Assembly: GCA_051294375.1 (NCBI GenBank)
Contig: CM119265.1
Span: 27,610,874 to 27,674,873 of the forward strand
Direction of reading: 5' to 3'
Length of the DNA stretch: 64,000 bases
From: Paraspadella gotoi
Lineage: Eukaryota; Animalia; Chaetognatha
Shown here: positions 1 to 64,000 of the stretch, piece by piece
Numbering within the stretch: position 1 is the stretch's first letter
Layout of the letters: each line of letters begins with the position of its first letter
Program-made: the position numbers and the translations under genes
The notes under the pieces: model-generated
The model's database searches: none
What the model was told of the DNA's origin: nothing
The model's input: the letters and a program-made list of their open reading frames with translations, nothing else

Positions 1-118
1 CGCTCTGCAGTCTGCATGATATTGACGAATGAGAGTAATCACTATGGACATAATAAATATGCTGTAGTGACATAATATCACGAGCCATTAAATATGACCA
101 TCTGATCAGCGTCATTAT

Positions 119-350
119 GGCCATAATAGCGCACTGGGCTAACGCTCTATCTCAGAACCCAACGGTCCTGGGTACTAGCTCTGGTCGGTACGGTCCTTGA
201 AAAATAGTGACGGGCTGGTTAAACCACCGCCTACCGCCAGATCTGAAGTTCCGGAAAGGAAGACAAACTGACGGGAAATCTCACAGAACCACAGGGGCTA
301 TTCACAACCTCAGAGAAGCACGGCGACCCTCTCTCCTTTCCGTCACTTCA
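119..350 (+). mobile_element. Degenerate tRNA-derived SINE-like element
   Basis: GC-rich island with A-box-like TAGCGCACTGG and B-box-like GGTACTAGCTC at tRNA spacing, followed by a GC-rich body. Confidence 0.5.
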
Positions 351-600
351 ATGAAAATTTTATATTGGGAAAATATTATATTATATTATATCAAAATGAA
401 TTTTTAAAAATTGTAATAACAGATTCGGATTCGTTAGAAAAAAATAAGAAACTTTTGTAAAATATGTTTATATAATAATATATTTTAACGTTAAAGCTGC
501 AAAAAATGTCAAAACAGTTTATCATATAATAGTTTCTACTACAGTCTAACAGACAGTGAAAAAGTAAAGAATTTTGACTTTTTTTAAAAAATTTTAACAC

Positions 601-1284
601 TGTCGCAGACGTATTTGCTGAGAACTGGACAGACACATTGTCCTTTAGCAGATAACTTCGGTAAAAGTATTCCTCTCTCCGTGGTTCTTGCAAAACTGAC
701 AGCAGCGCCGCCTAGACCTCATGTACGCCAAGTCCATCCTGCCGCGGATCGGGGGCGGGATCCTCGATAGGAATGGTTACGGAGGTGGTGCGGTGACTTG
801 AATAATGTTTTTGCCTGAACTATTTGAGCTTCCAAAGTGGTTAGGATATTTTTCCGTGGTCTGATGTAAAACTGATGGTCTGTGCGGGACGCCGGCCCGG
901 GCGGGACAGGGAAGAGTGGTTTGGTGGTGGCGCGATGCCTTTGGCATAGTTCGTAGTCGTCTTGGGAAGGCGGTCGTGGCGGCGGCGGCAAGGAGCGAGC
1001 CCGATCGTTGAGCATTGCCCCTAAAGTATCCTTGGAGGGAGAACCCAAGTCCAGGAAAAGGCGACGGCGAGGAATAATGGAACCAAGATAGCAACGGAGT
1101 TAATACGACGGAGATTCACTGAAAACGCCGGAAGTTATCTCCCGGAGCGGAAAGCGGCTTCGTTGAGCGAGATGAATTCGGCGTCGGAGAAGCGAAGAAA
1201 AAGATGCCGTCGACTTCGGAGACGAGATTCAGCGTCGTCGGGGTCGGCGACTCGACCGAGAGACACTCGTCGTTAGAGCAAATT
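601..1284 (-). CDS. nanos: nanos exon: Ser/Pro-rich region followed by most of the Nanos (CCHC)2 zinc finger; frameshifted in this assembly
   Basis: The minus strand reads ...MRSRRRCCQFCKNHGER / EEYFYRSYLLKDN / VCPVLSKYVCD across two frameshifts, matching the Nanos motif CxFCxNNGE...Y.SH.LKD....CPxLxxYxC. There is a tttag acceptor at 1285 and a GT donor after 601. The last CGATG..AHT..YCP part was not found in the window. Confidence 0.8.
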
Positions 1285-2003
1285 CTAAATTTAAACAGAC
1301 AAATTCTAAAATTAACCAGACAGTTAATACTGAGGCTTCATATTATAGAATGAGGTACCCCTTTTTGTGACCAGAATCTGTTCCATCAACTACCTGATAT
1401 GAATTTCATGAAATTTTACATTTAAGACGAATTCTAATGACGATATCAACAGAACAATCGAGGCGAATTTTAATGATCAACCCCTGACAATAGCCATAGC
1501 TAATGAAATTTAAATGCTTTTTTAAATTTTTTTAATAGAATCAGGTTCATCGATGTCTTAACCATATAAAAATCTCTTTTAAAACTAAAATTAATAAATG
1601 TTTTGCTAATTAATCGGTGTTTGAAGATGCATGGTTCATCGTTTTTCTCTCATATTTTCCCCGAATTATTCCCAATCTGACTTGAACCGCTGATGTTCAT
1701 GAACCTGAAACTTAAGATAAACTAATATTTTTGTGGAAATAAATACGTTTTTGTGGTAAGAGTAATCGTCTGGGCAACTGTTTTTTGCCCCTATCTCAGC
1801 TCAGTTAATTGCAGTCGGTTATTTGTTTTTCGCTCTTATGAGCAACATATAGAAATCTTCTTTACGGAAAAATAAAAAGATACTGGTAAGGGGTAGAAAA
1901 ACTTTTTATTACAAGTTCGAAACCTCCCCTAATCCTAACTAACCCCTGATCCCTAACCACACCTAATCTCTAAACAGTAACCATATGAGTCTTATTAAGA
2001 AAC

Positions 2004-2147
2004 AAATTTCGGACATGTTTTGCGCTACAATCAGGAAAAAACGTATTGACTTGTGAAACAAATATTTAAAGTATTTGTTTATACAAATCAATTCATTTTT
2101 CGCGCCTGATAAAGGACTTACATTGAAGCCGAACATGTCCGAAATTT
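2004..2147 (+). ncRNA. Decayed Penelope-type minimal hammerhead with a partial inverted copy
   Basis: CTGATAA-aggactt-acattg-aagcc-GAACATGTC at 2106-2139 (consensus CTGANGA...GAAACATGTC). AACATGTCCGAAATTT is inverted at 2004-2019. Confidence 0.45.
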
Positions 2148-2306
2148 ATGTTCATTTTCTACCTCAAAACATTAAAAATATTAAATTAAAAATGGAATTA
2201 TTGAAGGGGCATAAAACATTTTTCTGACGGCTTCACCTGAAAAAGTGATTACATATAGAAATAAATGCAAAAAATTTTAACCAAAAGGAAGTTAGTTATG
2301 CCTTAC

Positions 2307-2330
2307 CATGATCGATGCTGCAACAAGGTC
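2307..2330 (-). CDS. Candidate 24-nt micro-exon of nanos
   Basis: ctccattttag|gaccttgttgcagcatcgatcatg|gtaagg on the minus strand, frame-preserving length. Splice signals are the only support. Confidence 0.25.
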
Positions 2331-3558
2331 CTAAAATGGAGAGGGTGACACGAAGACGATGTAAAGTCTAAGACGAGTGTAATGATGGCAGAAAGAGCGC
2401 GTGGAATAGTTTTTATTCAATGGAAAATTATCTACCATAATGGAAAAAAAAATTGTCGCGGTTTCTTAACTTAAATTTAATCTTAATTTATTCTTAACCT
2501 TATATCATTATTTTATAAAAGTTATAAAGCTTTAAATTACCAGAACCGGTCCAAAATTAAAGAGAAAATAATTTATTATTAGATGAAAAAATAATTTTTA
2601 TATTAATTATAATAATTTAGAATTTATTATCTATATATAAAAATAACTTATAAAAAATAATTAATATTTAAATTTTGCTTAATTTTTTTAAAAATTACTC
2701 TTTAAACATATTAATTTCCAAGCAATTTTAAATATTTTATTAGATTTATGATAAAAATTAATTTTTAACAAATAAATAAAAAATATTAAATATTTTATTA
2801 CTAAAAATTAACAAAATCTACTTATATTATTGGATAATGATGATAATGATTTTTTAAAGTTTTTCTTAATTTTTAACCTACTTATTATCAAATATTAAAA
2901 AAAGCTCAAATTTTATTTTCACCAACCATAATTTTGGCGCTTATAAAAACATTTGAAAATATTATTTAAAAAAAAAATAAAACCAAATATTCTAAATTAC
3001 CCTAACCTGAAACCTTTTTAACCTTAAACCACCCCTAACCCTAAACCACCCCTAAACAACTCTTAAGCCTAACCTCTACCTAACTTTTCCCTAACCCCGG
3101 CCAGTGAGAGCAAAAGTAACCCGCAAAAGAATTATTACTTGTAAAAAACAACTTTCATAATCTATCTGAATCTGCGTTTTAAAAAAATAAAATTAAAAAA
3201 AAAAATTTAACATTTTTATTTATAAATATTAAAAAATTAATTATTAATGCTTTATTAATTATTAATTAAAAATTTTGATCCAAATAAAAATTTTTTAAAA
3301 AAATTATATAAAGTTTATTTGGAGAGTTCTCAAATCAAACTTCAGACTTACCTCATTGATAAGGTTTGGCTTTCTAATTTGGATTCGCCATAAAAACAAA
3401 AAATTTAAAAAAATATTATAATTTTAATATTTAAACCATAAAAAATGAAAATGTTTTAACATATATAAGTTTATATTACAAAGAAATAAAAAAATTCTTA
3501 ATTTTTTACTTCCCCCAAAATATTAAGATAACAAAATTTTTAATTATATATTTTTTTA

Positions 3559-3583
3559 NNNNNNNNNNNNNNNNNNNNNNNNN
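3559..3583. other. Scaffold gap (25 N)
   Basis: Run of N. Confidence 1.
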
Positions 3584-4716
3584 TTTTATTCTTGGCGGAG
3601 GACACGACGGAGACCGAACAAAGTGACATCATATAGAGTCGGAATCTGCCTGATAAGCAGATCCGACTGGTAGCGCCGCCTTCAGGCGAATTCCAAAACT
3701 AAGGAATAAAAGGCGGAATTTCGATGCAGTTCATGTGATAAAATACACATCAAAAGTTTTATTATCATGTCATTTTATGTCATATCATAGTGCAATCAAA
3801 AGGGAAATACATGTAGAAAAATATAAGTCACTTGCCGGCCGCCAAAACATTGAAATTTACCGTTCTTGTTAATAAAGAAATCTCATATGAAAATTCTTAT
3901 TTGAAAAAAGACAGGTTATTCCAATGCCAGTACGTAGTCTTAAAATTACACCGGAAATACACCGGAGGCGGATAACCGTATGTCACTGCAGGCGCAACAC
4001 AACATTTGAATTTTGCAGCTTCTTGTTTTTTAATTCAATCAGATTGTTAACTAATGCAAATTAAATCTATCATTTATTCTCGCAATACTACTGGTCGATT
4101 TGTTAGAACGTTAAGTGCTACGGGGGAAATGGCCAATCTCCTAATTTAAGGAATTGTAAGTTGAATCGTCGGCTCTTTCTCAGAGCCGACCCATTTCAGT
4201 TTGGGCTCTTTTTTCCAGAGCGACTTCTATATTCTATTGCGTCAATCCCCAAATTTATTTTAACCTTAGAATATAAAGCCAAAATATATTTTTAAATTCT
4301 TTTATCCATTCCTTAAATAATTTGCCTAATTTTTAACCCTAAACCCAAACTCTTAACCCTAATCAATTTAGGGCCGGATCGATATTCGAGTTTTGCCTTG
4401 CCTGTCTGTCGATTCTGGGTACTTTCCACTTGTACTTTAAATAAGTTCAAATGAAGTTTATTTTTTATTCAATGAAAGCGTATTTTAATTGATATTTACG
4501 GTTTTAATTATACCCCACTATAATATGCAAATGGAGACTTAAAGAACAACATGATTTCCCAATATCATATCGAAATATTAGCCCGCAATAATTAAGATAT
4601 GCACTGTCTTATCTCAACCAGTAAATTATGTAATTAAAGTTACATAACTGTTTAAAATATAAATTTTTAGAAAGCATATAGATAACAAATATTCTAATTC
4701 AAGTGAAACTACTCAC

Positions 4717-4850
4717 GCATGAAAAATCTCTTCTGAAAATTTAACCGCTTATTTGGGAATTCGCGATTTTAAGTTATCTTTTCATCTTATTTAAATTTCG
4801 CTGAACAAATTTTTCTCTTCGCATACGGCGAATCTCAAACTCGAATTCAT
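4717..4850 (-). CDS. Candidate 5' exon of nanos
   Basis: gtgagt donor at 4716-4711 (minus), ATG at 4850 and a GC-rich region upstream. The frame is interrupted by stops, so it may be UTR or contain sequence errors. Confidence 0.3.
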
Positions 4851-7079
4851 GGATACTGGTATCACAGGTATTGTGAAGAGAAAAGCGCCGAGACCGACGG
4901 AGACGGCAGATCTAGACCCATTCGACCGATTACCGATCGACCGGACAGGGACCTGACCTGACTCCTTTCTCCCACTCTTTCTCTCCCTCTTCTCTCCTTT
5001 CCAGTCTCTCTCTCTCTCCTCTCTCTCCAAACCTTACTTGACGAGCTCAGCAGAAGGACCAAATTACAGATCACTGGATCAACAATTTTAGAGAGACGTC
5101 AATACTTCCTTACAAAGTTACCTACTACGTTCTTTCGCCTGAAGATCTCTACTTACGCATTTTATTGATTTCTCTACGATTTTATTGGACTCCTCTTAAA
5201 GATTTGATCTCTATTTCTACGAGATTTCAATATCGTTTCCTACAATTATTACATTTATTTATATTGATTCCTGCATTTTCCTTCCGACATTTTCGAGGCT
5301 TCCAGGTTACACCAAACGATTGGAACTTTCGTCAGATTACGTGCGACCACGTGACCATCCTCACCTCCAAGAGGCGTAGAGAAGCCAGCTTCTCCTACAG
5401 TATGTCCCTCACCGAAATGAGAACGAGTTTTCTTACGAAAATTCTAAGAAAACATTTACGTTTTTACTTCTTTTTGCACCAAAATTCTGAGCTCTGGCTT
5501 TGACGTGTTTTAGGAAAGCTCAAACAGCATGTGAAAACGATCGACGAAGGACAAAGGACGACGAATACAAACGACGACAACGTTTGTCTCACTATATACC
5601 ATAATCAGGATTTTTGCCGAAATGAGTTCCTTGAACCTCATTTTATGAGGATCTGCTTAAGAGTCTCTCCTCCTTTCTCTCTCTCTCTCTCTCTTTGTCT
5701 CTCAGATTCGCTTCATCCTCTTAAATTTTTGACATGCACAGGTATTAAAGAAATAAACCAATCCTTCGACAAATTTGTTAGATTATTTAATTAAAAACTT
5801 TAGATTTAGGAATTAATTCTTTAAAAAAAAACATTGGAAGAAAAAATAAAGAAAAAATTGCCTGCAAAAAAAAGATCTGAAATTTAAACAATAAAATCGG
5901 TCTAAAGAAGATTCCCGTACATCTTTTTTGCAAAAAATTTTACCCCGTTTTATGCATGATGCATTACGGTCGTGCTGCATGTGGGCATGAATTCAATATC
6001 TCGGCATCTTACTTGTAATAACATTTTGCAAATCACGGATCATCGCCATCCCGAAAGTCCCCCAGACAGTCTGGACAGCTCACAACACCATGGAATCTGC
6101 ATTCATGGAAGCGAGACGTGTGATGTAGCCCACTTGCAGCGCCGCAACACGGCCTCTGAAAGGGCACATCCTCCTTTACGTGATCGCCTCCCGTAAACAA
6201 CGGAAAAATTGAGGCGGCAGACAACCACCCGGGAAGTACGACCATAAAATTAATTGCGCCTAAAAGATAGTCAGTGCGTCAAAGAGCTTTAAGTAGGGGC
6301 TAGATATCTTTTAACATACATCCACAAAGCGGCAAACAATGTTTAAAAAATGCTTTAACAACTAAAAAATCGTCGCCACCCAAAAACATTATAAACTCTT
6401 AAAAAAGAACGCCCAACATGTCTGCGTGGCTGGAGGCAGACATAAAGGAGACTTTTGTCTTTGCCAAAATTGACGACAGGGCAGCAAAATTTAAATGAGG
6501 CGGAAATGTGTCAAAAAGCAATTGCGGCAAAAGAAAGAAGAGAAAGTGTGTTACCCTCTGTTAATTTCTTTCTATTTTTTATCCGAAATTTACATTTCTA
6601 AATAAGAGAAGTGAAAGAAGAGCTCTGCCTTTGTCTCTCCTTCTATCCCTTGTGAAACCGATAAGTTACCAAATTTCTCTTTCGTTTCCATTCTTTTATG
6701 ACCGCGAATCACTATCGTCCGTCTGAAACTTGGTTACTGTACTTTTCTCTCATTAAACATACGTTTTTTAAACTCTGTCGACTCATTTTTGACGCCGGGG
6801 GAGACTTGAACGTTTAGTTTCCGCGTGCGAGAAGATAGAATTCTTCTAGAGGAGAGAGCAGCGAGAGAGAGATATAGAGAAAGTGGGGAGAAAGAAAGAG
6901 TGAGATAAGTCCGGTAATATTGATGCGCGTCAGCGAGGCTTTATTATTTCTTTCTCTTCACTATTCTCTCTTTGATATGAGTTCATAAATCTTATAATCT
7001 TCTATACCAATCACTAAAATTTTCACACTTGCCTAAACAAGAAACAAACATTTTATTAAGTAAAAATAAAAACAAACTA

Positions 7080-7900
7080 AATATTCGATGGTCACGTGAC
7101 AAATTTCCACCAATCAATCAGATCGCAATTGAAAAATAATATCTTAGTATTGTATCATGACGTAAGAGATCACTGAATATTTAAATATTGAAAATTATTA
7201 TTTGAAATCCAAAATACAGAACATTAGGTAAAGGAATCACCGACAGAGACCAACATATTTTGAAAAATAATATATGTGGCATAGATCCGCCCTACTAATC
7301 ACTTAACCTAACCCTTAACCTAATAAATAAATTAAAGGTAATCCAATATCACCAATTACTCATTCACCACATAACACATCCAACCTTAATCTATATAAGT
7401 CCAGAACGTAATAATTCTAAAAAAAAATCAACTATAATTCATAATTATAAATAATTAAATTAAGCATTCTGGTAGATTCTCCAAAAATAAAACTTACAGA
7501 ATATACACGTAAAGAAATAAATTAAAAATTAATAGAATCAATAGCTAGTGTTCATGTCTCCGAATATGATGGTAATAAAACCTAGGTTAAAAATTATTAA
7601 GTCACAAATCTATAAAATTATTATTAAAACTAATGAACACCACTAAGAATAAATAAATATAAATTCTATAAAATATAATAGATATTACAGAAGAAAAAGC
7701 AATAAATAAATACTACTAGATAAAACTTAAAAGTATTTGGATAACAATGTAAATTTTATATGTCAACATTAAAAATAATTAGACAATTGTCTGATTATAC
7801 AAGCATGCCTTACAAATTCTACAAAAGTAAACATATATCTTATTTTAAGCAGGGACGTTACTGAAAAGAGCCAGGAGATGATTCAACTCTTCACTTTAAT
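7080..7900 (+). pseudogene. Highly decayed non-LTR retrotransposon AP-endonuclease remnant
   Basis: Only faint motif traces (ggcatagatccgccc ~ GIYRP, ataacacatccaacc = ITHPT), with no open frame. Confidence 0.3.
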
Positions 7901-10362
7901 GAATCAGATGATATAATAAAATTATAAGGCAAATTTTTTTATAACTCAAACATAATAACGACAGGCTTTACAGACTAAGACGAATAGAACACAGACAACA
8001 AATTACATATTTATGAGAACGCATAATAAAACTAATACCCATATTGCTACGACTTAATTATTTGTGTATATAATATTATTGAAGAGACACACAAAATATA
8101 TATATACAACAACAAGAAACCTAATGAGATAAATTCGTAATTAATATTAATTAATAATTCTAAAATATATGAGATTAATTAATTTTTTGGGATATTTTAA
8201 TGTCTTTAATTGATTCTGAACAGAGACTCAAGAGCAGTGAATGTCTGAAAAAGGGCAAGCGGAAATTGAATATGTTATATTGGTCAATTTTCTCAAAAAA
8301 CAACTATGGAGCCACATATAAGATGTAACTTAAGATTATACAATATATTCCAGTCATTCTCTATCCAAAATATAAAAATATATGAAAAAAGTGATCGAGT
8401 TTAGGATCGTGTTTACGGAATTGTTCTATTATATATGACTCTAATTACCCAAATATTCTCTTTTTAATATTTATTAAATATAGAAGAGAAAGAAGAGAAG
8501 TTCACACCAATATATAGAATTCAGTACTAAAAAACACGAAGAGATATTCAGCCTAAGCGGCTGTCCAAAGAGCGCAAGAAAATAATATACTTCTCCACTC
8601 TTCTTCTACCTCTCTCTCTCTCTCTCTCTCTGTGATCTCTCTCTCAATGTCTCTGCATTATAGCACAGATTGAAGAAAATGAAAATGACGATTATTTTAT
8701 ACATCAAAGACAAGAAGGTAAGACTGTACCTGACTAATATATATATCAAGCTGAGAAAACATATTAAATTTTTCTTATTAATATTTTATTAATATTCACA
8801 TATACTAATACATTCATTTAGTTAAAATACATTATCTGTTATTAATTCTCTGTTACATGCTTAATTACCTTAGTTTACGATCCATTCTATCTTTGATCAT
8901 AGTACATTACACGCTAAAATGTACTTGCTTTCTCTCTCCTCTCTCTCTCTCTCTGCTCATCTCATCTCTCCTCTTCATCCTCTCATCTCTCTAATTTATT
9001 ACCATATTCCACCAAAAACTTCCAAACATTACTATCCCCTATTTTCTTTCCCTTAACCCTTCCACCTGTCCTAAAATGCTGACCACTGTCCTTCTCACAT
9101 TCTTTTGTCGGAGATCCTCTTCTCTCTCTCTCTCTCTCTCCTCTCACTCTCTCGTCTCTCTCTCTCTCTCTCTCTTCTCCTCAACCTTTATGATCTTGTG
9201 AAAAATTTAACTGTCAACATCAGCTGGCATGAAGACTCGCAACAAGACGAAGAGCTCTGAAAACATGCATCACATAACATTTGCAATTAAAACAGTTGTA
9301 AAAATCATTAAAAACTTTACGAGCTTGTTCGAATCAGCTCAATTCTCGCCTTCATGATGACACACACCGAAAAAGAGAGGAAAATACCACAATGTCAATT
9401 TTTCATATTTACACAAACGACTATTCTTTATCACGCTCACTACATACAATTTTTGCTGTTTTTACTAATTAAAAAATACAAGCAATTCATAGAGTATGAC
9501 AGAAATTAACATGGCTAATTCAAAATGTATTCACAGATCTATCCCTTTTTCCAAATTAAAAAAACGAAAAAATAAAAAATTCACTATTGCCTTCATGAGA
9601 GACGTGTTTAGATTGCAAAAAAATAACCTGTTATACTTTTTAACTCTGATTTAAAACAATAAACCGCTGTGTACAATAATATATACACATAAAAAAGATT
9701 TAATAACCTATTTTGATCAATATGTCCAGCACCTGGTCCATTAAGGCTTTAATTTGAAACCACGCCCACCCTTCCTATCTCTTTCCTTTAAAAGATATTC
9801 ATTGAAATAACTGTTTTTTCACCATTAAAGAACTAAGGATTTGAACTATTGGCAGTACCAAATCTTGTTAAATTAAAATTCACGCCAAAGCACGGGAGTA
9901 TCCTCACTTAAATCCGATTGGAGTACAATACTTAAAATTTTATAATAGAAAACTAAGAGCAATTTTTCGTCACTTCCAGAGACATGTCACTCTTCAGTAG
10001 TACCCATCACACATAACTCAATTAAAAGGGTAAATGCTAATGTAGAAATCAGGCCGAAACGCTCTTTCTTTTTTTTAAACAGTTAAGTACTAGCGCCGCG
10101 CGTCAGAAATCTTCTAGAGATTTTATTCCGATAAACACTTGCCTTTAAGCGCTGCACGTGTTTCGATGAGCCACTTGATCTCGAACTATTGTACAATGAA
10201 TTTTTTAAAACGGTTTTTTCAAAGTAGCACATATCGACCATTCATCCTCCAGGACACTGGTGCATCAAAAATATAATGCAAACAACAATAAATTTAAATT
10301 AAGCTACTCCTATGACAGTGTCTACATTCTGCGGAAAATAAGGCCTATTTTTAATTGCTTAG

Positions 10363-10424
10363 GGCGGAGCGGCTACGTGAAGCTCACTTACTGACGGAAA
10401 GCAAAGCCATAACCCGTATTATTA
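10363..10424 (+). CDS. F-type-lectin-like gene A, candidate upstream exon (frameshifted)
   Basis: ttag|gg... acceptor and |gtaag donor. It reads RSGYVKLTY.../...SHNPYY, aligning with gene B PRDRYHPKCTCSERMKNGYPFF. Confidence 0.45.
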
Positions 10425-10794
10425 GTAAGATTTTACTTTAACCGTCCTTGTTAGAAAGTTTAACACCTCCAATTAGCTCATGCTATAATAGTTTAAGGTT
10501 AAGTTTGGGCATTACAGATAAGCGTTTAGAGTTAGGAGATATGGTAGGGAATAATATTAAGATTAGGTAAAAAGATATTCTATTTAGTATTAAATAAATG
10601 ATAGGATTAAATATAAAGATATATAGATTGAGAACAGATGGTCGGGTGCCTTTCATAAGACTAGAGCCCAAAAAATTGAAATTAAACGCTTTTATTTTTT
10701 TCTAAAAATAGGAAACCTCCAAAGTAAATTAAGTGAAGATGCAAGCATGTTTCTTGACAAACCTTTTGAGACAACTCTACACTTTACGTTTCAG

Positions 10795-10835
10795 ATAGAC
10801 ATTGGGAGCTATTACGGAAGTCGGACAAGATGATG
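10795..10835 (+). CDS. F-type-lectin-like gene A exon IDIGSYY(E)VGQ(V)M, needing two 1-nt deletions
   Basis: tttcag| acceptor and |gtaaac donor. After removing two bases it gives 13 codons aligning with gene B LDLGTPHEVESVE and the FTP motif VDLG....V..V. Confidence 0.55.
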
Positions 10836-11024
10836 GTAAACGTAAATCTTCAAACTATACCTATTATAATATTATATTAAGCGGACACAACAGGCTAAGA
10901 GAAGAACGTGAAGAGATTCTGTCATATCAAACAAACTTTAAAGCATCCCGGTGGGATAACGAAATAAATACAACAAAGAAATTTTTAAGAATTTTATGCT
11001 ATATTGAATGAACACATTTAAAGT

Positions 11025-12846
11025 TAAGCATTAATCAGATAATAGCAATTTACAATAGTTTATCCGTATTGACTATGATCATAAAAAATTTCTCAATTTT
11101 CCAAATTGAGGAATTCTTAAAATTATTCCACAAGGAATGCCAACAATTATTTATGTAATTTGGGCTCTACAAAATTAGTAAAAACTATAAACATACTAAG
11201 CAAAACAAAAAAAAAAAACACAAAAAAAAAAAAAAAAAAGCAACCAAACAATCGCGGTTTTCCCTATAACTTTGACCCACTTATGCATCCGAATATTGAC
11301 AACAAATGCATCATACTACCTACCTTTGTGTACGACAAACTTTAATGGGGCTAATCTGAATCCGTTCTCGTTAAAAAAAATAAAATATTAAAAAAAAAAT
11401 TTTCTATTTTCATTGCCTATGCATTATAATAGAATCCTAACAATACCTTCAATTATACTGCTGCTGCACCTATTTGTATATTTAAAAAGTGATAGTAAAT
11501 ATTGTATTAAGTATATGATCGAACAAATAAATTTTAATCATGACAAAACTCTCAATATAAACAGGATCAACTTTAACCCACCTTACTATACTAATATTCA
11601 AGGCGTAGTAAGGCAATTTTTAAATTTAACATTTAATTAAATTTCTAAAAGTAGGAACGAACAATAGTTATACTACATGAACATTTATGTAATAAAAAAA
11701 TTATAGATAAATTTACAATTTACGCAGTAGGCCATATTTATAGCGTAGTACTAAGACCAATAAAGTTAAAATTCTTAAAACAGTTTTGTTCTAGATTTTT
11801 TTTGCAGATTTGGATTAGTCATAAAAAGTTGATGAATAAGAGGAAAATATCTCTTTTAAAATTCCTTCATTAAGTGGGTCAAAAATTAGATAAGAGCTAT
11901 ATTTTATAGCTGAAAATTAACTTTTTATATTATCTTGAAAATATAGTTTTTAAATTTTTTACTCACTTAATAAAAAATTTTTAAAAAATGATTTATATTT
12001 TCTTTTATCAACTTTTTACGAGGATTCAAATCTGCAATCAAAATTAGAAAAGCCTATTTGAAATTTTTTGATTTATAAGGATAATATATATATATATAGT
12101 AATAAATATAGCAGACCTACTCACAAAAATTAAAAAACAAAAATTAATTTTTTTTTACAAAATAAATGTTCACTGAATGTGATGGTATGTTGTCTCATTA
12201 ATTGACGTTTAGAATTTTCATATGTAACTTTTCACTACCCTTAATATATAATAATTATATATATATAATATGATGGCAGTGATTTTGATTTGGTATTTCA
12301 ACATTGAAATTGAAACTTAAATAACTATTAATTCTTTTTTCCCACTGATAAATATGAAAACTTTCTTTATTAAAAAAACGGTTGGCATTAGTTATCTTCT
12401 CCTTATAACATGGACTCACTGGGTGAATTCTATGCTTTCAAAATACGGTAAGACATGATTTCTTTCACGTTAATCATTCCAATTACGGTATCAGCCTTAA
12501 TAAAAAAGAAACTAAAAACGATTTTTCATGGTAAGAAACAACTTTTAAAGATAAAATTGCTCGTAAGATCTGTCGCGTTTTTAGATATACTACTGCTTAG
12601 GCAAAAAATCGGCACCCATTATATATAAACTTTGTTTTGTTTTTCCACTGCTTTTTTGTTTTCTTTTCTTTCTCGAACTTTCTGCTCTGACTCTCTTTTC
12701 TCTTTCTTTCTGTGTTGAAGTATTTTGATTCTTCACGCCACATAATAAGCGTTTAAATTTTATTTTATTTCGTCATAGTCACTCCTATCCTACAACTGTT
12801 CTCACCCTCAATACTATCCATAACTCAATTCTTTGGTGGACGTTCT

Positions 12847-12887
<41 letters not shown>

Positions 12888-15800
12888 GCTATAGTTAATT
12901 AACATTTAAAGTTAACATTTTTATAGTTAATAGCATTTAAAGTTTATTGTGATTACTATAAATCATGAAAATTTTATATTTCAAATTTCAGAATTTTTAA
13001 ATTATTACAAGAATGCCAAATTTTTATGTTTAATTGTTAAAATTAGTAAAAACTATAAAAATTAAGGGTTTTTTCCCTTATTTGACCCAGCTTTTCATCG
13101 AAATATTGAAAAACGCATCTATACTTTGTGTAGACAACTTTTTATGGGCTATCTGAATCCGTTCTTAAAAAATAAAATTTAAAAAAAAATTTTATTTCAT
13201 TGCCTATGCATTTATAAATATTTAAATACTTCAATGTTATACCTTGCTGCACTAGTTAAAAAAGTGATAGTAAATATTGATTTAAGTATATGATCGACAA
13301 ATAAATTTTATATGACAAATACTTCTAATGATAAAAAGGGATCAAATTTAACCACCTTAATATATATATTAAGGGTAGTAAAATTTTAAAATTTAACTTT
13401 AATTAAATTCTAAAAGTGCAAGGAAACGAACAATATTTATACTAATGAACATTTTATGTAATAAAAAAAAATTTATATAAAATTTTACAATTTACGCAGT
13501 AGGCCATATTTTATACTAGTACTCAACCAATAAATGTTAAAATTTTAAAACAGTTTTGTCTAAGATTTTTTTGCAGATTTGGATTAGTCATAAAAAGTTG
13601 ATAAAAAGAATATAACTCTTTTAAAATTCCTTCATATTAAGTGGGGTCAAAAATTAGAAAGAGCATATTTTGAGCTGAAAATTAACTTTTTATATATTAA
13701 TATAGTTTTTTAAAATTTTTTACTCAATTAATAAAATAATTTCTTAAAAATGATTTTAATTTTCTCTTTTATCAACTTTTTACGAGGAATTCTAAATCTG
13801 CAATCAAAATTAAGAAAAGCCTATTTTGAAATGTTTTGATTTTATAAGGATAATATATATATATATAATATATATAAATATAGCCTACCTACGAAATTAA
13901 AAAACATAAAATTAATTTTTTTTACAAAATAATGTTCACTGATGTGATGGTATGTTGTTCATAAATTGACTTTTAGAATTTTGCCATATGTAAACTTTTC
14001 ACTACGCCTTAATACATATATATATATATTATATGTATATATATGGCAAGTGATTTTGATTTGGGATATTTTCAACATCTGAAATTGAAACTTAAATAAC
14101 TATTAATTCTTTTTCCCACTGATAAATATGAAACTTTCTTTATTTTAAAAAAAACGGTTGGCATTAGTTATCTTCTCCTTATAACATGATCTCACTGGGT
14201 GAATTTCTAATGCTTTCAAAATACGGTAAGACATGATTTCTTTCACGTTAATCATTCCAATTACGCGGATCAGACCTTATCAGCCTTATAAAAAAGAAAA
14301 CTAAAACGATTTCATGGTAGAACAACTTTTAAAGATAAAATTGCTCGTAAGATCTGTCGCGTTTTTTAGATATATCTACTGCTTAGGCAAAAAATCGGCA
14401 CCCGTCATAATTATTAAACTTTGTTTTTGTTTTCCACTGCTTTTTGTGTTTCTTTTCTTTCTCAAACTTTCGCTCTGACTCTCTTTTTCTCTTTCTTCTG
14501 TGTGAAGTATTTTGATTCTTCACGCCAACATAATAAGCGTTAAATTTTATTTTATTTCGTCATAGTCACTCCTATCCTACAACTGTTCTCACCCTCAATA
14601 CTATCCATAACTCAATTCTTTGGTGGACGTTCTCTCTCTTTTCTCTCTCTCTCTCTTCTCTCTCTCTCTTGTATGTATAGTTAATAACATTTAAAAGTTA
14701 ACATTTATAGTTAATAGCATTTAAAGTTTATTGTATTACTATAAATCATGAAATATTTATATTTCAACATTTCAGAATTTTAAATTATTACAAGAATGCC
14801 AAATTTTTATGTGTTAATTGTTAAAATTAGTAAAAAATATAAAAATTAAGGGTTTTTCCCTTATTTGACCCACTTTTCATCGAAAATATATTGAAAAACG
14901 CATTTATACTTTGTGTAGACAACACTTTTTATGGGCTATCTGAATCCGTTCTTAAAAAATAAAATTTAAAAAAAAATTTTATTTCAATTGCCTATGCATT
15001 TATAAATATTTAAATACTTCAATGTTATACTGTGCTGCACTAGATGTAAAAAAAGTTGATAGTAAATATTGATTAAGTATATGTATCGACCAAATAAATT
15101 TTATATGACAAAACTTCTAATGATAAAAAGGGATCAAATTTAACCCACACTTCAATATATATATTAAGGCGTAGTAAAATTTTTAATTTAACTTTAATTA
15201 AATTCTAAAAGTGGGAGGAGACGACAATATAATATAACTAATAAACATTTATGTAATAAAAAATTTATAATAAATTTTACAATTTACCGCAGTAGGCCAT
15301 ATTTATACTAAAGTAACAGAAACCAATAAATGTTAAATTTTAAAACAGTTTTGTCTAAGATTTTTTTGCAGATTTGATTAGTCAAAAAAGTTGATAAAAA
15401 GAAATATAACTCTTTTTAAAAATTCCTTCATTAAGTGGGTCAAAAATTAGAAAGAAGCTATATTTTTTAAGCTGAAATTAACTTTTTATATATTAAATAT
15501 AGTTTTTAAATTTTTTACTCACTTAATAAAATATTTTTAAAAATGATTTATATTTTCTTTATCAACTTTTTACGAGGAATTCAAATCTGCAATCAAAATT
15601 AAGAAAAGCCTATTTTTGAAATTTTTTGATTTTATAAGGAAAATAAAATGATATAATTACCTACTACTATATATAAAATATGCCTACTACGAAAATTAAA
15701 AACAATGAAAAATTTAATTTTTTTTTACAAAATAATGTTCACTGTATGTGATGGTAATGATGTTGTTCATAATTGACTTTTAGAATTTCATATGTAACTT

Positions 15801-16422
15801 TCACTACGCCTTAAGGTATGATAGTGTATCAGTACCTATCTACTTATAATTATGGCAGTGATTTTGATTGGGTATTCTTCAACATTGAAATTGAACTATA
15901 AATAACTATTAATTCTTTTTTCCCACTGATAAAATAAGAAAACTTTCTTTATTTAAAAAACGGTTGGCATTAGTTATCTTCTCCTTATAACATGGATCTC
16001 ACTGTGAGATGTTTCTAATGTTTTCAAAATACGAACTCAACTTTCTTCACGTTAATTCATCCAATTACGTGATAACCTTTATAAATAAAGAAATAAAACC
16101 GAATTTATCATTGGTAAGAAAACTTTTAAGATAAATGCTCGTAAACCTTGTCGCGTTTTAGATATACTAACTAGACCGTAGGCAAAAAATCGGCACGCTA
16201 TATTATTAAACTTTGTTTTTGTTTTCCACTGCTTTTCTTGTTTTCTTTCTTTCTTAAACTTTCGCTCTGACTCTCTTTTTCTCTTTCTCTCTGTGTGAAG
16301 TATTTTGATTCTTCACGCCAACATAATAAGCGTTAAATTTTATTTTATTTCGTCATAGTCACTCCTATCCTACAACTATTCTCACCCTCAATACTATCCA
16401 TAACTCAATTCTTTGGTGGACG

Positions 16423-16465
<43 letters not shown>
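11025..16465. repeat. Three tandem ~1.8-kb units, each ending in a (CT)n tract
   Basis: Units at ~11025-12883, 12884-14670 and 14671-16465 differ mainly by 1-nt indels. An inverted partial copy lies at ~18290-18900. Confidence 0.9.
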
Positions 16466-16468
<3 letters not shown>

Positions 16469-19400
16469 ATCATAATGTTTGGTAAAATTAACACTGCGCT
16501 GAAGAAGACTCGAAAAAGAGACAAAGCATGTCCATTTCAAAAATAAAACTCGTTGTTTGTAAACAAAAATAAACTTTGTTTTCTCTCTCAATTTTATTTC
16601 GAGAAAACTTCGGTAGCGTATGATTTTATTCAAAGTTTGGTTGCCAAGCAGATTTAAAAAATCGACAGATTTTTGCAAAAATTTTTTCCGCAAAAAGCTG
16701 TCGATTGAAAGAAATTAATTTCCTGACGCTTCCCCTTTCTATAAACGAATGCGGTTTTTTTTTAATTTGTCAACTTTAGTATATTTCTCATCTATTAAAT
16801 TTATAAAATATGTCAAAAACCGAATTTTAGTTTAAATAAAACGCACCTCAAATATCCTCACAAATTAAAAGTAGGCTTAAAAATTTTTTTGCAGCAAAAC
16901 TACTAAATTTTTTGCCCTAATTTTTTAGGTACCAGAAGCACTAACAATAGGGAATATTTGATTAGAATTGTGGACATTTTGAAGTATTTTCGTTTAACAA
17001 ATTGTAATAAAATGTAAAATGTAAAATTTTAAGTTTTTGACTGACAATAGATGACTAACAGCAAATGAACCAACTCAGAAGTAAAGAAGTTAAGAAAGAC
17101 CCAAAAGCCGGAGTAAAAAATTTTTTTTCAATGATCTTTGCATTCAAATCTCAAGACAAAAGTCAAAATGGACAAAAATGGACATAATTTTTTTATTAAA
17201 AATAGCAAAAATGATATTGATTCTTGATTAGAAAATGCAGCAGATGATTTCAATTAATCTGTAGTCTCGCCAAGTTTGTCTTAAAATTTAATCATTTTTG
17301 TTGGTAATATTCTAACAATATTGAAAAAAGTGGTTTTTTTGCTAAATTCCTCGATATAAATCACTGCCATATCTACTTTAAAATTTTAAAAGTTTTACAA
17401 CAAATGGGTCAAAATTGGAAAAAAATTATCATTTATTATCATTGGCTAATTTTTATGGTATTCTCAAATTTTAACTGATAAAACAAACAAGTTCTAAAAT
17501 GTTGTATTATTAACCTTTAAGGTCCGGGATCACTCAATTCAAATTATAATTAGGCTAAAACCGATCTCGGATTTTGAAAGAAGAGCTCCTGACGATTCTG
17601 AAAATGTATTCACTTTACTATTTTTTCAAAGGCATAGTCGTTTTTTTGATTTTTTTGTACTATATAAAATAAAAGAAACCTATTGAATGAGTTGCAGCCA
17701 AACGGTTAAGGCGGTTTCTAATAAAGTTTGGGATGAATTACCTTTAGGTTCATCAATTCCAATTTCATATGAAAGAATACTTTCAAGAATTTGCCTTCCT
17801 TCATAGAAAATTGTGTTATTTTAGTACTTTTTTGAGATTAATTCCATTATTCTTTTTGAAACAAAAAGCGTTTTTCAAAAAGCGCTCATAGAATCTCCCC
17901 ACCCTTTCTTTTCCTTTGCCATTAGTTATTTTTTTATGCTAAATTTAGTCCAACGGTTTGAGCATGCAACTCTCGTTTTCAACCTTCTTTTCGTCAAGAA
18001 AGTTAAATTCGTACTCCCATTACTTTGCAAGATTCAACACATAACATACACAAACCGGGGATGTGATGGATGGAGTTTGTTTTAACGGCCGATGTCTTAA
18101 AAAAACGGCTTACTGTTTTAATTTTTTAATCCCAGAGTTGTAGTTTTTTTCTTAGTGATTCCCTAGAAAAATAGGGCAACTATTTTTATGATATAAGCAT
18201 TTACATAAATAAAAGAACATTGAAATTAATTTGATAAGTTTTTTAACTAACTAATAAACTCATAAAACCATAAAAACCGTCTGGAAAATGTGTAGTAAGG
18301 CGTAGTGAAAGTTAACATACGAAAATTCTAAAAGTCAATTATGAACAACATACCATCAGTAACAATAATTTGTAAAAAAAATTTATTTTATGTTTTTTAA
18401 TTTTCGCAGTAGGCTATATTTATATATAGTACTATACCTTATAAAATCGAAAAATTTCAAAATAGCTTTTCTTAATTCTGATTGCAGATTTGAATTCCTC
18501 GTCAAAAGTTGATAAAGAAATATAAATCATTTTTAAAAATTCTTTCATTAAGTGGGTTAAAAAATTAAAAACTAATTTAAATGTAAAAGTTAATTTTCAT
18601 AGCTTAAATATATAGCGTTTTTCTAATTTTTTGACCCACTTAATGAAGGAATTTTTCAAAAGATGTTATATTTCTTTTTTATCAACTTTTAATGACGAAT
18701 CAAATGCTGAAAAAAAATCTTGAAATTTTTGAAATTTTTAACATTTATTGTTTAGTACTAGTATAAATAATGGCCTAACTGGCTGTAATTGTAAGTTTAT
18801 TATAATTTTTTTTTTAAATTAATGTTCATTAGTATATATTGTTCGTTCTCACTTTTTAGAATTTTAATTAAAGTTAAATTTATTACAAATTTTTACGCCG
18901 TTATGTGTAGAGTAGTTTATTTAGACTTATTGTGATACACTCAAAGTACGTACTTGCATCAAAGAAGAAATTAATATACTTACCTGGTATATAGAGGGTA
19001 GAAATTGTGAGCTTACTGTAAGAATCAATATTGTCTAGAATTTTAGCTTAACCTTTAAAAATTATTTTCTCTTGTGAAATCTAGTTTTACCAAAAAAAAA
19101 ATTTGTTTAAATTTTTATGACATTTTAGGTAGATTTTTAAAAAGTTTTCGATTAATTTTAAATGGAAATTCTTTACAGGATGCAGAATGAAATTAAGAAT
19201 CAGTAAATTGAGATTTCTACACATTTTAGGTTGAGTGATCCCTGGCTTAAGTAGCCATAGCCGATGAAATTTAAATGCTAATGTTAAACAGCGTTAAAAT
19301 AATCTATCATGACTATAGATTTTGTGTATTAAAATATTTTTTGGTCAAAATTGTTTTCTTCTGAGGGTACTCGCCTAATTAAAAATATTTTTTACTATAT

Positions 19401-19902
19401 AGAGCAAAATATTTTTTTTTAAATCTTAAATTTTTTGATGATTCTGATAGAGCATAAAAAGTTAACAGAATATAATAGACTTTTAAAATTCTTACGTCTT
19501 CTATGTGAAATATTAAAAAACTGATAAAATCATCGAAAGATAATAATGATGATGATTTTTTATAGTTTTTCTTTTTATTTTTGACACACTTATCGTAAAA
19601 AATTTAAAAAAGAATCATACTTTGTGAAACAACTTTTTATGAGCTATCTGAATCTGGTCTTAAATTTAAAAATCTAAAAAAATTTGACCTTTCCTATCTA
19701 TAATAAATATTTTAAAAAATTAATTACTAGGGTATAGAGCCATATTATAAATTTTTTGTCCATGAAAGTATCCTTAAAATGTCTAAATATTCGTTTGAGC
19801 AATGTACTCACTCTAAATTTTTGACTCCCTCATTGAGTGCGGCTACCCCTACCTTAAGTAACTGTTTAACAATCTGATGAAGGTTAAAAAAAATTAAAAT
19901 TT

Positions 19903-20456
19903 TTAGCCGGATCTGCTTATTAACAGATTCCGGCTCTATAATTCACTTTGTCGGTCTGTCGGTCGCCACCCATTATCTTGTGGGTAAGTCACTTATATCA
20001 TCTCAGAACATCGAATTATAAAAAAATTATGCCAAAAAAATGATGTCCGTCCATCCGTCCGTCCGTCCGACCTCTTTCGCTTTCAACGCCAATTACTCAT
20101 GATATTATTGGGCGATTAACTTTTGTGTGTGTATAAAGAAGTGTGTGATTAAACAGGAAATCAAGTTTCCATGGAATCGTCCGAATGGAAAAAATGGAAA
20201 AAAAACAAAAAACCGGCTTCATCAAATTAATTAAACAATCAATCGATTTATTAATATCTTTGTCGTCGTTGCCATCTTCGTCGTCGTTGTTTTTCTCTCA
20301 AAAATATTTAAAAAAAACAAGTTTATGAAAACAATTAATTTAATAATCAATTAATTAATGTGTAATTAATTAATGTTTTAACTAATTTATTGATTAAATA
20401 ATTAATTACCGCTAATGATCGTGGGTAGATTCGATAAACTTGCTCAAACTTGTTTT
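19903..20456 (+). mobile_element. DINE-1/HINE-like (non-autonomous Helentron-type) element
   Basis: 5' inverted repeat agccggatctg..cagattccggct, internal (GTCC)n, 3' sub-terminal repeat agattcga followed by ttgctcaaacttgtt, T-rich flanks. Confidence 0.65.
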
Positions 20457-21899
20457 TATATTATCCAGTATAAACCTAAATATTAGACTATTTCAAATTC
20501 ACTAATAATATCGCCAAACGACTTCTTTAATTTGGTTTCACTTTGTCCCTTCAACATTTTAAAATCCTTAAAACAAAAAAATGACCGAAATAAACGTAAT
20601 AAAAATATTAAAATATAAACGAAATAAAAGTATATTTCATGTTTATATTGAAGATTCAGCTTACAATCAGAGTCTTTGAGACAACAAAATATGAACTTCA
20701 ATAATTACCATCTTTCTTGATCTCTTTGGTTAGTACGAAGCTTACTTCATTTAAAAAAACGGTAGTCTCAAGTTATCTCCTTCTTATCACTTAGAACTTC
20801 GCAGGTAAATTTCTATGAGATAATAATACGGTAAGACATGATTTCTTCAATGATTGTCAATCTAATCTCATTAGCTGCTTAATTTTAGAAATAAGTATGT
20901 TTGAATTTTTATGGTACAAATACATTTTAAAGATCGAATTCCTCATAAAAATCTTCACGTCTTTTACTTACACAAAACTATTCAGGCAAGACGCCACATT
21001 ATCTGATACAATTTTTATCGAGCCTTGACCGGCGAAGCCGGGTCAGGCTCTATTAATGTCATTTAGAAAGGGGAGTTGACGTTTTCTTTGTGAGGCGCAC
21101 TTGCGAAAGTCGTTCTGAGCGTATCGTGGGTTCCTCATCCGTTTTTAAATATCCTTGTTTCTCGATATTATACGATAATCTACTACGGTCCTTCTTTAAT
21201 ATTGCCGGGTTTGCGCTGTAGACTTACGTAACCAGTTTTATTTTTTTATAAAATAAAAATTATTATGAATTATGATAAATGTTTTACTCAAGTGTGCGAT
21301 CATAGTAAGTTAAAAATTTATGATATGGCTTTTCATTCTTTGAAATAGTCTGTAGATATTTGTTTCTGTTTTAATAATTAATCATTTGGATTTAAGAGAT
21401 ATTTTTTTTGTTTGAATTTCCACTTCAACAATTATGATTTACTTGCAATATGTGCAAATGTGAGATTTATAGTACTATTTATTAATATATCCTCAAAATA
21501 TTTAAGTATAGTAGAAGAGAGTTTCGCTTTAAGCTAATTACATATTGCAGTATATAAATATTGTATGATGAAAATTTCAAAAAATTTTTTTAAATTTCTC
21601 TAATAAAAATGGTAACTCAAAGGTATTCGGTGTAATTGAGGTTTAGCTATCAAATCTTAATTTTAATACAAAATATAATAAAATTTCGCTCTACTCACAC
21701 GCTTTGCTATGGTGTATAAGCAAAAGTTTGGAAAAGTTTTCCTAAATTAGTGAGAAGCGCGGCGTATATAGAAAGAACATTAAGTATAAGATATACAATT
21801 TTTTGTCCACTCTTCTTTGATCTAATTATATTATTAATTGATAAATTAAATATATATTTATATAATTATTGCACCTTATAAGTAAATAGGTGTGTGAGT

Positions 21900-24600
21900 A
21901 TATGATATGAGATTATATATCTTTATATTATATTATCCGAGAGATGAGAAATATTTTAATTATTATACTATAAAATATAAAAATATATCTCCGACTCTGA
22001 TTTGTTTCCATAAATATAAGTGTATTAAGTTCTCTAATAGTAGAGACCCTAACTAGTGAATAACACTCCCCGCCATTGGGTCAACCTAACAAAAAAGGTG
22101 ATTGAAAGGGCAAAGAGGTTTTTATCTAAAACTCTATTAACTACCTCTAATTGTCTTGCCTTATTATAGGTACACTTAACGGATTGATACAAGTATAGAA
22201 TTGAGAGTGTTGACGCCTCTCGCGAGTGAGTGGAGATATTTTCGTAATTTAGACCTTATAAGAAAACGCCTGAAAAGTACAATAAGAATTGGATGTTTTT
22301 ATGGTAGATAAATGTGGAGGATTAGCGAAGGATAACGGCTGAGGGATTCTTATTTAATAATGGTGGATGCGCAAATTAAATAGAGAGATATTATGTTTCA
22401 CAGATAAAGGTTATATAGCATCAGATTGTATACATGTTGTTGTAGAGAAATAGGTTTGGTAGGAGTGCTTGATGCACCGGAAGTAATCTTTTTTCTAGAA
22501 GAATTTGCAAAATGGTATGGAGCTTATATGGAGGCCAAGAACATTGTGGTATGAATATGGAAATTGGATTATTCCTTAGGGCGAGAATGTAGCAGGTGCA
22601 TGTACCTTTGTATTAGTCGGGTTTTATGCCTGAGGTGCTCTGTAAGGGCTTGGTCATGCTTGCCTTCACCCAAGTGTTTGAACCTTCGGGGGTACGCTTT
22701 GCATTGTTATTTGATAGGTTCACCAATTTATTATATATCTGAGTTATTATCATTCATAATGTGAGCTGATTTCAAAATCGAGATCCATAATGTTGTTTTG
22801 TCAACTATGTGGAGATTTTTAAGTATATAGTTAGTATTAAAGAAGTGACTATTCATAAAAGAACATGATCGGCATATGTTCTTGAACATATGTTCCATTT
22901 TACGCAATTTTGAACACTCAACTGTCTCCTCACAGTAGGAATGAATGGATAATATCTCGGAGTATACAAATAATCGTTCTAGAAAGTAAGTGGCAGAAAT
23001 TATGCTATTTGAAACATGTCCAATCTAGTATTCCCGCATTAATTCGTTCAGGTCCTGACTTGCTCATTTTAGAGGTAAATCCTTTGGTAGACCCAATAGA
23101 AGGTTGAAGTGAAATGTCATTTGCGGAAACTTATTCTCAATTGAAAAGAAATATAAGTTTAAAGACAAAAATTATTAGTAATATAACTAGGTCATAGTTG
23201 AGGCAAAAGAGAGAAATGGGAAAAAATGAGTATAACTTTGTATTATAAAGAGTCTTCTACATTTCCTATATAAAGTATGTTGGGATGGAGGGCCATATCT
23301 CTCGTGGGGAGGGTGCCGAGATTATTTATGAACTAAAATCGGTTTTTGACCTGTTGGATACTTCTTTACTATGTATGATAATCTTGCTCTTATAATTAGT
23401 CGTAGAGGACAACAGGCATAACTAAAATGATTAAGTACTCTAATATTATTAAATGAGAACAACCAGCCATGTCACTTTTATTATGCCAATTATGGTAGGA
23501 AGAGGTATGGGCTTTTTGTGATCTTTGTGGGTGTTTGTAGCACGTGAAGATGGCATATTTTGATCACTGAGAAAGAGGAGATGGAGGCCGTCGAAAGAAC
23601 TTAATTGGGAGAATATCTCGTCACGGTGCTCGCACACTGTTCTCAGAGACAGGATTTTTGGTGATGCGAGTGAGAGAACAAAGTATATTGATTATTAGCG
23701 AAGAAGGATGAGACTTACGGTACTGTAAATTAGGAATGTAAGGGGTTTAAGTCGCACGCGTTGGAAGAAATAATTAGGAGTCTGACATTTTTATATTTCT
23801 ATAAGATGCATTCGCTTGAAATATTCAATGATGAGAGCACAAGGAATTTAAGGAACATTGTCACCTATGATTGTCGGGGTTCGCGCGGTCTGAGGTATGA
23901 GCTGTGCGCAACCATATAATATTTGGCGGTGGACCTATCTCAATCACTTATATCATTTGGTACCAGGGATTATAGACACAAGATTATTTGGGGGCTGGCA
24001 AAAATTAATTGTAAAATTGAGAATCAGTTAATTGGGGCAAAAAAATATTTAAAAAAAAAGAATGTCAATTAGTCGGGGTAATGTACTCCGGAAGGTACAT
24101 TAAATGTGTACTGACTGGATATGTAGAGTTGGGCCGTGAACCTCAATAACCCGGTTATTAAATTAGGCCGCTAATAAATGAAACTTATTCATAATCTAAT
24201 TAGAGTGCGTATTGACTTGTCGGGTATGGGAGTATTTGACATTTAATGAAATTTTGTGTGCGGATAGGGTAAGCTGTTGTGCACATGTGAGCTGGGTATA
24301 TGAGAGGTTATTCGGAGTGTTACAGCTCGATTCCCGATGAGGACATTGACGTTTGGTTTTATATTTGAGGATCATTGAGGCAATTAGAATATATAATTAA
24401 ATATTACGTATTCTTGGAAAGTATGATTATAGTCAGCCACGAGTCTGATCTCTTTGTCTATTTGTAAGTCGTGCTAAATTGGGTTTCTAGAAATTAGTCT
24501 GACCTCTTGTGAGAGAGTTTTATTTGAATGTCTTTGGGTCGCAGAATATGTTTAAAATCTAAAGTTTTATCCGATTTAAGTAATTATAGCGTTTTATTAG
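21900..24600 (-). pseudogene. Decayed CR1/L2-type LINE ORF2 (APE + RT)
   Basis: Minus-strand motifs in the correct order: LSDQNMP (~23570, APE SDH), KSGP (~23060), VP.GS.LG (~22690). Many stops and frameshifts. Confidence 0.7.
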
Positions 24601-25256
24601 GGTCTTTTGTGTTAGTTTATTTGAGATAGATCTTAGTTTAAATGTAGGAAATAAATATACTTAAACACTTGTTTTTTTTAGGTTTTATCTCACTGTCTTG
24701 TCCTGATTGATTAGGCGTCATGTTCTTGTTTTTTATTCTCACCTGTCTTTATCTAGGTTGAATATATATTTATTTTGCAAGAATATATTAATATGTATGT
24801 AAATGTGTGTATCAAATATATAATAATTAATTACAATAATTTATGATTAATTGCTAGTTTATGTATTAATATATTAATAACAAAAGAAAAGTAAAATATA
24901 AATAAAAAACAAATCAAAAAAAAGTGCCGCTGCTTTTCTGAAATCGGTTTAAAAACGATAGTTCAGTTTCTCTCTGTCTCTCTTTGTTGTGCGAATCCTT
25001 GCGTGATCGTCGTTTTTGAAAAATTCTGATATCTTTTTTTCTTTCTAAAAACATATATAGCCGTCCCATCTGTAGTATAATAATAGCGATTCTCAATAAG
25101 TCGTGATTGGCTGTGGATTGGGAAATTAGCGAATCTGCTTCCGTGTATGGAAGTCTCGTTAGTTGAAAAAGATAGCTGATGTTACAGAAGCTGTCTCGAC
25201 TTCATCTCTCTCTACGTCTCCCTCCCGTTCCCTCACCTCTCTCTCTCATCTTCTCT

Positions 25257-25307
<51 letters not shown>

Positions 25308-25673
25308 AGCAAAAAAAATTATTCACTTTGTTTTACCACCGTTTTTTGAAAAATTCTTATTATTTTCTTTCCTTCTAAAAACTTATTTATCGCCATTTAT
25401 TCCGCGCTTCTTTTCAATACAAAATCCCAAATTTACATTGAGATTTTCGTGGATTTTTTTGAGAAAATTGAAGAATAACTAACTTCACCTGGATTTCGTG
25501 GCCGTTGCGGGCAACGAGTAAACAATGTCGAGGAACATGACCTAATAACGCGTTACGTGTATAAAAAAAATCAACTTGACCGAGAATCACGCGATATAAC
25601 AAGAGTGACCTAATATTGCGTATCGTTGGCGGGAAAACTTCTCTCTCTTCTCTCTCTCTCTCTCTATCTCTCT

Positions 25674-25728
<55 letters not shown>

Positions 25729-25822
25729 GTTCTCTCTCTCTCTCTCACTCAACTCTCCTTTTTTTTTTTACAAAAAAAAATTTATTCACTTGTAAACGAG
25801 TAAACACGTGTTCCGGCTCTCT

Positions 25823-25853
<31 letters not shown>

Positions 25854-26049
25854 TCTATCTTTCTCTCCTATCTGTCTCTCTCTCTCTTTCTCTCTTTCTA
25901 TCTTTTTTTTTGTACAAAAATAATTTTAGTCACCTTTTTTTTACCTTCCGTCACTGCGCGACGAGTAAAGAGTTCCGGCTCTCTCTATCTCTCTCTCTCC
26001 TCTCTTTTTTTTTTACAAAAAAAAAATTTTTTAGTCACTTTTTTTCACA

Positions 26050-26086
<37 letters not shown>

Positions 26087-26792
26087 ATGTACGACCGTTC
26101 GTTTTTTGAAAAATTCTTATATTTTTTTCCTTCTAAAAACTTTTATTATCGCCATTTATTTTTTTTTCTACTATACAAAATCCCAAATTTACATCCGAGA
26201 TTTTCATAGATTCCTTTTAAGAAAAAAGGAAAAAATAACTTATAATGCAGGCAATGTCACATGTACATCAGCTTGCTGCTGTACATATAGCTGCTAATGT
26301 CCGGCAATTGCGCGGATTAATTAATTAAATATATAACTTTCTAACAAAAAAAATTTTTATTGATTTTTTGTTTATTACTGTAACTTTGGACCGGCGCCCC
26401 ACTATTGGCAAATTATATCAAAATAGGAGTTGAGAAAGAGAGATATTGTCAAATTAAACATTACTTTTTTTGTTATTCTAATAATTTTACAATTTAAAAT
26501 TGTAAATTTTTTAGTGTATATATTTAATCATTTTTTATTCTTTTTTAAAATAATAATTATTTGAGTTGGGATAAATATTTAATAATTAGTTAAATATGCA
26601 AATATGAAATTTGACCTCGGTCTGGTTTCTTCTTAAAAAAAAGAACAATCTAAAATTTCATTAAGAAAAGAGAGAAGGAAAAGAGTTCGTCCCTACTCAG
26701 ATACGTCGAAAAACGAGTTCAGCTCTGCAGGGCGGTCCAGCTTCTGATTATACTTTATATAAACGAGAGTGAAAACTGACCAGCCTCTCTCA

Positions 26793-26823
<31 letters not shown>

Positions 26824-26874
26824 CCTCTCTTTCATTCATACACGCATTTGTTTGTTTTATTTACGATGAATGAC

Positions 26875-27075
26875 TCATCGCGTGAGATGACTATCATCGC
26901 ATCAATGAATGATTATCATCATATCAATGAATGATTATCATCACATCAATGGACTATCATCGCATCAATCATTTGATTATCATCACATCAGTTATTTTAT
27001 TATCATCGCATCAAATTATTGGTTATCATCGCATCAATATTTGGTTATCATCGCATCAATATTTGGTTATCATCA
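26875..27075. repeat. ~22-bp minisatellite (tatcatcgcatcaat...)
   Basis: About 8 degenerate copies, with a reverse-complement array at ~38185-38372. Confidence 0.85.
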
Positions 27076-28413
27076 AAAGTAGGCTCGATTCCTTATGCTT
27101 TAATGATTATTTTTACCATCATAATCCCTTTCCTTGATTCTTTTTTTCTTCTTTTATTCTACTTTTTTATATTTTGCTTTCTCTTTTCTCCTTTACTTCT
27201 CACGCTGTCACTTACCAATTTTTCTTCCCTAACTTTTTATATCACTCTTCCACTTAACGCACCTTTTTTGTCTCCTCTCTTTTTCTTTCTTTTCCCCTCT
27301 TTTTCTTTCCATTTTTCCCCTCCTTTCTCACCTTTTTTTTTCCTTTCTCCCCCTCTTTCATACTTTCCACTTCTCCTTTGCTTATTCCCCCTTTGCGATT
27401 CCCTCTCACTACGTTTACATTTAGCGAAATCAAAGGAAATCTTTAATATACATTATAAGAAATAAAATTAACAGTAACGGAGGATTTTATTTCAATTTTG
27501 GTTTCCTAGCAGATTTAATAAATCGACAGTTTTTATGGATAATTTTTCCGCAAAATCTGTCGATTCCGAGAAAAAACAAATCCTGACGCTTTCAATTGGA
27601 TTAAAAGGATGCGTTTTTTTGTTTTAATAACGTTAGTATGTACCTCATCTTTTAAAACTAATAAATGGGTTAAAAATATTGTCTTTATTAAAAATAAATG
27701 CAAGTCACAAAAAGTAACAAATTAAAAGTTGTCTTTAAAAATTATTTGTGGCTAAACGATACAGGTTTTTTGATAATTTTCTAGGTATCAAAAGCTTATT
27801 CAATAGGCTATATTTTCTATTAATTTAAACCAATTTGAAAAATGTTTGTTTAACAAATTATGATAGAAATTGAAAATGAAACTTTTTTACTTGTCAACTT
27901 TAAAATTAATTCATAGGCAAACTACAAATGATTTAAGCAAATAAATTTACCCAGAGGTGAAGAAGATAAGGAAGAATAGATTTCCAAAGTAAAAATTTTT
28001 TTTCTAAACTTTCCATGGCATTCAAATCAGAAGACGAAAGTGAAAATGGACAAAAATGGACATGATTTTTTTATTAAATGTTGCGGAATTTGTACATTTT
28101 TATCAAAAGAAACAGGTGAAGATAATTTTAACCAATCCCTAGTTCGGCCCAATTTGTAATGTGGTACAAATTAAATTAATATTGTCAGTAACAACTGAAC
28201 AATAATGGAAAGAGTTGTTTTTTATTCTAAATGCGACGTTTGTAAGCGGAACCTGAAGTAGTCATACTTTTCTAACAGACAAGAATAATTATATTAAAAA
28301 TTTTCATGTCTCTCGTTAAAAATATTTAAATGTAGGGTAAATGAATAACAAGAGATAGCGATAAAGAGTGAACGGAGAAAGGGAGAGGCCATACATTAAA
28401 TGTGAGAGTGAGT

Positions 28414-28456
<43 letters not shown>

Positions 28457-28714
28457 TGTGAGAGAGAGAGAGAGAGTTCCATGAATTTGTGCCCAGCAGC
28501 GCTATTATGCTGCTGGTTAACATTTAGAGGATTGTTAAATAGATTCTATTCTTTTTAAAAGTCAACACAAGGAGTAAGGAGATGTATTTTGATAATGGGA
28601 TTCATTGTGCTGAATACAAAATAATTTTTTTCAAAATATTTTGTCCTTAGTTATTAATACTTATTATGCTATCTTTGCTATCTGTTTAGTTTTGTTTTTC
28701 CTTTAATCTTTCAG

Positions 28715-28781
28715 ATTTATCCTTTTTTTTTACCAAAAAACTTTATGCTTAGAATGAATTTGTTACCGTTTAAACTAACAG
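28715..28781 (+). CDS. F-type-lectin-like gene A exon IYPFFLPKNFMLRMNLLPFKLT
   Basis: tttcag|...|gtacgt, 67 nt, phase 0-1, paralogous to 47660-47732. Confidence 0.8.
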
Positions 28782-28860
28782 GTACGTTTAATCGAAGTAT
28801 ACTGGTATCCTGCTGTACAAGTATTTTTGAATATTTATATTAGCTTTTTTTACTTTTTAG

Positions 28861-28928
28861 TTGGAAACAGAAAAAACGGAGAAAACCTACTCTGTGACGT
28901 TTTTACACCAGAGAATTATAACGAAAGA
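28861..28928 (+). CDS. F-type-lectin-like gene A exon VGNRKNGENLLCDVFTPENYNER
   Basis: tttttag|...|gtaagt, 68 nt, FTP motif VGN.....N..C. Paralogous exon of the same length at 59544-59611. Confidence 0.88.
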
Positions 28929-29169
28929 GTAAGTTTTTGGGGTTTTTCAAATTTTCAACCACTGATTTTCAACCACTGATAATTTGCGCGGAGGAGAATT
29001 TAATCCATTCAATGCGTAGCTGAAAATGTTTTTTTTTCAGTAAAAATCCTTTGTAAGTTTGATATAAAAAGATTAGCCTAAATTAGGCCCTAATCAAATT
29101 TGTATTACTGTAAGATGCAAAAAAACCCCTGGAATGTCTGTAAATTTTGAATTTTTTCATTTTTACTAG

Positions 29170-29299
29170 AGTCGTCTACCTTATCCGATATCAATTGATT
29201 GCGGGAAGAACGGGGCGAAACACGTTGGTCGATATGTGACTCTCACTAGAATGGAAAAAGGAAGGACTTTCGGACTTTGCGAGATCGCCATATTTGCCA
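29170..29299 (+). CDS. F-type-lectin-like gene A exon SRLPYPISIDCGKNGAKHVGRYVTLTRMEKGRTFGLCEIAIFA
   Basis: C-terminal FTP signature C...GRYV...LCE..; AG/GT boundaries in frame. Confidence 0.9.
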
Positions 29300-29304
29300 G
29301 TACT

Positions 29305-29510
29305 TTTCTTGGCTGATGGCAGACTGTTCGTGGCAGATGACAACACTTTTTTGTGGCATGTGGCAGATTGTGGCGAATGATGGAACTGCTTGTCGTGGAT
29401 GAAAGTCTGGTTTGACGACGAAATTGTTTGTGGCAGATGATGGTATTAATTGTGGCTGATGACAGAACGGTTTGTGACAGATGACAGAATCGTTTGCGGT
29501 AAATCAGAGT
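29305..29510. repeat. Degenerate intronic minisatellite (ttgtggcagatga core)
   Basis: Core repeated about 7 times with ~24-nt spacing. Confidence 0.7.
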
Positions 29511-29884
29511 CTGCTAATGACGAAATATCCGACATAAACGAATTTTGCATTTTGAAAAGGAAGAAAGAAATTTAAAAAGAGATAGAGAGTAATTTTTAAC
29601 CTTGTGTTATGTAAACGTTCCCTCTATTTCCAGAGAAGACAACGCTAGCATATCTCTCCCTTTTACATTATTAAATATCTAATACTTATGTGAAATATAT
29701 TAATCTTTTATATCATTTTAAATTTTTTGTCTAATTGAGTATAATATAAACAAATAATTTAAGTATTTTTATATAAACATATTTATATAAAAGTTACAGA
29801 TTCTCTCTCCTCTTAACTAAATTGATATAGTACTTAAATTGTTAAATATTATTCTGTCTCTCTCTCTCTCTCTCTCTTTCTCAG

Positions 29885-30112
29885 AAAAAATAAAACCAAC
29901 AACGACCACTCGGAAAACGACGACGTCGACGACCACTACGACTACGAAGCCTGCAAGCCCTTCAAGCGCTCCGGCAAATTCCTCGGCGGCCGCCCCTCCC
30001 CCGCCCCCCTCGCCTCCCGAATCCCCGCCCTCTGAATCTTCCGCCGCTGCTCCACCCGCGACGACTCCTTTGAATGAGGAGCTTGCTACCGTGCCGCCGA
30101 GTAAACCATCTA
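29885..30112 (+). CDS. Gene A exon encoding a Thr/Ser/Pro-rich mucin-like stalk
   Basis: ctcag|...|gtaagg, 228 nt, phase 1-1, KIKPTTTTRKTTTSTTTTTTKPASPSSAP...PSKPS. Confidence 0.88.
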
Positions 30113-30127
30113 GTAAGGAATAATACT

Positions 30128-30268
<141 letters not shown>

Positions 30269-30794
30269 TCGCAGGAGTATTGGCCTTTTCTATCATCGAT
30301 GCTCCCTTGCCGTATGACGGAGCAGCGAATCTCTCTCGCTCTCTCTCTGGCTGGATGACTTAGAGTCAGGATCGGGATTGACAAAAATGACAACGATAAT
30401 TTGAACGATGGATTAATTGTTTAGGGTTTCGGTTAGGGATAAGGTTAGTTTAGGGGATATATATTAGGGATTAGGGTTAGGGATTAGGGATCGACAGAAA
30501 CGACGACGATAATTTGAACGATGGAGGAAGCAGTTGCGACGGTGAGAGCGACGAATGACGCATAAAACGACGATGGAAGTAGCAAAAGAAACAATTTTTG
30601 TACGTGCCTTTGAGTCCGCTGCTTCAGGAGCCGCAGCAAGGGGGCTTCTTTGAAAAAAAGTGCCGGAGAATCAACCTAACCCAAAACAGAAACGGAACGG
30701 AGGATCGAGCCATAATAATAATTAAATGATAATCTTTGTAGTATTTCCTTTCGATTCATTGCGTTTTGATATTTGTTTGCTAAGTAAAAGAGTT

Positions 30795-30995
30795 TTATTG
30801 AATTTAACAAAGATTATTATTAAAATCGAATATGTTTCGGTTCTAATGCGAATCTTCTTCAGCGCAAAATTCGACAGTTGTTATTATTATAATCGGAAAT
30901 ATTTTGAGAGTGAGTCAAATTTTGAGGTGAAAATGATTCACATTAGAACCGAAACATGTCAGATTTTAATAATAATCGTTGTTGAATTCAATAAA
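30795..30995. ncRNA. Inverted pair of Penelope-type termini with minimal hammerhead remnants
   Basis: ~80-bp imperfect inverted repeat. The minus arm has CTGAAGA-agattc-gcatta-gaacc-GAAACATAT, and the plus arm has gtgaaaa-tgattc-acatta-gaacc-GAAACATGTC. Confidence 0.6.
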
Positions 30996-31088
30996 TAATA
31001 ATAATCGTAACCGAAACCAAATGCTTGACCGCGGTTAATAAAACATTTTTCTATTTTCTTTGAAATCGTTAATTTTTTTTCCTTCCAG

Positions 31089-31127
31089 GTTCTGCCAGCG
31101 ATCAACTCTTGCAGGAAGAAAAGAAGA
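31089..31127 (+). CDS. Gene A 39-nt exon SSASDQLLQEEKK
   Basis: ttccag|...|gtaagt, phase 1-1, in frame with both neighbours. Confidence 0.8.
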
Positions 31128-31495
31128 GTAAGTTATGTAGTTTATATACATATGTATATATATATATGTAGAAAAAGAGATTGATAATATAGAAAATTTA
31201 AATTTGATTATAATCTTCGTGACACAAAGTTTAAGGAGCTGAGGTAGTTTTATGTTTATGAATCCTTGTTAACGGGGCGATAGAGAAGATAATATTAATG
31301 GTTAAGTAATTAATTAATTAAACGTTAATGTATACTTTGTTAATGTTAAACCTTGTAAACTTTGTTTAACGTTAATGTTAACCCTTTAAGTGTAAACCTT
31401 GTAATGAGGCAATACCATGAAGATATTCCTGAATATTGAACAATTATTAATTATTATAATCATATTTATATTATTATTGATATTGTTTTTCCCAG

Positions 31496-31722
31496 TCGAA
31501 CAAGAGGTGGAAGGTGGTTGCGGAGGTGGATGCGTCGCCACCATCATCGTCGGAATCATCACTGTTATCGCTATCGGGGTCGGAGTCTACATGGTGACTC
31601 AGAAGAAAGAAGAGGAGGAAGAGGGAGAAGGGGCGGAGGGAGAGGAAGAAGTCGCGGCCAACGCGAATCAAATCGAAAAACCGAAAAAAAATCGATCTTC
31701 GCCCAAAAAATTACCCGCCTGA
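31496..31722 (+). CDS. Gene A terminal exon: transmembrane helix and acidic/basic cytoplasmic tail
   Basis: cccag| acceptor, then GGCGGGCVATIIVGIITVIAIGVGVYMVTQKKEEEEEG...KKLPA*. AATAAA near 31959. Confidence 0.9.
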
Positions 31723-32967
31723 CGTTTTTTTTTTCCAAATTTTTTTTTTTTTCAAATTTTTTTGATTGGTTATAAGTTTGGTATTTTTATAAGAATTGTT
31801 TGCAATTTTTTTGATACGTTATGAAGTAAAGATACATTTTTACAGTTACCTCTGAGTCATGACCGTTGTCGGAAGTGGAAATCTTTCAGCTTAACCACGA
31901 GGGTGATGTGAAAATTATAAAAAATTTAGAAAATTAACATTAACATATAAAACATATAAATAAAAACCAATAAAAATACTTTGGTAAATTTAATTTTTAA
32001 TTTTATACAATAGTGGGCACCAGTGAGCTATGTTTATATATACAGGGTAGTTATTCAAAACTTAGAAAATCCGTATCTCTTCATCTTTTTTTTATTTTGT
32101 GACGCATCGGGTGCATTTAAAGAAAAAAAATTTAATTGAAGATACTTAACCAGACCTTGTTCTAACTATTAAAGCAGTGCGACAAGCACTACTGCAAAAA
32201 CCACTCCTGCCACAGCACCTAAAAGAATCACAGCTGCTCTTCATAAACGCTTCTGAAAGATTGAGCCACAGCTCGTAGACGGTTTACGCTATGCCATTGA
32301 TATTTTGGTTGAAAGTCATATGGGTCTCCCCTTTAATGAGACAAGAGAAATATAATTAATTCAGTATTTGCATCAACTTCCCTCAGCTCTGTTTTCCAAA
32401 AACGGCCCATTTCTGTTTCTTAATATCTGAATCTAATTTTAATTGTTACTTTAAATACAAAAAACTATTAAAGTAATTGATACAGATTAAGGTCCAAAAT
32501 ATATCTGAAATTTTTCTATTAAAATTTTGTTGTAAAAACGAAAAAAAAAATTAAAAAGTTTTTTTATTTAAAATTCTAAAATTTAATATTAATCTGTTAC
32601 CAACTAATTTTATTCTATTACCAAACCCATTACCTGATTCTTTAACCTAATCCATAACTAAAACCTAAACTTTAATCCTAAACCCTAAAACATAATCCTT
32701 AATTTCCTAGTCATTAATTAACCCTAATTATAAACCAATAACCTAATCCATAACCCTAATCTTTATCTTAATCCATAACCTAATCTATAATTTTAAACTT
32801 TAACTTAACTTTTAAATTTAAAATCCCTTCCCTCCCTTATTTGTCAATTCGAATTATTATTTTTAGGACACACAATTAATGTATCCTTTTATCCAACCGT
32901 TGAAAATTATAAACTACAGCAAGTTACCATTACTAATAATCGTACACATATACAAGTATATGTGTTT

Positions 32968-34085
32968 TTAGTCGGATCTGCTTATCAGCAGATCCCGACT
33001 CTATAATTCACTTTGTCGGTCCGTCGGTCCTCGCCCCCTCAATATTGTCGGGCACACACTTATATCATGTCAGAACATCGAATTATGATAAATTATGCAA
33101 AAAAAATGATTGTCCGTCTCCTGTCTGTCTGTCCTCCGTCCGTGTCCGTCCGTCCGTCCGTCCGTCGCCGTTCCGTCCGTCCGTCCGCCGTCCCACCTTA
33201 GCAGAAAACACCAATTACTCGTGATTGGATGGATGGATTTAAATGAAATTTTGTGTGAGGATAGGTAAGTGTGTGATTGAGCTGTGATATGAAGTTTCGA
33301 TGGAATCGTCCGAGTGGAAATGAGTTTAAATGGAAAAAACAAAAAAAATATATTCACTATTTGAACACACAATTGCTCATGAGTGGATGGCTGATTGACC
33401 TGGAATTTTGTATGTGGGTAGGAAAGTGTGTGATTGAACAGGAAATCAAGTTTCGATGGAATAGTTTGAGTGGAAATGAGTTTAAATGGAAAAAAAATTG
33501 ATTATGCTTATTTTTCCTTTTATATTTAATGTATATGCAGGATGTATTAATAAATCAAATAATTAATCAGTTAATTAATCAATTAGTAAATAAATTAATC
33601 AATAATTAATTAATTAGTCAATCAATCCGTCTATCCGTCTCATCTTAGCAAAAAGCTCCAATAACTCGTGATTGGCTGGTTGGATTGGAATTAAATTTTT
33701 GTGTGTGAGTAGGAAAGTGATAGATAGACTGGATATAAAGTTTCGATGGAAATCGTGTGAGTGAAAATTAGTTTAAATGGAAAAAATCATAAGTCGCATT
33801 TACTAAAATATTTTACTTATTTTAACTAATAAGTACTCTAATTAATCATAATTGGATGGATAGATTGAGTTGAAATTTTGTGTGTGGTAGGAAAATGTGT
33901 GACGAAGCTTGATATAAAGTTTCAGTGGAAACGTACCAGTGGAAATGAGTTTAAATGAAAAAATATGAGTCACATTTACTTTGAATCTTTTTATTTATTT
34001 TTAACCCAATGATAGATTGAGTTGAAATTTTGTGAGCCGGTAGGAAAGTGAGTGAAGAAGCTAGATATAAAAGTTTTGACGGAAT
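32968..34085 (+). mobile_element. DINE-1/HINE-like element with internal ~120-bp core repeats
   Basis: Starts agtcggatctgc-ttatca-gcagatcccgact, with (GTCC)n and a repeated gaaattttgtgtg...aagtttcgatggaa core. Same family as 19903, 60526 and 62003. Confidence 0.7.
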
Positions 34086-36149
34086 GCAAGTTGAAAAAAA
34101 TGATGCAAGTTGAAAAATGATGCAAGTTAAAAAAATTCTTAAAAGCATAAGGATCATCGCTATTGCATAAAAAGAGAGAGAGAGAGGTTCCGCGTACAAA
34201 CGTTGCATTTCGGAAAAAAAACGACTCTTTGCCACTATTGTTCAGTTGTACTTACAATGTGATAACTTTGGTACCAACAACACAAATAGGCGAACGAAGG
34301 ATGGTTAGAAACATCTCCACCCGTTTCTAATGATAAATAGTACTATGGCAACTTTTTAGCCAAAAAAATTATGTCCAATTTTGTCCATTTCTACTTACGA
34401 CTTTCTGATTTGAATGCCAAGGAAAGTTTAGGAAAAAAAATTTTTAGCTTTGGAAATCTATCTCTTCTATCTTCTTCACCGTCTGGGTAATTTATTGCTT
34501 AAATAATTAGTAGTTTGCCTATGATATTAATATTTAAAGTGTAACAAGTCAAAAAGTTTAATTTTCAGTTCTTATCATTAATTTGTTAAAGCAAGAAATA
34601 AATCAAAATTGGTTGAAATTAAAGAAAATATAGCCTAATTGAATAAAGCTTGTTCATACCTTAGAAATTTATCAAAAAAACTTTGATCGTTTAGCCAACA
34701 AATAATTTTTAAAGATCACTTTTAATTTGTTACTTTTGTGTGACTTGCATTTATTTTTAAAAAGAGCAATATTTTTAACTCCATTTATTAGTTTTAAAAA
34801 GATGAGGGTACACTACTGACCTGTTATATTAAAAAAAACCGCATCCTTTTAACCAATGGAAAGCGTCAGGACTTGTTTTTTTCCCTCAGAGATCGACAGA
34901 TTTTTGCGGAAAAATTATCCGCATTAAACTGATCGATTTTACTAAATTCTGCTAGGAACGCAAAATTGGAAAAAAACTATGCTCGCGTTACGTTAATCTT
35001 TTTTCTTATAATGAATCTAAGGAATTTTTATACGATTTGGTCAATATAAATGAAGAAAATAAGTTTAAAGGGAAAGAGGAAAGGAGAACAAGAAAAGGAG
35101 AAGGGGAAGATGAGAGGAGACATTGAGGATGAAAAAATGAAAAAAAGAGAAGGCAAAGGGGATTAAAAGTAGAGAGATAAAGCTAAGGCAGGACGAGGAC
35201 GGGGAATTTAAATAAAAAAGAAAGGGGGAAAGAAAGAAGGAGAGAATAAGAGAAAAAAAAGGTAAGGGAAAAGGAGGAGAAAGCAGGGGAAGTAGGGGGT
35301 AAAAAAAATGGAAAAGTGAGGTCGTGATATGAAAGGAGGAAAAAGGATGTTAGGAAAAAAAGAAAATCTGTGAAGAAGAAAGGTAACGAGAAAGAATAAC
35401 AGAGAGGATTATAGAAGGAAAAAATGATAACAGATATTTTTGGTGTCTTCGAAATAGGTTTGCTCTAAATAAAAAGATACACAAAATATATAGGGAATTC
35501 GATCTTTAAAGTTTTTCCCTGTACCATGAAAATTCATACCATACCTTGGTTTTTTAAACTAAGAAGTAATGCAGATAGATTATAAGCATCGAAGAGAGAA
35601 ATCTTGTCTTACCTTATTTTTAACTCATAGAATTTTTCTGAGACGTACTATGTTCATAAGAGGAAGATAACTATAGCCTACCGTTTTTTTAAATGAAGAA
35701 AGATTCCATACTAGTCAATGAGATCATCAAAGAGATTGAACGTAAATTAAGTTCAGATTCCATTGTCTAAAGAGGTCCTGATGTAGGCGGAACCGAAGAG
35801 AGAGAGAAGAGAAGAGAGAGAGTGCAGACCGAGAGGAGAGAGAGAGAGAGAAGAGCAGAGAAGAGAGTAGAGAGAGAGGAGAGAGCGGGAGACCATAAAA
35901 TAAAAAATCTTTTTAAAGTCTCAAGATGAGCCAGAGCCCACTATCAAAGAAAAATTAATGAAAAAACCCGCGGAAAAAAACGATGAATTCATGCGAAAAC
36001 GAATTATTATTGCGTTTTATTTCCGAAGTTCAAACAAGGTTGTTCAGCTACATACAGGAGCATCAAAAAAAGCTAAAAGTCTAAAAAACAAAACAAAAGT
36101 TAAAAAGATTGCGTTGAAAAACCACCACCACAGACAACAAAGGTCCAAA

Positions 36150-38150
36150 TATCACATTAATATATTTTCAATCATTAAAGGGAATGCGATTATTTTTTGG
36201 AGAACTAAATTTTTTCGAACTATAGATCTTGGAAATAAAGTTCTTTTTCGCTGGTTAAACATGGTTAATAATATCACAGCTAAACCAAATAAAGTCGCAA
36301 GCTCTCTAATGCTTTCCCATACGGTTGAAATCGAATATTTTTCTGATACCATCATTAATTAGGCAACATTAATCTGTTCATGTCTCCTAGCCAAAAAAGT
36401 TTTTACCTCACGCCATATAGTAGGTATAGGGACACAATTTGTATTAAAACAATCATTAGAACTTCTCAGATTGGTTTATACAAAGCATTTAATTAAACAA
36501 TACTAGATCGATAGAAAGATGAGAGTCTTCAGGTTCAAATAAGGACCCCTTGTCGCCTACTCAGGTTAAAGCCAAGATAAGTCCTTATCATTAACGAGTT
36601 CTATAGGCGTTACTGTTAAGAGAAAGAACATCTTTAGTCAACATCTTGTGTAAGGTTTCCAAAATACATTACTTTGTTGTTTTTTAAAACTAAAAGTAAA
36701 AACAAAACTGCCCTCTGAATTACTGAGCACAGATATTATTAGAGTTGGCATACCTGCTATTGTTGGGTGACAAAAGCGCAATGTCGTCAGGCATAAAAAA
36801 TTGCTTGCTAAGAATAAGTTTTCCTATATGACACCCAAAAACCCAGAATATTTTAAATCTTGTTATTAAGTCATTTACATACAAAGCCCAGAAATAAGGG
36901 CTTAAGACACCACCCTTGCCGTTACACCTGACGACACATGCAAAGCAATCACTGATATCTCCTTTACAGCGACTCCTACTAGTAGGTTACTATACCAGTA
37001 AACAATTAATTTAAAAACAGAGTGGTACAGATCTATCTATGAGTTTTTGTAAAAAGACCATATGATGACCTTATCCAAAACCCTTGCTGCCAATCCATAA
37101 ATGTGCGAAAAACGCCCAGCAGCCCATGAGTATTAAAATAATTATACAAGTCCTTAACGTTAACATTAGCGTGAGAAGTTAGAAGTGACATTTCTTATAT
37201 CCAATTGTAAATCGTCAGTAAAAAAGATAATGGCCGGAATGTTCAATAAAAGCAGTGTTCAAATAATGCACTAAAATCAAGAAAGAGTTATTCCTCTATA
37301 ATTAGAAAAAGAACTTAAGTCACCCGCTTGTAGTCCTTCACGATAGGGATAATCAACCCTCTAAAAGTCAGTACTATACATACGAATGTTTGAATTAAAA
37401 CTGTTCAGTAACTATATGCCAAATGAGTCAACAGTTTCGGGGCTTTCGCAAAAATCAAATGTGTCGGCATGACAATGTTGCAGACGATATTTTACCTGTC
37501 TTTAAATTTTTGTAGGAAACTCAGCTGTTAAAAATATCATCCCAAGATATTAGATAAGGTCTAACGATTGTTGAGGCATAATGATTTCACAATAATTTTT
37601 ATACTTTCTGAAAATTCAGATTCTAAGACGAGAATTGCCTGTTTGCATTAAAAATCACATAGACTAATTTTGTAATTTGTGTGCAAAAATGGATTAGCAA
37701 TTTCATGGTTGTTAAAATATGCCCATCTATTCCACATTCACATCTGGTTTTCCCTTGAATATGAACTCCAAGTTTTCCAAAACTAATACAGTCTTTGTTA
37801 TGTAAATCATGGCAACTTTTTGCCGAATCCAAGCATGAGAATTCAAATCTTTTAGCATTTTTAATTAGAACGTTTATAGGCTGTTTAAAAGCCCTTACTT
37901 TTGCGTTAAACAATAGGAAACCTTTATTGGGTCTTCCACAATCACGCCAAAGTGTGTACAATTCTATTGATTCATTTTTAAGTTTTGTAAGTTCATCACT
38001 CCAGAATTCTTTGTAAATTGGGCTTTGCCCTTGCAATTGATGCATCGGCTATTTTAATTGTTGAACAATGTCGCAAAAGTATTTTTCTAATTTTAAAATA
38101 TGATCAGTATTTCACAACAATTGTCATCGTGAGTTAATGCATCGAAGCGA
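36150..38150 (-). pseudogene. Decayed CR1/L2-clade LINE reverse transcriptase
   Basis: Minus strand: FWSDELTKLKNESIELYTLWRDCGRPNKG (~37950), SGV.QGGVLSPYFWALYVNDL (~36910), FMPDDIALL (~36790, YADD position). Confidence 0.85.
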
Positions 38151-38838
38151 AACAATAATTCTTGTCTTAATCATTAGAAACAGTAGATTGATGTAATAGT
38201 AATTGATTGAGGTAATACTAATTGATTGATGTAATAGTAATTTATTGATGTAATAGGAATTGATTATTGATTCGATGATAATCAATTATTGATGCGATGA
38301 TAGCCATTCACTGCTGTGATGATAGTCATTCACTTGATGCGATGATTGTCATTCATTGATGCGATGATAGTCAATAAAACAAACAAATGCGTGTATGAGT
38401 GAAAGAGAGAGAGAGAGAGGAGAAGAGAGAGAGAGAGAGAGAAAAGATAGAAGAAAAGAGAATAAATCCACGAAAATCTCGGATGAAAATATGGGATTTT
38501 GTATTGAAAAAAAGCGCGGAATAAATGGTAAATGGTAATAAAAAGTTTTTAGAAGGAAAAAAATAATCAGAATTTTTCATAAAACAAACGATCACGCAAG
38601 AGATCGGACAGAGAGGGACAGACACACACAGAGAGAAAAAGAGAGAGAGAGAGACAGCCGCTGCAGAGAAAAAGAGAGAGAGAAAGAGCGATATATAATA
38701 ATTAAAAGAGAGAGAGAGAGAGAAGCTCTACAGCCCCTTTATGTAAAGAATCAGCAGTACCTATGGCGCCGGACGTAGCGTGACCTCTTCTCTACCCAAA
38801 GGACCCGGGTTTGCTCCCTGTTCGCGGCATCAAAAAAT

Positions 38839-38874
<36 letters not shown>

Positions 38875-41800
38875 AGCTGGACAGACGCTGCAGAGCCGGA
38901 ACTCGTTTTTAGACAAATCAGAAGAAGCAGTGACGGAGAAAAAGAGAGAGAGAGAGAGCGACATATATTTAAAAGAAAGAGAGAGAGAGAGCGACATATA
39001 ATTAAAACGTTTTTGTTTTGTAAATAAAACATAAACAAATACGAATATTGATATGAAACATGAGAATTTTAAAGATCTTGATCTTAGAAGCCATATATGA
39101 AATTTAAACTCCCTATGATATCACAAGTTCAGAAGCCATGATTGCAAAAAAGCGTGACCGAAAGCTAAACCGAATCAAAATCTTGCCAGGACGGGCTTTG
39201 CCCGCCGGGCTCGATAATAGAGGATATTTGTTTGTTTTGATAAAATGTAAACAAAACATTTAATAACTGTCCTGACTCAATTTTAAGGACATCGATGATG
39301 ACAAGCTGAATATAAATTATAATTAATTATTAAAATTAATTAATTAATTAATCTATTAATTAATTAATTAATCTATTAATTAATTAATTATCGTAGGCAG
39401 ATCCGACATTGTTTGCTCAAACTTGTTTAAAAATTATTTAGCTCTGATTTAATTTTTTAACCGAGAAATATGGCGTTTAAAAAATGTGTTAGAGAAAATT
39501 GAAGCTCTTCGAATTGAAAAAAGAAAGAAGATGAATAAACTTGGAATAGCGTTGATTATCTTTCATCTATGCGATTTAGGTTAGCGAAAACATATTTGAT
39601 AAGATATCTAACTCGATATATAGTGTATATAGAATTATAGATAGTTTGCTAAATTGAAATATAGATTATAAAAAAGTGTGCCTCTAAAAGAAGGTTATCG
39701 TGTGCAGCTTGGAAAATTATTGAATGAGGAAGATGTGTCTTATGAACAATTGACTGAATGACTCGTTGAAAAATGAATAATTATTGAAACGAATGAATGA
39801 ATGAATGAATAGTTATTATAAAAAAAGTAACTTAAAAACCATCGTAAAGCGACGGACGTTATGTCCCCATTTGTACCTACAATGTTTCGATGTAAAGTTT
39901 TAAGAAAACCATTTTCGTTTTTAATTTGTTTCATTTTAGTATTTATTAAACTTCATTATTTTGTTTCATTTTTAACAAGGACTCGCCTTCTTGTTGTTAA
40001 GTCGTTTGAATGCTTTTGGCTCAAGACTCGATTACAGAATGGTAAAGATACGAATTTGAATATTAGCGATAGATTTATGCTCCTTATTATAAACTTATCA
40101 TTTAAAATACTGATATGATCATCTTAAAAAACTTTTTTAATGTTGTTTTTAAGTGCGGTGGTTACGACGCCTTAACGGACGGTGTTTGGAGATCCAGTAA
40201 GTTTTTTATGTGTAATGGCAGCATCGTCATTTATGACATATTTAACATATTTGGCATACTTAACTACTGATATTTCAACTGATATTTAAAAGACAGCTTC
40301 CCGAGAATAGCCAATGTTAACTGACTAGTATTATTGGTTTTAGTATAGAGCCACGCCCAACTCAGGGAATAGACAAAAATTGAAAAAAGAGAGCCTAATT
40401 TGTTGGAAACTAGTTATTAGTCAAAAATGCTAATATAACAAATAGAACGATACCCTTTTTCGTACAATTTGTAAAAGAAAATAGAAAATATTAATAAATT
40501 TAAAAAACAAGATCAGTTCATCCAATGTGTTGCGCCGCAGTGACTTTATTTTCACGTTTATTTTCCTTTGATCACACCAGATGACATGACATGACATGAC
40601 ATGACATGACATGACTAAAAACCTTTCTTAGCCCATTATTTATGACATGCACTGCATCGAAATTCCGTCTTTTATTCCTTATAGATTTAGGATTTCTTGA
40701 AGCTGGCGCTAGCTGTCCCCTAGATTTGAGGTTTTTTCCTGTCTGCATTTTTAACGTAAGTAGGACAGACTGATGAACAGACATACCGACTGACGGACCG
40801 ACAGACCGACCGACCGTAACTAAAAACTTTCTGGCTTCTTTCCAAAAGAGCTCCGTTTCAGAATTCAGAATTAAGTTTGTTTTTAGGTTTAATAATTAGG
40901 TAAGAGGTTATGGATTAGGTTTTTGATTACGGTTAACCGTTATGGATTAGTTTTCGGATTACTGTTAACCGTTAAGGATTTGAGTTTTAAGTTTTGAGAT
41001 TCAAGTTAAGAGAAGGTTAATGAATAATGATTAAAGTCAAGGGATTAGTTTAGGGATTGGGAATAAGGGTGAGAGATTGGAATATACCATGATGGAAAAA
41101 AAAGTGTCGCGGTTTGGAAAACCCAGTTAATTTTATTGTCAAATATATTTTTGGCTAATAAATAAGTTTTAATAGGTAATCTGACCTCCCTAAGACTGAA
41201 TAATATAATAATTTCTCAACAGTATTAAATTATTCAATGCATTCAAATACTTCCATAAGAGGTTGTCTCTAACTGTTTTCACTTCTTTTTGATTAAGAGA
41301 ACTACTCATATTATTATTATAATTATATCTCTGACATGATATTTTTTATCAGATTTGGGGTAAAAAATGGTCCTTAGCAAGCAGTGAAAAAGATTGATTC
41401 TTTATAAAGTAAACCAGGCTTAAGTTATTGTTGCATAATGTGATAATTCATTATCTTTCACTTCAACAAAATCTTTATTTTTTTATTTTTGGACTTGTTT
41501 AACACTTGATTCTGATAATATATTCAAAGGTAAATAAAAATAATAACTTTGCTTACAGAAAGGTTACCCGGAACCTTTATTGATTTAACCTTTAACTTTT
41601 ATTGATACTTTACAATTTAAAAATAATATTCTGTAATATCTACAGCATCAATGTATTTTTAATATTGCTCATTTTTTGATATATAAATTAAGATTTATGC
41701 CTGAATCTATCCTAATGGAGATAATGCAATAACCATTTGACATAAGACTGAGAAAAGGCAGGGATTTTTAATTATATTGATTAAACTCACAAAGTAATAA

Positions 41801-42487
41801 GGATAAGGCGCTACGTGGGCTGAAGATGACTGTCCGTAACATTTCTAACCCCCTCCAGCAGCCATGGAACGGGTCCCTGGGCTTGGAACCAGGCTTGAGG
41901 GTTTGCCATGCCCCCAAAGCGGCTTACGGCCGTCCTCACGCTTCCCGCAGGGTAGGTACCGGGTTGGGATTGAACCCGGTACCTAGTGGTCATGAGCTGA
42001 TGGCTTTACTCAATGAGCCACCGGGTCACAACTGAAAGTGTCATGATTCTAGGCGGGGTGAACCTAGGCAATGCCCGACTACATGCCCCCCAGATTGTAA
42101 CCCACCTTGCACTGCTTCCAGTGGAGGGAGGGGAGCAATCTTCAGCTAGACCAAGGGCCTGGAATCAGAAGGTTGGAATACGCTCGACAGGATGGGCTTA
42201 CCAGTGTGGATAAGGCGCTACGTGGGCTGAAGATTACTGTCCGTAACTTCTATAACCCCCTCTAGCAGCCATGGAATGGGTCCCTGGGCTTGGAACCAGG
42301 CTTGAGGGTTTGCCATGCCCCCAAGGCAGCTTACGGCCGTCCTCACGCTTCCCGCAGGGTAGGTACCGGTTGGGATTGAACCGGTACCTGTGGTCATGAG
42401 CTGATGGCTTTACTCAATGAGCCACCGTGTCACAACTGAATGTGTCATGATTCTAGGCGGGGTGAACCTAGGCAATGCCCGACTACA
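41801..42487 (-). mobile_element. Family 1 tRNA(Met-like)-headed element, 407-bp head-to-tail repeat (1.7 units), with twister-like ribozyme
   Basis: 72-nt tRNA-like block at 42027-41956 (A box TGGCTCATTGAG, CAT loop, B box GGTTCAATCCC) followed by CCTGG-TTCCAAGC-CCAGG...GAGGG. Confidence 0.8.
41805..41896 (-). ncRNA. Twister-like ribozyme, P3-permuted; second copy at ~42212-42303
   Basis: P3 aag/ctt, P4 cctgg/ccagg with loop ttccaagc, P2 gctr/tagc, GA + T1 ggg:tcc, P1 ggtt(a)gaa/ttcagcc, T2 gc:gc. L1 is CACG rather than the canonical UAA. Confidence 0.6.
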
Positions 42488-43480
42488 AATGAGTATAATA
42501 AAAAGTATAGATATGAAAAAGATAAAAATGAAGAAAGCATTTTTTTGGACAATGCAATTTTTTTTACATAAAACTGTATTTTTTGTCATACCTAAATGAA
42601 ACACAGCTCATATGAATCACAAAAGGACAAAGTTTCTTGATATTTAAATTTTATTTTTCGATTATTACATTAAAATGCCGAAAAATAACTGGAAAGTAAC
42701 CGCGACACTTTTTTTTCCATCATGGTACTTTGGGAAAAAGATTAGAACTACAGGGAGGTCCAGCTCTTTAGGGACTAAATTAAAAAAATTGTTTGGATGG
42801 GTAAAAAATAAGAATAATGGTATAAAAATTGGTAAAAAAATTGGTAAAAAATTGTCTTGACTAAATAATCTATTAAACAAATTTGTCATTGGCAACCCTG
42901 ACCTTCTCCGAGTGTCCAGAGAAGGCGGCACATGCTTTTGCGGCCTCACCAGTTAAAAATGCGGTTATTTCTGCCACTATTGCCGCTATAAAAGAATCGA
43001 GAGTTCTGGAGAGGATGCGTGAGTCAACCTGCTTCTCTATCCTACATTTTCATTAATCGAAGGGATCGCAGTCAGAAAGTCAGAAAGTCAGAAAGTCATC
43101 ATCCTTCATCTTGATTTTCGTCAAAATTTCCCCAAATTTTTGTAAATGAACGCCCGCGAAAAAATATGACATGTTATGCCAAAATCGTAAATTCCAGGGG
43201 ATGCTGTTTTATTTTCCAGACATTTTTGATAAAAATGAAGAGAGTAATTAGCCTAATTTTCAAATTTAGTCTCGCTTTTCTTCTATCATAAACCGTTTCT
43301 GTGCAGTAAGCACTTGAAGTTAGTCCCAAAAGAGCTGGATCTCCATGGAGATATCGGGGTTTAACTTTAGTTGAGGAAGAGGAATCGTAATAGAGCGCTC
43401 TCGGAAAATAGTACCTAACTTTCAATTAAAACTTATATTAATTAAAACTTTAATTTATATTAAATCGTCTCCGTTCACAG

Positions 43481-43590
43481 GGCCACGGGACAGATATCAC
43501 CCGAAATGCACTTGCTCCGAACGAATGAAAAATGGATACCCTTTCTTCTCACTCGATTTGGGAACGCCTCACGAAGTAGAAAGTGTCGAA
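43481..43590 (+). CDS. F-type-lectin-like gene B exon PRDRYHPKCTCSERMKNGYPFFSLDLGTPHEVESVE (copy 1)
   Basis: cacag|...|gtaagc, 110 nt. Matches FTP CTHT.....PWW.VDLG....V..V. Confidence 0.85.
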
Positions 43591-43773
43591 GTAAGCTGCT
43601 TGGTTTTGATTGCTTTGCTTTTTAAAGGGACTGCTTATATTGAACGGTTCTGTCACTAACACATAACAATAATTACTGTCTCTTCATCTCAAATGATTAA
43701 TTTGGATTATTAAACGCTTGTTAATCATTATTTTAGCAATAATTTTTTTGGATTCTTATCGTTGACGTTGAAG

Positions 43774-43838
<65 letters not shown>

Positions 43839-44033
43839 TTTTTCTCTTCCTCATGTATAATGATATGTCTGACTTTGTAACAGAGTAATTAGTGGGTCAT
43901 TTCAATCTCATTTACATATTGTAGTAGTTTAGCTCATTTCTCAATTATTTTGATACGTACGCTTTTCATAGAAGTCTTAATTTGATTATTTTAGCAATAA
44001 TTTAAATGGAGTTTGATAATAAATCTTTTTTAG

Positions 44034-44106
44034 GTTTTTCCTATTCTTCATCAACCGTATCTTCCAAAGAGGATGGACTATCTCATATTTCCCTTTAAAA
44101 TTACAG
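44034..44106 (+). CDS. Gene B exon VFPILHQPYLPKRMDYLIFPFKIT (copy 1)
   Basis: ttttag|...|gtgact, 73 nt, paralogous to 28715-28781. Confidence 0.8.
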
Positions 44107-45443
44107 GTGACTTCACTTTAGAGGTGCAGGGGGCCAATAGGGTGTTTCACCCAAATTTGAAAAGTTTTCAGATCTTGCGCCGCCAGTGACTTTATTTTCA
44201 CGTTTATTTTCCTTTGATCACACCAGATGACATGACATGACATGACATGACATGACATGACATGACTAAAAACCTTTCTTAGCCCATTATTTATGACATG
44301 CACTGCATCGAAATTCCGTCTTTTATTCCTTATAGATTTAGGATTTCTTGAAGCTGCGCTAGCTGTCCCCTAGATTTGAGGTTTTTTCCTGTCTGCATTT
44401 TTAACGTAAGTAGGACAGACTGATGAACAGACATACCGACTGACGGACCGACAGACCGACCGACCGTAACTAAAAACTTTCTGGCTTCTTTCCAAAAGAG
44501 CTCCGTTTCAGAATTCAGAATTAAGTTTGTTTTTAGGTTTAATAATTAGGTAAGAGGTTATGGATTAGGTTTTTGATTACGGTTAACCGTTATGGATTAG
44601 TTTTCGGATTACTGTTAACCGTTAAGGATTTGAGTTTTAAGTTTTGAGATTCAAGTTAAGAGAAGGTTAATGAATAATGATTAAAGTCAAGGGATTAGTT
44701 TAGGGATTGGGAATAAGGGTGAGAGATTGGAATATACCATGATGGAAAAAAAAGTGTCGCGGTTTGGAAAACCAGTTAATTTTATTGTCAAATATATTTT
44801 TGGCTAATAAATAAGTTTTAATAGGTAATCTGACCTCCCTAAGACTGAATAATATAATAATTTCTCAACAGTATTAAATTATTCAATGCATTCAAATACT
44901 TCCATAAGAGGTTGTCTCTAACTGTTTTCACTTCTTTTTGATTAAGAGAACTACTCATATTATTATTATAATTATATCTCTGACATGATATTTTTTATCA
45001 GATTTGGGTAAAAAATGGTCCTTAGCAAGCAGTGAAAAAGATTGATTCTTTATAAAGTAAACCAGGCTTAAGTTATTGTTGCATAATGTGATAATTCATT
45101 ATCTTTCACTTCAACAAAATCTTTATTTTTTTATTTTTGGACTTGTTTAACACTTGATTCTGATAATATATTCAAGGTAATAAAATAATAACTTTGCTTA
45201 CAGAAAGGTTACCCGGAACCTTTATTGATTTAACTTTAACTTTTATTGATACTTTACAATTTAAAAATAATATTCTGTAATATCTACAGCATCAATGTAT
45301 TTTTAATATTGCTCATTTTTTGATATATAAATTAAGATTTATGCCTGAATCTATCCTAATGGAGATAATGCAATAACCATTTGACATAAGACTGAGAAAA
45401 GGCAGGATTTTTAATTATATTGATTAAACTCACAAAGTAATAA

Positions 45444-46132
45444 GGATAAGGCGCTACGTGGGCTGAAGATGACTGTCCGTAACATTTCTAACCCCCTCTA
45501 GCAGCCATGGAACGGGTCCTGGGCTTGGAACCAGGCTTGAGGGTTTGCCATGCCCCCAAAGCGGCTTACGGCCGTCCTCACGCTTCCCGCAGGGTAGGTA
45601 CCGGGTTGGGATTGAACCCGGTACCTAGTGGTCATGAGCTGATGGCTTTACTCAATGAGCCACCGGGTCACAACTGAAAGTGTCATGATTCTAGGCGGGG
45701 TGAACCTAGGCAATGCCCGACTACATGCCCCCCAGATTGTAACCCACCTTGCACTGCTTCCAGTGGAGGGAGGGAGCAATCTTCAGCTAGACCAAGGGCC
45801 TGGAATCAGAAGGTTGGAATACGCTCGACAGGATGGGCTTACCAGTGTGGATAAGGCGCTACGTGGGCTGAAGATTACTGTCCGTAACTTCTATTAACCC
45901 CCTCTAGCAGCCATGGAATGGGTCCCTGGGCTTGGAACCAGGCTTGAGGGTTTGCCATGCCCCCAAGGCAGCTTACGGCCGTCCTCACGCTTCCCGCAGG
46001 GTAGGTACCGGGTTGGGATTGAACCTGGTACCTTGTGGTCATGAGCTGATGGCTTTACTCAATGAGCCACCGTGTCACAACTGAATGTGTCATGATTCTA
46101 GGCGGGGTGAACCTAGGCAATGCCCGACTACA
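45444..46132 (-). mobile_element. Family 1 tRNA/twister-like tandem element (duplicate of 41801-42487)
   Basis: Part of the 3.64-kb duplication. Confidence 0.8.
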
Positions 46133-47122
46133 AATGAGTATAATAAAAAGTATAGATATGAAAAAGATAAAAATGAAGAAAGCATTTTTTTGGACAATGC
46201 AATTTTTTTTACATAAAACTGTATTTTTTGTCATACCTAAATGAAACACAGCTCATATGAATCACAAAAGGACAAAGTTTCTTGATATTTAAATTTTATT
46301 TTTCGATTATTACATTAAAATGCCGAAAAATAACTGGAAAGTAACCGCGACACTTTTTTTTCCATCATGGTACTTGGAAAAAGATTAGAACTACAGGGAG
46401 GTCCAGCTCTTTAGGGACTAAATTAAAAAATTGTTTGGATGGGTAAAAAATAGAATAATGGTATAAAAATTGGTAAAAAATTGGTTAAAAAATTGTCTTG
46501 ACTAAATAATCTATTAAACAAATTTGTCATTGGCAACCCTGACCTTCTCCGAGTGTCCAGAGAAGGCGGCACATGCTTTTGCGGCCTCACCAGTTAAAAA
46601 TGCGGTTATTTCTGCCACTATTGCCGCTATAAAAGAATCGAGAGTTCTGGAGAGGATGCGTGAGTCAACCTGCTTCTCTATCCTACATTTTCATTAATCG
46701 AAGGGATCGCAGTCAGAAAGTCAGAAAGTCAGAAAGTCATCATCCTTCATCTTGATTTTCGTCAAAATTTCCCCAAATTTTTGTAAATGAACGCCCGCGA
46801 AAAAATATGACATGTTATGCCAAAATCGTAAATTCCAGGGGATGCTGTTTTATTTTCCAGACATTTTTGATAAAAATGAAGAGAGTAATTAGCCTAATTT
46901 TCAAATTTAGTCTCGCTTTTCTTCTATCATAAACCGTTTCTGTGCAGTAAGCACTTGAAGTTAGTCCCAAAAGAGCTGGATCTCCATGGAGATATCGGGG
47001 TTTTAACTTTAGTTGAGGAAGAGGAATCGTAATAGAGCGCTCTCGGAAAATAGTACCTAACTTTCAATTAAAACTTATATTAATTAAAACTTTAATTTAT
47101 ATTAAATCGTCTCCGTTCACAG

Positions 47123-47232
47123 GGCCACGGGACAGATATCACCCGAAATGCACTTGCTCCGAACGAATGAAAAATGGATACCCTTTCTTCTCACTCGATT
47201 TGGGAACGCCTCACGAAGTAGAAAGTGTCGAA
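47123..47232 (+). CDS. Gene B exon PRDRYHPKCTCS...VESVE (copy 2)
   Basis: Identical to 43481-43590. Confidence 0.85.
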
Positions 47233-47411
47233 GTAAGCTGCTTGGTTTTGATTGCTTTGCTTTTTAAAGGACTGCTTATATTGAACGGTTCTGTCACTAA
47301 CACATAACAATAATTACTGTCTCTTCATCTCAAATGATTAATTTGGATTATTAAACGCTTGTTAATCATTATTTTAGCAATAATTTTTTTGGATTCTTAT
47401 CGTTGACGTTG

Positions 47412-47464
<53 letters not shown>

Positions 47465-47659
47465 TTTTTCTCTTCCTCATGTATAATGATATGTCTGACT
47501 TTGTAACAGAGTAATTAGTGGGTCATTTCAATCTCATTTACATATTGTAGTAGTTTAGCTCATTTCTCAATTATTTTGATACGTACGCTTTTCATAGAAG
47601 TCTTAATTTGATTATTTTAGCAATAATTTAAATGGAGTTTGATAATAAATCTTTTTTAG

Positions 47660-47732
47660 GTTTTTCCTATTCTTCATCAACCGTATCTTCCAAAGAGGAT
47701 GGACTATCTCATATTTCCCTTTAAAATTACAG
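47660..47732 (+). CDS. Gene B exon VFPILHQPYLPKRMDYLIFPFKIT (copy 2)
   Basis: Identical to 44034-44106. Confidence 0.8.
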
Positions 47733-47762
47733 GTGACTTCACTTTAGAGGTGCAGGGCCAAT

Positions 47763-50010
47763 AGGGTGTTTCACCCAAATTTGAAAAGTTTTCAGATCTT
47801 AATTTACATCAAGGAAAATATGTTGGGAGGTAAAAAAATAAGATTGTACTACTTTTTGTCAAAATTGGCGCAACACCCTTAGTGCTACCCTCGCCTAAAG
47901 ATAAAAAAGCACACCTTGGGCACATTTTCGTCAATTGACTGAAACCTAATGATCCAATCCACGTCCAAAGGATCTTATTAGTTGCCCAACCTTCTAAGGA
48001 TAATGCAGTAAAAATTTCAGCTCTCTATCATGACGAAGGCTCACACTACAGCAGTTACTGTGTGATGGAGTATAGAGAACAATAAGCTTTAAACATTTAA
48101 ACTCAAAACAAAATCATTTCTCTTCAGATCTAATATTTTTTTATATAATATCATACTAGTAGGAGCCAAGTATCTTATTTTTTGAAAGTATGCCCACATC
48201 CTGGTGGATACTTCCTGTACAAACACTAAAAATATAAATCACTACTGTATATCATTTTTTCAACAGTTTTTTAAATCTACAGTGTTAATTGTGACATACT
48301 AATTAGTAGTCGTCTTGCAACAGTGCAATAGACCCTTAAAATTTTCATGGAGTTGCACTTAAATGCAACTGCAGCAGCTTTTTGACCATTTTCTTTAATT
48401 TTATGAAAAACTAATGATGCTATTTTACCCTAACTGATCTCAATACTTGTACAATGTCCATGTTTTCAATATTAATCTTGTATAAATATTAAATATATAT
48501 CATGTCTTCGGACCTTTCTACAGCAATCACAATATGCTGGAGAAAGATTAGTGATTTTTGTTTTTAGTGTTTTGTACAGGAAGTATCCACCAGGATGTGG
48601 GCACACCTTTTAAAAAATAGGACACTTGGCTCCTACTAGTATGATATTATATAAAAAAAAATTAGATCTGAAGAGAAATGATTTTATTTTGAGTTTAAAT
48701 GTTTAAAGCCTATTGTTCTCTATACTCCACCATACAGTAACTGCTGTAGTGTAANNNNNNNNNNNNNNNNNNNNNNNNNAATTTACATCAAGGAAAATAT
48801 GTTGGGAGGTAAAAAAAATAAGATTGTACTACTTTTTGTAAAATTGGCGCAACACCCTTAGTGCTACCCTCGCTAAAGGATAAAAAGCACACCTCTGGGC
48901 ACATTTTCGTCAATTGACTGAAACCTTATGATCCAATCACGTCAAAGGATCTATATAGTTGCCGCAAGCCTTCTAAGGATAATGCAAGTAAAGATTTATC
49001 AGCTCTCTATCATGACGAAGGCTCACACTACAGCAGTTACGTGTTGTATGGAGTATAGAGACAATAAGCTTTAAACATTTAAACTCAAAACAAAATCATT
49101 TCTCTTCAGATCTATATATTTTTTTATATAATATCATACTAGTAGGAGCCAAGTATCTTATTTTTTGAAAGGTTATGCCCACATCCTGGTGGATACTTCC
49201 TGTACAAACACTTAAAAATATAATCACTACTGTATATTCATTTTTTCAACATTTTTTAAATCTTACAGTGTTAATTGTGACATACTAATTATGAGTCGTC
49301 TTGCAACAGTGCAATAGACCCTTAAAATTTTCATGGAGTTGCACTTAAATGCAACTGCAGCAGCTTTTTGACCATTTTCTTTAATTTTATGAAAAACTAA
49401 TGATGCTATTTTACCCTAACTGATCTCAATACTTTGTACAATGTCCATGTTTTCAATATTAATCTTGTATAAATATTAAATATATATCATGTCTTCGGAC
49501 TTTCTACAGCAATCACAATATGCTGGAGAAAGATTAGTGATTTTTGTTTTTAGTGTTTTGTACAGGAAGTATCCACCAGGATGTGGGCACACTTTTAAAA
49601 AATAGGACACTTGGCTCCTACTAGTATGATATTATATAAAAAAAATTAGATCTGAAGAGAAAATGATTTTATTTTGAGTTTAAATGTTTAAAGCCTATTG
49701 TTCTCTATACTCCACCATACAGTAACTGCTGTAGTGTAAGCCTTTGTCATTATAGAAAGCTGAAATTTTTACTGCATCAACTGGGACAACTAATAAGATC
49801 CTTTGGACGTGGATTGGCTCATGAGGAGGTATTCAGTCAATTGACAAAATGTGCCCAAGGTGTGCTTTTTTATCCTTTAGGCGAGGGTAGCACTAAGGGT
49901 GTTGCACAATTTTGACAAAAAGTAGTACAATCTTATTTTTTACCTCCCAACGTATTTTCCTAGATGTAAATTAAGATGTGAAAACTTTTCAAATTTGAGT
50001 GAAACACCCT
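47763..50010. mobile_element. Mutator-like foldback element with ~470-bp TIRs; ~1.3 kb once the gap overlap is removed
   Basis: Ends AGGGTGTTTCAC...GTGAAACACCCT. The 11-bp TSD AGGGGGCCAAT is intact at 44128-44138 and 50011-50021. Confidence 0.75.
48755..48779. other. Scaffold gap (25 N) with ~950 bp repeated on both sides
   Basis: 47801-48754 is repeated at 48780-49739. Confidence 0.95.
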
Positions 50011-53000
50011 AGGGGGCCAATAGGAGGTTGAGTGAAATGTCATTCGCGTAAACTTAAACAATTAAGAATTAATGTGTGTGTTGTAAGGCATTATGAAGAC
50101 AAAAGGGAAAGAGAGTTTGCAATTAGTTTAACTTATGAGTGGAGAACAATCTGGGATACAATTATGCACTTTGATACATCTATGTCATGCGCCAGGTAGG
50201 TTTAAATTTTTGGACAGCATATTTGGATTGCGCATTTGTAGTAATAGTTGGTGTTATTTGTGAGCTTTGTGGTGTTGCAGCACGTGAGCGATGGCATATT
50301 TTGACTTAGTATGAAGTGGTTCTAAAAACTCTGGGAGAAGTTGAGAGTTAAAATTCATTAAATTTAAAATTTGATGATAAGAGAGTGGATGACCGAGAAA
50401 TGTGCTTAGGTTTAACAGGACAAGGGGCTAGGGTATGGTTAAGAAATAAACTAGGTTTTACATTAAGATCTGTTTATATTCAGGATGAGAGCAGAGAGGA
50501 TTAGGCATGTTGAGTCGGCGGTTGAAAATATTTGTGGAAAATATTTGTGATTTATTTGAGAAAGGATTTAGAACAAGATTATTGGGTTGGCAAATTAAGT
50601 GGCAGATTGAGAAGTTTCGTTTGCACATAATACGTTTTTAACTAGCGGTAGCCGACCAAATTCAAATTTTAATGGGAACAGCATTAAAACTAATCCATTA
50701 TTGGTATTAATTATTGTTGTTAAAATATTTTTTTGCAAAAATGTTCCGAACCATGAGTAATTCGCTAATTAATATTATTATATTGCTATATAATGTCAAA
50801 AATTTTGATGTTTTATTACTAAAAATTAGTAAAAACTGCTAAATTCATCGGATGATGATGATGATGATGATTTTTTAAGGTTTTTTTCAATTTAAACCCA
50901 CTTATCATCAAAATATTGGGAAAAGAATTATACTTTGTGTAGATAACTTTTCATAAGCTATTTGAATCTGCTTTAAAAAAAAAATTCAAAAAAAAAATTT
51001 TTGACATTTTCTATCTATAAATAAATATTAAAAAAATAATTACTAATGCTTCTTGCCATTTTAGAAAATTTTGCTCCATTGAAAGTTTTCTCAGAAATGT
51101 ATGAAGTTTCATTTGGAAAGGTTCCCAAATCAAACTTCTGACCCACCCCATTGACGAAGTTTGGCTCTATTTTTAACGTTTTTAGAACGTTTATTTTTGT
51201 TTTCTTTTGTTTTTACCTTTTAGAAAGGTAAGTTGTTTTGTTTCACATATTGCATTTCAGCATTTTTCTGACGTTTATTTCCTTTTATTGGGGATGAGCA
51301 TCGTTTCTAAACTATTGAGTATTTTAAATAAACTTGGTACCGATCGATAGGAAATTTAAAATACTATCTATATGCAAAATTTCATAAAATCGGATAATCC
51401 GTTCAAAAGTTATGGCAATAAAACAGTCGCAAAATCGCGCTTCAAATCGATCAACTTTCGCTTAAAATCGAACTCGTTTTGATCCAATAAGGATTTGAAC
51501 TACCGTAGTACTAAGCTTTAAACCGATAATAGTGATTATGCGCGAACCGGGCCTCATAAAGAGAAAATAGAATAAGCAAAGCCCGGAAAAAAGGGAATCC
51601 TTCACAAATAAATCACAAAAATAATATAATTATAACAATAAAAAAGGAAAAAGACAAGAGAGCCAAAGAAGTAAAAATTGAAAGTATATTGACTGATCTC
51701 ACCAGCAAAACTACTATTAAACTAACTCAATTTAATATCGTTAATTCAAGATTGAGAATTCACTATCGTCACTTCACGATTAATTTTTCATTTTTGAATC
51801 ATTTTAATTTTATGATAACTGATTTTAATATGATAGCAATAAAACTATAATTAAAAGATAATGATTGATAATGGTAAGTAAATTGATGCAATGAATGAAA
51901 TTAATTAAACTAATGATGATGACGATAGTTTAATATCTAAAATTTGTCATATCTGAATCCGGATTTGACTACGATAATTTAGCGGTAATCAGCTAAAAAT
52001 TATGCAAGTTGAAAAAGGTATGCAAGTTGAAAAAGGTATGCCAGTTGAAAAAAGTATGCAAGTTGAAAAAAGTATGCAAGTTAAAAAAAGTATGCAAGTT
52101 GAAAAAAGTATGCAGTTGAAAAAAGTATGCAAGGTTGAAAAAGTATGCAATTGAAAAAGTATGCATACTTTGAAAAAAGTATGCATACTTTGAAGAAAAA
52201 AGTATGCATACTTTGAAAAAGTATGCATACTTTGAAAAAAGTATGCATACTTTGAAAAAAGTATGCATACTTTGAAAAGAGTATGCATACTTCAAAAAAG
52301 TAGGCATACTTCAAAAAAGTAGGCATTTGGAAAGGTTCCCAAATCAAACTTCTGACCCACCCCATTGACAAAGTTGGCTCTATTTTAACGTTTTTAGAAC
52401 GTTTATTTTTGTTTTCTTTTGTTTTTACCTTTTAGAAAGGTAAGTTGTTTTGTTTCACATATTGCATTTCAGCATTTTTCTGACGTTTATTTCCTTTTAT
52501 TGGGATGAGCATCGTTTCTAAACTATTGAGTATTTTTAAAATAAACTTGGTACCGATCGATAGGAAATTTAAAATACTATCTATATACAAAATTTCATAA
52601 AAATCGGATAATCCGTTCAAAAGTTATGGCAATAAAACAGTCGCGAAAATCGCGCTTCAAATCGATCAACTTTCGCTTAAAATCGAACTCGTTTTGATCC
52701 AATAGGATTTGAACTACCGTAGTACTAAGCTTTAAACCGATAATAGTGATTATGCGCGAACCGGGCCTCATAAGAGAAAATAGAATAAGCAAAGCCCGGA
52801 AAAAAAGGAATCCTTACAAAATAAATCACAAAAATAATATAATTATAAAAGAATAAAAAAGGAAAAAGACAAGAGAGCCAAAGAAGTAATAAATTGAAGT
52901 ATATTGACTGATCTCACCAGCAAAACTACAAAGTATGCATACTTTGAAAAAGTATGCATACTTTGAAAAAAGTATGCATACTTTGAAAAAGTACGCATAC

Positions 53001-56000
53001 TTTTGAAAAAAGTATGCATACTTTGAAAAAAGTATGCATACTTTGAAAAAAGTATGCATACTGTTTTTCAAACTTGCAATACTTTTTTCAACTTGCATAC
53101 TTTGAAAAAAGTATGCATACTTTGAAAAAAGTATGCATACTTTGAAAAAAGTATGCATACTTCAAAAAAGTAGGCATACTTTAAAAAAAGTAGGCATACT
53201 TTGAAAAAAGTAGGCATACTTGAAAAAATAGTATGCACTATGCAGGTTAGAAAAAGTATGCAATTTTGAAAAAGTATGCATACTTTAAAAAAGTATCTTG
53301 TAGAGAAGACAATAAGCTATCCGAATCCGTATTGATATGTATGATTTGTCAATTTTTTTTTTCTTTCTCTCTCTCTCTCTTTGTTAACTTTCTTCTCTTT
53401 ATTAATCAATTTCCTCGTCATTCAGCGTATTTCATAAAGAGATAAGATAAAGAGACTTACAAGGGACAAATGACGCTCGAACGCCAATATCACGGCGTGA
53501 AATTCAAAACACAGACACGCGTTCTAAAACGTAAAAATACGGTATAAGCCCTGTTGAAATATGGTATTTATCTGGCCCGGATCGCGCATGATCAATGCTT
53601 ATTTTTAATTGATGTCCTTATTGGAATAACCTACGTCAACCATTTTCAATACAGACCGGAACGCGCGCTAAAAAAGCTTTTAGCATGCGAAACTTGATAT
53701 CTTTCTATTTCTCTAAATTTAATATAAATACTCTCTAAATTTACCCGCCGCGCTCTACCTGAAACAGATAGTAAAAAACAATACAGTTTCTTTCGATGGT
53801 CTTAGAACAAAAAAAATTGAAGGCTTGACTATGCAGTTTTCACCTAAAAACCAGTTCATTTGATTGCTTTATCAAGCAATTGAGATTGCAAGATTTTTAA
53901 TTTTTTCTTTTTTTTATCTTGTAGAGAAGACCATAAGCTATCCGAAACCGTACTGATATGTATGATTTGTTCTAATTTACAAAAGATCTTGCAGGTTTTT
54001 TGGGAAAAAGGGAAAAAAAAGGCCTGACCAGTTCATTTAATCCCATTTTGGGCATGATAAAATGGGAATTTCGATCGCGCTCTACCTCCGTTGGCTTCCC
54101 AAGACGCCAAGCTTTCGAAATCTACCCATATTGATATAAATTATATGGGCCTTGACTATGCAGTTTTGAATATGAAGTGAAAATATTAAGGAATCTTGAT
54201 CGGAACTTCGATTCGAACGACGCGCAGCACTTTTATACATGACGTTTCTGTTTTTATTGTTTTTAACGTTTCAATCTTTTGACGTTCTTAAACGTTTTTC
54301 TTTTAATTTTTACTGACCTTAAAAAACTACTCATTAAATACTGTATATTATAAAGCCTTTGTCATTATAGAAAGCTGAAATTTTTACTGCATCAACTGGG
54401 ACAACTAATAAGATCCTTTGGACGTGGATTGGCTCATGAGGATTCAGTCAATTGACGAAAATGTGCCCAAGGTGTGCTTTTTTATCCTTTAGGCGAGGGT
54501 AGCACTAAGGGTGTTGCACCAATTTTGACAAAAAGTAGTACAATCTTATTTTTTTACCTCCCAACGTATTTTCCTAGATGTAAATTAAGATGTGAAAACT
54601 TTTCAAATTTGAGTGAAACACCCTAGGGGGCCAATAGGAGGTTGAGTGAAATGTCATTCGCGTAAACTTAAACAATTAAGAATTAATGTGTGTGTTGTAA
54701 GGCATTATGAAGACAAAAGGGAAAGAGAGTTTGCAATTAGTTTAACTTATGAGTGGAGAACAATCTGGGATACAATTATGCACTTTGATACATCTATGTC
54801 ATGCGCCAGGTAGGTTTAAATTTTTGGACAGCATATTTGGATTGCGCATTTGTAGTAATAGTTGGTGTTATTTGTGAGCTTTGTGGTGTTGCAGCACGTG
54901 AGCGATGGCATATTTTGACTTAGTATGAAGTGGTTCTAAAACTCTGGGAGAAGTTGAGAGTTAAAATTCATTAAAATTTAAAATTTGATGATAAGAGAGT
55001 GGATGACCGAGAAATGTGCTTAGGTTTAACAGGACAAGGGGCTAGGGTATGGTTAAGAAATAAACTAGGTTTTACATTAAGATCTGTTATATTCAGGATG
55101 AGAGCAGAGAGGATTAGGCATGTTGAGTCGGCGGTTGAAAATATTTGTGGAAAATATTTGTGATTTATTTGAGAAAGGATTTAGAACAAGATTATTGGGT
55201 TGCCAAATTAAGTGGCAGATTGAGAAGTTTCGTTTGCACATAATACGTTTTTAACTAGCGGTAGCCGACCAAATTCAAATTTTAATGGGAACAGCATTAA
55301 ACTAATCCATTATTGGTATTAATTATTGTGTTAAAATATTTTTTTGCAAAAATGTTCCGAACCATGAGTAATTCGCTAATTAATATTATTATATTGCTAT
55401 ATAATGTCAAAAATTTTGATGTTTTATTACTAAAAATTAGTAAAAACTGCTAAATTCATCGGATGATGATGATGATGATGATTTTTTAAGGTTTTTTTCA
55501 ATTTAAACCCACTTATCATCAAAATATTGGAAAAAGAATTATACTTTGTGTAGATAACTTTTCATAAGCTATTTGAATCTGCTTTAAAAAAAAAATTCAA
55601 AAAAAAAATTTTTGACATTTCCTATCTATAAATAAATATTAAAAAAATAATTACTAATGCTTCTTGCCATTTTAGAAAATTTTGCTCCATTGAAAGTTTT
55701 CTCAGAAATGTATGAAGTTTCATTTGGAAAGGTTCCCAAATCAAACTTCTGACCCACCCCATTGACGAAGTTTGGCTCTATTTTAACGTTTTTAGAACGT
55801 TTATTTTTGTTTTCTTTTGTTTTTACCTTTTAGAAAGGTAAGTTGTTTTGTTTCACATATTGCATTTCAGCATTTTTCTGACGTTTATTTCCTTTTATTG
55901 GGGATGAGCATCGTTTCTAACTATTGAGTAATAATACTTGGTACCGATCGGATAGGAAATTTAAAATACTATCTATATGCAAAATTTCAAAAAAATCGGA

Positions 56001-58945
56001 TAATCCGTTCAAAAGTTATGGCAATAAAACAGTCGCGAAAATCGCGCTTCAAATCGATCAACTTTCGCTTAAAATCGAACTCGTTTTGATCCAATAAGGA
56101 TTTGAACTACCGTAGTACTAAGCTTTAAACCGATAATAGTGATTATGCGCGAACCGGGCCTCATAAGAGAAAATAGAATAAGCAAAGCCCGGAAAAAAGG
56201 GAATCCTTACAAAATAAATCACAAAAATAATATAATTATAACAATAAAAAAGGAAAAAGACAAGAGAGCCAAAGAAGTAATAAATTGAAAGTATATTGAC
56301 TGATCTCACCAGCAAAACTACTATTAAACTAACTCAATTTAATATCGTTAATTCAAGATTGAGAATTCACTATCGTCACTTCACGATTAATTTTTCATTT
56401 TTGAATCATTTTAATTTTATGATAACTGATTTTAATATGATAGCAATAAAACTATAATTAAAAGATAATGATTGATAATGGTAAGTAAATTGATGCAATG
56501 AATGAAATTAATTAAACTAATGATGATGACGATAGTTTAATATCTAAAATTTGTCATATCTGAATCCGGATTTGACTACGATAATTTAGCGGTAATCAGC
56601 TAAAAATTATGCAAGTTGAAAAAGGTATGCAAGTTGAAAAAGGTATGCAAGTTGAAAAAAGTATGCAAGTTGAAAAAATATGCAAGTTAAAAAAAGTATG
56701 CAAGTTGAAAAAAGTATGCAAGTTGAAAAAAGTATGCAAGTTGAAAAAAGTATGCAAACAAGTTGAAAAAAATATGCATACTTTGAAAAAAGTATGCATA
56801 CTTTAAAAAAAAAGTATGCATACTTTGAAAAAAGTATGCATACTTTTGAAAAAAGTATGCATACTTTGAAAAGAGTATGCATACTTCAAAAAAGTAGGCA
56901 TACTTCAAAAAAAGTAGGCATTTGGAAAGGTTCCCAAATCAAACTTCTGACCCACCCATTGACAAAGTTTGGCTCTATTTTAACTTTTTAGAACGTTTAT
57001 TTTTGTTTTCTTTTGTTTTTACCTTTTAGAAAGGTAAGTTGTTTTGTTTCACATATTGCATTTCAGCATTTTTCTGACGTTTATTTCCTTTTATTGGGGA
57101 TGAGCATCGTTTCTAAACTATTGAGTATTTTTAAATAAACTTGGTACCGATCGATAGGAAATTTAAAATACTATCTATATACAAAATTTCATAAAAATCG
57201 GATAATCCGTTCAAAAGTTATGGCAATAAAACAGTCGCGAAAATCGCGCTTCAAATCGATCAACTTTCGCTTAAAATCGAACTCGTTTTGATCCAATAAG
57301 GATTTGAACTACCGTAGTACTAAGCTTTAAACCGATAATAGTGATTATGCGCGAACCGGGCCTCATAAGAGAAAATAGAATAAGCAAAGCCCGGAAAAAA
57401 AGGAATCCTTACAAAATAAATCCAAAAAATAATATAATTATAAAAGAATAAAAAAGGAAAAAGACAAGAGAGCCAAAGAAGTAATAAATTGAAAGTATAT
57501 TGACTGATCTCACCAGCAAAACTACAAAGTATGCATACTTTGAAAAAAGTATGCATACTTTGAAAAAAGTATGCATACTTTGAAAAAGTACGCATACTTT
57601 GAAAAAAGTATGCATACTTTGAAAAAAGTATGCATACTTTGAAAAAAGTATGCATACTTTTTCAACTTGCATACTTTTTTCAACTTGCATACTTTGAAAA
57701 AAGTATGCATACTTTGAAAAAAGTATGCATACTTTGAAAAAAGTATGCATACTTCAAAAAAGTAGGCATACTTTAAAAAAAGTAGGCATACTTTGAAAAA
57801 AGTAGGCATACTTGGAAAAATAGTATGCACTATGCAGGTTAGAAAAAGTATGCAATTTTGAAAAAAGTATGCATACTTTAAAAAAGTATCTTGTAGAGAA
57901 GACAATAAGCTATCCGAATCCGTATTGATATGTATGATTTGTCAATTTTTTTTTTCTTCTCTCTCTCTCTCTTGTTAAACTTTCTTCTCTTTTAAATCAA
58001 TTTCCTCGTCATTCAGCGTATTTTCATAAAGAGATAAGATAAAGAGACTTACAAGGGACAAATGACGCCTCGAACGCCAATATCACGGCGTGAAATTCAA
58101 AACACAGACCGCGTTCTAAAACGTAAAAATACGGTAAAGCCATGTTGAAATATGGTATTTATCTGGCCCGGATCGCGCATGATCAATGCTTATTTTTAAT
58201 TGATGTCCTTATTGGATAACCTACGTCAACCATTTTCAATACAGACCGGAACGCGCTTAAAAAAGCTTTTAGCATGCGAAAACTTGATATCCTTTCTATT
58301 TGCTCTAAATTTAATATAAACTCTCTAAATTTACCCCCGCGCTCTACCTGAAACAGATAGTAAAAACAATACAGTTTCTTTCGATGGTCTTAGAACAAAA
58401 AAAATTGAAGGCTTGACTATGCAGTTTTCACCTAAAAAACCAGTTCATTTGATTGCTTTATCAAGCAATTGAGATTGCAAGATTTTTAATTTTTCTTTTT
58501 TTTATCTTGTAGAGAAGACCATAAGCTATCCGAAACCGTACTGATATGTATGATTTGTTCTAATTTACAAAAGATCTTGCAGGTTTTTTGGGAAAAGGGA
58601 AAAAACGGCCTGACCAGTTCATTTAAATCCCATTTTTGGGCATGATAAAATGGGAATTTCGATCGCGCTCTACCTCCGTTGGCTTCCCAAGACGCCAAGC
58701 TTTCGAAATCTACCCATATTGATATAATTTATATGGGCCTTGACTATGCAGTTTTGAATAGAAGTAAAGATATTAAGGAATCTTGATCGGAACTTCGATT
58801 CGAACGACGCGCAGCCCTACTTTTATACATGACGTTTCTGTTTTTATTGTTTTTAACGTTTCAATCTTTTGACGTTCTTAAACGTTTTTCTTTTAATTTG
58901 TTACTGACCTTTAAAAACTACTTCATTAAATACTGTATATTATAA
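49738..58945. repeat. Near-identical 4.6-kb tandem duplication (49738-54352 / 54353-58945), each unit with two internal ~600-bp repeats
   Basis: Continuous identity apart from small indels. Confidence 0.93.
52000..53300. repeat. 18-20-bp minisatellites (aaaaaagtatgcaagttg; aaaaaagtatgcatactttg); duplicate at 56608-57890
   Basis: Direct tandem arrays. The unit contains the perfect palindrome AAAGTATGCATACTTT. Confidence 0.95.
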
Positions 58946-59126
58946 ATATTACTTTTACAGTATTTAATGAAGTAGTTTTTAACATTTTAGTAATGTTATA
59001 AGTGTTGATGTTAGTGTATTACATCTTTATCAGTGTAGTTTTTATTTGTTTACTGTGTTCCAGTCTTTTTACGCAGTTGTTGATACCATTACTGTTTTTG
59101 TATTCAATATAATAAATAAATAATTG

Positions 59127-59358
59127 AAAAGACAATAATTATTTTTATGAGTTAGTGACAGAACCGTTCAATATAAGCAGTCCCTGAGCTTCGGACCAGG
59201 GTGTAACACCGTGTTACAGGCGGGTTAAGCGCCCCGTCCCTCTTATCTGCTAGGCGACCACCGGGCTAGAACCCCAGACCTTTGGGTTGGGAGGCGAATG
59301 ACTTGCCTCCGGCACCAATGGCCGCTGATGAACGGTTGGTGGATTTTAGTCCACCATA
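59127..59358 (-). mobile_element. Family 2 tRNA(Gly-like)-containing element with twister-like ribozyme
   Basis: 72-nt tRNA-like block at 59325-59254 (acceptor stem gcggcca/tggtcgc, CCC loop, B box GGTTCTAGCCC). Second copy at 60110-60342, fragments at ~43627-43680 and ~47267-47322. Confidence 0.8.
59176..59251 (-). ncRNA. Twister-like ribozyme, P5-permuted
   Basis: agcag(P5)..agg-GA-cgg-ggcgct-TAA-ccc-GC-c-tgtaacac-g-gtgttaca(P3)-ccctgg-TCCGAAGC-tcaggg(P4)-a-ctgct(P5'). T1 is ccg:cgg. P1 is very short and P2 imperfect. Confidence 0.65.
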
Positions 59359-59543
59359 TAATAAATAAAAAAAGTTAATGCCATTGTTCAAGTCCTTTTG
59401 GGGAAAAAAATTTAAATTAAGTAATTTAGTTATCACCAGTGACTTTGTTATAAATTAACTCCAGTTTATTTCAAAGATTTTAGCAGCATTGATTGTTATG
59501 ACACCATCGGCGCCAAAGGGAAAAAAATTATTTTATTTTTCAG

Positions 59544-59611
59544 TTGGTAACAGAAGAAATGGTGAAAATCTATTATGTGACTACACAGAAAGCAAGAGCT
59601 TTGATTACAGA
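59544..59611 (+). CDS. Gene B exon VGNRRNGENLLCDYTESKSFDYR
   Basis: tttcag|...|gtaagt, 68 nt. Differences from gene A in the first half are mostly synonymous. Confidence 0.88.
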
Positions 59612-59925
59612 GTAAGTCAAACATAATAAAGAGCGAGATCATTTTCATGGTTAGAAATCGATACGCATGCAAGCATCGCAGATGGAATCGGATCGGCGAC
59701 TCGGATAAAATCTATCGAGGACTTTCTGATTGGATGAATCATCATCGAAACGGACCAATGAGTAGAAAACGAGCCCGTGTCGATGATCCGATTGTATTGT
59801 ATTGTATTGTTTTGTATTATACCTGACCATTTTGAATTAAATGCATCTGTCTCAAATTCTGACACCGTCTTTGTTTGTGACTTTTCTGAGAATAAAATCC
59901 ACTTTGGTTTTAAGTTGAAATCTCT

Positions 59926-60049
59926 GTCCACTTACTTAAAAGTGGTGCTAGTGGTTGGATTCGAACCCACGCCTCCAGAAAGATTGTCTACTTACTTAAA
60001 TGTGGTGGCAGTGGTGAGATTCGAACCCACGCCTCGAGAGAGACTGGTG
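59926..60049 (-). pseudogene. Two tandem tRNA-Leu 3' halves ending in CCA (60-bp period)
   Basis: Minus strand ccagtctctctcgaggcgtgggttcgaatctcaccactgcca-CCA: variable arm, T arm and acceptor strand of tRNA-Leu, with no 5' half. Confidence 0.8.
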
Positions 60050-60109
60050 TTCTATTCTTAATTATCGTTATTTTTTAGTTTAGTAGTACTCGTGGAGAAA
60101 CTCACTTCT

Positions 60110-60342
60110 GAAAAGACAGTAATAATTATTATGTGTTAGTGACAGAACAGTTCAATGGAAGCAGTCCCTGAGCTTCTGATTAGGCTGTAACACCGTGTTA
60201 CTGGAGGGTTAAGCGCCCCGTCCCTCGTAACTGCCAGGCGGCCACCGGGCTAGAACCCCGGACATTTGGGTTGGGAGGCGAATGACTTGCCTCCGGCACC
60301 AATAGCCGCTGATGAACGGTTGGTGGATTTTAGTCCACCATA
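60110..60342 (-). mobile_element. Family 2 tRNA/twister-like element, more decayed copy
   Basis: Aligns end to end with 59127-59358. Confidence 0.8.
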
Positions 60343-60525
60343 CTTCTTTTTTTTTACAATCATGATTATTAAGAATTTGTTAATGTACTATAAATTGAAC
60401 AATGTTTCAAACTTGTGTAAATGCGTGATAACCAAAAATTACGATCAAATGACCAATACTATCTAGGAAAAAAGTATATCACATTTTTAGTAGAGGAAAT
60501 CTACTCAAAAACTTTTTTGATTAAA

Positions 60526-61752
60526 AACAAGTTTGAACAAACAATGTCGGATCTGTCCACGATCATTAGCGGTAATTAATTAATTTTTTAATACAAATTA
60601 TATAAACTAAAAAAAATTAATAAATTAATTAATTTGATCCGAAATGTTTGTTTTTAGGTCTTTTGATCACTGACTGTGGATAAGTCGCTAAATTGGTTGA
60701 AGAAGATTATCCGTAACTTCTTCACCCCCTCTAGCAGATATGGAACGGGTCCTCGGCTTGGAACCAGGCTTGAGGGTTTTCCACGCCCCCAAAACGGCTT
60801 ACGGCCGTCCTCGCACTTCCCGCAGGGTAGGTACCGGGTTGTGATTGAACCCGGTACCTAATGGTCATGAGCTGATGGCTTTACTCAATGAGCCACCGGG
60901 TCACGACTGAAGGTTTTATGCTTAGAGGCGGGGTGAACTTTGCTATGCCCAACTACATGACCATGACAAAAGCAAAAGAAATGACAATGATGGCGACGAC
61001 GACAATAATGATTGACTTAATTGATTGATTGATTGATTAAATAATTAATTAATTTATAAATAAATTGATTGATTGAATAATTAATTTATAAATAACTATA
61101 TAAATTTATTCATTGAATAATTGATTAATTGACCGATTAGTTAATTGTTTATTAATTAATTGACTAATTGATTAATTAACTGATTAATTATTTGATTAAT
61201 TAATACATCTTGCATTTATATTTAATATAAAAAGAAAAAGAAGCATGATCAATTAGTGAAACAGGTTTTTTGTTTTCTTCCATTTAAACTCATTTTCACT
61301 CAGATGATTTCATCGAAACTTGATTTCCAGCTTAATCATACACTTTCCTACCCACATACAAAATTTCAAGTCACTCGCCCCGTTCACTCATAAGTAATTG
61401 ACGTTCAAATAGTGAAATATATTTTTTTGTTTTTTCCATTTAAACTCATTTCCACTTAAACGATTCCATCGAAACTTCCTATCCAGCTCAATCACACACA
61501 TCCCTACCCACACACAAAATTTCATTCCAATCCATCCATCTAATCACGAGCAATCAGAGTTTTTTGCTAAGGTGGGACGGACCGAAAGACGGAGACGGAT
61601 GTCCTGACGGATATCATTTTTTTTGCATAACTTAACATAATTCGATGTTCTGACATGATATAAGTGAATGCCCGACAAGATTGAGGGGGCGGACCGACGG
61701 ACCGACAAAGTTAATTATAGAGTTGGGATCTGCTAATAAGCAGATCCGACCA
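60526..61752 (-). mobile_element. Full-length DINE-1/HINE-like element with a nested family 1 copy
   Basis: Minus-strand 5' gtcggatctgc-ttatta-gcagatcc and 3' cagatccgac-attgtttgttcaaacttgtt. Confidence 0.7.
60675..60959 (-). mobile_element. Family 1 tRNA/twister-like element, monomeric diverged copy
   Basis: Aligns with 41801-42084 with nearly the same boundaries. Confidence 0.8.
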
Positions 61753-62002
61753 AAAAATCAGAATGTTTCCGAATCTACATTGAACTTCCTTTCAGTAGCT
61801 TCCTTCCATTTTTTCGTAGGTAGAATCGTTTAGAAGTTACAGGCAAAAAAAGATCGCTACTTCAAATGAAAAATAGCAACAAAAAAAATCATATTTAATT
61901 ATCCACCATTTTTAGTATTTAGTTTTTTGTTTTTATTTCAAATAGAGTTAGTTGTTTATTTTCTTTTTTAATTTGGAAATGCTAAAGGCATTGCACCTTT
62001 TT

Positions 62003-62192
62003 AGTCGGATCTACTTATCAGCAGATTCCGACTCTATAATTCACTTTGTCGGTCCATCTGTCCCACCCCTAAATATTGTCGGGCACTCACTTAAATCATG
62101 TCAGAATATCGAATTATGATAAATTATGAAAAAAAAAAGATGTCCGTCTGTCCGTTAGCAAAAAACTCCAATTACTCGTGATTGGATAGATG
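62003..62192 (+). mobile_element. 5' fragment of a DINE-1/HINE-like element
   Basis: Same terminal inverted repeat and first ~190 bp as 32968. Confidence 0.7.
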
Positions 62193-62201
62193 GAAAGATG
62201 C

Positions 62202-62342
62202 AAAACTTCATCGGAGCTGAAAAAAATTGCGTTAAAGATGTGGAAAAATATTTCACTGTCATACCTCAATTTGCTGTATGAGAGCAAGCCTAGAAAAATG
62301 CAGGCAGTAGTAGATGCCGAGGAAGGGCATACTAAATATTGA
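62202..62342 (+). pseudogene. Tc1 transposase C-terminal remnant
   Basis: ELKKIALKMWKNISLSYLNLLYESKPRKMQAVVDAEEGHTKY*, matching the Tc1 ending SMP.R..AVI.A.GG.TKY*. Confidence 0.85.
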
Positions 62343-62601
62343 AAATGTTTTACCCATGTTTTGTATATTTTTTATTGAATAAATGAACTTTTCAACAATT
62401 ATGTGATGATACTAGATAGTACTTACATATTTGTGTATCCAGACACGCGATCACTAATGGGCAACACCTTGATCATGCCAGTTCTTTTAAATTCATTACT
62501 TCTTCGTGTATATAAACTAATAAAGCATTTATTTATTCGCTTATATTAATTTTTTCCCAAATCTATTCACCATCACAATTGCCTCTGCTTAACTCCTGCA
62601 G

Positions 62602-62728
62602 AGACGCATGCCCTGGCCGATGACTGTTATGTGTGCCGCCAGGGGCGCTCGGCACGTTGGTCGATACGTCACAATATCGAAGGCATCCACGGGTCGATTG
62701 GCAGTCTGTGAGATGAGAGTCTATGCCA
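62602..62728 (+). CDS. Gene B exon RRMPWPMTVMCAARGARHVGRYVTISKASTGRLAVCEMRVYA
   Basis: ctgcag|...|gtgagt, with the FTP C-terminal signature. Paralogous to 29170-29299. The gene continues beyond the window. Confidence 0.9.
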
Positions 62729-62894
62729 GTGAGTATGTGATTCTTACATGAATCTATTATGGCAGAACTGGTTACATACTAACAGAAGTCCGGTATACAT
62801 ATTGTTAATGAGTTTATTTAAGAACGAGAAATTAAAAAAACAATTTCAAGATTTATTTTTTAGTTAAATACAAGGATGCCATTTTATGTTATCC

Positions 62895-63890
62895 AATACT
62901 ATATATTTAAAAATTTAAAATAAACAAAAATATAACAAATCAAATAAGGTACATAGCTATTTTAGTGTAATGAAGTCTGTAAAATTCTATGTTGATAACC
63001 ATTTTTTTTGTATAGTTTCATCTTCTTTGTCGGAAATGGCGATTTATGCAGCATATAAGGTACTATTCAAATGCAACAAACGTTGTAGAGTATAAGAAAT
63101 TCAAATTATTAAAATTTTATAAAAGCAATATTTAGCTTACATAATATGAAAATAAAGACCCATATAAATATTTCGGTAAGTTTATTTACAAATTTTATAT
63201 TTTATAAACTGTTTGTTTGCTATATTTGTTAATAATAATAATAAAAAAATAAGCTTAGGTGAAAAAATTAAAATTTTTAAATCTTAAAACCGGTTTTAAA
63301 TTCCTTACAAAAAGTTGATATAAGAAAGTATAATCCATTTTAACAAATTCTTTCATTAAGTTGATTAAAAATGTTAAAAAACATTTTTTTTATTTAACTT
63401 TTCAATTTTTGGCTTAAATATATTTTTATAAATTTTGACCAACTTAATAACATAATTTTGGAATAAAAATTATATTTTCTTGGGTCAACCTTTTGCAAGG
63501 AATACAAATCCAGGAATAAAATTTTGAAATTATTTTTTTTTAACTTTAACCTAATTTTTATTCATAATTATAAATAAATATAGTTAACTAACTTTTTATA
63601 AATATAAAATTTAGAAATAAACCTACCAAATATTATTATTTTATATTTCAAAAGCTCATATAAATTTTATAAAATTTTAATAATTTGATTTATCTTAACT
63701 TAAAATTGTTTTTTTTTTATGACAATTTTATATACATTATAAATCGTCATTTTCGACAAGAAAGATAAAATTATACAAAAAAATGGTCATCACCATCGAA
63801 TTCTACAGACTTTGTTTGCACTAAAATAGCTATGTACCTTATTCGATTTGTTATATTTTGTTTATTTTTAAACGCCCTATATAATAGTAT
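62895..63890. mobile_element. ~1-kb MITE-like element with ~90-bp inverted ends
   Basis: aaaataaacaaaaatataacaaatc..aaggtacatagctattttagtg (62917-62968) is inverted at 63819-63870. Confidence 0.65.
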
Positions 63891-64000
63891 TATAGTATAT
63901 AATATATAATAATATATAATACTATATAATGTCCAAAATAATAATCTAATAGAGCTTGAAAGTTAAAAAAATTTAATGGTTTGTCCATGAAAATTAGCAA

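Follow-up and report, generated by a model that had tools for sequence, protein, structure and literature searches.

Twister ribozymes are common in genomes, and few of them have been assigned a job. LTR retrozymes have, to our knowledge, been described only in plants, where the ribozymes are hammerheads. For these plant elements, Cervera et al. (2016) proposed a route of monomer release, circularisation and Gypsy-driven reverse transcription (PMC4918200). The Helenus (TRIMp3) elements of Kojima (2024) are TRIMs that carry a tRNA-derived piece in their LTRs and are flanked in animals by 4-bp duplications (PMC10886601). The available text of that paper makes no statement about ribozymes, and no LTR in its supplement matches the twister P4/L4 word. 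In part 7 of the supplement a T4 run follows the tRNA block in 22 of 25 LTRs, as counted by eye. Two wasp sequences of the same supplement, Helenus-2_SyJa-LTR and Helenus-2_SyUm-LTR, have no such run after the tRNA block and, also judged by eye, contain a full type III hammerhead core with complementary loops at that place. These gall-wasp hammerhead Helenus LTRs would be animal LTR retrozymes.

The window, that is the whole stretch of 64,000 nucleotides of Paraspadella gotoi DNA that was analysed, contains a gene-less miniature LTR retrotransposon that is very probably a TRIM of the Helenus type (Table 1). Two minus-strand copies of about 283 bp (42487-42205 and 42083-41801), which are 95.4% identical, enclose an internal part, so that the full piece of 687 bp is laid out as LTR (283 bp), internal part (121 bp) and LTR (283 bp). 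Every copy begins with TG, and CA ends every copy where that end is intact; at the 3' junction of the element, which is damaged, three LTR bases have been lost. As in Helenus, there are two TG...CA LTRs around a short non-coding middle, a tRNA-like block in each LTR, a PBS-like TGG after the 5' LTR, a PPT-like tract of six G before the 3' LTR, and solo LTRs, and the total length is below 1 kb, within the limit of about 1.3 kb for such elements (PMC10886601). The target duplication is of 4 bp, where Helenus has 4 bp (in animals) or 5 bp, and was found clean in one of the two independent insertions, namely the solo LTR only. Unlike Helenus, the element has a structured stretch of about 155 nt with a twister fold after its tRNA block, no T4 run, and an A-box without the usual YGG (PMC10886601). 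Within the internal part (42084-42204), the PBS-like start is predicted to pair with the 3' part just before the G-tract, and this pairing forms a long stem in the circular fold.

The initial annotation overlooked the TG...CA termini, the PBS-like and G-tract motifs, the 4-bp target duplication and an upstream twister domain with a canonical UAA. It had described the locus as a head-to-tail tandem array and had placed it among the non-LTR tandem retrozymes. Only 1.7 units are present at the locus, which are the two LTRs around the 121-bp internal part, and the class assigned was wrong: the element is an LTR-type TRIM. The unit of 407 nt was correctly recognised, the spacing of the two copies being 407 nt when measured at the ribozyme and 404 nt when measured at the 5' end. 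Independent insertions had been said to end about 15-20 nt from the cut. They do end 18-19 nt past the cut predicted in that annotation because the CA end of the LTR (42205) sits there; position 42205 is the LTR end and not a processing site.

Table 1. Features of the element, its ribozyme-like domains and its copies in the window (positions are those of the whole stretch).
Feature	Position	Strand	Basis or remark
5' LTR, 283 bp, TG start, CA end	42205..42487	-	sequence; contigs of other copies enter unrelated flanks exactly at 42205 and 42487
3' LTR, final three bases missing	41801..42083	-	sequence comparison
Internal part, 121 bp, non-coding	42084..42204	-	no Pfam match in the element frames tested
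PBS-like start of internal part, TGG one base after LTR	42190..42203	-	sequence; layout as in the Helenus PBS figure
PPT-like six-G tract, two bases before 3' LTR	42086..42091	-	sequence
tRNA-derived block	42360..42431	-	D-arm kept, A-box-like 42424-42413, CAT loop, B-box 42382-42374; acceptor and anticodon stems degenerate
P5-order twister candidate with P3 hairpin	42283..42347	-	Rfam Twister-P5, 17-18 bits, and pattern match
P5-order parts: P2 strand; GA-GGA; palindromic P1	42347-45; 42344-40; 42339-34	-	
P5-order parts: UAA; predicted cut; P2 strand; GC	42333-31; 42333/42332; 42330-28; 42327-26	-	
P5-order parts: P3; P4/L4	42325-18/42308-01; 42300-42283	-	
8-nt self-complementary stretch replacing the P1 stem-loop	42333..42340	-	possible dimer contact (inferred)
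P5-order twister of the 3' LTR	41940-41876; predicted cut 41926/41925	-	
P3-order look-alike: second L1/P1/P2 domain sharing P4/L4	42212..42303	-	cut would be 42224/42223
Second whole-element copy	45444..46132	-	inside a 3.65-kb tandem segmental duplication, 98.7% identity, shared flanks
Solo LTR, about 87% identical	60675..60957	-	GTCA target duplication at 60961-58 and 60674-71; twister broken, one-base loss at L4/P4

Five LTR copies could be compared in the window, namely two pairs and the solo LTR. The second 687-bp piece (46132-45444) has the same flanks as the first and therefore counts as one insertion with it; by its sequence context, this pair is not an independent insertion but one insertion that was duplicated. 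In public contigs of the same organism, 5787 from run X1 and 2234 from run X4 aligned to the unit. Contigs run into unrelated flanks at 42205 (65 in X1, 40 in X4, 20 in X9 and 54 in X5) and at 42487 (93 in X1 and 49 in X4), with a flank agreement of about 0.4 beyond both LTR ends (loose contig ends). The element is thus present in many copies with sharp termini at both LTR ends. The LTR had a greater summed contig depth than the internal part. Numerous solo LTRs would account for this, yet contig depth is no measure of copy number. That run X9 consists of RNA is a guess, and it carries no information on expression. The contigs of runs X11 and X12, from other organisms of the study that includes X9, gave 0 matches to the element, which is no proof of absence.

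The surrounding DNA is AT-rich (window GC 0.32) and has many simple repeats. Pfam models found nothing above cut-off in 73 open frames (71 of the 77 listed, the duplicates in segmental copies being left out, and two more). Tandem duplications on the kilobase scale lie at 40530-47800 (98.7%), 49738-58946 (97.4%), 47801-49739 (96%, across an N gap) and 11258-16462 (86%); most of the differences within the youngest of the duplications in the window lie in homopolymers, and these duplications may be assembly artefacts. Satellite arrays of 18-20 bp around an ATGCAT palindrome occupy 51995-53296 and 56602-57889. The region 59125-60342 holds repeats with tRNA-like B-box words, a 60-bp tandem unit (59925-60043) and a 234-bp duplication, and is probably another SINE-like family.

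The tRNA-derived block begins 56 bp into the LTR, leaving 55 bp upstream of it, and its TRGCY and GGTTC words, which correspond to the A and B boxes of Helenus LTRs, are 42-43 nt apart. It had been called tRNA-Met-like. The D-arm, the A-box-like and B-box words and a CAT loop of anticodon type are present; the label Met depends on that CAT, and ARAGORN detected 0 tRNA genes in the window and none at the block. We infer from its sequence that the block is an internal Pol III promoter. A tRNA-derived promoter of Pol III type, presumed active, and a twister-type fold do share one mobile unit, as the initial annotation had proposed. No T4 run occurs in the element, an absence without significance since 50% of shuffled sequences also lacked one. 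In predicted folds of 42350-42465, the anticodon region is taken up by pairing with the part of the LTR upstream of the block, and the T-arm is lengthened to an 11-bp hairpin, so that the tRNA fold is replaced.

Each LTR carries two L1/P2 domains flanking one shared P4/L4. The initial annotation read the P4/L4 with the downstream domain, in P3 order; the reading with the upstream domain, in P5 order, appears to be the better one. Across the whole window Rfam gave 0 matches at the gathering threshold. At a relaxed cut-off the best structured match in the element was Twister-P5 (RF02684) on the upstream reading, with 17.3-18.2 bits, well below the gathering score of 37.6; Twister-P1 and Twister-P3 were absent from the rows listed for the element up to an E of 10, with a single overlapping clan match omitted, and the solo LTR had no twister row. 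An Rfam comparison, which the initial annotation had suggested as a check, thus pointed to a domain other than the one it described. General acid A1, A2, the general base G, the trans A-A pair and the L4 consensus are all present in four of the five LTR copies. The P5-order pseudoknots T1 and T2 are likewise fully Watson-Crick in 4/5 copies, T2 being broken in the solo LTR. P4 has 5 bp, and P2 has two of three pairs (one G-C and one G-U, with the third position mismatched). In place of a P1 stem-loop there is a loopless 6-nt palindrome, in which one pair is possible in a monomer. The P5 pattern matched four times in the window and 0 times in 100 shuffles; given P4/L4, the upstream module arose in 25 of 20000 shuffles, and in 0 of 20000 when P3 was required to have at least 6 bp. 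The descriptors and domain borders were set after the sequence had been seen, and the shuffle counts are conditional on P4/L4. Readings of the unit as HDV-like, hammerhead, pistol or twister-sister ribozymes were dropped after comparison by eye with consensus features.

The strand order, GA-GGR, UAA, GC, P4, 8-nt L4 and both pseudoknots are those of RF02684, and a P3 hairpin at the same place is known from phage motifs (L079, L080, L082 and L083). The element differs from RF02684 in its loopless palindromic P1, the mismatched third P2 pair, a score of half the threshold and a eukaryotic transposon as host. Of six phage contigs with the 18-nt P4/L4 word, four are P5 twisters with nearly identical GA-GGA, P1 base and UAA words. 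The phage set for comparison comprised 31 distinct motifs that passed a filter of at least 2 P2, 3 P1 and 3 P4 pairs, with one duplicate reading dropped, and these motifs share the core words by construction. Most of the 31 have a P2 strand of 3 nt, and in five a P3 hairpin separates GC from P4, both as in the element. The GGA/UUCC allele of the pseudoknot is the allele that such phage motifs pair. P2 has all three pairs in 30 of the 31, and P1 has at least 4 bp in every one. Six of seven phage motifs tested passed the Rfam threshold, and natural P3-bearing P5 twisters scored 35-47 bits. L079, L080, L082 and L083 are themselves P5-order twisters in which the Rfam P5 model sees the P3 hairpin as an insertion, and L079 falls just below threshold. 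The 31 phage twisters aligned too poorly in MAFFT to support a covariance model. Of the scans of prokaryote genomes for twisters with a loopless or very short P1, one gave 0 matches and another gave 12, which have no P2/P4 pairing and are chance-like. The 15-nt upstream word had 35 matches in a viral scan, none of them twister-like, and five matches of a pattern scan in metagenomes were all unrelated.

Within the family, the upstream domain varies less than the sequence around it. Between 42205 and 42344, variants reaching at least 3% of X1 depth fall on 1 of 53 positions in the upstream domain and on 13 of 87 others (Fisher p=0.017); these shares are depth-weighted contig figures, unphased, from a young family. 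The sole variant in the upstream domain changes G-U to A-U and keeps the pair. In the P3 hairpin, three variants lie in the 9-nt loop and none in the 16-nt stem, and X10 contigs turn the G-U of this stem into G-C. No two-sided compensatory change was seen among the five copies in the window. Preferential keeping of the upstream domain is therefore supported, and not proven, by these counts.

In energy models the free ensemble is 9.4-13.4 kcal/mol more stable than the twister scaffold; the median of this gap in the phage motifs is 3.2 (0.5-11.6, n=31), pseudoknots not being counted. The circular 407-nt unit folds no better than shuffles (z -0.9). The palindrome forms a 6-bp duplex of -10.7 kcal/mol, compared with +4.1 for the one-pair hairpin; two palindromes pairing in place of two such +4.1 hairpins would close much of the folding gap; pairing over 8 bp, in which the cut site would be buried, is an equal risk. 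High-throughput twister assays showed tolerance of P1 and P2 defects but not of pseudoknot changes, A2 changes or changes immediately following the cut (PMC11662667, PMC5113685, PMC8501958). P1 has been reported as dispensable (PMC5113685, PMC11662667). When positions immediately following the cut were changed, the mean cleaved fraction was 0.19, and changes of A2 came near to loss (PMC11662667). This pattern of tolerance favours the upstream site 42333/42332 (41926/41925 in the 3' LTR). On the sequence evidence, we lean modestly towards cleavage at 42333/42332 by this candidate ribozyme.

We propose, with slightly more belief than doubt, that the locus is a gene-less Helenus-type LTR element with a twister, which would work like a plant LTR retrozyme and cleave itself at 42333/42332. 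Pol III would start at the tRNA block of the 5' LTR and, with no T4 run to stop at, would read through both LTRs. Cuts at both twisters would release a monomer with its PBS about 130 nt from the 5' end; the initial annotation rightly expected an RNA of 407 nt from cuts in two copies. A host ligase would then close the 407-nt monomer to a circle, and a Gypsy-type helper would reverse-transcribe round it from the PBS and integrate the product with a 4-bp duplication. Such circle-mediated replication is a tentative part of the proposal, below an even chance in our estimate. If only the 3' copy cuts, then the twister would serve as a terminator and leave an R region of 100 nt. A single copy may cut slowly, given its loopless palindromic P1 and the misfolds predicted for the monomer, and efficient cutting may require the two LTRs of one full transcript to pair with each other. 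Dimer action is known from amphibian hammerheads that have a one-pair stem and a palindromic tetraloop (PMC7229834, PMC6765202), and by this analogy dimer dependence of cleavage here is conceivable, if unlikely. A stronger version is doubtful taken as a whole: the element would be the first LTR retrozyme to use a twister. In this Pol III TRIM the twister would replace the oligo-T terminator, act efficiently only as a dimer through its palindromic P1 and so sense full-length transcripts, and the 407-nt circle would be the template of transposition.

Activity of the P3-order twister, cutting at 42224/42223 either alone or in alternation with the upstream site as a switch with one P4/L4 and two substrate domains, is improbable in our judgement. 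The P3, P4/L4, P2, GA-GGG, P1 and GC words named in the initial annotation do occur in the order given there, and the downstream module is beyond chance given P4/L4 (0 of 20000 shuffles, with a descriptor fitted afterwards); it has a perfect 4-bp P2, GA-GGG, GC and a 3-bp P3, and in long context it is about as stable as the upstream scaffold. Its cleavage strand of L1, however, has 4 nt, and A2 is missing in all five copies, so that no copy has N-A-A at a site where assays tolerate changes poorly. The clean extension of its P1 hairpin, which had been thought to stay paired among copies, is private to the 5' LTR copies: 3 of 8 pairs are broken in the 3' LTR copies and the solo LTR, and in the solo LTR P1 and T2 are broken as well. 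Position 42235 differs from the present copy in about 98% of contig depth, and another change breaks a P1 pair in 6-7% of depth. An A takes the place of the general base G42262 in 11% (X1) and 8% (X5) of depth, and a P2-breaking change at 42266 reaches the same depth, so that neither the base nor P2 is conserved across the family; in one survey this G-to-A change lowered and did not abolish cleavage (PMC11662667). A viral scan for P3-order twisters found 0 with the element's loop, and six other matches were unconvincing. The site preferred in the initial annotation is thus probably the wrong one, since A2 is lacking there and the P5-order domain 109 nt upstream has all catalytic and pseudoknot positions. 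The P3-order domain is likely not catalytic, and the P5-order and P3-order folds would be mutually exclusive, since one AAG and one L4 serve in each. In sequence the halves are alike and therefore likely arose by partial duplication, the downstream half being most likely a decayed duplicate or a competing fold. A non-LTR tandem retrozyme or a Schistosoma-type ribozyme SINE, made of head-to-tail 407-bp repeats, is more improbable still, to a degree that leaves it little weight. Repeats that combine a tRNA-derived promoter with a ribozyme are known for SINE-like elements of Schistosoma, and contigs contain the joint 42484 -> 42081 that an array would give, but this joint equals the internal-to-3'-LTR junction as well. 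TG...CA, the PBS-like start, the G-tract, a 4-bp duplication at a single 283-bp unit and the 55 bp upstream of the block all fit LTR replication, whereas animal non-LTR retrozymes, in the sources available, are head-to-tail repeats with longer duplications and have none of the LTR, PBS and PPT that have counterparts, with a solo LTR, here.

The most serious rival to an active upstream twister is an ordinary Helenus TRIM whose LTR captured a fragment bearing a twister, for example from a SINE or a Penelope-like repeat, that no longer cuts. The captured sequence would then be retained as LTR sequence or for a structural role in packaging or strand transfer, with T-runs in the flanks ending the transcripts. 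The sub-threshold Rfam score, the weak P2, the lack of a P1 stem-loop, the predicted misfolds and the broken pseudoknot of the solo LTR all agree with such a relic. Helenus families, moreover, transpose without any ribozyme reported in the available text (PMC10886601), and a TRIM needs none. Against a relic, the catalytic and pseudoknot bases are all intact and vary hardly at all in the family while their neighbours do vary, and the defects are of the kinds that assays tolerate. We consider a dead relic somewhat unlikely.

The active upstream twister would place the element close to the plant LTR retrozymes, with which it shares a non-coding body, a ribozyme in each LTR (300-400 bp in the plant elements), PBS, PPT, a 4-bp duplication and solo LTRs (PMC4918200). 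The plant elements have type III hammerheads and RNAs of 600-1000 nt, and their activity and circles have been shown (PMC4918200), whereas here a candidate twister, a putative tRNA-type promoter and a 407-nt unit are read from the sequence. The twister T-variants of Schistosoma Perere-3 are in an autonomous non-LTR element and have a P1-order twister at its 5' end (PMC8501958), and four motif words of the present element had no match in the supplement of that paper. The ribozymes that act as dimers in amphibian and Penelope repeats belong to the hammerhead class, and these repeats are of the non-LTR kind (PMC7229834, PMC6765202). In the literature searched, mostly open-access and in partial text and including PMC10085705, we found no twister in an LTR element or TRIM and no twister acting as a dimer; the element's ribozyme may be among the approximately 1000 new candidates of PMC11662667. 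Helenus elements and LTR retrozymes are each known, and this comparison suggests that a twister together with a tRNA block in an LTR is, as far as found, a new combination.

If the fold is dead, then the element is only a new Helenus family. If the twister is active, it joins Helenus and the retrozymes and gives twisters a testable role in transposition of the LTR type. It would also explain how RNA ends are formed in a Pol III LTR element that has no terminator, and the palindromic, loopless P1 would be the first natural candidate for a twister that acts as a dimer. In the stronger version of the proposal, the element and the hammerhead-bearing Helenus LTRs of wasps would together mark out a branch of Helenus in animals that is processed by ribozymes.

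What the first reader, a model, noticed from the sequence alone, without database searches (positions are those of the whole stretch)
59127..60342. Second, unrelated tRNA-containing family with a P5-permuted twister and compensatory pseudoknot
Seen (minus strand): a tRNA-Gly-like 72-mer is followed immediately by agcag..agg-GA-CGG-ggcgct-TAA-ccc-GC-[tgtaacac/gtgttaca]-ccctgg-tCCGaagc-tcaggg-a-ctgct. T1 is CCG:CGG here and TCC:GGG in family 1, a compensatory difference between otherwise dissimilar elements, and the canonical UAA loop is present (predicted cut 59227/59226). Two full copies and a fragment occur in gene B introns. Inference: repeated, convergent pairing of Pol III tRNA heads with twister ribozymes in this genome, i.e. 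a class of twister-SINEs. P1 is only ~2 bp, so dimeric folding may be needed.
Basis: partly seen in the sequence, partly recalled or inferred. Interest (0 to 1): 0.82.

Follow-up and report, generated by a model that had tools for sequence, protein, structure and literature searches.

The report
Twister ribozyme in mini-retrotransposon terminal repeats
These two 234-base repeats are likely leftover terminal repeats of a very abundant, protein-free jumping element in an animal genome rather than SINEs, and the family carries a tRNA-like segment followed by a twister-type RNA fold predicted to cut its own transcript, possibly best when two copies pair up.

Summary
The motif is real, but the element is likely not a SINE. 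Copies A (59125-59358) and B (60109-60342) are 234 bp, on the minus strand. Each holds a tRNA-like 72-mer followed by a P5-type twister fold. The fold is intact only in A; B's breaks in T1, T2 and P4 are private to B.

Sequencing runs show a very abundant family with both ends fixed (TA...CA). Both window copies have exact 4-bp target duplications. One run also shows a purine tract just upstream of the element and end-to-start tandem joints. These features fit solo LTRs of a non-autonomous LTR retrotransposon of the Helenus/TRIMp3 type. Family 1 in this window shows the full two-LTR form.

Both families share an unusual twister variant: a 3-nt bulged P2 and a loopless, self-complementary 6-nt P1, with compensatory changes between them. 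This argues against 'convergent'.

Best model: an animal LTR retrozyme that uses a twister where plants use a hammerhead. Cutting, Pol III transcription, circles and dimer dependence are untested. Rfam and ARAGORN recognise neither part, and no primer-binding site was seen for this family. I found no twister-LTR element in print.

The parts
59125..59358 (-). Family-2 copy A, 234 bp, likely solo LTR (termini TA...CA), twister intact
   Evidence: Ends from loose-end clusters at 59125 and 59358 in 4 of 4 runs; pair table
59121..59124 (.). 4-bp target-site duplication of copy A, left copy
59359..59362 (.). 4-bp target-site duplication of copy A, right copy
59338..59355 (-). 7-bp hairpin at the element's 5' end (U3-side leader)
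59329..59337 (-). 5' arm of a 9-bp helix predicted to enclose the tRNA-like part and the twister (partner 59162-59170)
   Evidence: 9/9 pairs in A, 8/9 in B; present in the MFE fold
59254..59325 (-). tRNA-like 72-mer; B-box-like motif at 59263-59273, degenerate A box; predicted Pol III promoter
   Evidence: Acceptor 7/7 and D arm 4/4 pairs; not recognised by ARAGORN or Rfam
59176..59251 (-). P5-type twister fold: P5, bulged 3-bp P2, GA 59238-59237, T1, palindromic P1 59233-59228, UAA 59227-59225, T2, P3, P4/L4
59226..59227 (-). Predicted cleavage site U/A
   Evidence: Position by analogy to characterised twisters (PMC8501958 section 17); untested
59162..59170 (-). 3' arm of the enclosing helix
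59127..59130 (-). Only T4 run in the LTR; possible weak Pol III terminator
   Evidence: function inferred
60109..60342 (-). Family-2 copy B, 234 bp, likely solo LTR with 4-bp duplication (60105-60108 / 60343-60346); twister broken in T1, T2, P4
43626..43686 (+). 3' fragment of family 2 (from the 3' strand of P4 to the end); no cleavage site, no duplication seen
47269..47327 (+). Same fragment in the segmental duplicate
59544..59611 (+). Host exon between A and B (gene not identified); the elements are antisense to it
   Evidence: Splice signals; exon-only cover in X7; no Pfam hit
60675..60957 (-). Family-1 solo LTR (TG...CA, 4-bp duplication), comparison element
45444..46132 (-). Family-1 two-LTR element with a TGG-starting PBS-like site and a G-run PPT (duplicate at 41801-42487); comparison element

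Best explanation
Copies A and B are likely solo long terminal repeats of a very abundant non-autonomous LTR retrotransposon whose LTR holds a tRNA-like segment, predicted to be a Pol III promoter, followed by a twister-type fold predicted to cut the RNA, so that a two-LTR transcript would be cut into a unit-length RNA that would likely be circularised and copied by a helper retrotransposon.

Shown: the anatomy, the fixed ends, the 4-bp duplications in 2 of 2 copies, high abundance, and the family-wide twister core.

Inferred from contig evidence: a purine tract 5' of the LTR and a two-LTR form.

Inferred by analogy: Pol III start in the 5' LTR, read-through of the terminal T4, a cut at U/A in each LTR, ligation by a host ligase, tRNA- and PPT-primed reverse transcription, and integration by a Gypsy-type helper. 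The window copies are antisense in introns and would not cut the host pre-mRNA. The self-complementary P1 and P3 would let the two LTR copies of one transcript pair and favour the active fold over a competing hairpin; this step is the least supported.
For: LTR identity. Ends are fixed at the same two bases in all runs laid: in run X1, 206 contigs leave at 59358 and 88 at 59125, with flank agreement only about 0.4. Exact 4-bp duplications occur at those read-defined ends in 2 of 2 copies; chance is about 0.006-0.009 each. In run X1 a group of 51 short contigs leaving at 60343 has a C-rich run on +, that is a G-run purine tract just 5' of the element, and 2 contigs join end to start. Flank consensus tends to the same A-T-A-T-like 4-mer on both sides (weak). 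Family 1 shows LTR-PBS-PPT-LTR and a solo LTR with a 4-bp duplication. Animal Helenus have tRNA-derived LTRs, 4-bp duplications and solo LTRs (PMC10886601), and some wasp members start TA and end CA.

Twister. All elements reported as sensitive are intact in A: both pseudoknots, the general acid and base, and L4 (PMC11662667 section 32). At B's breaks, 95-100% of the laid depth has A's letter. The frequent variants at 59251, 59254 and 59257 keep pairing. Between families, T1 changes at 2 of 3 pairs on both sides and P1 is a different palindrome. Descriptor null: 0 of 20,000.

Precedent for the cycle: plant LTR retrozymes (PMC4918200 passages).
Against: No primer-binding site and no complete two-LTR copy of family 2 was seen. 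The purine-tract signal appears clearly in only 1 of the 4 runs, and two of those four look like one data set filed twice.

Rfam does not detect the twister in A; family 1 scores 18.2 bits against a cut-off of 37.6. P2 has 3 nt on its 5' strand, against 4 in the 3 phage controls and in the 7 S. mansoni examples. The predicted monomer fold of A's domain buries T1' and T2 in a competing hairpin: -28.3 kcal/mol against -17.7 for the twister-compatible helices, with pseudoknots not counted. CpG decay hits T1 in 6-12% of X1 depth, much like other CpG sites.

The promoter boxes are degenerate and ARAGORN sees no tRNA. A T4 at the LTR end could stop Pol III before the internal region. Copy A also fits a longer 13-bp duplication in its AT-rich context, and the 5'-truncated fragment resembles a TPRT product.
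Confidence: 0.6

Rival explanations
1. Ordinary Helenus-type TRIM in which the twister only trims RNA ends or is a non-cutting structural relic. The element would replicate by standard LTR strand transfer from a linear RNA, and the palindromes would serve as RNA dimerisation signals for packaging.
For: Most Helenus LTRs read by eye have no ribozyme and still transpose. The predicted monomer fold shows a hairpin with the palindrome in its loop. P2 and P1 are non-canonical and Rfam is blank.
Against: Catalytic residues and both pseudoknots are kept, with compensatory changes between two otherwise dissimilar families. A cut in both LTRs would remove the terminal redundancy that a linear cycle needs (established LTR mechanism; inference).
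Confidence: 0.22
2. Twister-SINE: a Pol III tRNA head plus a twister, inserted by target-primed reverse transcription, like the hammerhead-bearing SINE-like repeats of schistosomes.
For: tRNA-like head and terminal T4; a 5'-truncated fragment with the same 3' end; a 13-bp duplication is possible for copy A; the schistosome precedent (PMC6765202 section 11).
Against: 33-nt fixed leader before the tRNA part; both ends fixed; no A-rich or repeat tail; 4-bp duplications in 2 of 2 copies; purine tract 5' of the element; the companion family is plainly LTR-type.
Confidence: 0.1
3. DNA-type non-autonomous element (Helentron/HINE-like: subterminal inverted repeats and a terminal hairpin, read on the + strand) that carries the tRNA-twister cassette as cargo.
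For: 9-bp subterminal inverted repeats and a terminal hairpin. The resemblance to HINEs is recalled, not tested against a library.
Against: Rolling-circle elements make no target duplication (recalled), whereas both copies have one. A purine tract and tandem joints are present. The inverted repeat also fits an RNA helix.
Confidence: 0.04
4. The twister likeness is a chance pattern in a GC-rich repeat.
For: No Rfam hit; the descriptor was relaxed after the sequence was seen.
Against: 0 of 20,000 element shuffles and 1 hit in 60 window shuffles; the same motif in the same place in a second family, with compensatory changes.
Confidence: 0.04

Closest known systems
Helenus TRIMs / TRIMp3 (Kojima 2024, PMC10886601; main text parts 1-4 of 6 and section 29 read, supplement parts 1 and 5-9 of 11 read by eye)
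   Same: Short non-coding LTR with a tRNA-derived segment and a conserved GGTTC box B; 4-bp duplications in animals; solo LTRs; G-run PPT; some LTRs with TA...CA ends; several families per genome.
   Different: The text has 0 occurrences of 'twister', three twister L4 motifs are absent from the supplement, and I saw no twister by eye in the parts read. Box A here lacks the usual TRGCY. No PBS was seen for family 2. Two wasp members (Helenus-2_SyJa, Helenus-2_SyUm) show a hammerhead core at the same place (read by eye), which the text does not mention.
Plant LTR retrozymes (Cervera et al. 2016, PMC4918200; passages read)
   Same: Non-coding LTR element with a self-cleaving ribozyme motif inside the LTR, 4-bp duplications, PPT and solo LTRs; presumed Gypsy helper.
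   Different: Hammerhead type III in plants versus a twister in an animal; shorter LTR (234 vs about 330-350 bp) with a tRNA-like internal segment; circles and cleavage are shown for plants and untested here.
Type-P5 twister ribozyme (Rfam RF02684; PMC5408937 passages; PMC11662667 section 32)
   Same: Order of elements, GA, UAA, T1, T2, L4 and P4 as in the Rfam consensus and the three phage controls.
   Different: 3-nt bulged P2; P1 is a loopless 6-nt palindrome; long near-palindromic P3; P5 closed; not detected by the Rfam model.
Twisters at the 5' end of S. mansoni Perere-3 non-LTR elements (Liu et al. 2021, PMC8501958; section 17 and passages)
   Same: Twister in an animal retroelement; weak P1; P3 begins with a similar sequence.
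   Different: P1-type, defines the 5' end of an autonomous LINE, 4-bp P2, no tRNA part, no LTR.
Schistosome hammerhead SINE-like repeats and dimeric Penelope hammerheads (PMC6765202 section 11 part 2; PMC7229834 passages)
   Same: Pol III/tRNA element paired with a ribozyme; a palindromic, nearly loopless stem that works through dimers of tandem copies.
   Different: Hammerhead; non-LTR; no PBS, PPT or 4-bp duplication.

Membership tests
Helenus / TRIMp3 | tRNA-derived sequence with box A and box B inside the LTR | tested here: inconclusive
   72-nt acceptor-closed segment and GGTTC box B present; box A degenerate; ARAGORN and Rfam blank
Helenus / TRIMp3 | 4-bp target duplication (animals) | tested here: met
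   2 of 2 full copies at the read-defined ends
Helenus / TRIMp3 | Fixed LTR termini | tested here: met
   TA...CA, fixed in all runs laid; non-canonical, but present in wasp Helenus
Helenus / TRIMp3 | PPT directly 5' of the 3' LTR | tested here: inconclusive
   Purine tract in the consensus of one 51-contig group in run X1; not clear in the other 3 runs
Helenus / TRIMp3 | Two LTRs around a short internal region with a PBS | tested here: inconclusive
   2 contigs join end to start with the spacer not shown; no PBS seen for family 2; present for family 1
Helenus / TRIMp3 | Pol III transcription | not testable with these tools
   Only contigs are available; they show no starts or strand
LTR retrozyme | Hammerhead ribozyme in each LTR | tested here: not met
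   No Rfam hammerhead hit at E<=10; the motif is twister-type, so the element may work like a retrozyme but is not a member as defined
LTR retrozyme | Self-cleavage and circular unit-length RNA | not testable with these tools
   The circle junction would equal the LTR sequence; no raw RNA reads listed
Twister ribozyme, type P5 | General-base G with following A, U-A-A cleavage loop, L4 residues | tested here: met
   Copy A; no variant at >=3% listed at these positions (5 rows were not shown)
Twister ribozyme, type P5 | Pseudoknots T1 (3 bp) and T2 (2 bp) | tested here: met
   3/3 and 2/2 in A; broken in B; compensatory against family 1
Twister ribozyme, type P5 | Canonical 4-bp P2 and a P1 hairpin | tested here: not met
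   3-bp bulged P2 and loopless P1; PMC11662667 reports P1 and P2 imperfections as tolerated, but I did not see this exact variant tested
Twister ribozyme, type P5 | Score above the Rfam RF02684 cut-off | tested here: not met
   No hit at E<=10; controls scored 55-61 bits
Twister ribozyme, type P5 | Site-specific self-cleavage | not testable with these tools
   Needs an in vitro assay
tRNA-derived SINE | 5' end at the tRNA head | tested here: not met
   Fixed 33-nt leader
tRNA-derived SINE | A-rich or simple-repeat tail and variable-length duplication | tested here: not met
   Sharp 3' end and 4-bp duplications; a 13-bp alternative exists for A only

The most novel reading that the evidence does not exclude
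A dimer-gated twister retrozyme. The ribozyme cuts only when the two LTR copies of one full-length transcript swap strands through the palindromic P1 and P3, so the very many solo LTRs stay silent while full elements make Pol III-driven circles. Animal Helenus-type elements would then include an unrecognised class of LTR retrozymes with interchangeable ribozymes (twister here, hammerhead in gall wasps).
Probability: 0.27. Interest if true: 0.86.

Novelty: new variant of a known kind. Interest (0 to 1): 0.7.

Why it matters
LTR retrozymes are described in the papers read only from plants and only with hammerheads; animal retrozymes are described as non-LTR. Twisters in retroelements are described only at LINE 5' ends. 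If this family cuts and circularises, it joins two separately described element types (Helenus/TRIMp3 and retrozymes), gives the twister a second biological job, and shows the ribozyme slot is interchangeable. The variant escapes Rfam, so such elements would be missed in genome annotation. A natural strand-swapped twister dimer would be new for the ribozyme class. Every step can be tested with short in vitro transcripts and RNase R northern blots.

Tried and rejected
- No whole genome is held, so there is no genome-wide copy collection, duplication census or search for the two-LTR master or the helper.
- Rfam at gathering threshold on the window: 0 hits. At E<=10 on 58000-61500 and on copy A: no twister or tRNA.
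- The shared-subtype pattern found 1 viral locus, which holds three canonical phage twisters and was used as a control. It found 3 metagenome loci that look bacterial and have no Rfam hit at E<=1. No relative in another species was found; these collections hold little animal DNA, so the blank says little.
- No listed holder is on record as RNA. X7 is guessed RNA and covers the exon but not the introns. X6 has near-identical contigs and depths to X7, so they were counted as one data set. Contig depth cannot show expression, ends or circles, and I drew no conclusion from dips near the cut site.
- Summed contig depth over the element is about four orders of magnitude above the unique intron flank; the tool warns that this is no copy number.
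- The host gene was not identified: 55 candidate frames gave no Pfam hit above a curated cut-off.
- The P4 similarity between families was rejected as proof of common descent, because a phage twister has nearly the same P4.
- The T-stem row and the family-1 P1 rows 'F1d_P1' and 'F1e_P1' used shifted coordinates and are not used.
- Roth et al. 2014 is not held.
- Look-ups of earlier findings by sequence and by relatives returned nothing.

Full report
Observation. On the minus strand, two 234-bp copies (A 59125-59358, B 60109-60342) are 91% identical. A 61-bp 3' fragment occurs at 43626 and again in a segmental duplicate at 47269. Copy A reads, 5' to 3': a 7-bp hairpin; one arm of a 9-bp enclosing helix; a 72-nt tRNA-like segment (acceptor 7/7, D arm 4/4, B-box-like motif); a P5-type twister fold; the second arm; an AT-rich tail ending in T4-CA. 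The whole of A folds better than its shuffles (z -3.46); B does not clearly (z -1.42). ARAGORN found 0 tRNAs. Rfam found neither tRNA nor twister on A at E<=10. The 'Gly' label therefore rests only on a recalled resemblance.

The twister. In A the general-base G and its neighbouring A, the UAA loop (U/A at 59227/59226), T1 (3/3), T2 (2/2), P4 (5/5 with one G-U), P5 (5 bp) and L4 are all in place. A descriptor taken from the Rfam P5 consensus line, relaxed after the fact to allow a 3-nt P2, found A, four family-1 copies and 3 of 3 true phage twisters. It also hit 1 of the 3 metagenome loci. It hit 0 of 20,000 shuffles of A and once in 60 shuffled windows. B has mismatches in T1, T2 and P4; at those positions 95-100% of the laid depth has A's letter, so the family keeps the core and B has decayed. 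Where A differs from the family majority inside the ribozyme (59196, 59201, 59246), the majority letter improves pairing in P4, P3 and P5. The frequent variants at 59251, 59254 and 59257 keep their pairs. Against this, CpG decay reaches T1 in 6-12% of X1 depth, and a loop-proximal P3 pair is broken in 3-17%.

Non-canonical features. The 5' strand of P2 has 3 nt, with a bulge on the opposite strand, against 4 bp in the phage controls and in 7 S. mansoni examples. P1 is a 6-nt stretch with no loop that is self-complementary (duplex -8.3 kcal/mol). P3 is a near-palindrome, and a homodimer is predicted 13.5 kcal/mol more stable than two monomers. The predicted monomer fold buries T1' and T2 in a competing hairpin (-28.3 against -17.7 kcal/mol, pseudoknots not counted). 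A test of over 2,600 natural twisters found P1 dispensable and P2 imperfections and length tolerated, while the pseudoknots and catalytic residues were not (PMC11662667 abstract and section 32). Cutting as a monomer is therefore plausible, and so is help from a dimer. Penelope hammerheads with a palindromic, nearly loopless stem work as dimers (PMC6765202 section 11).

Relation to family 1. BLAST finds no homology, and the best local alignment is the 21-nt P4-L4 block (8 of 1,000 shuffles reach its score), which a phage twister nearly shares. Yet family 1 parses with the same 3-nt bulged P2 and a different loopless 6-nt palindrome. Its T1 is UCC with an upstream GGA, and Rfam aligns it weakly to Twister-P5 (18.2 bits, E 0.14). 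The chance of a palindrome in both families is about 0.003. With only two families this is suggestive: a shared twister subtype is at least as likely as convergence.

What kind of element. Laid on A, four runs gave 14,829, 12,331, 2,881 and 961 contigs, and depth falls sharply at 59125 and 59358. In X1, 206 contigs leave at the 5' end and 88 at the 3' end into unrelated AT-rich flanks. Laid on B, the same ends appear. At these read-defined ends both window copies have exact 4-bp duplications. In X1, a group of 51 mostly short contigs leaving at 60343 carries a G-run purine tract directly 5' of the element in ribozyme sense, and 2 contigs join the end back to the start with a spacer that is not shown; the other three runs of that call do not show the tract clearly. 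Family 1 has LTR, a TGG-starting PBS-like site, about 120 bp of internal sequence, a G-run PPT and a second LTR, and it has a solo copy with a 4-bp duplication. This is the layout of animal Helenus TRIMs: tRNA-derived LTR, 4-bp duplications, solo LTRs, presumed Gypsy helper (PMC10886601). Several wasp members also start TA and end CA. Against an LTR: no PBS and no whole two-LTR copy of family 2 was seen; copy A also fits a 13-bp duplication in its AT-rich context; and the truncated fragment could be a TPRT product.

Host context. An exon at 59544-59611 on the + strand has splice signals and is covered alone in X7, so A, B and the family-1 solo LTR are antisense in introns. The gene was not identified. 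'Animal' is inferred from intron-rich, AT-rich, repeat-rich DNA and agrees with earlier unchecked notes; it is not shown by a call.

Mechanism. Shown: anatomy, fixed ends, duplications in 2 of 2 copies, abundance, conserved core. Inferred from contigs: PPT and two-LTR form. Inferred by analogy with plant retrozymes (PMC4918200 passages) and with ligation of animal retrozyme RNA (PMC7229834 passages): transcription from the tRNA-like promoter, a cut in each LTR, circularisation, and copying and integration by a helper. Degenerate promoter boxes and the terminal T4 are open problems for the Pol III step.

What is in print. Searches for twister with SINE and tRNA, retrozyme and LTR, dimer and palindrome, retrotransposon and circular RNA since 2024, long terminal repeat and non-autonomous, and Helenus with ribozyme listed no paper that, by title, abstract start or the passages read, describes a twister in an LTR or TRIM. 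Most subscription journals are not searched, and Roth et al. 2014 was not held. The Helenus text has 0 occurrences of 'twister'. Its supplement lacks three twister L4 motifs (line breaks could hide a match). I read parts 1 and 5-9 of 11 by eye and saw none; parts 2-4 were searched by motif only. Two gall-wasp Helenus LTRs show a hammerhead core after the tRNA part. PMC7761336 (passages) mentions truncated twisters at RTE 5' ends only. PMC13570524 (passages) has no twister.

Earlier scan notes. Four unchecked AI notes on this genome describe twister-bearing mini LTR elements. One gives 647 bases with a 413-base unit, which implies a 234-base LTR, the length of family 2. I could not confirm identity by sequence. 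My LTR reading was written down before I saw these notes; they are not counted as support.

Verdict. A real feature, and a new variant of known kinds: Helenus-like in build, retrozyme-like in its predicted working, with a non-canonical twister. Interest 0.70.

Noticed in passing
Supplement of PMC10886601, Helenus-2_SyJa-LTR and Helenus-2_SyUm-LTR: Both published LTR consensus sequences show a hammerhead core with three stems (read by eye) downstream of the tRNA-like part; the paper's text does not mention it.
   Followed up: partly
window 59925-60046 (-): Two tandem 60-bp copies of a tRNA 3' half ending in CCA, between copies A and B; they look like reverse-transcribed tRNA pieces or extended primer-binding sites.
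   Followed up: no
window 45444-46132 and 41801-42487 (-): The family-1 two-LTR element has a second GA-GGG segment downstream, so its twister has two possible T1 partners. Its second LTR lacks the terminal three bases, and its PBS-like site was not matched to a tRNA.
   Followed up: partly
L001 392-445, 802-857, 1307-1360 (-): A phage contig with three canonical Twister-P5 ribozymes spaced about 400-500 bases apart (55-61 bits).
   Followed up: no
window 59125-59358, run X7 record 23: A 1,485-base contig at depth 536 in the RNA-like run starts inside the element and runs about 1.4 kb past its 5' end; it could be a host transcript or a longer element form.
   Followed up: no
window 59176 / 60153: Opposite-strand joints to the element's 5' end suggest copies inserted into other copies near the AT-rich spacer after P5.
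   Followed up: no
window 40530-47800 and 49738-58946: Two recent tandem segmental duplications (98.7% and 97.4% identical); the first contains the family-1 two-LTR element and the family-2 fragment.
   Followed up: no
window 58907-58986: AT-rich near-perfect hairpin with weak microRNA-family scores below their cut-offs; probably a small inverted-repeat element.
   Followed up: no
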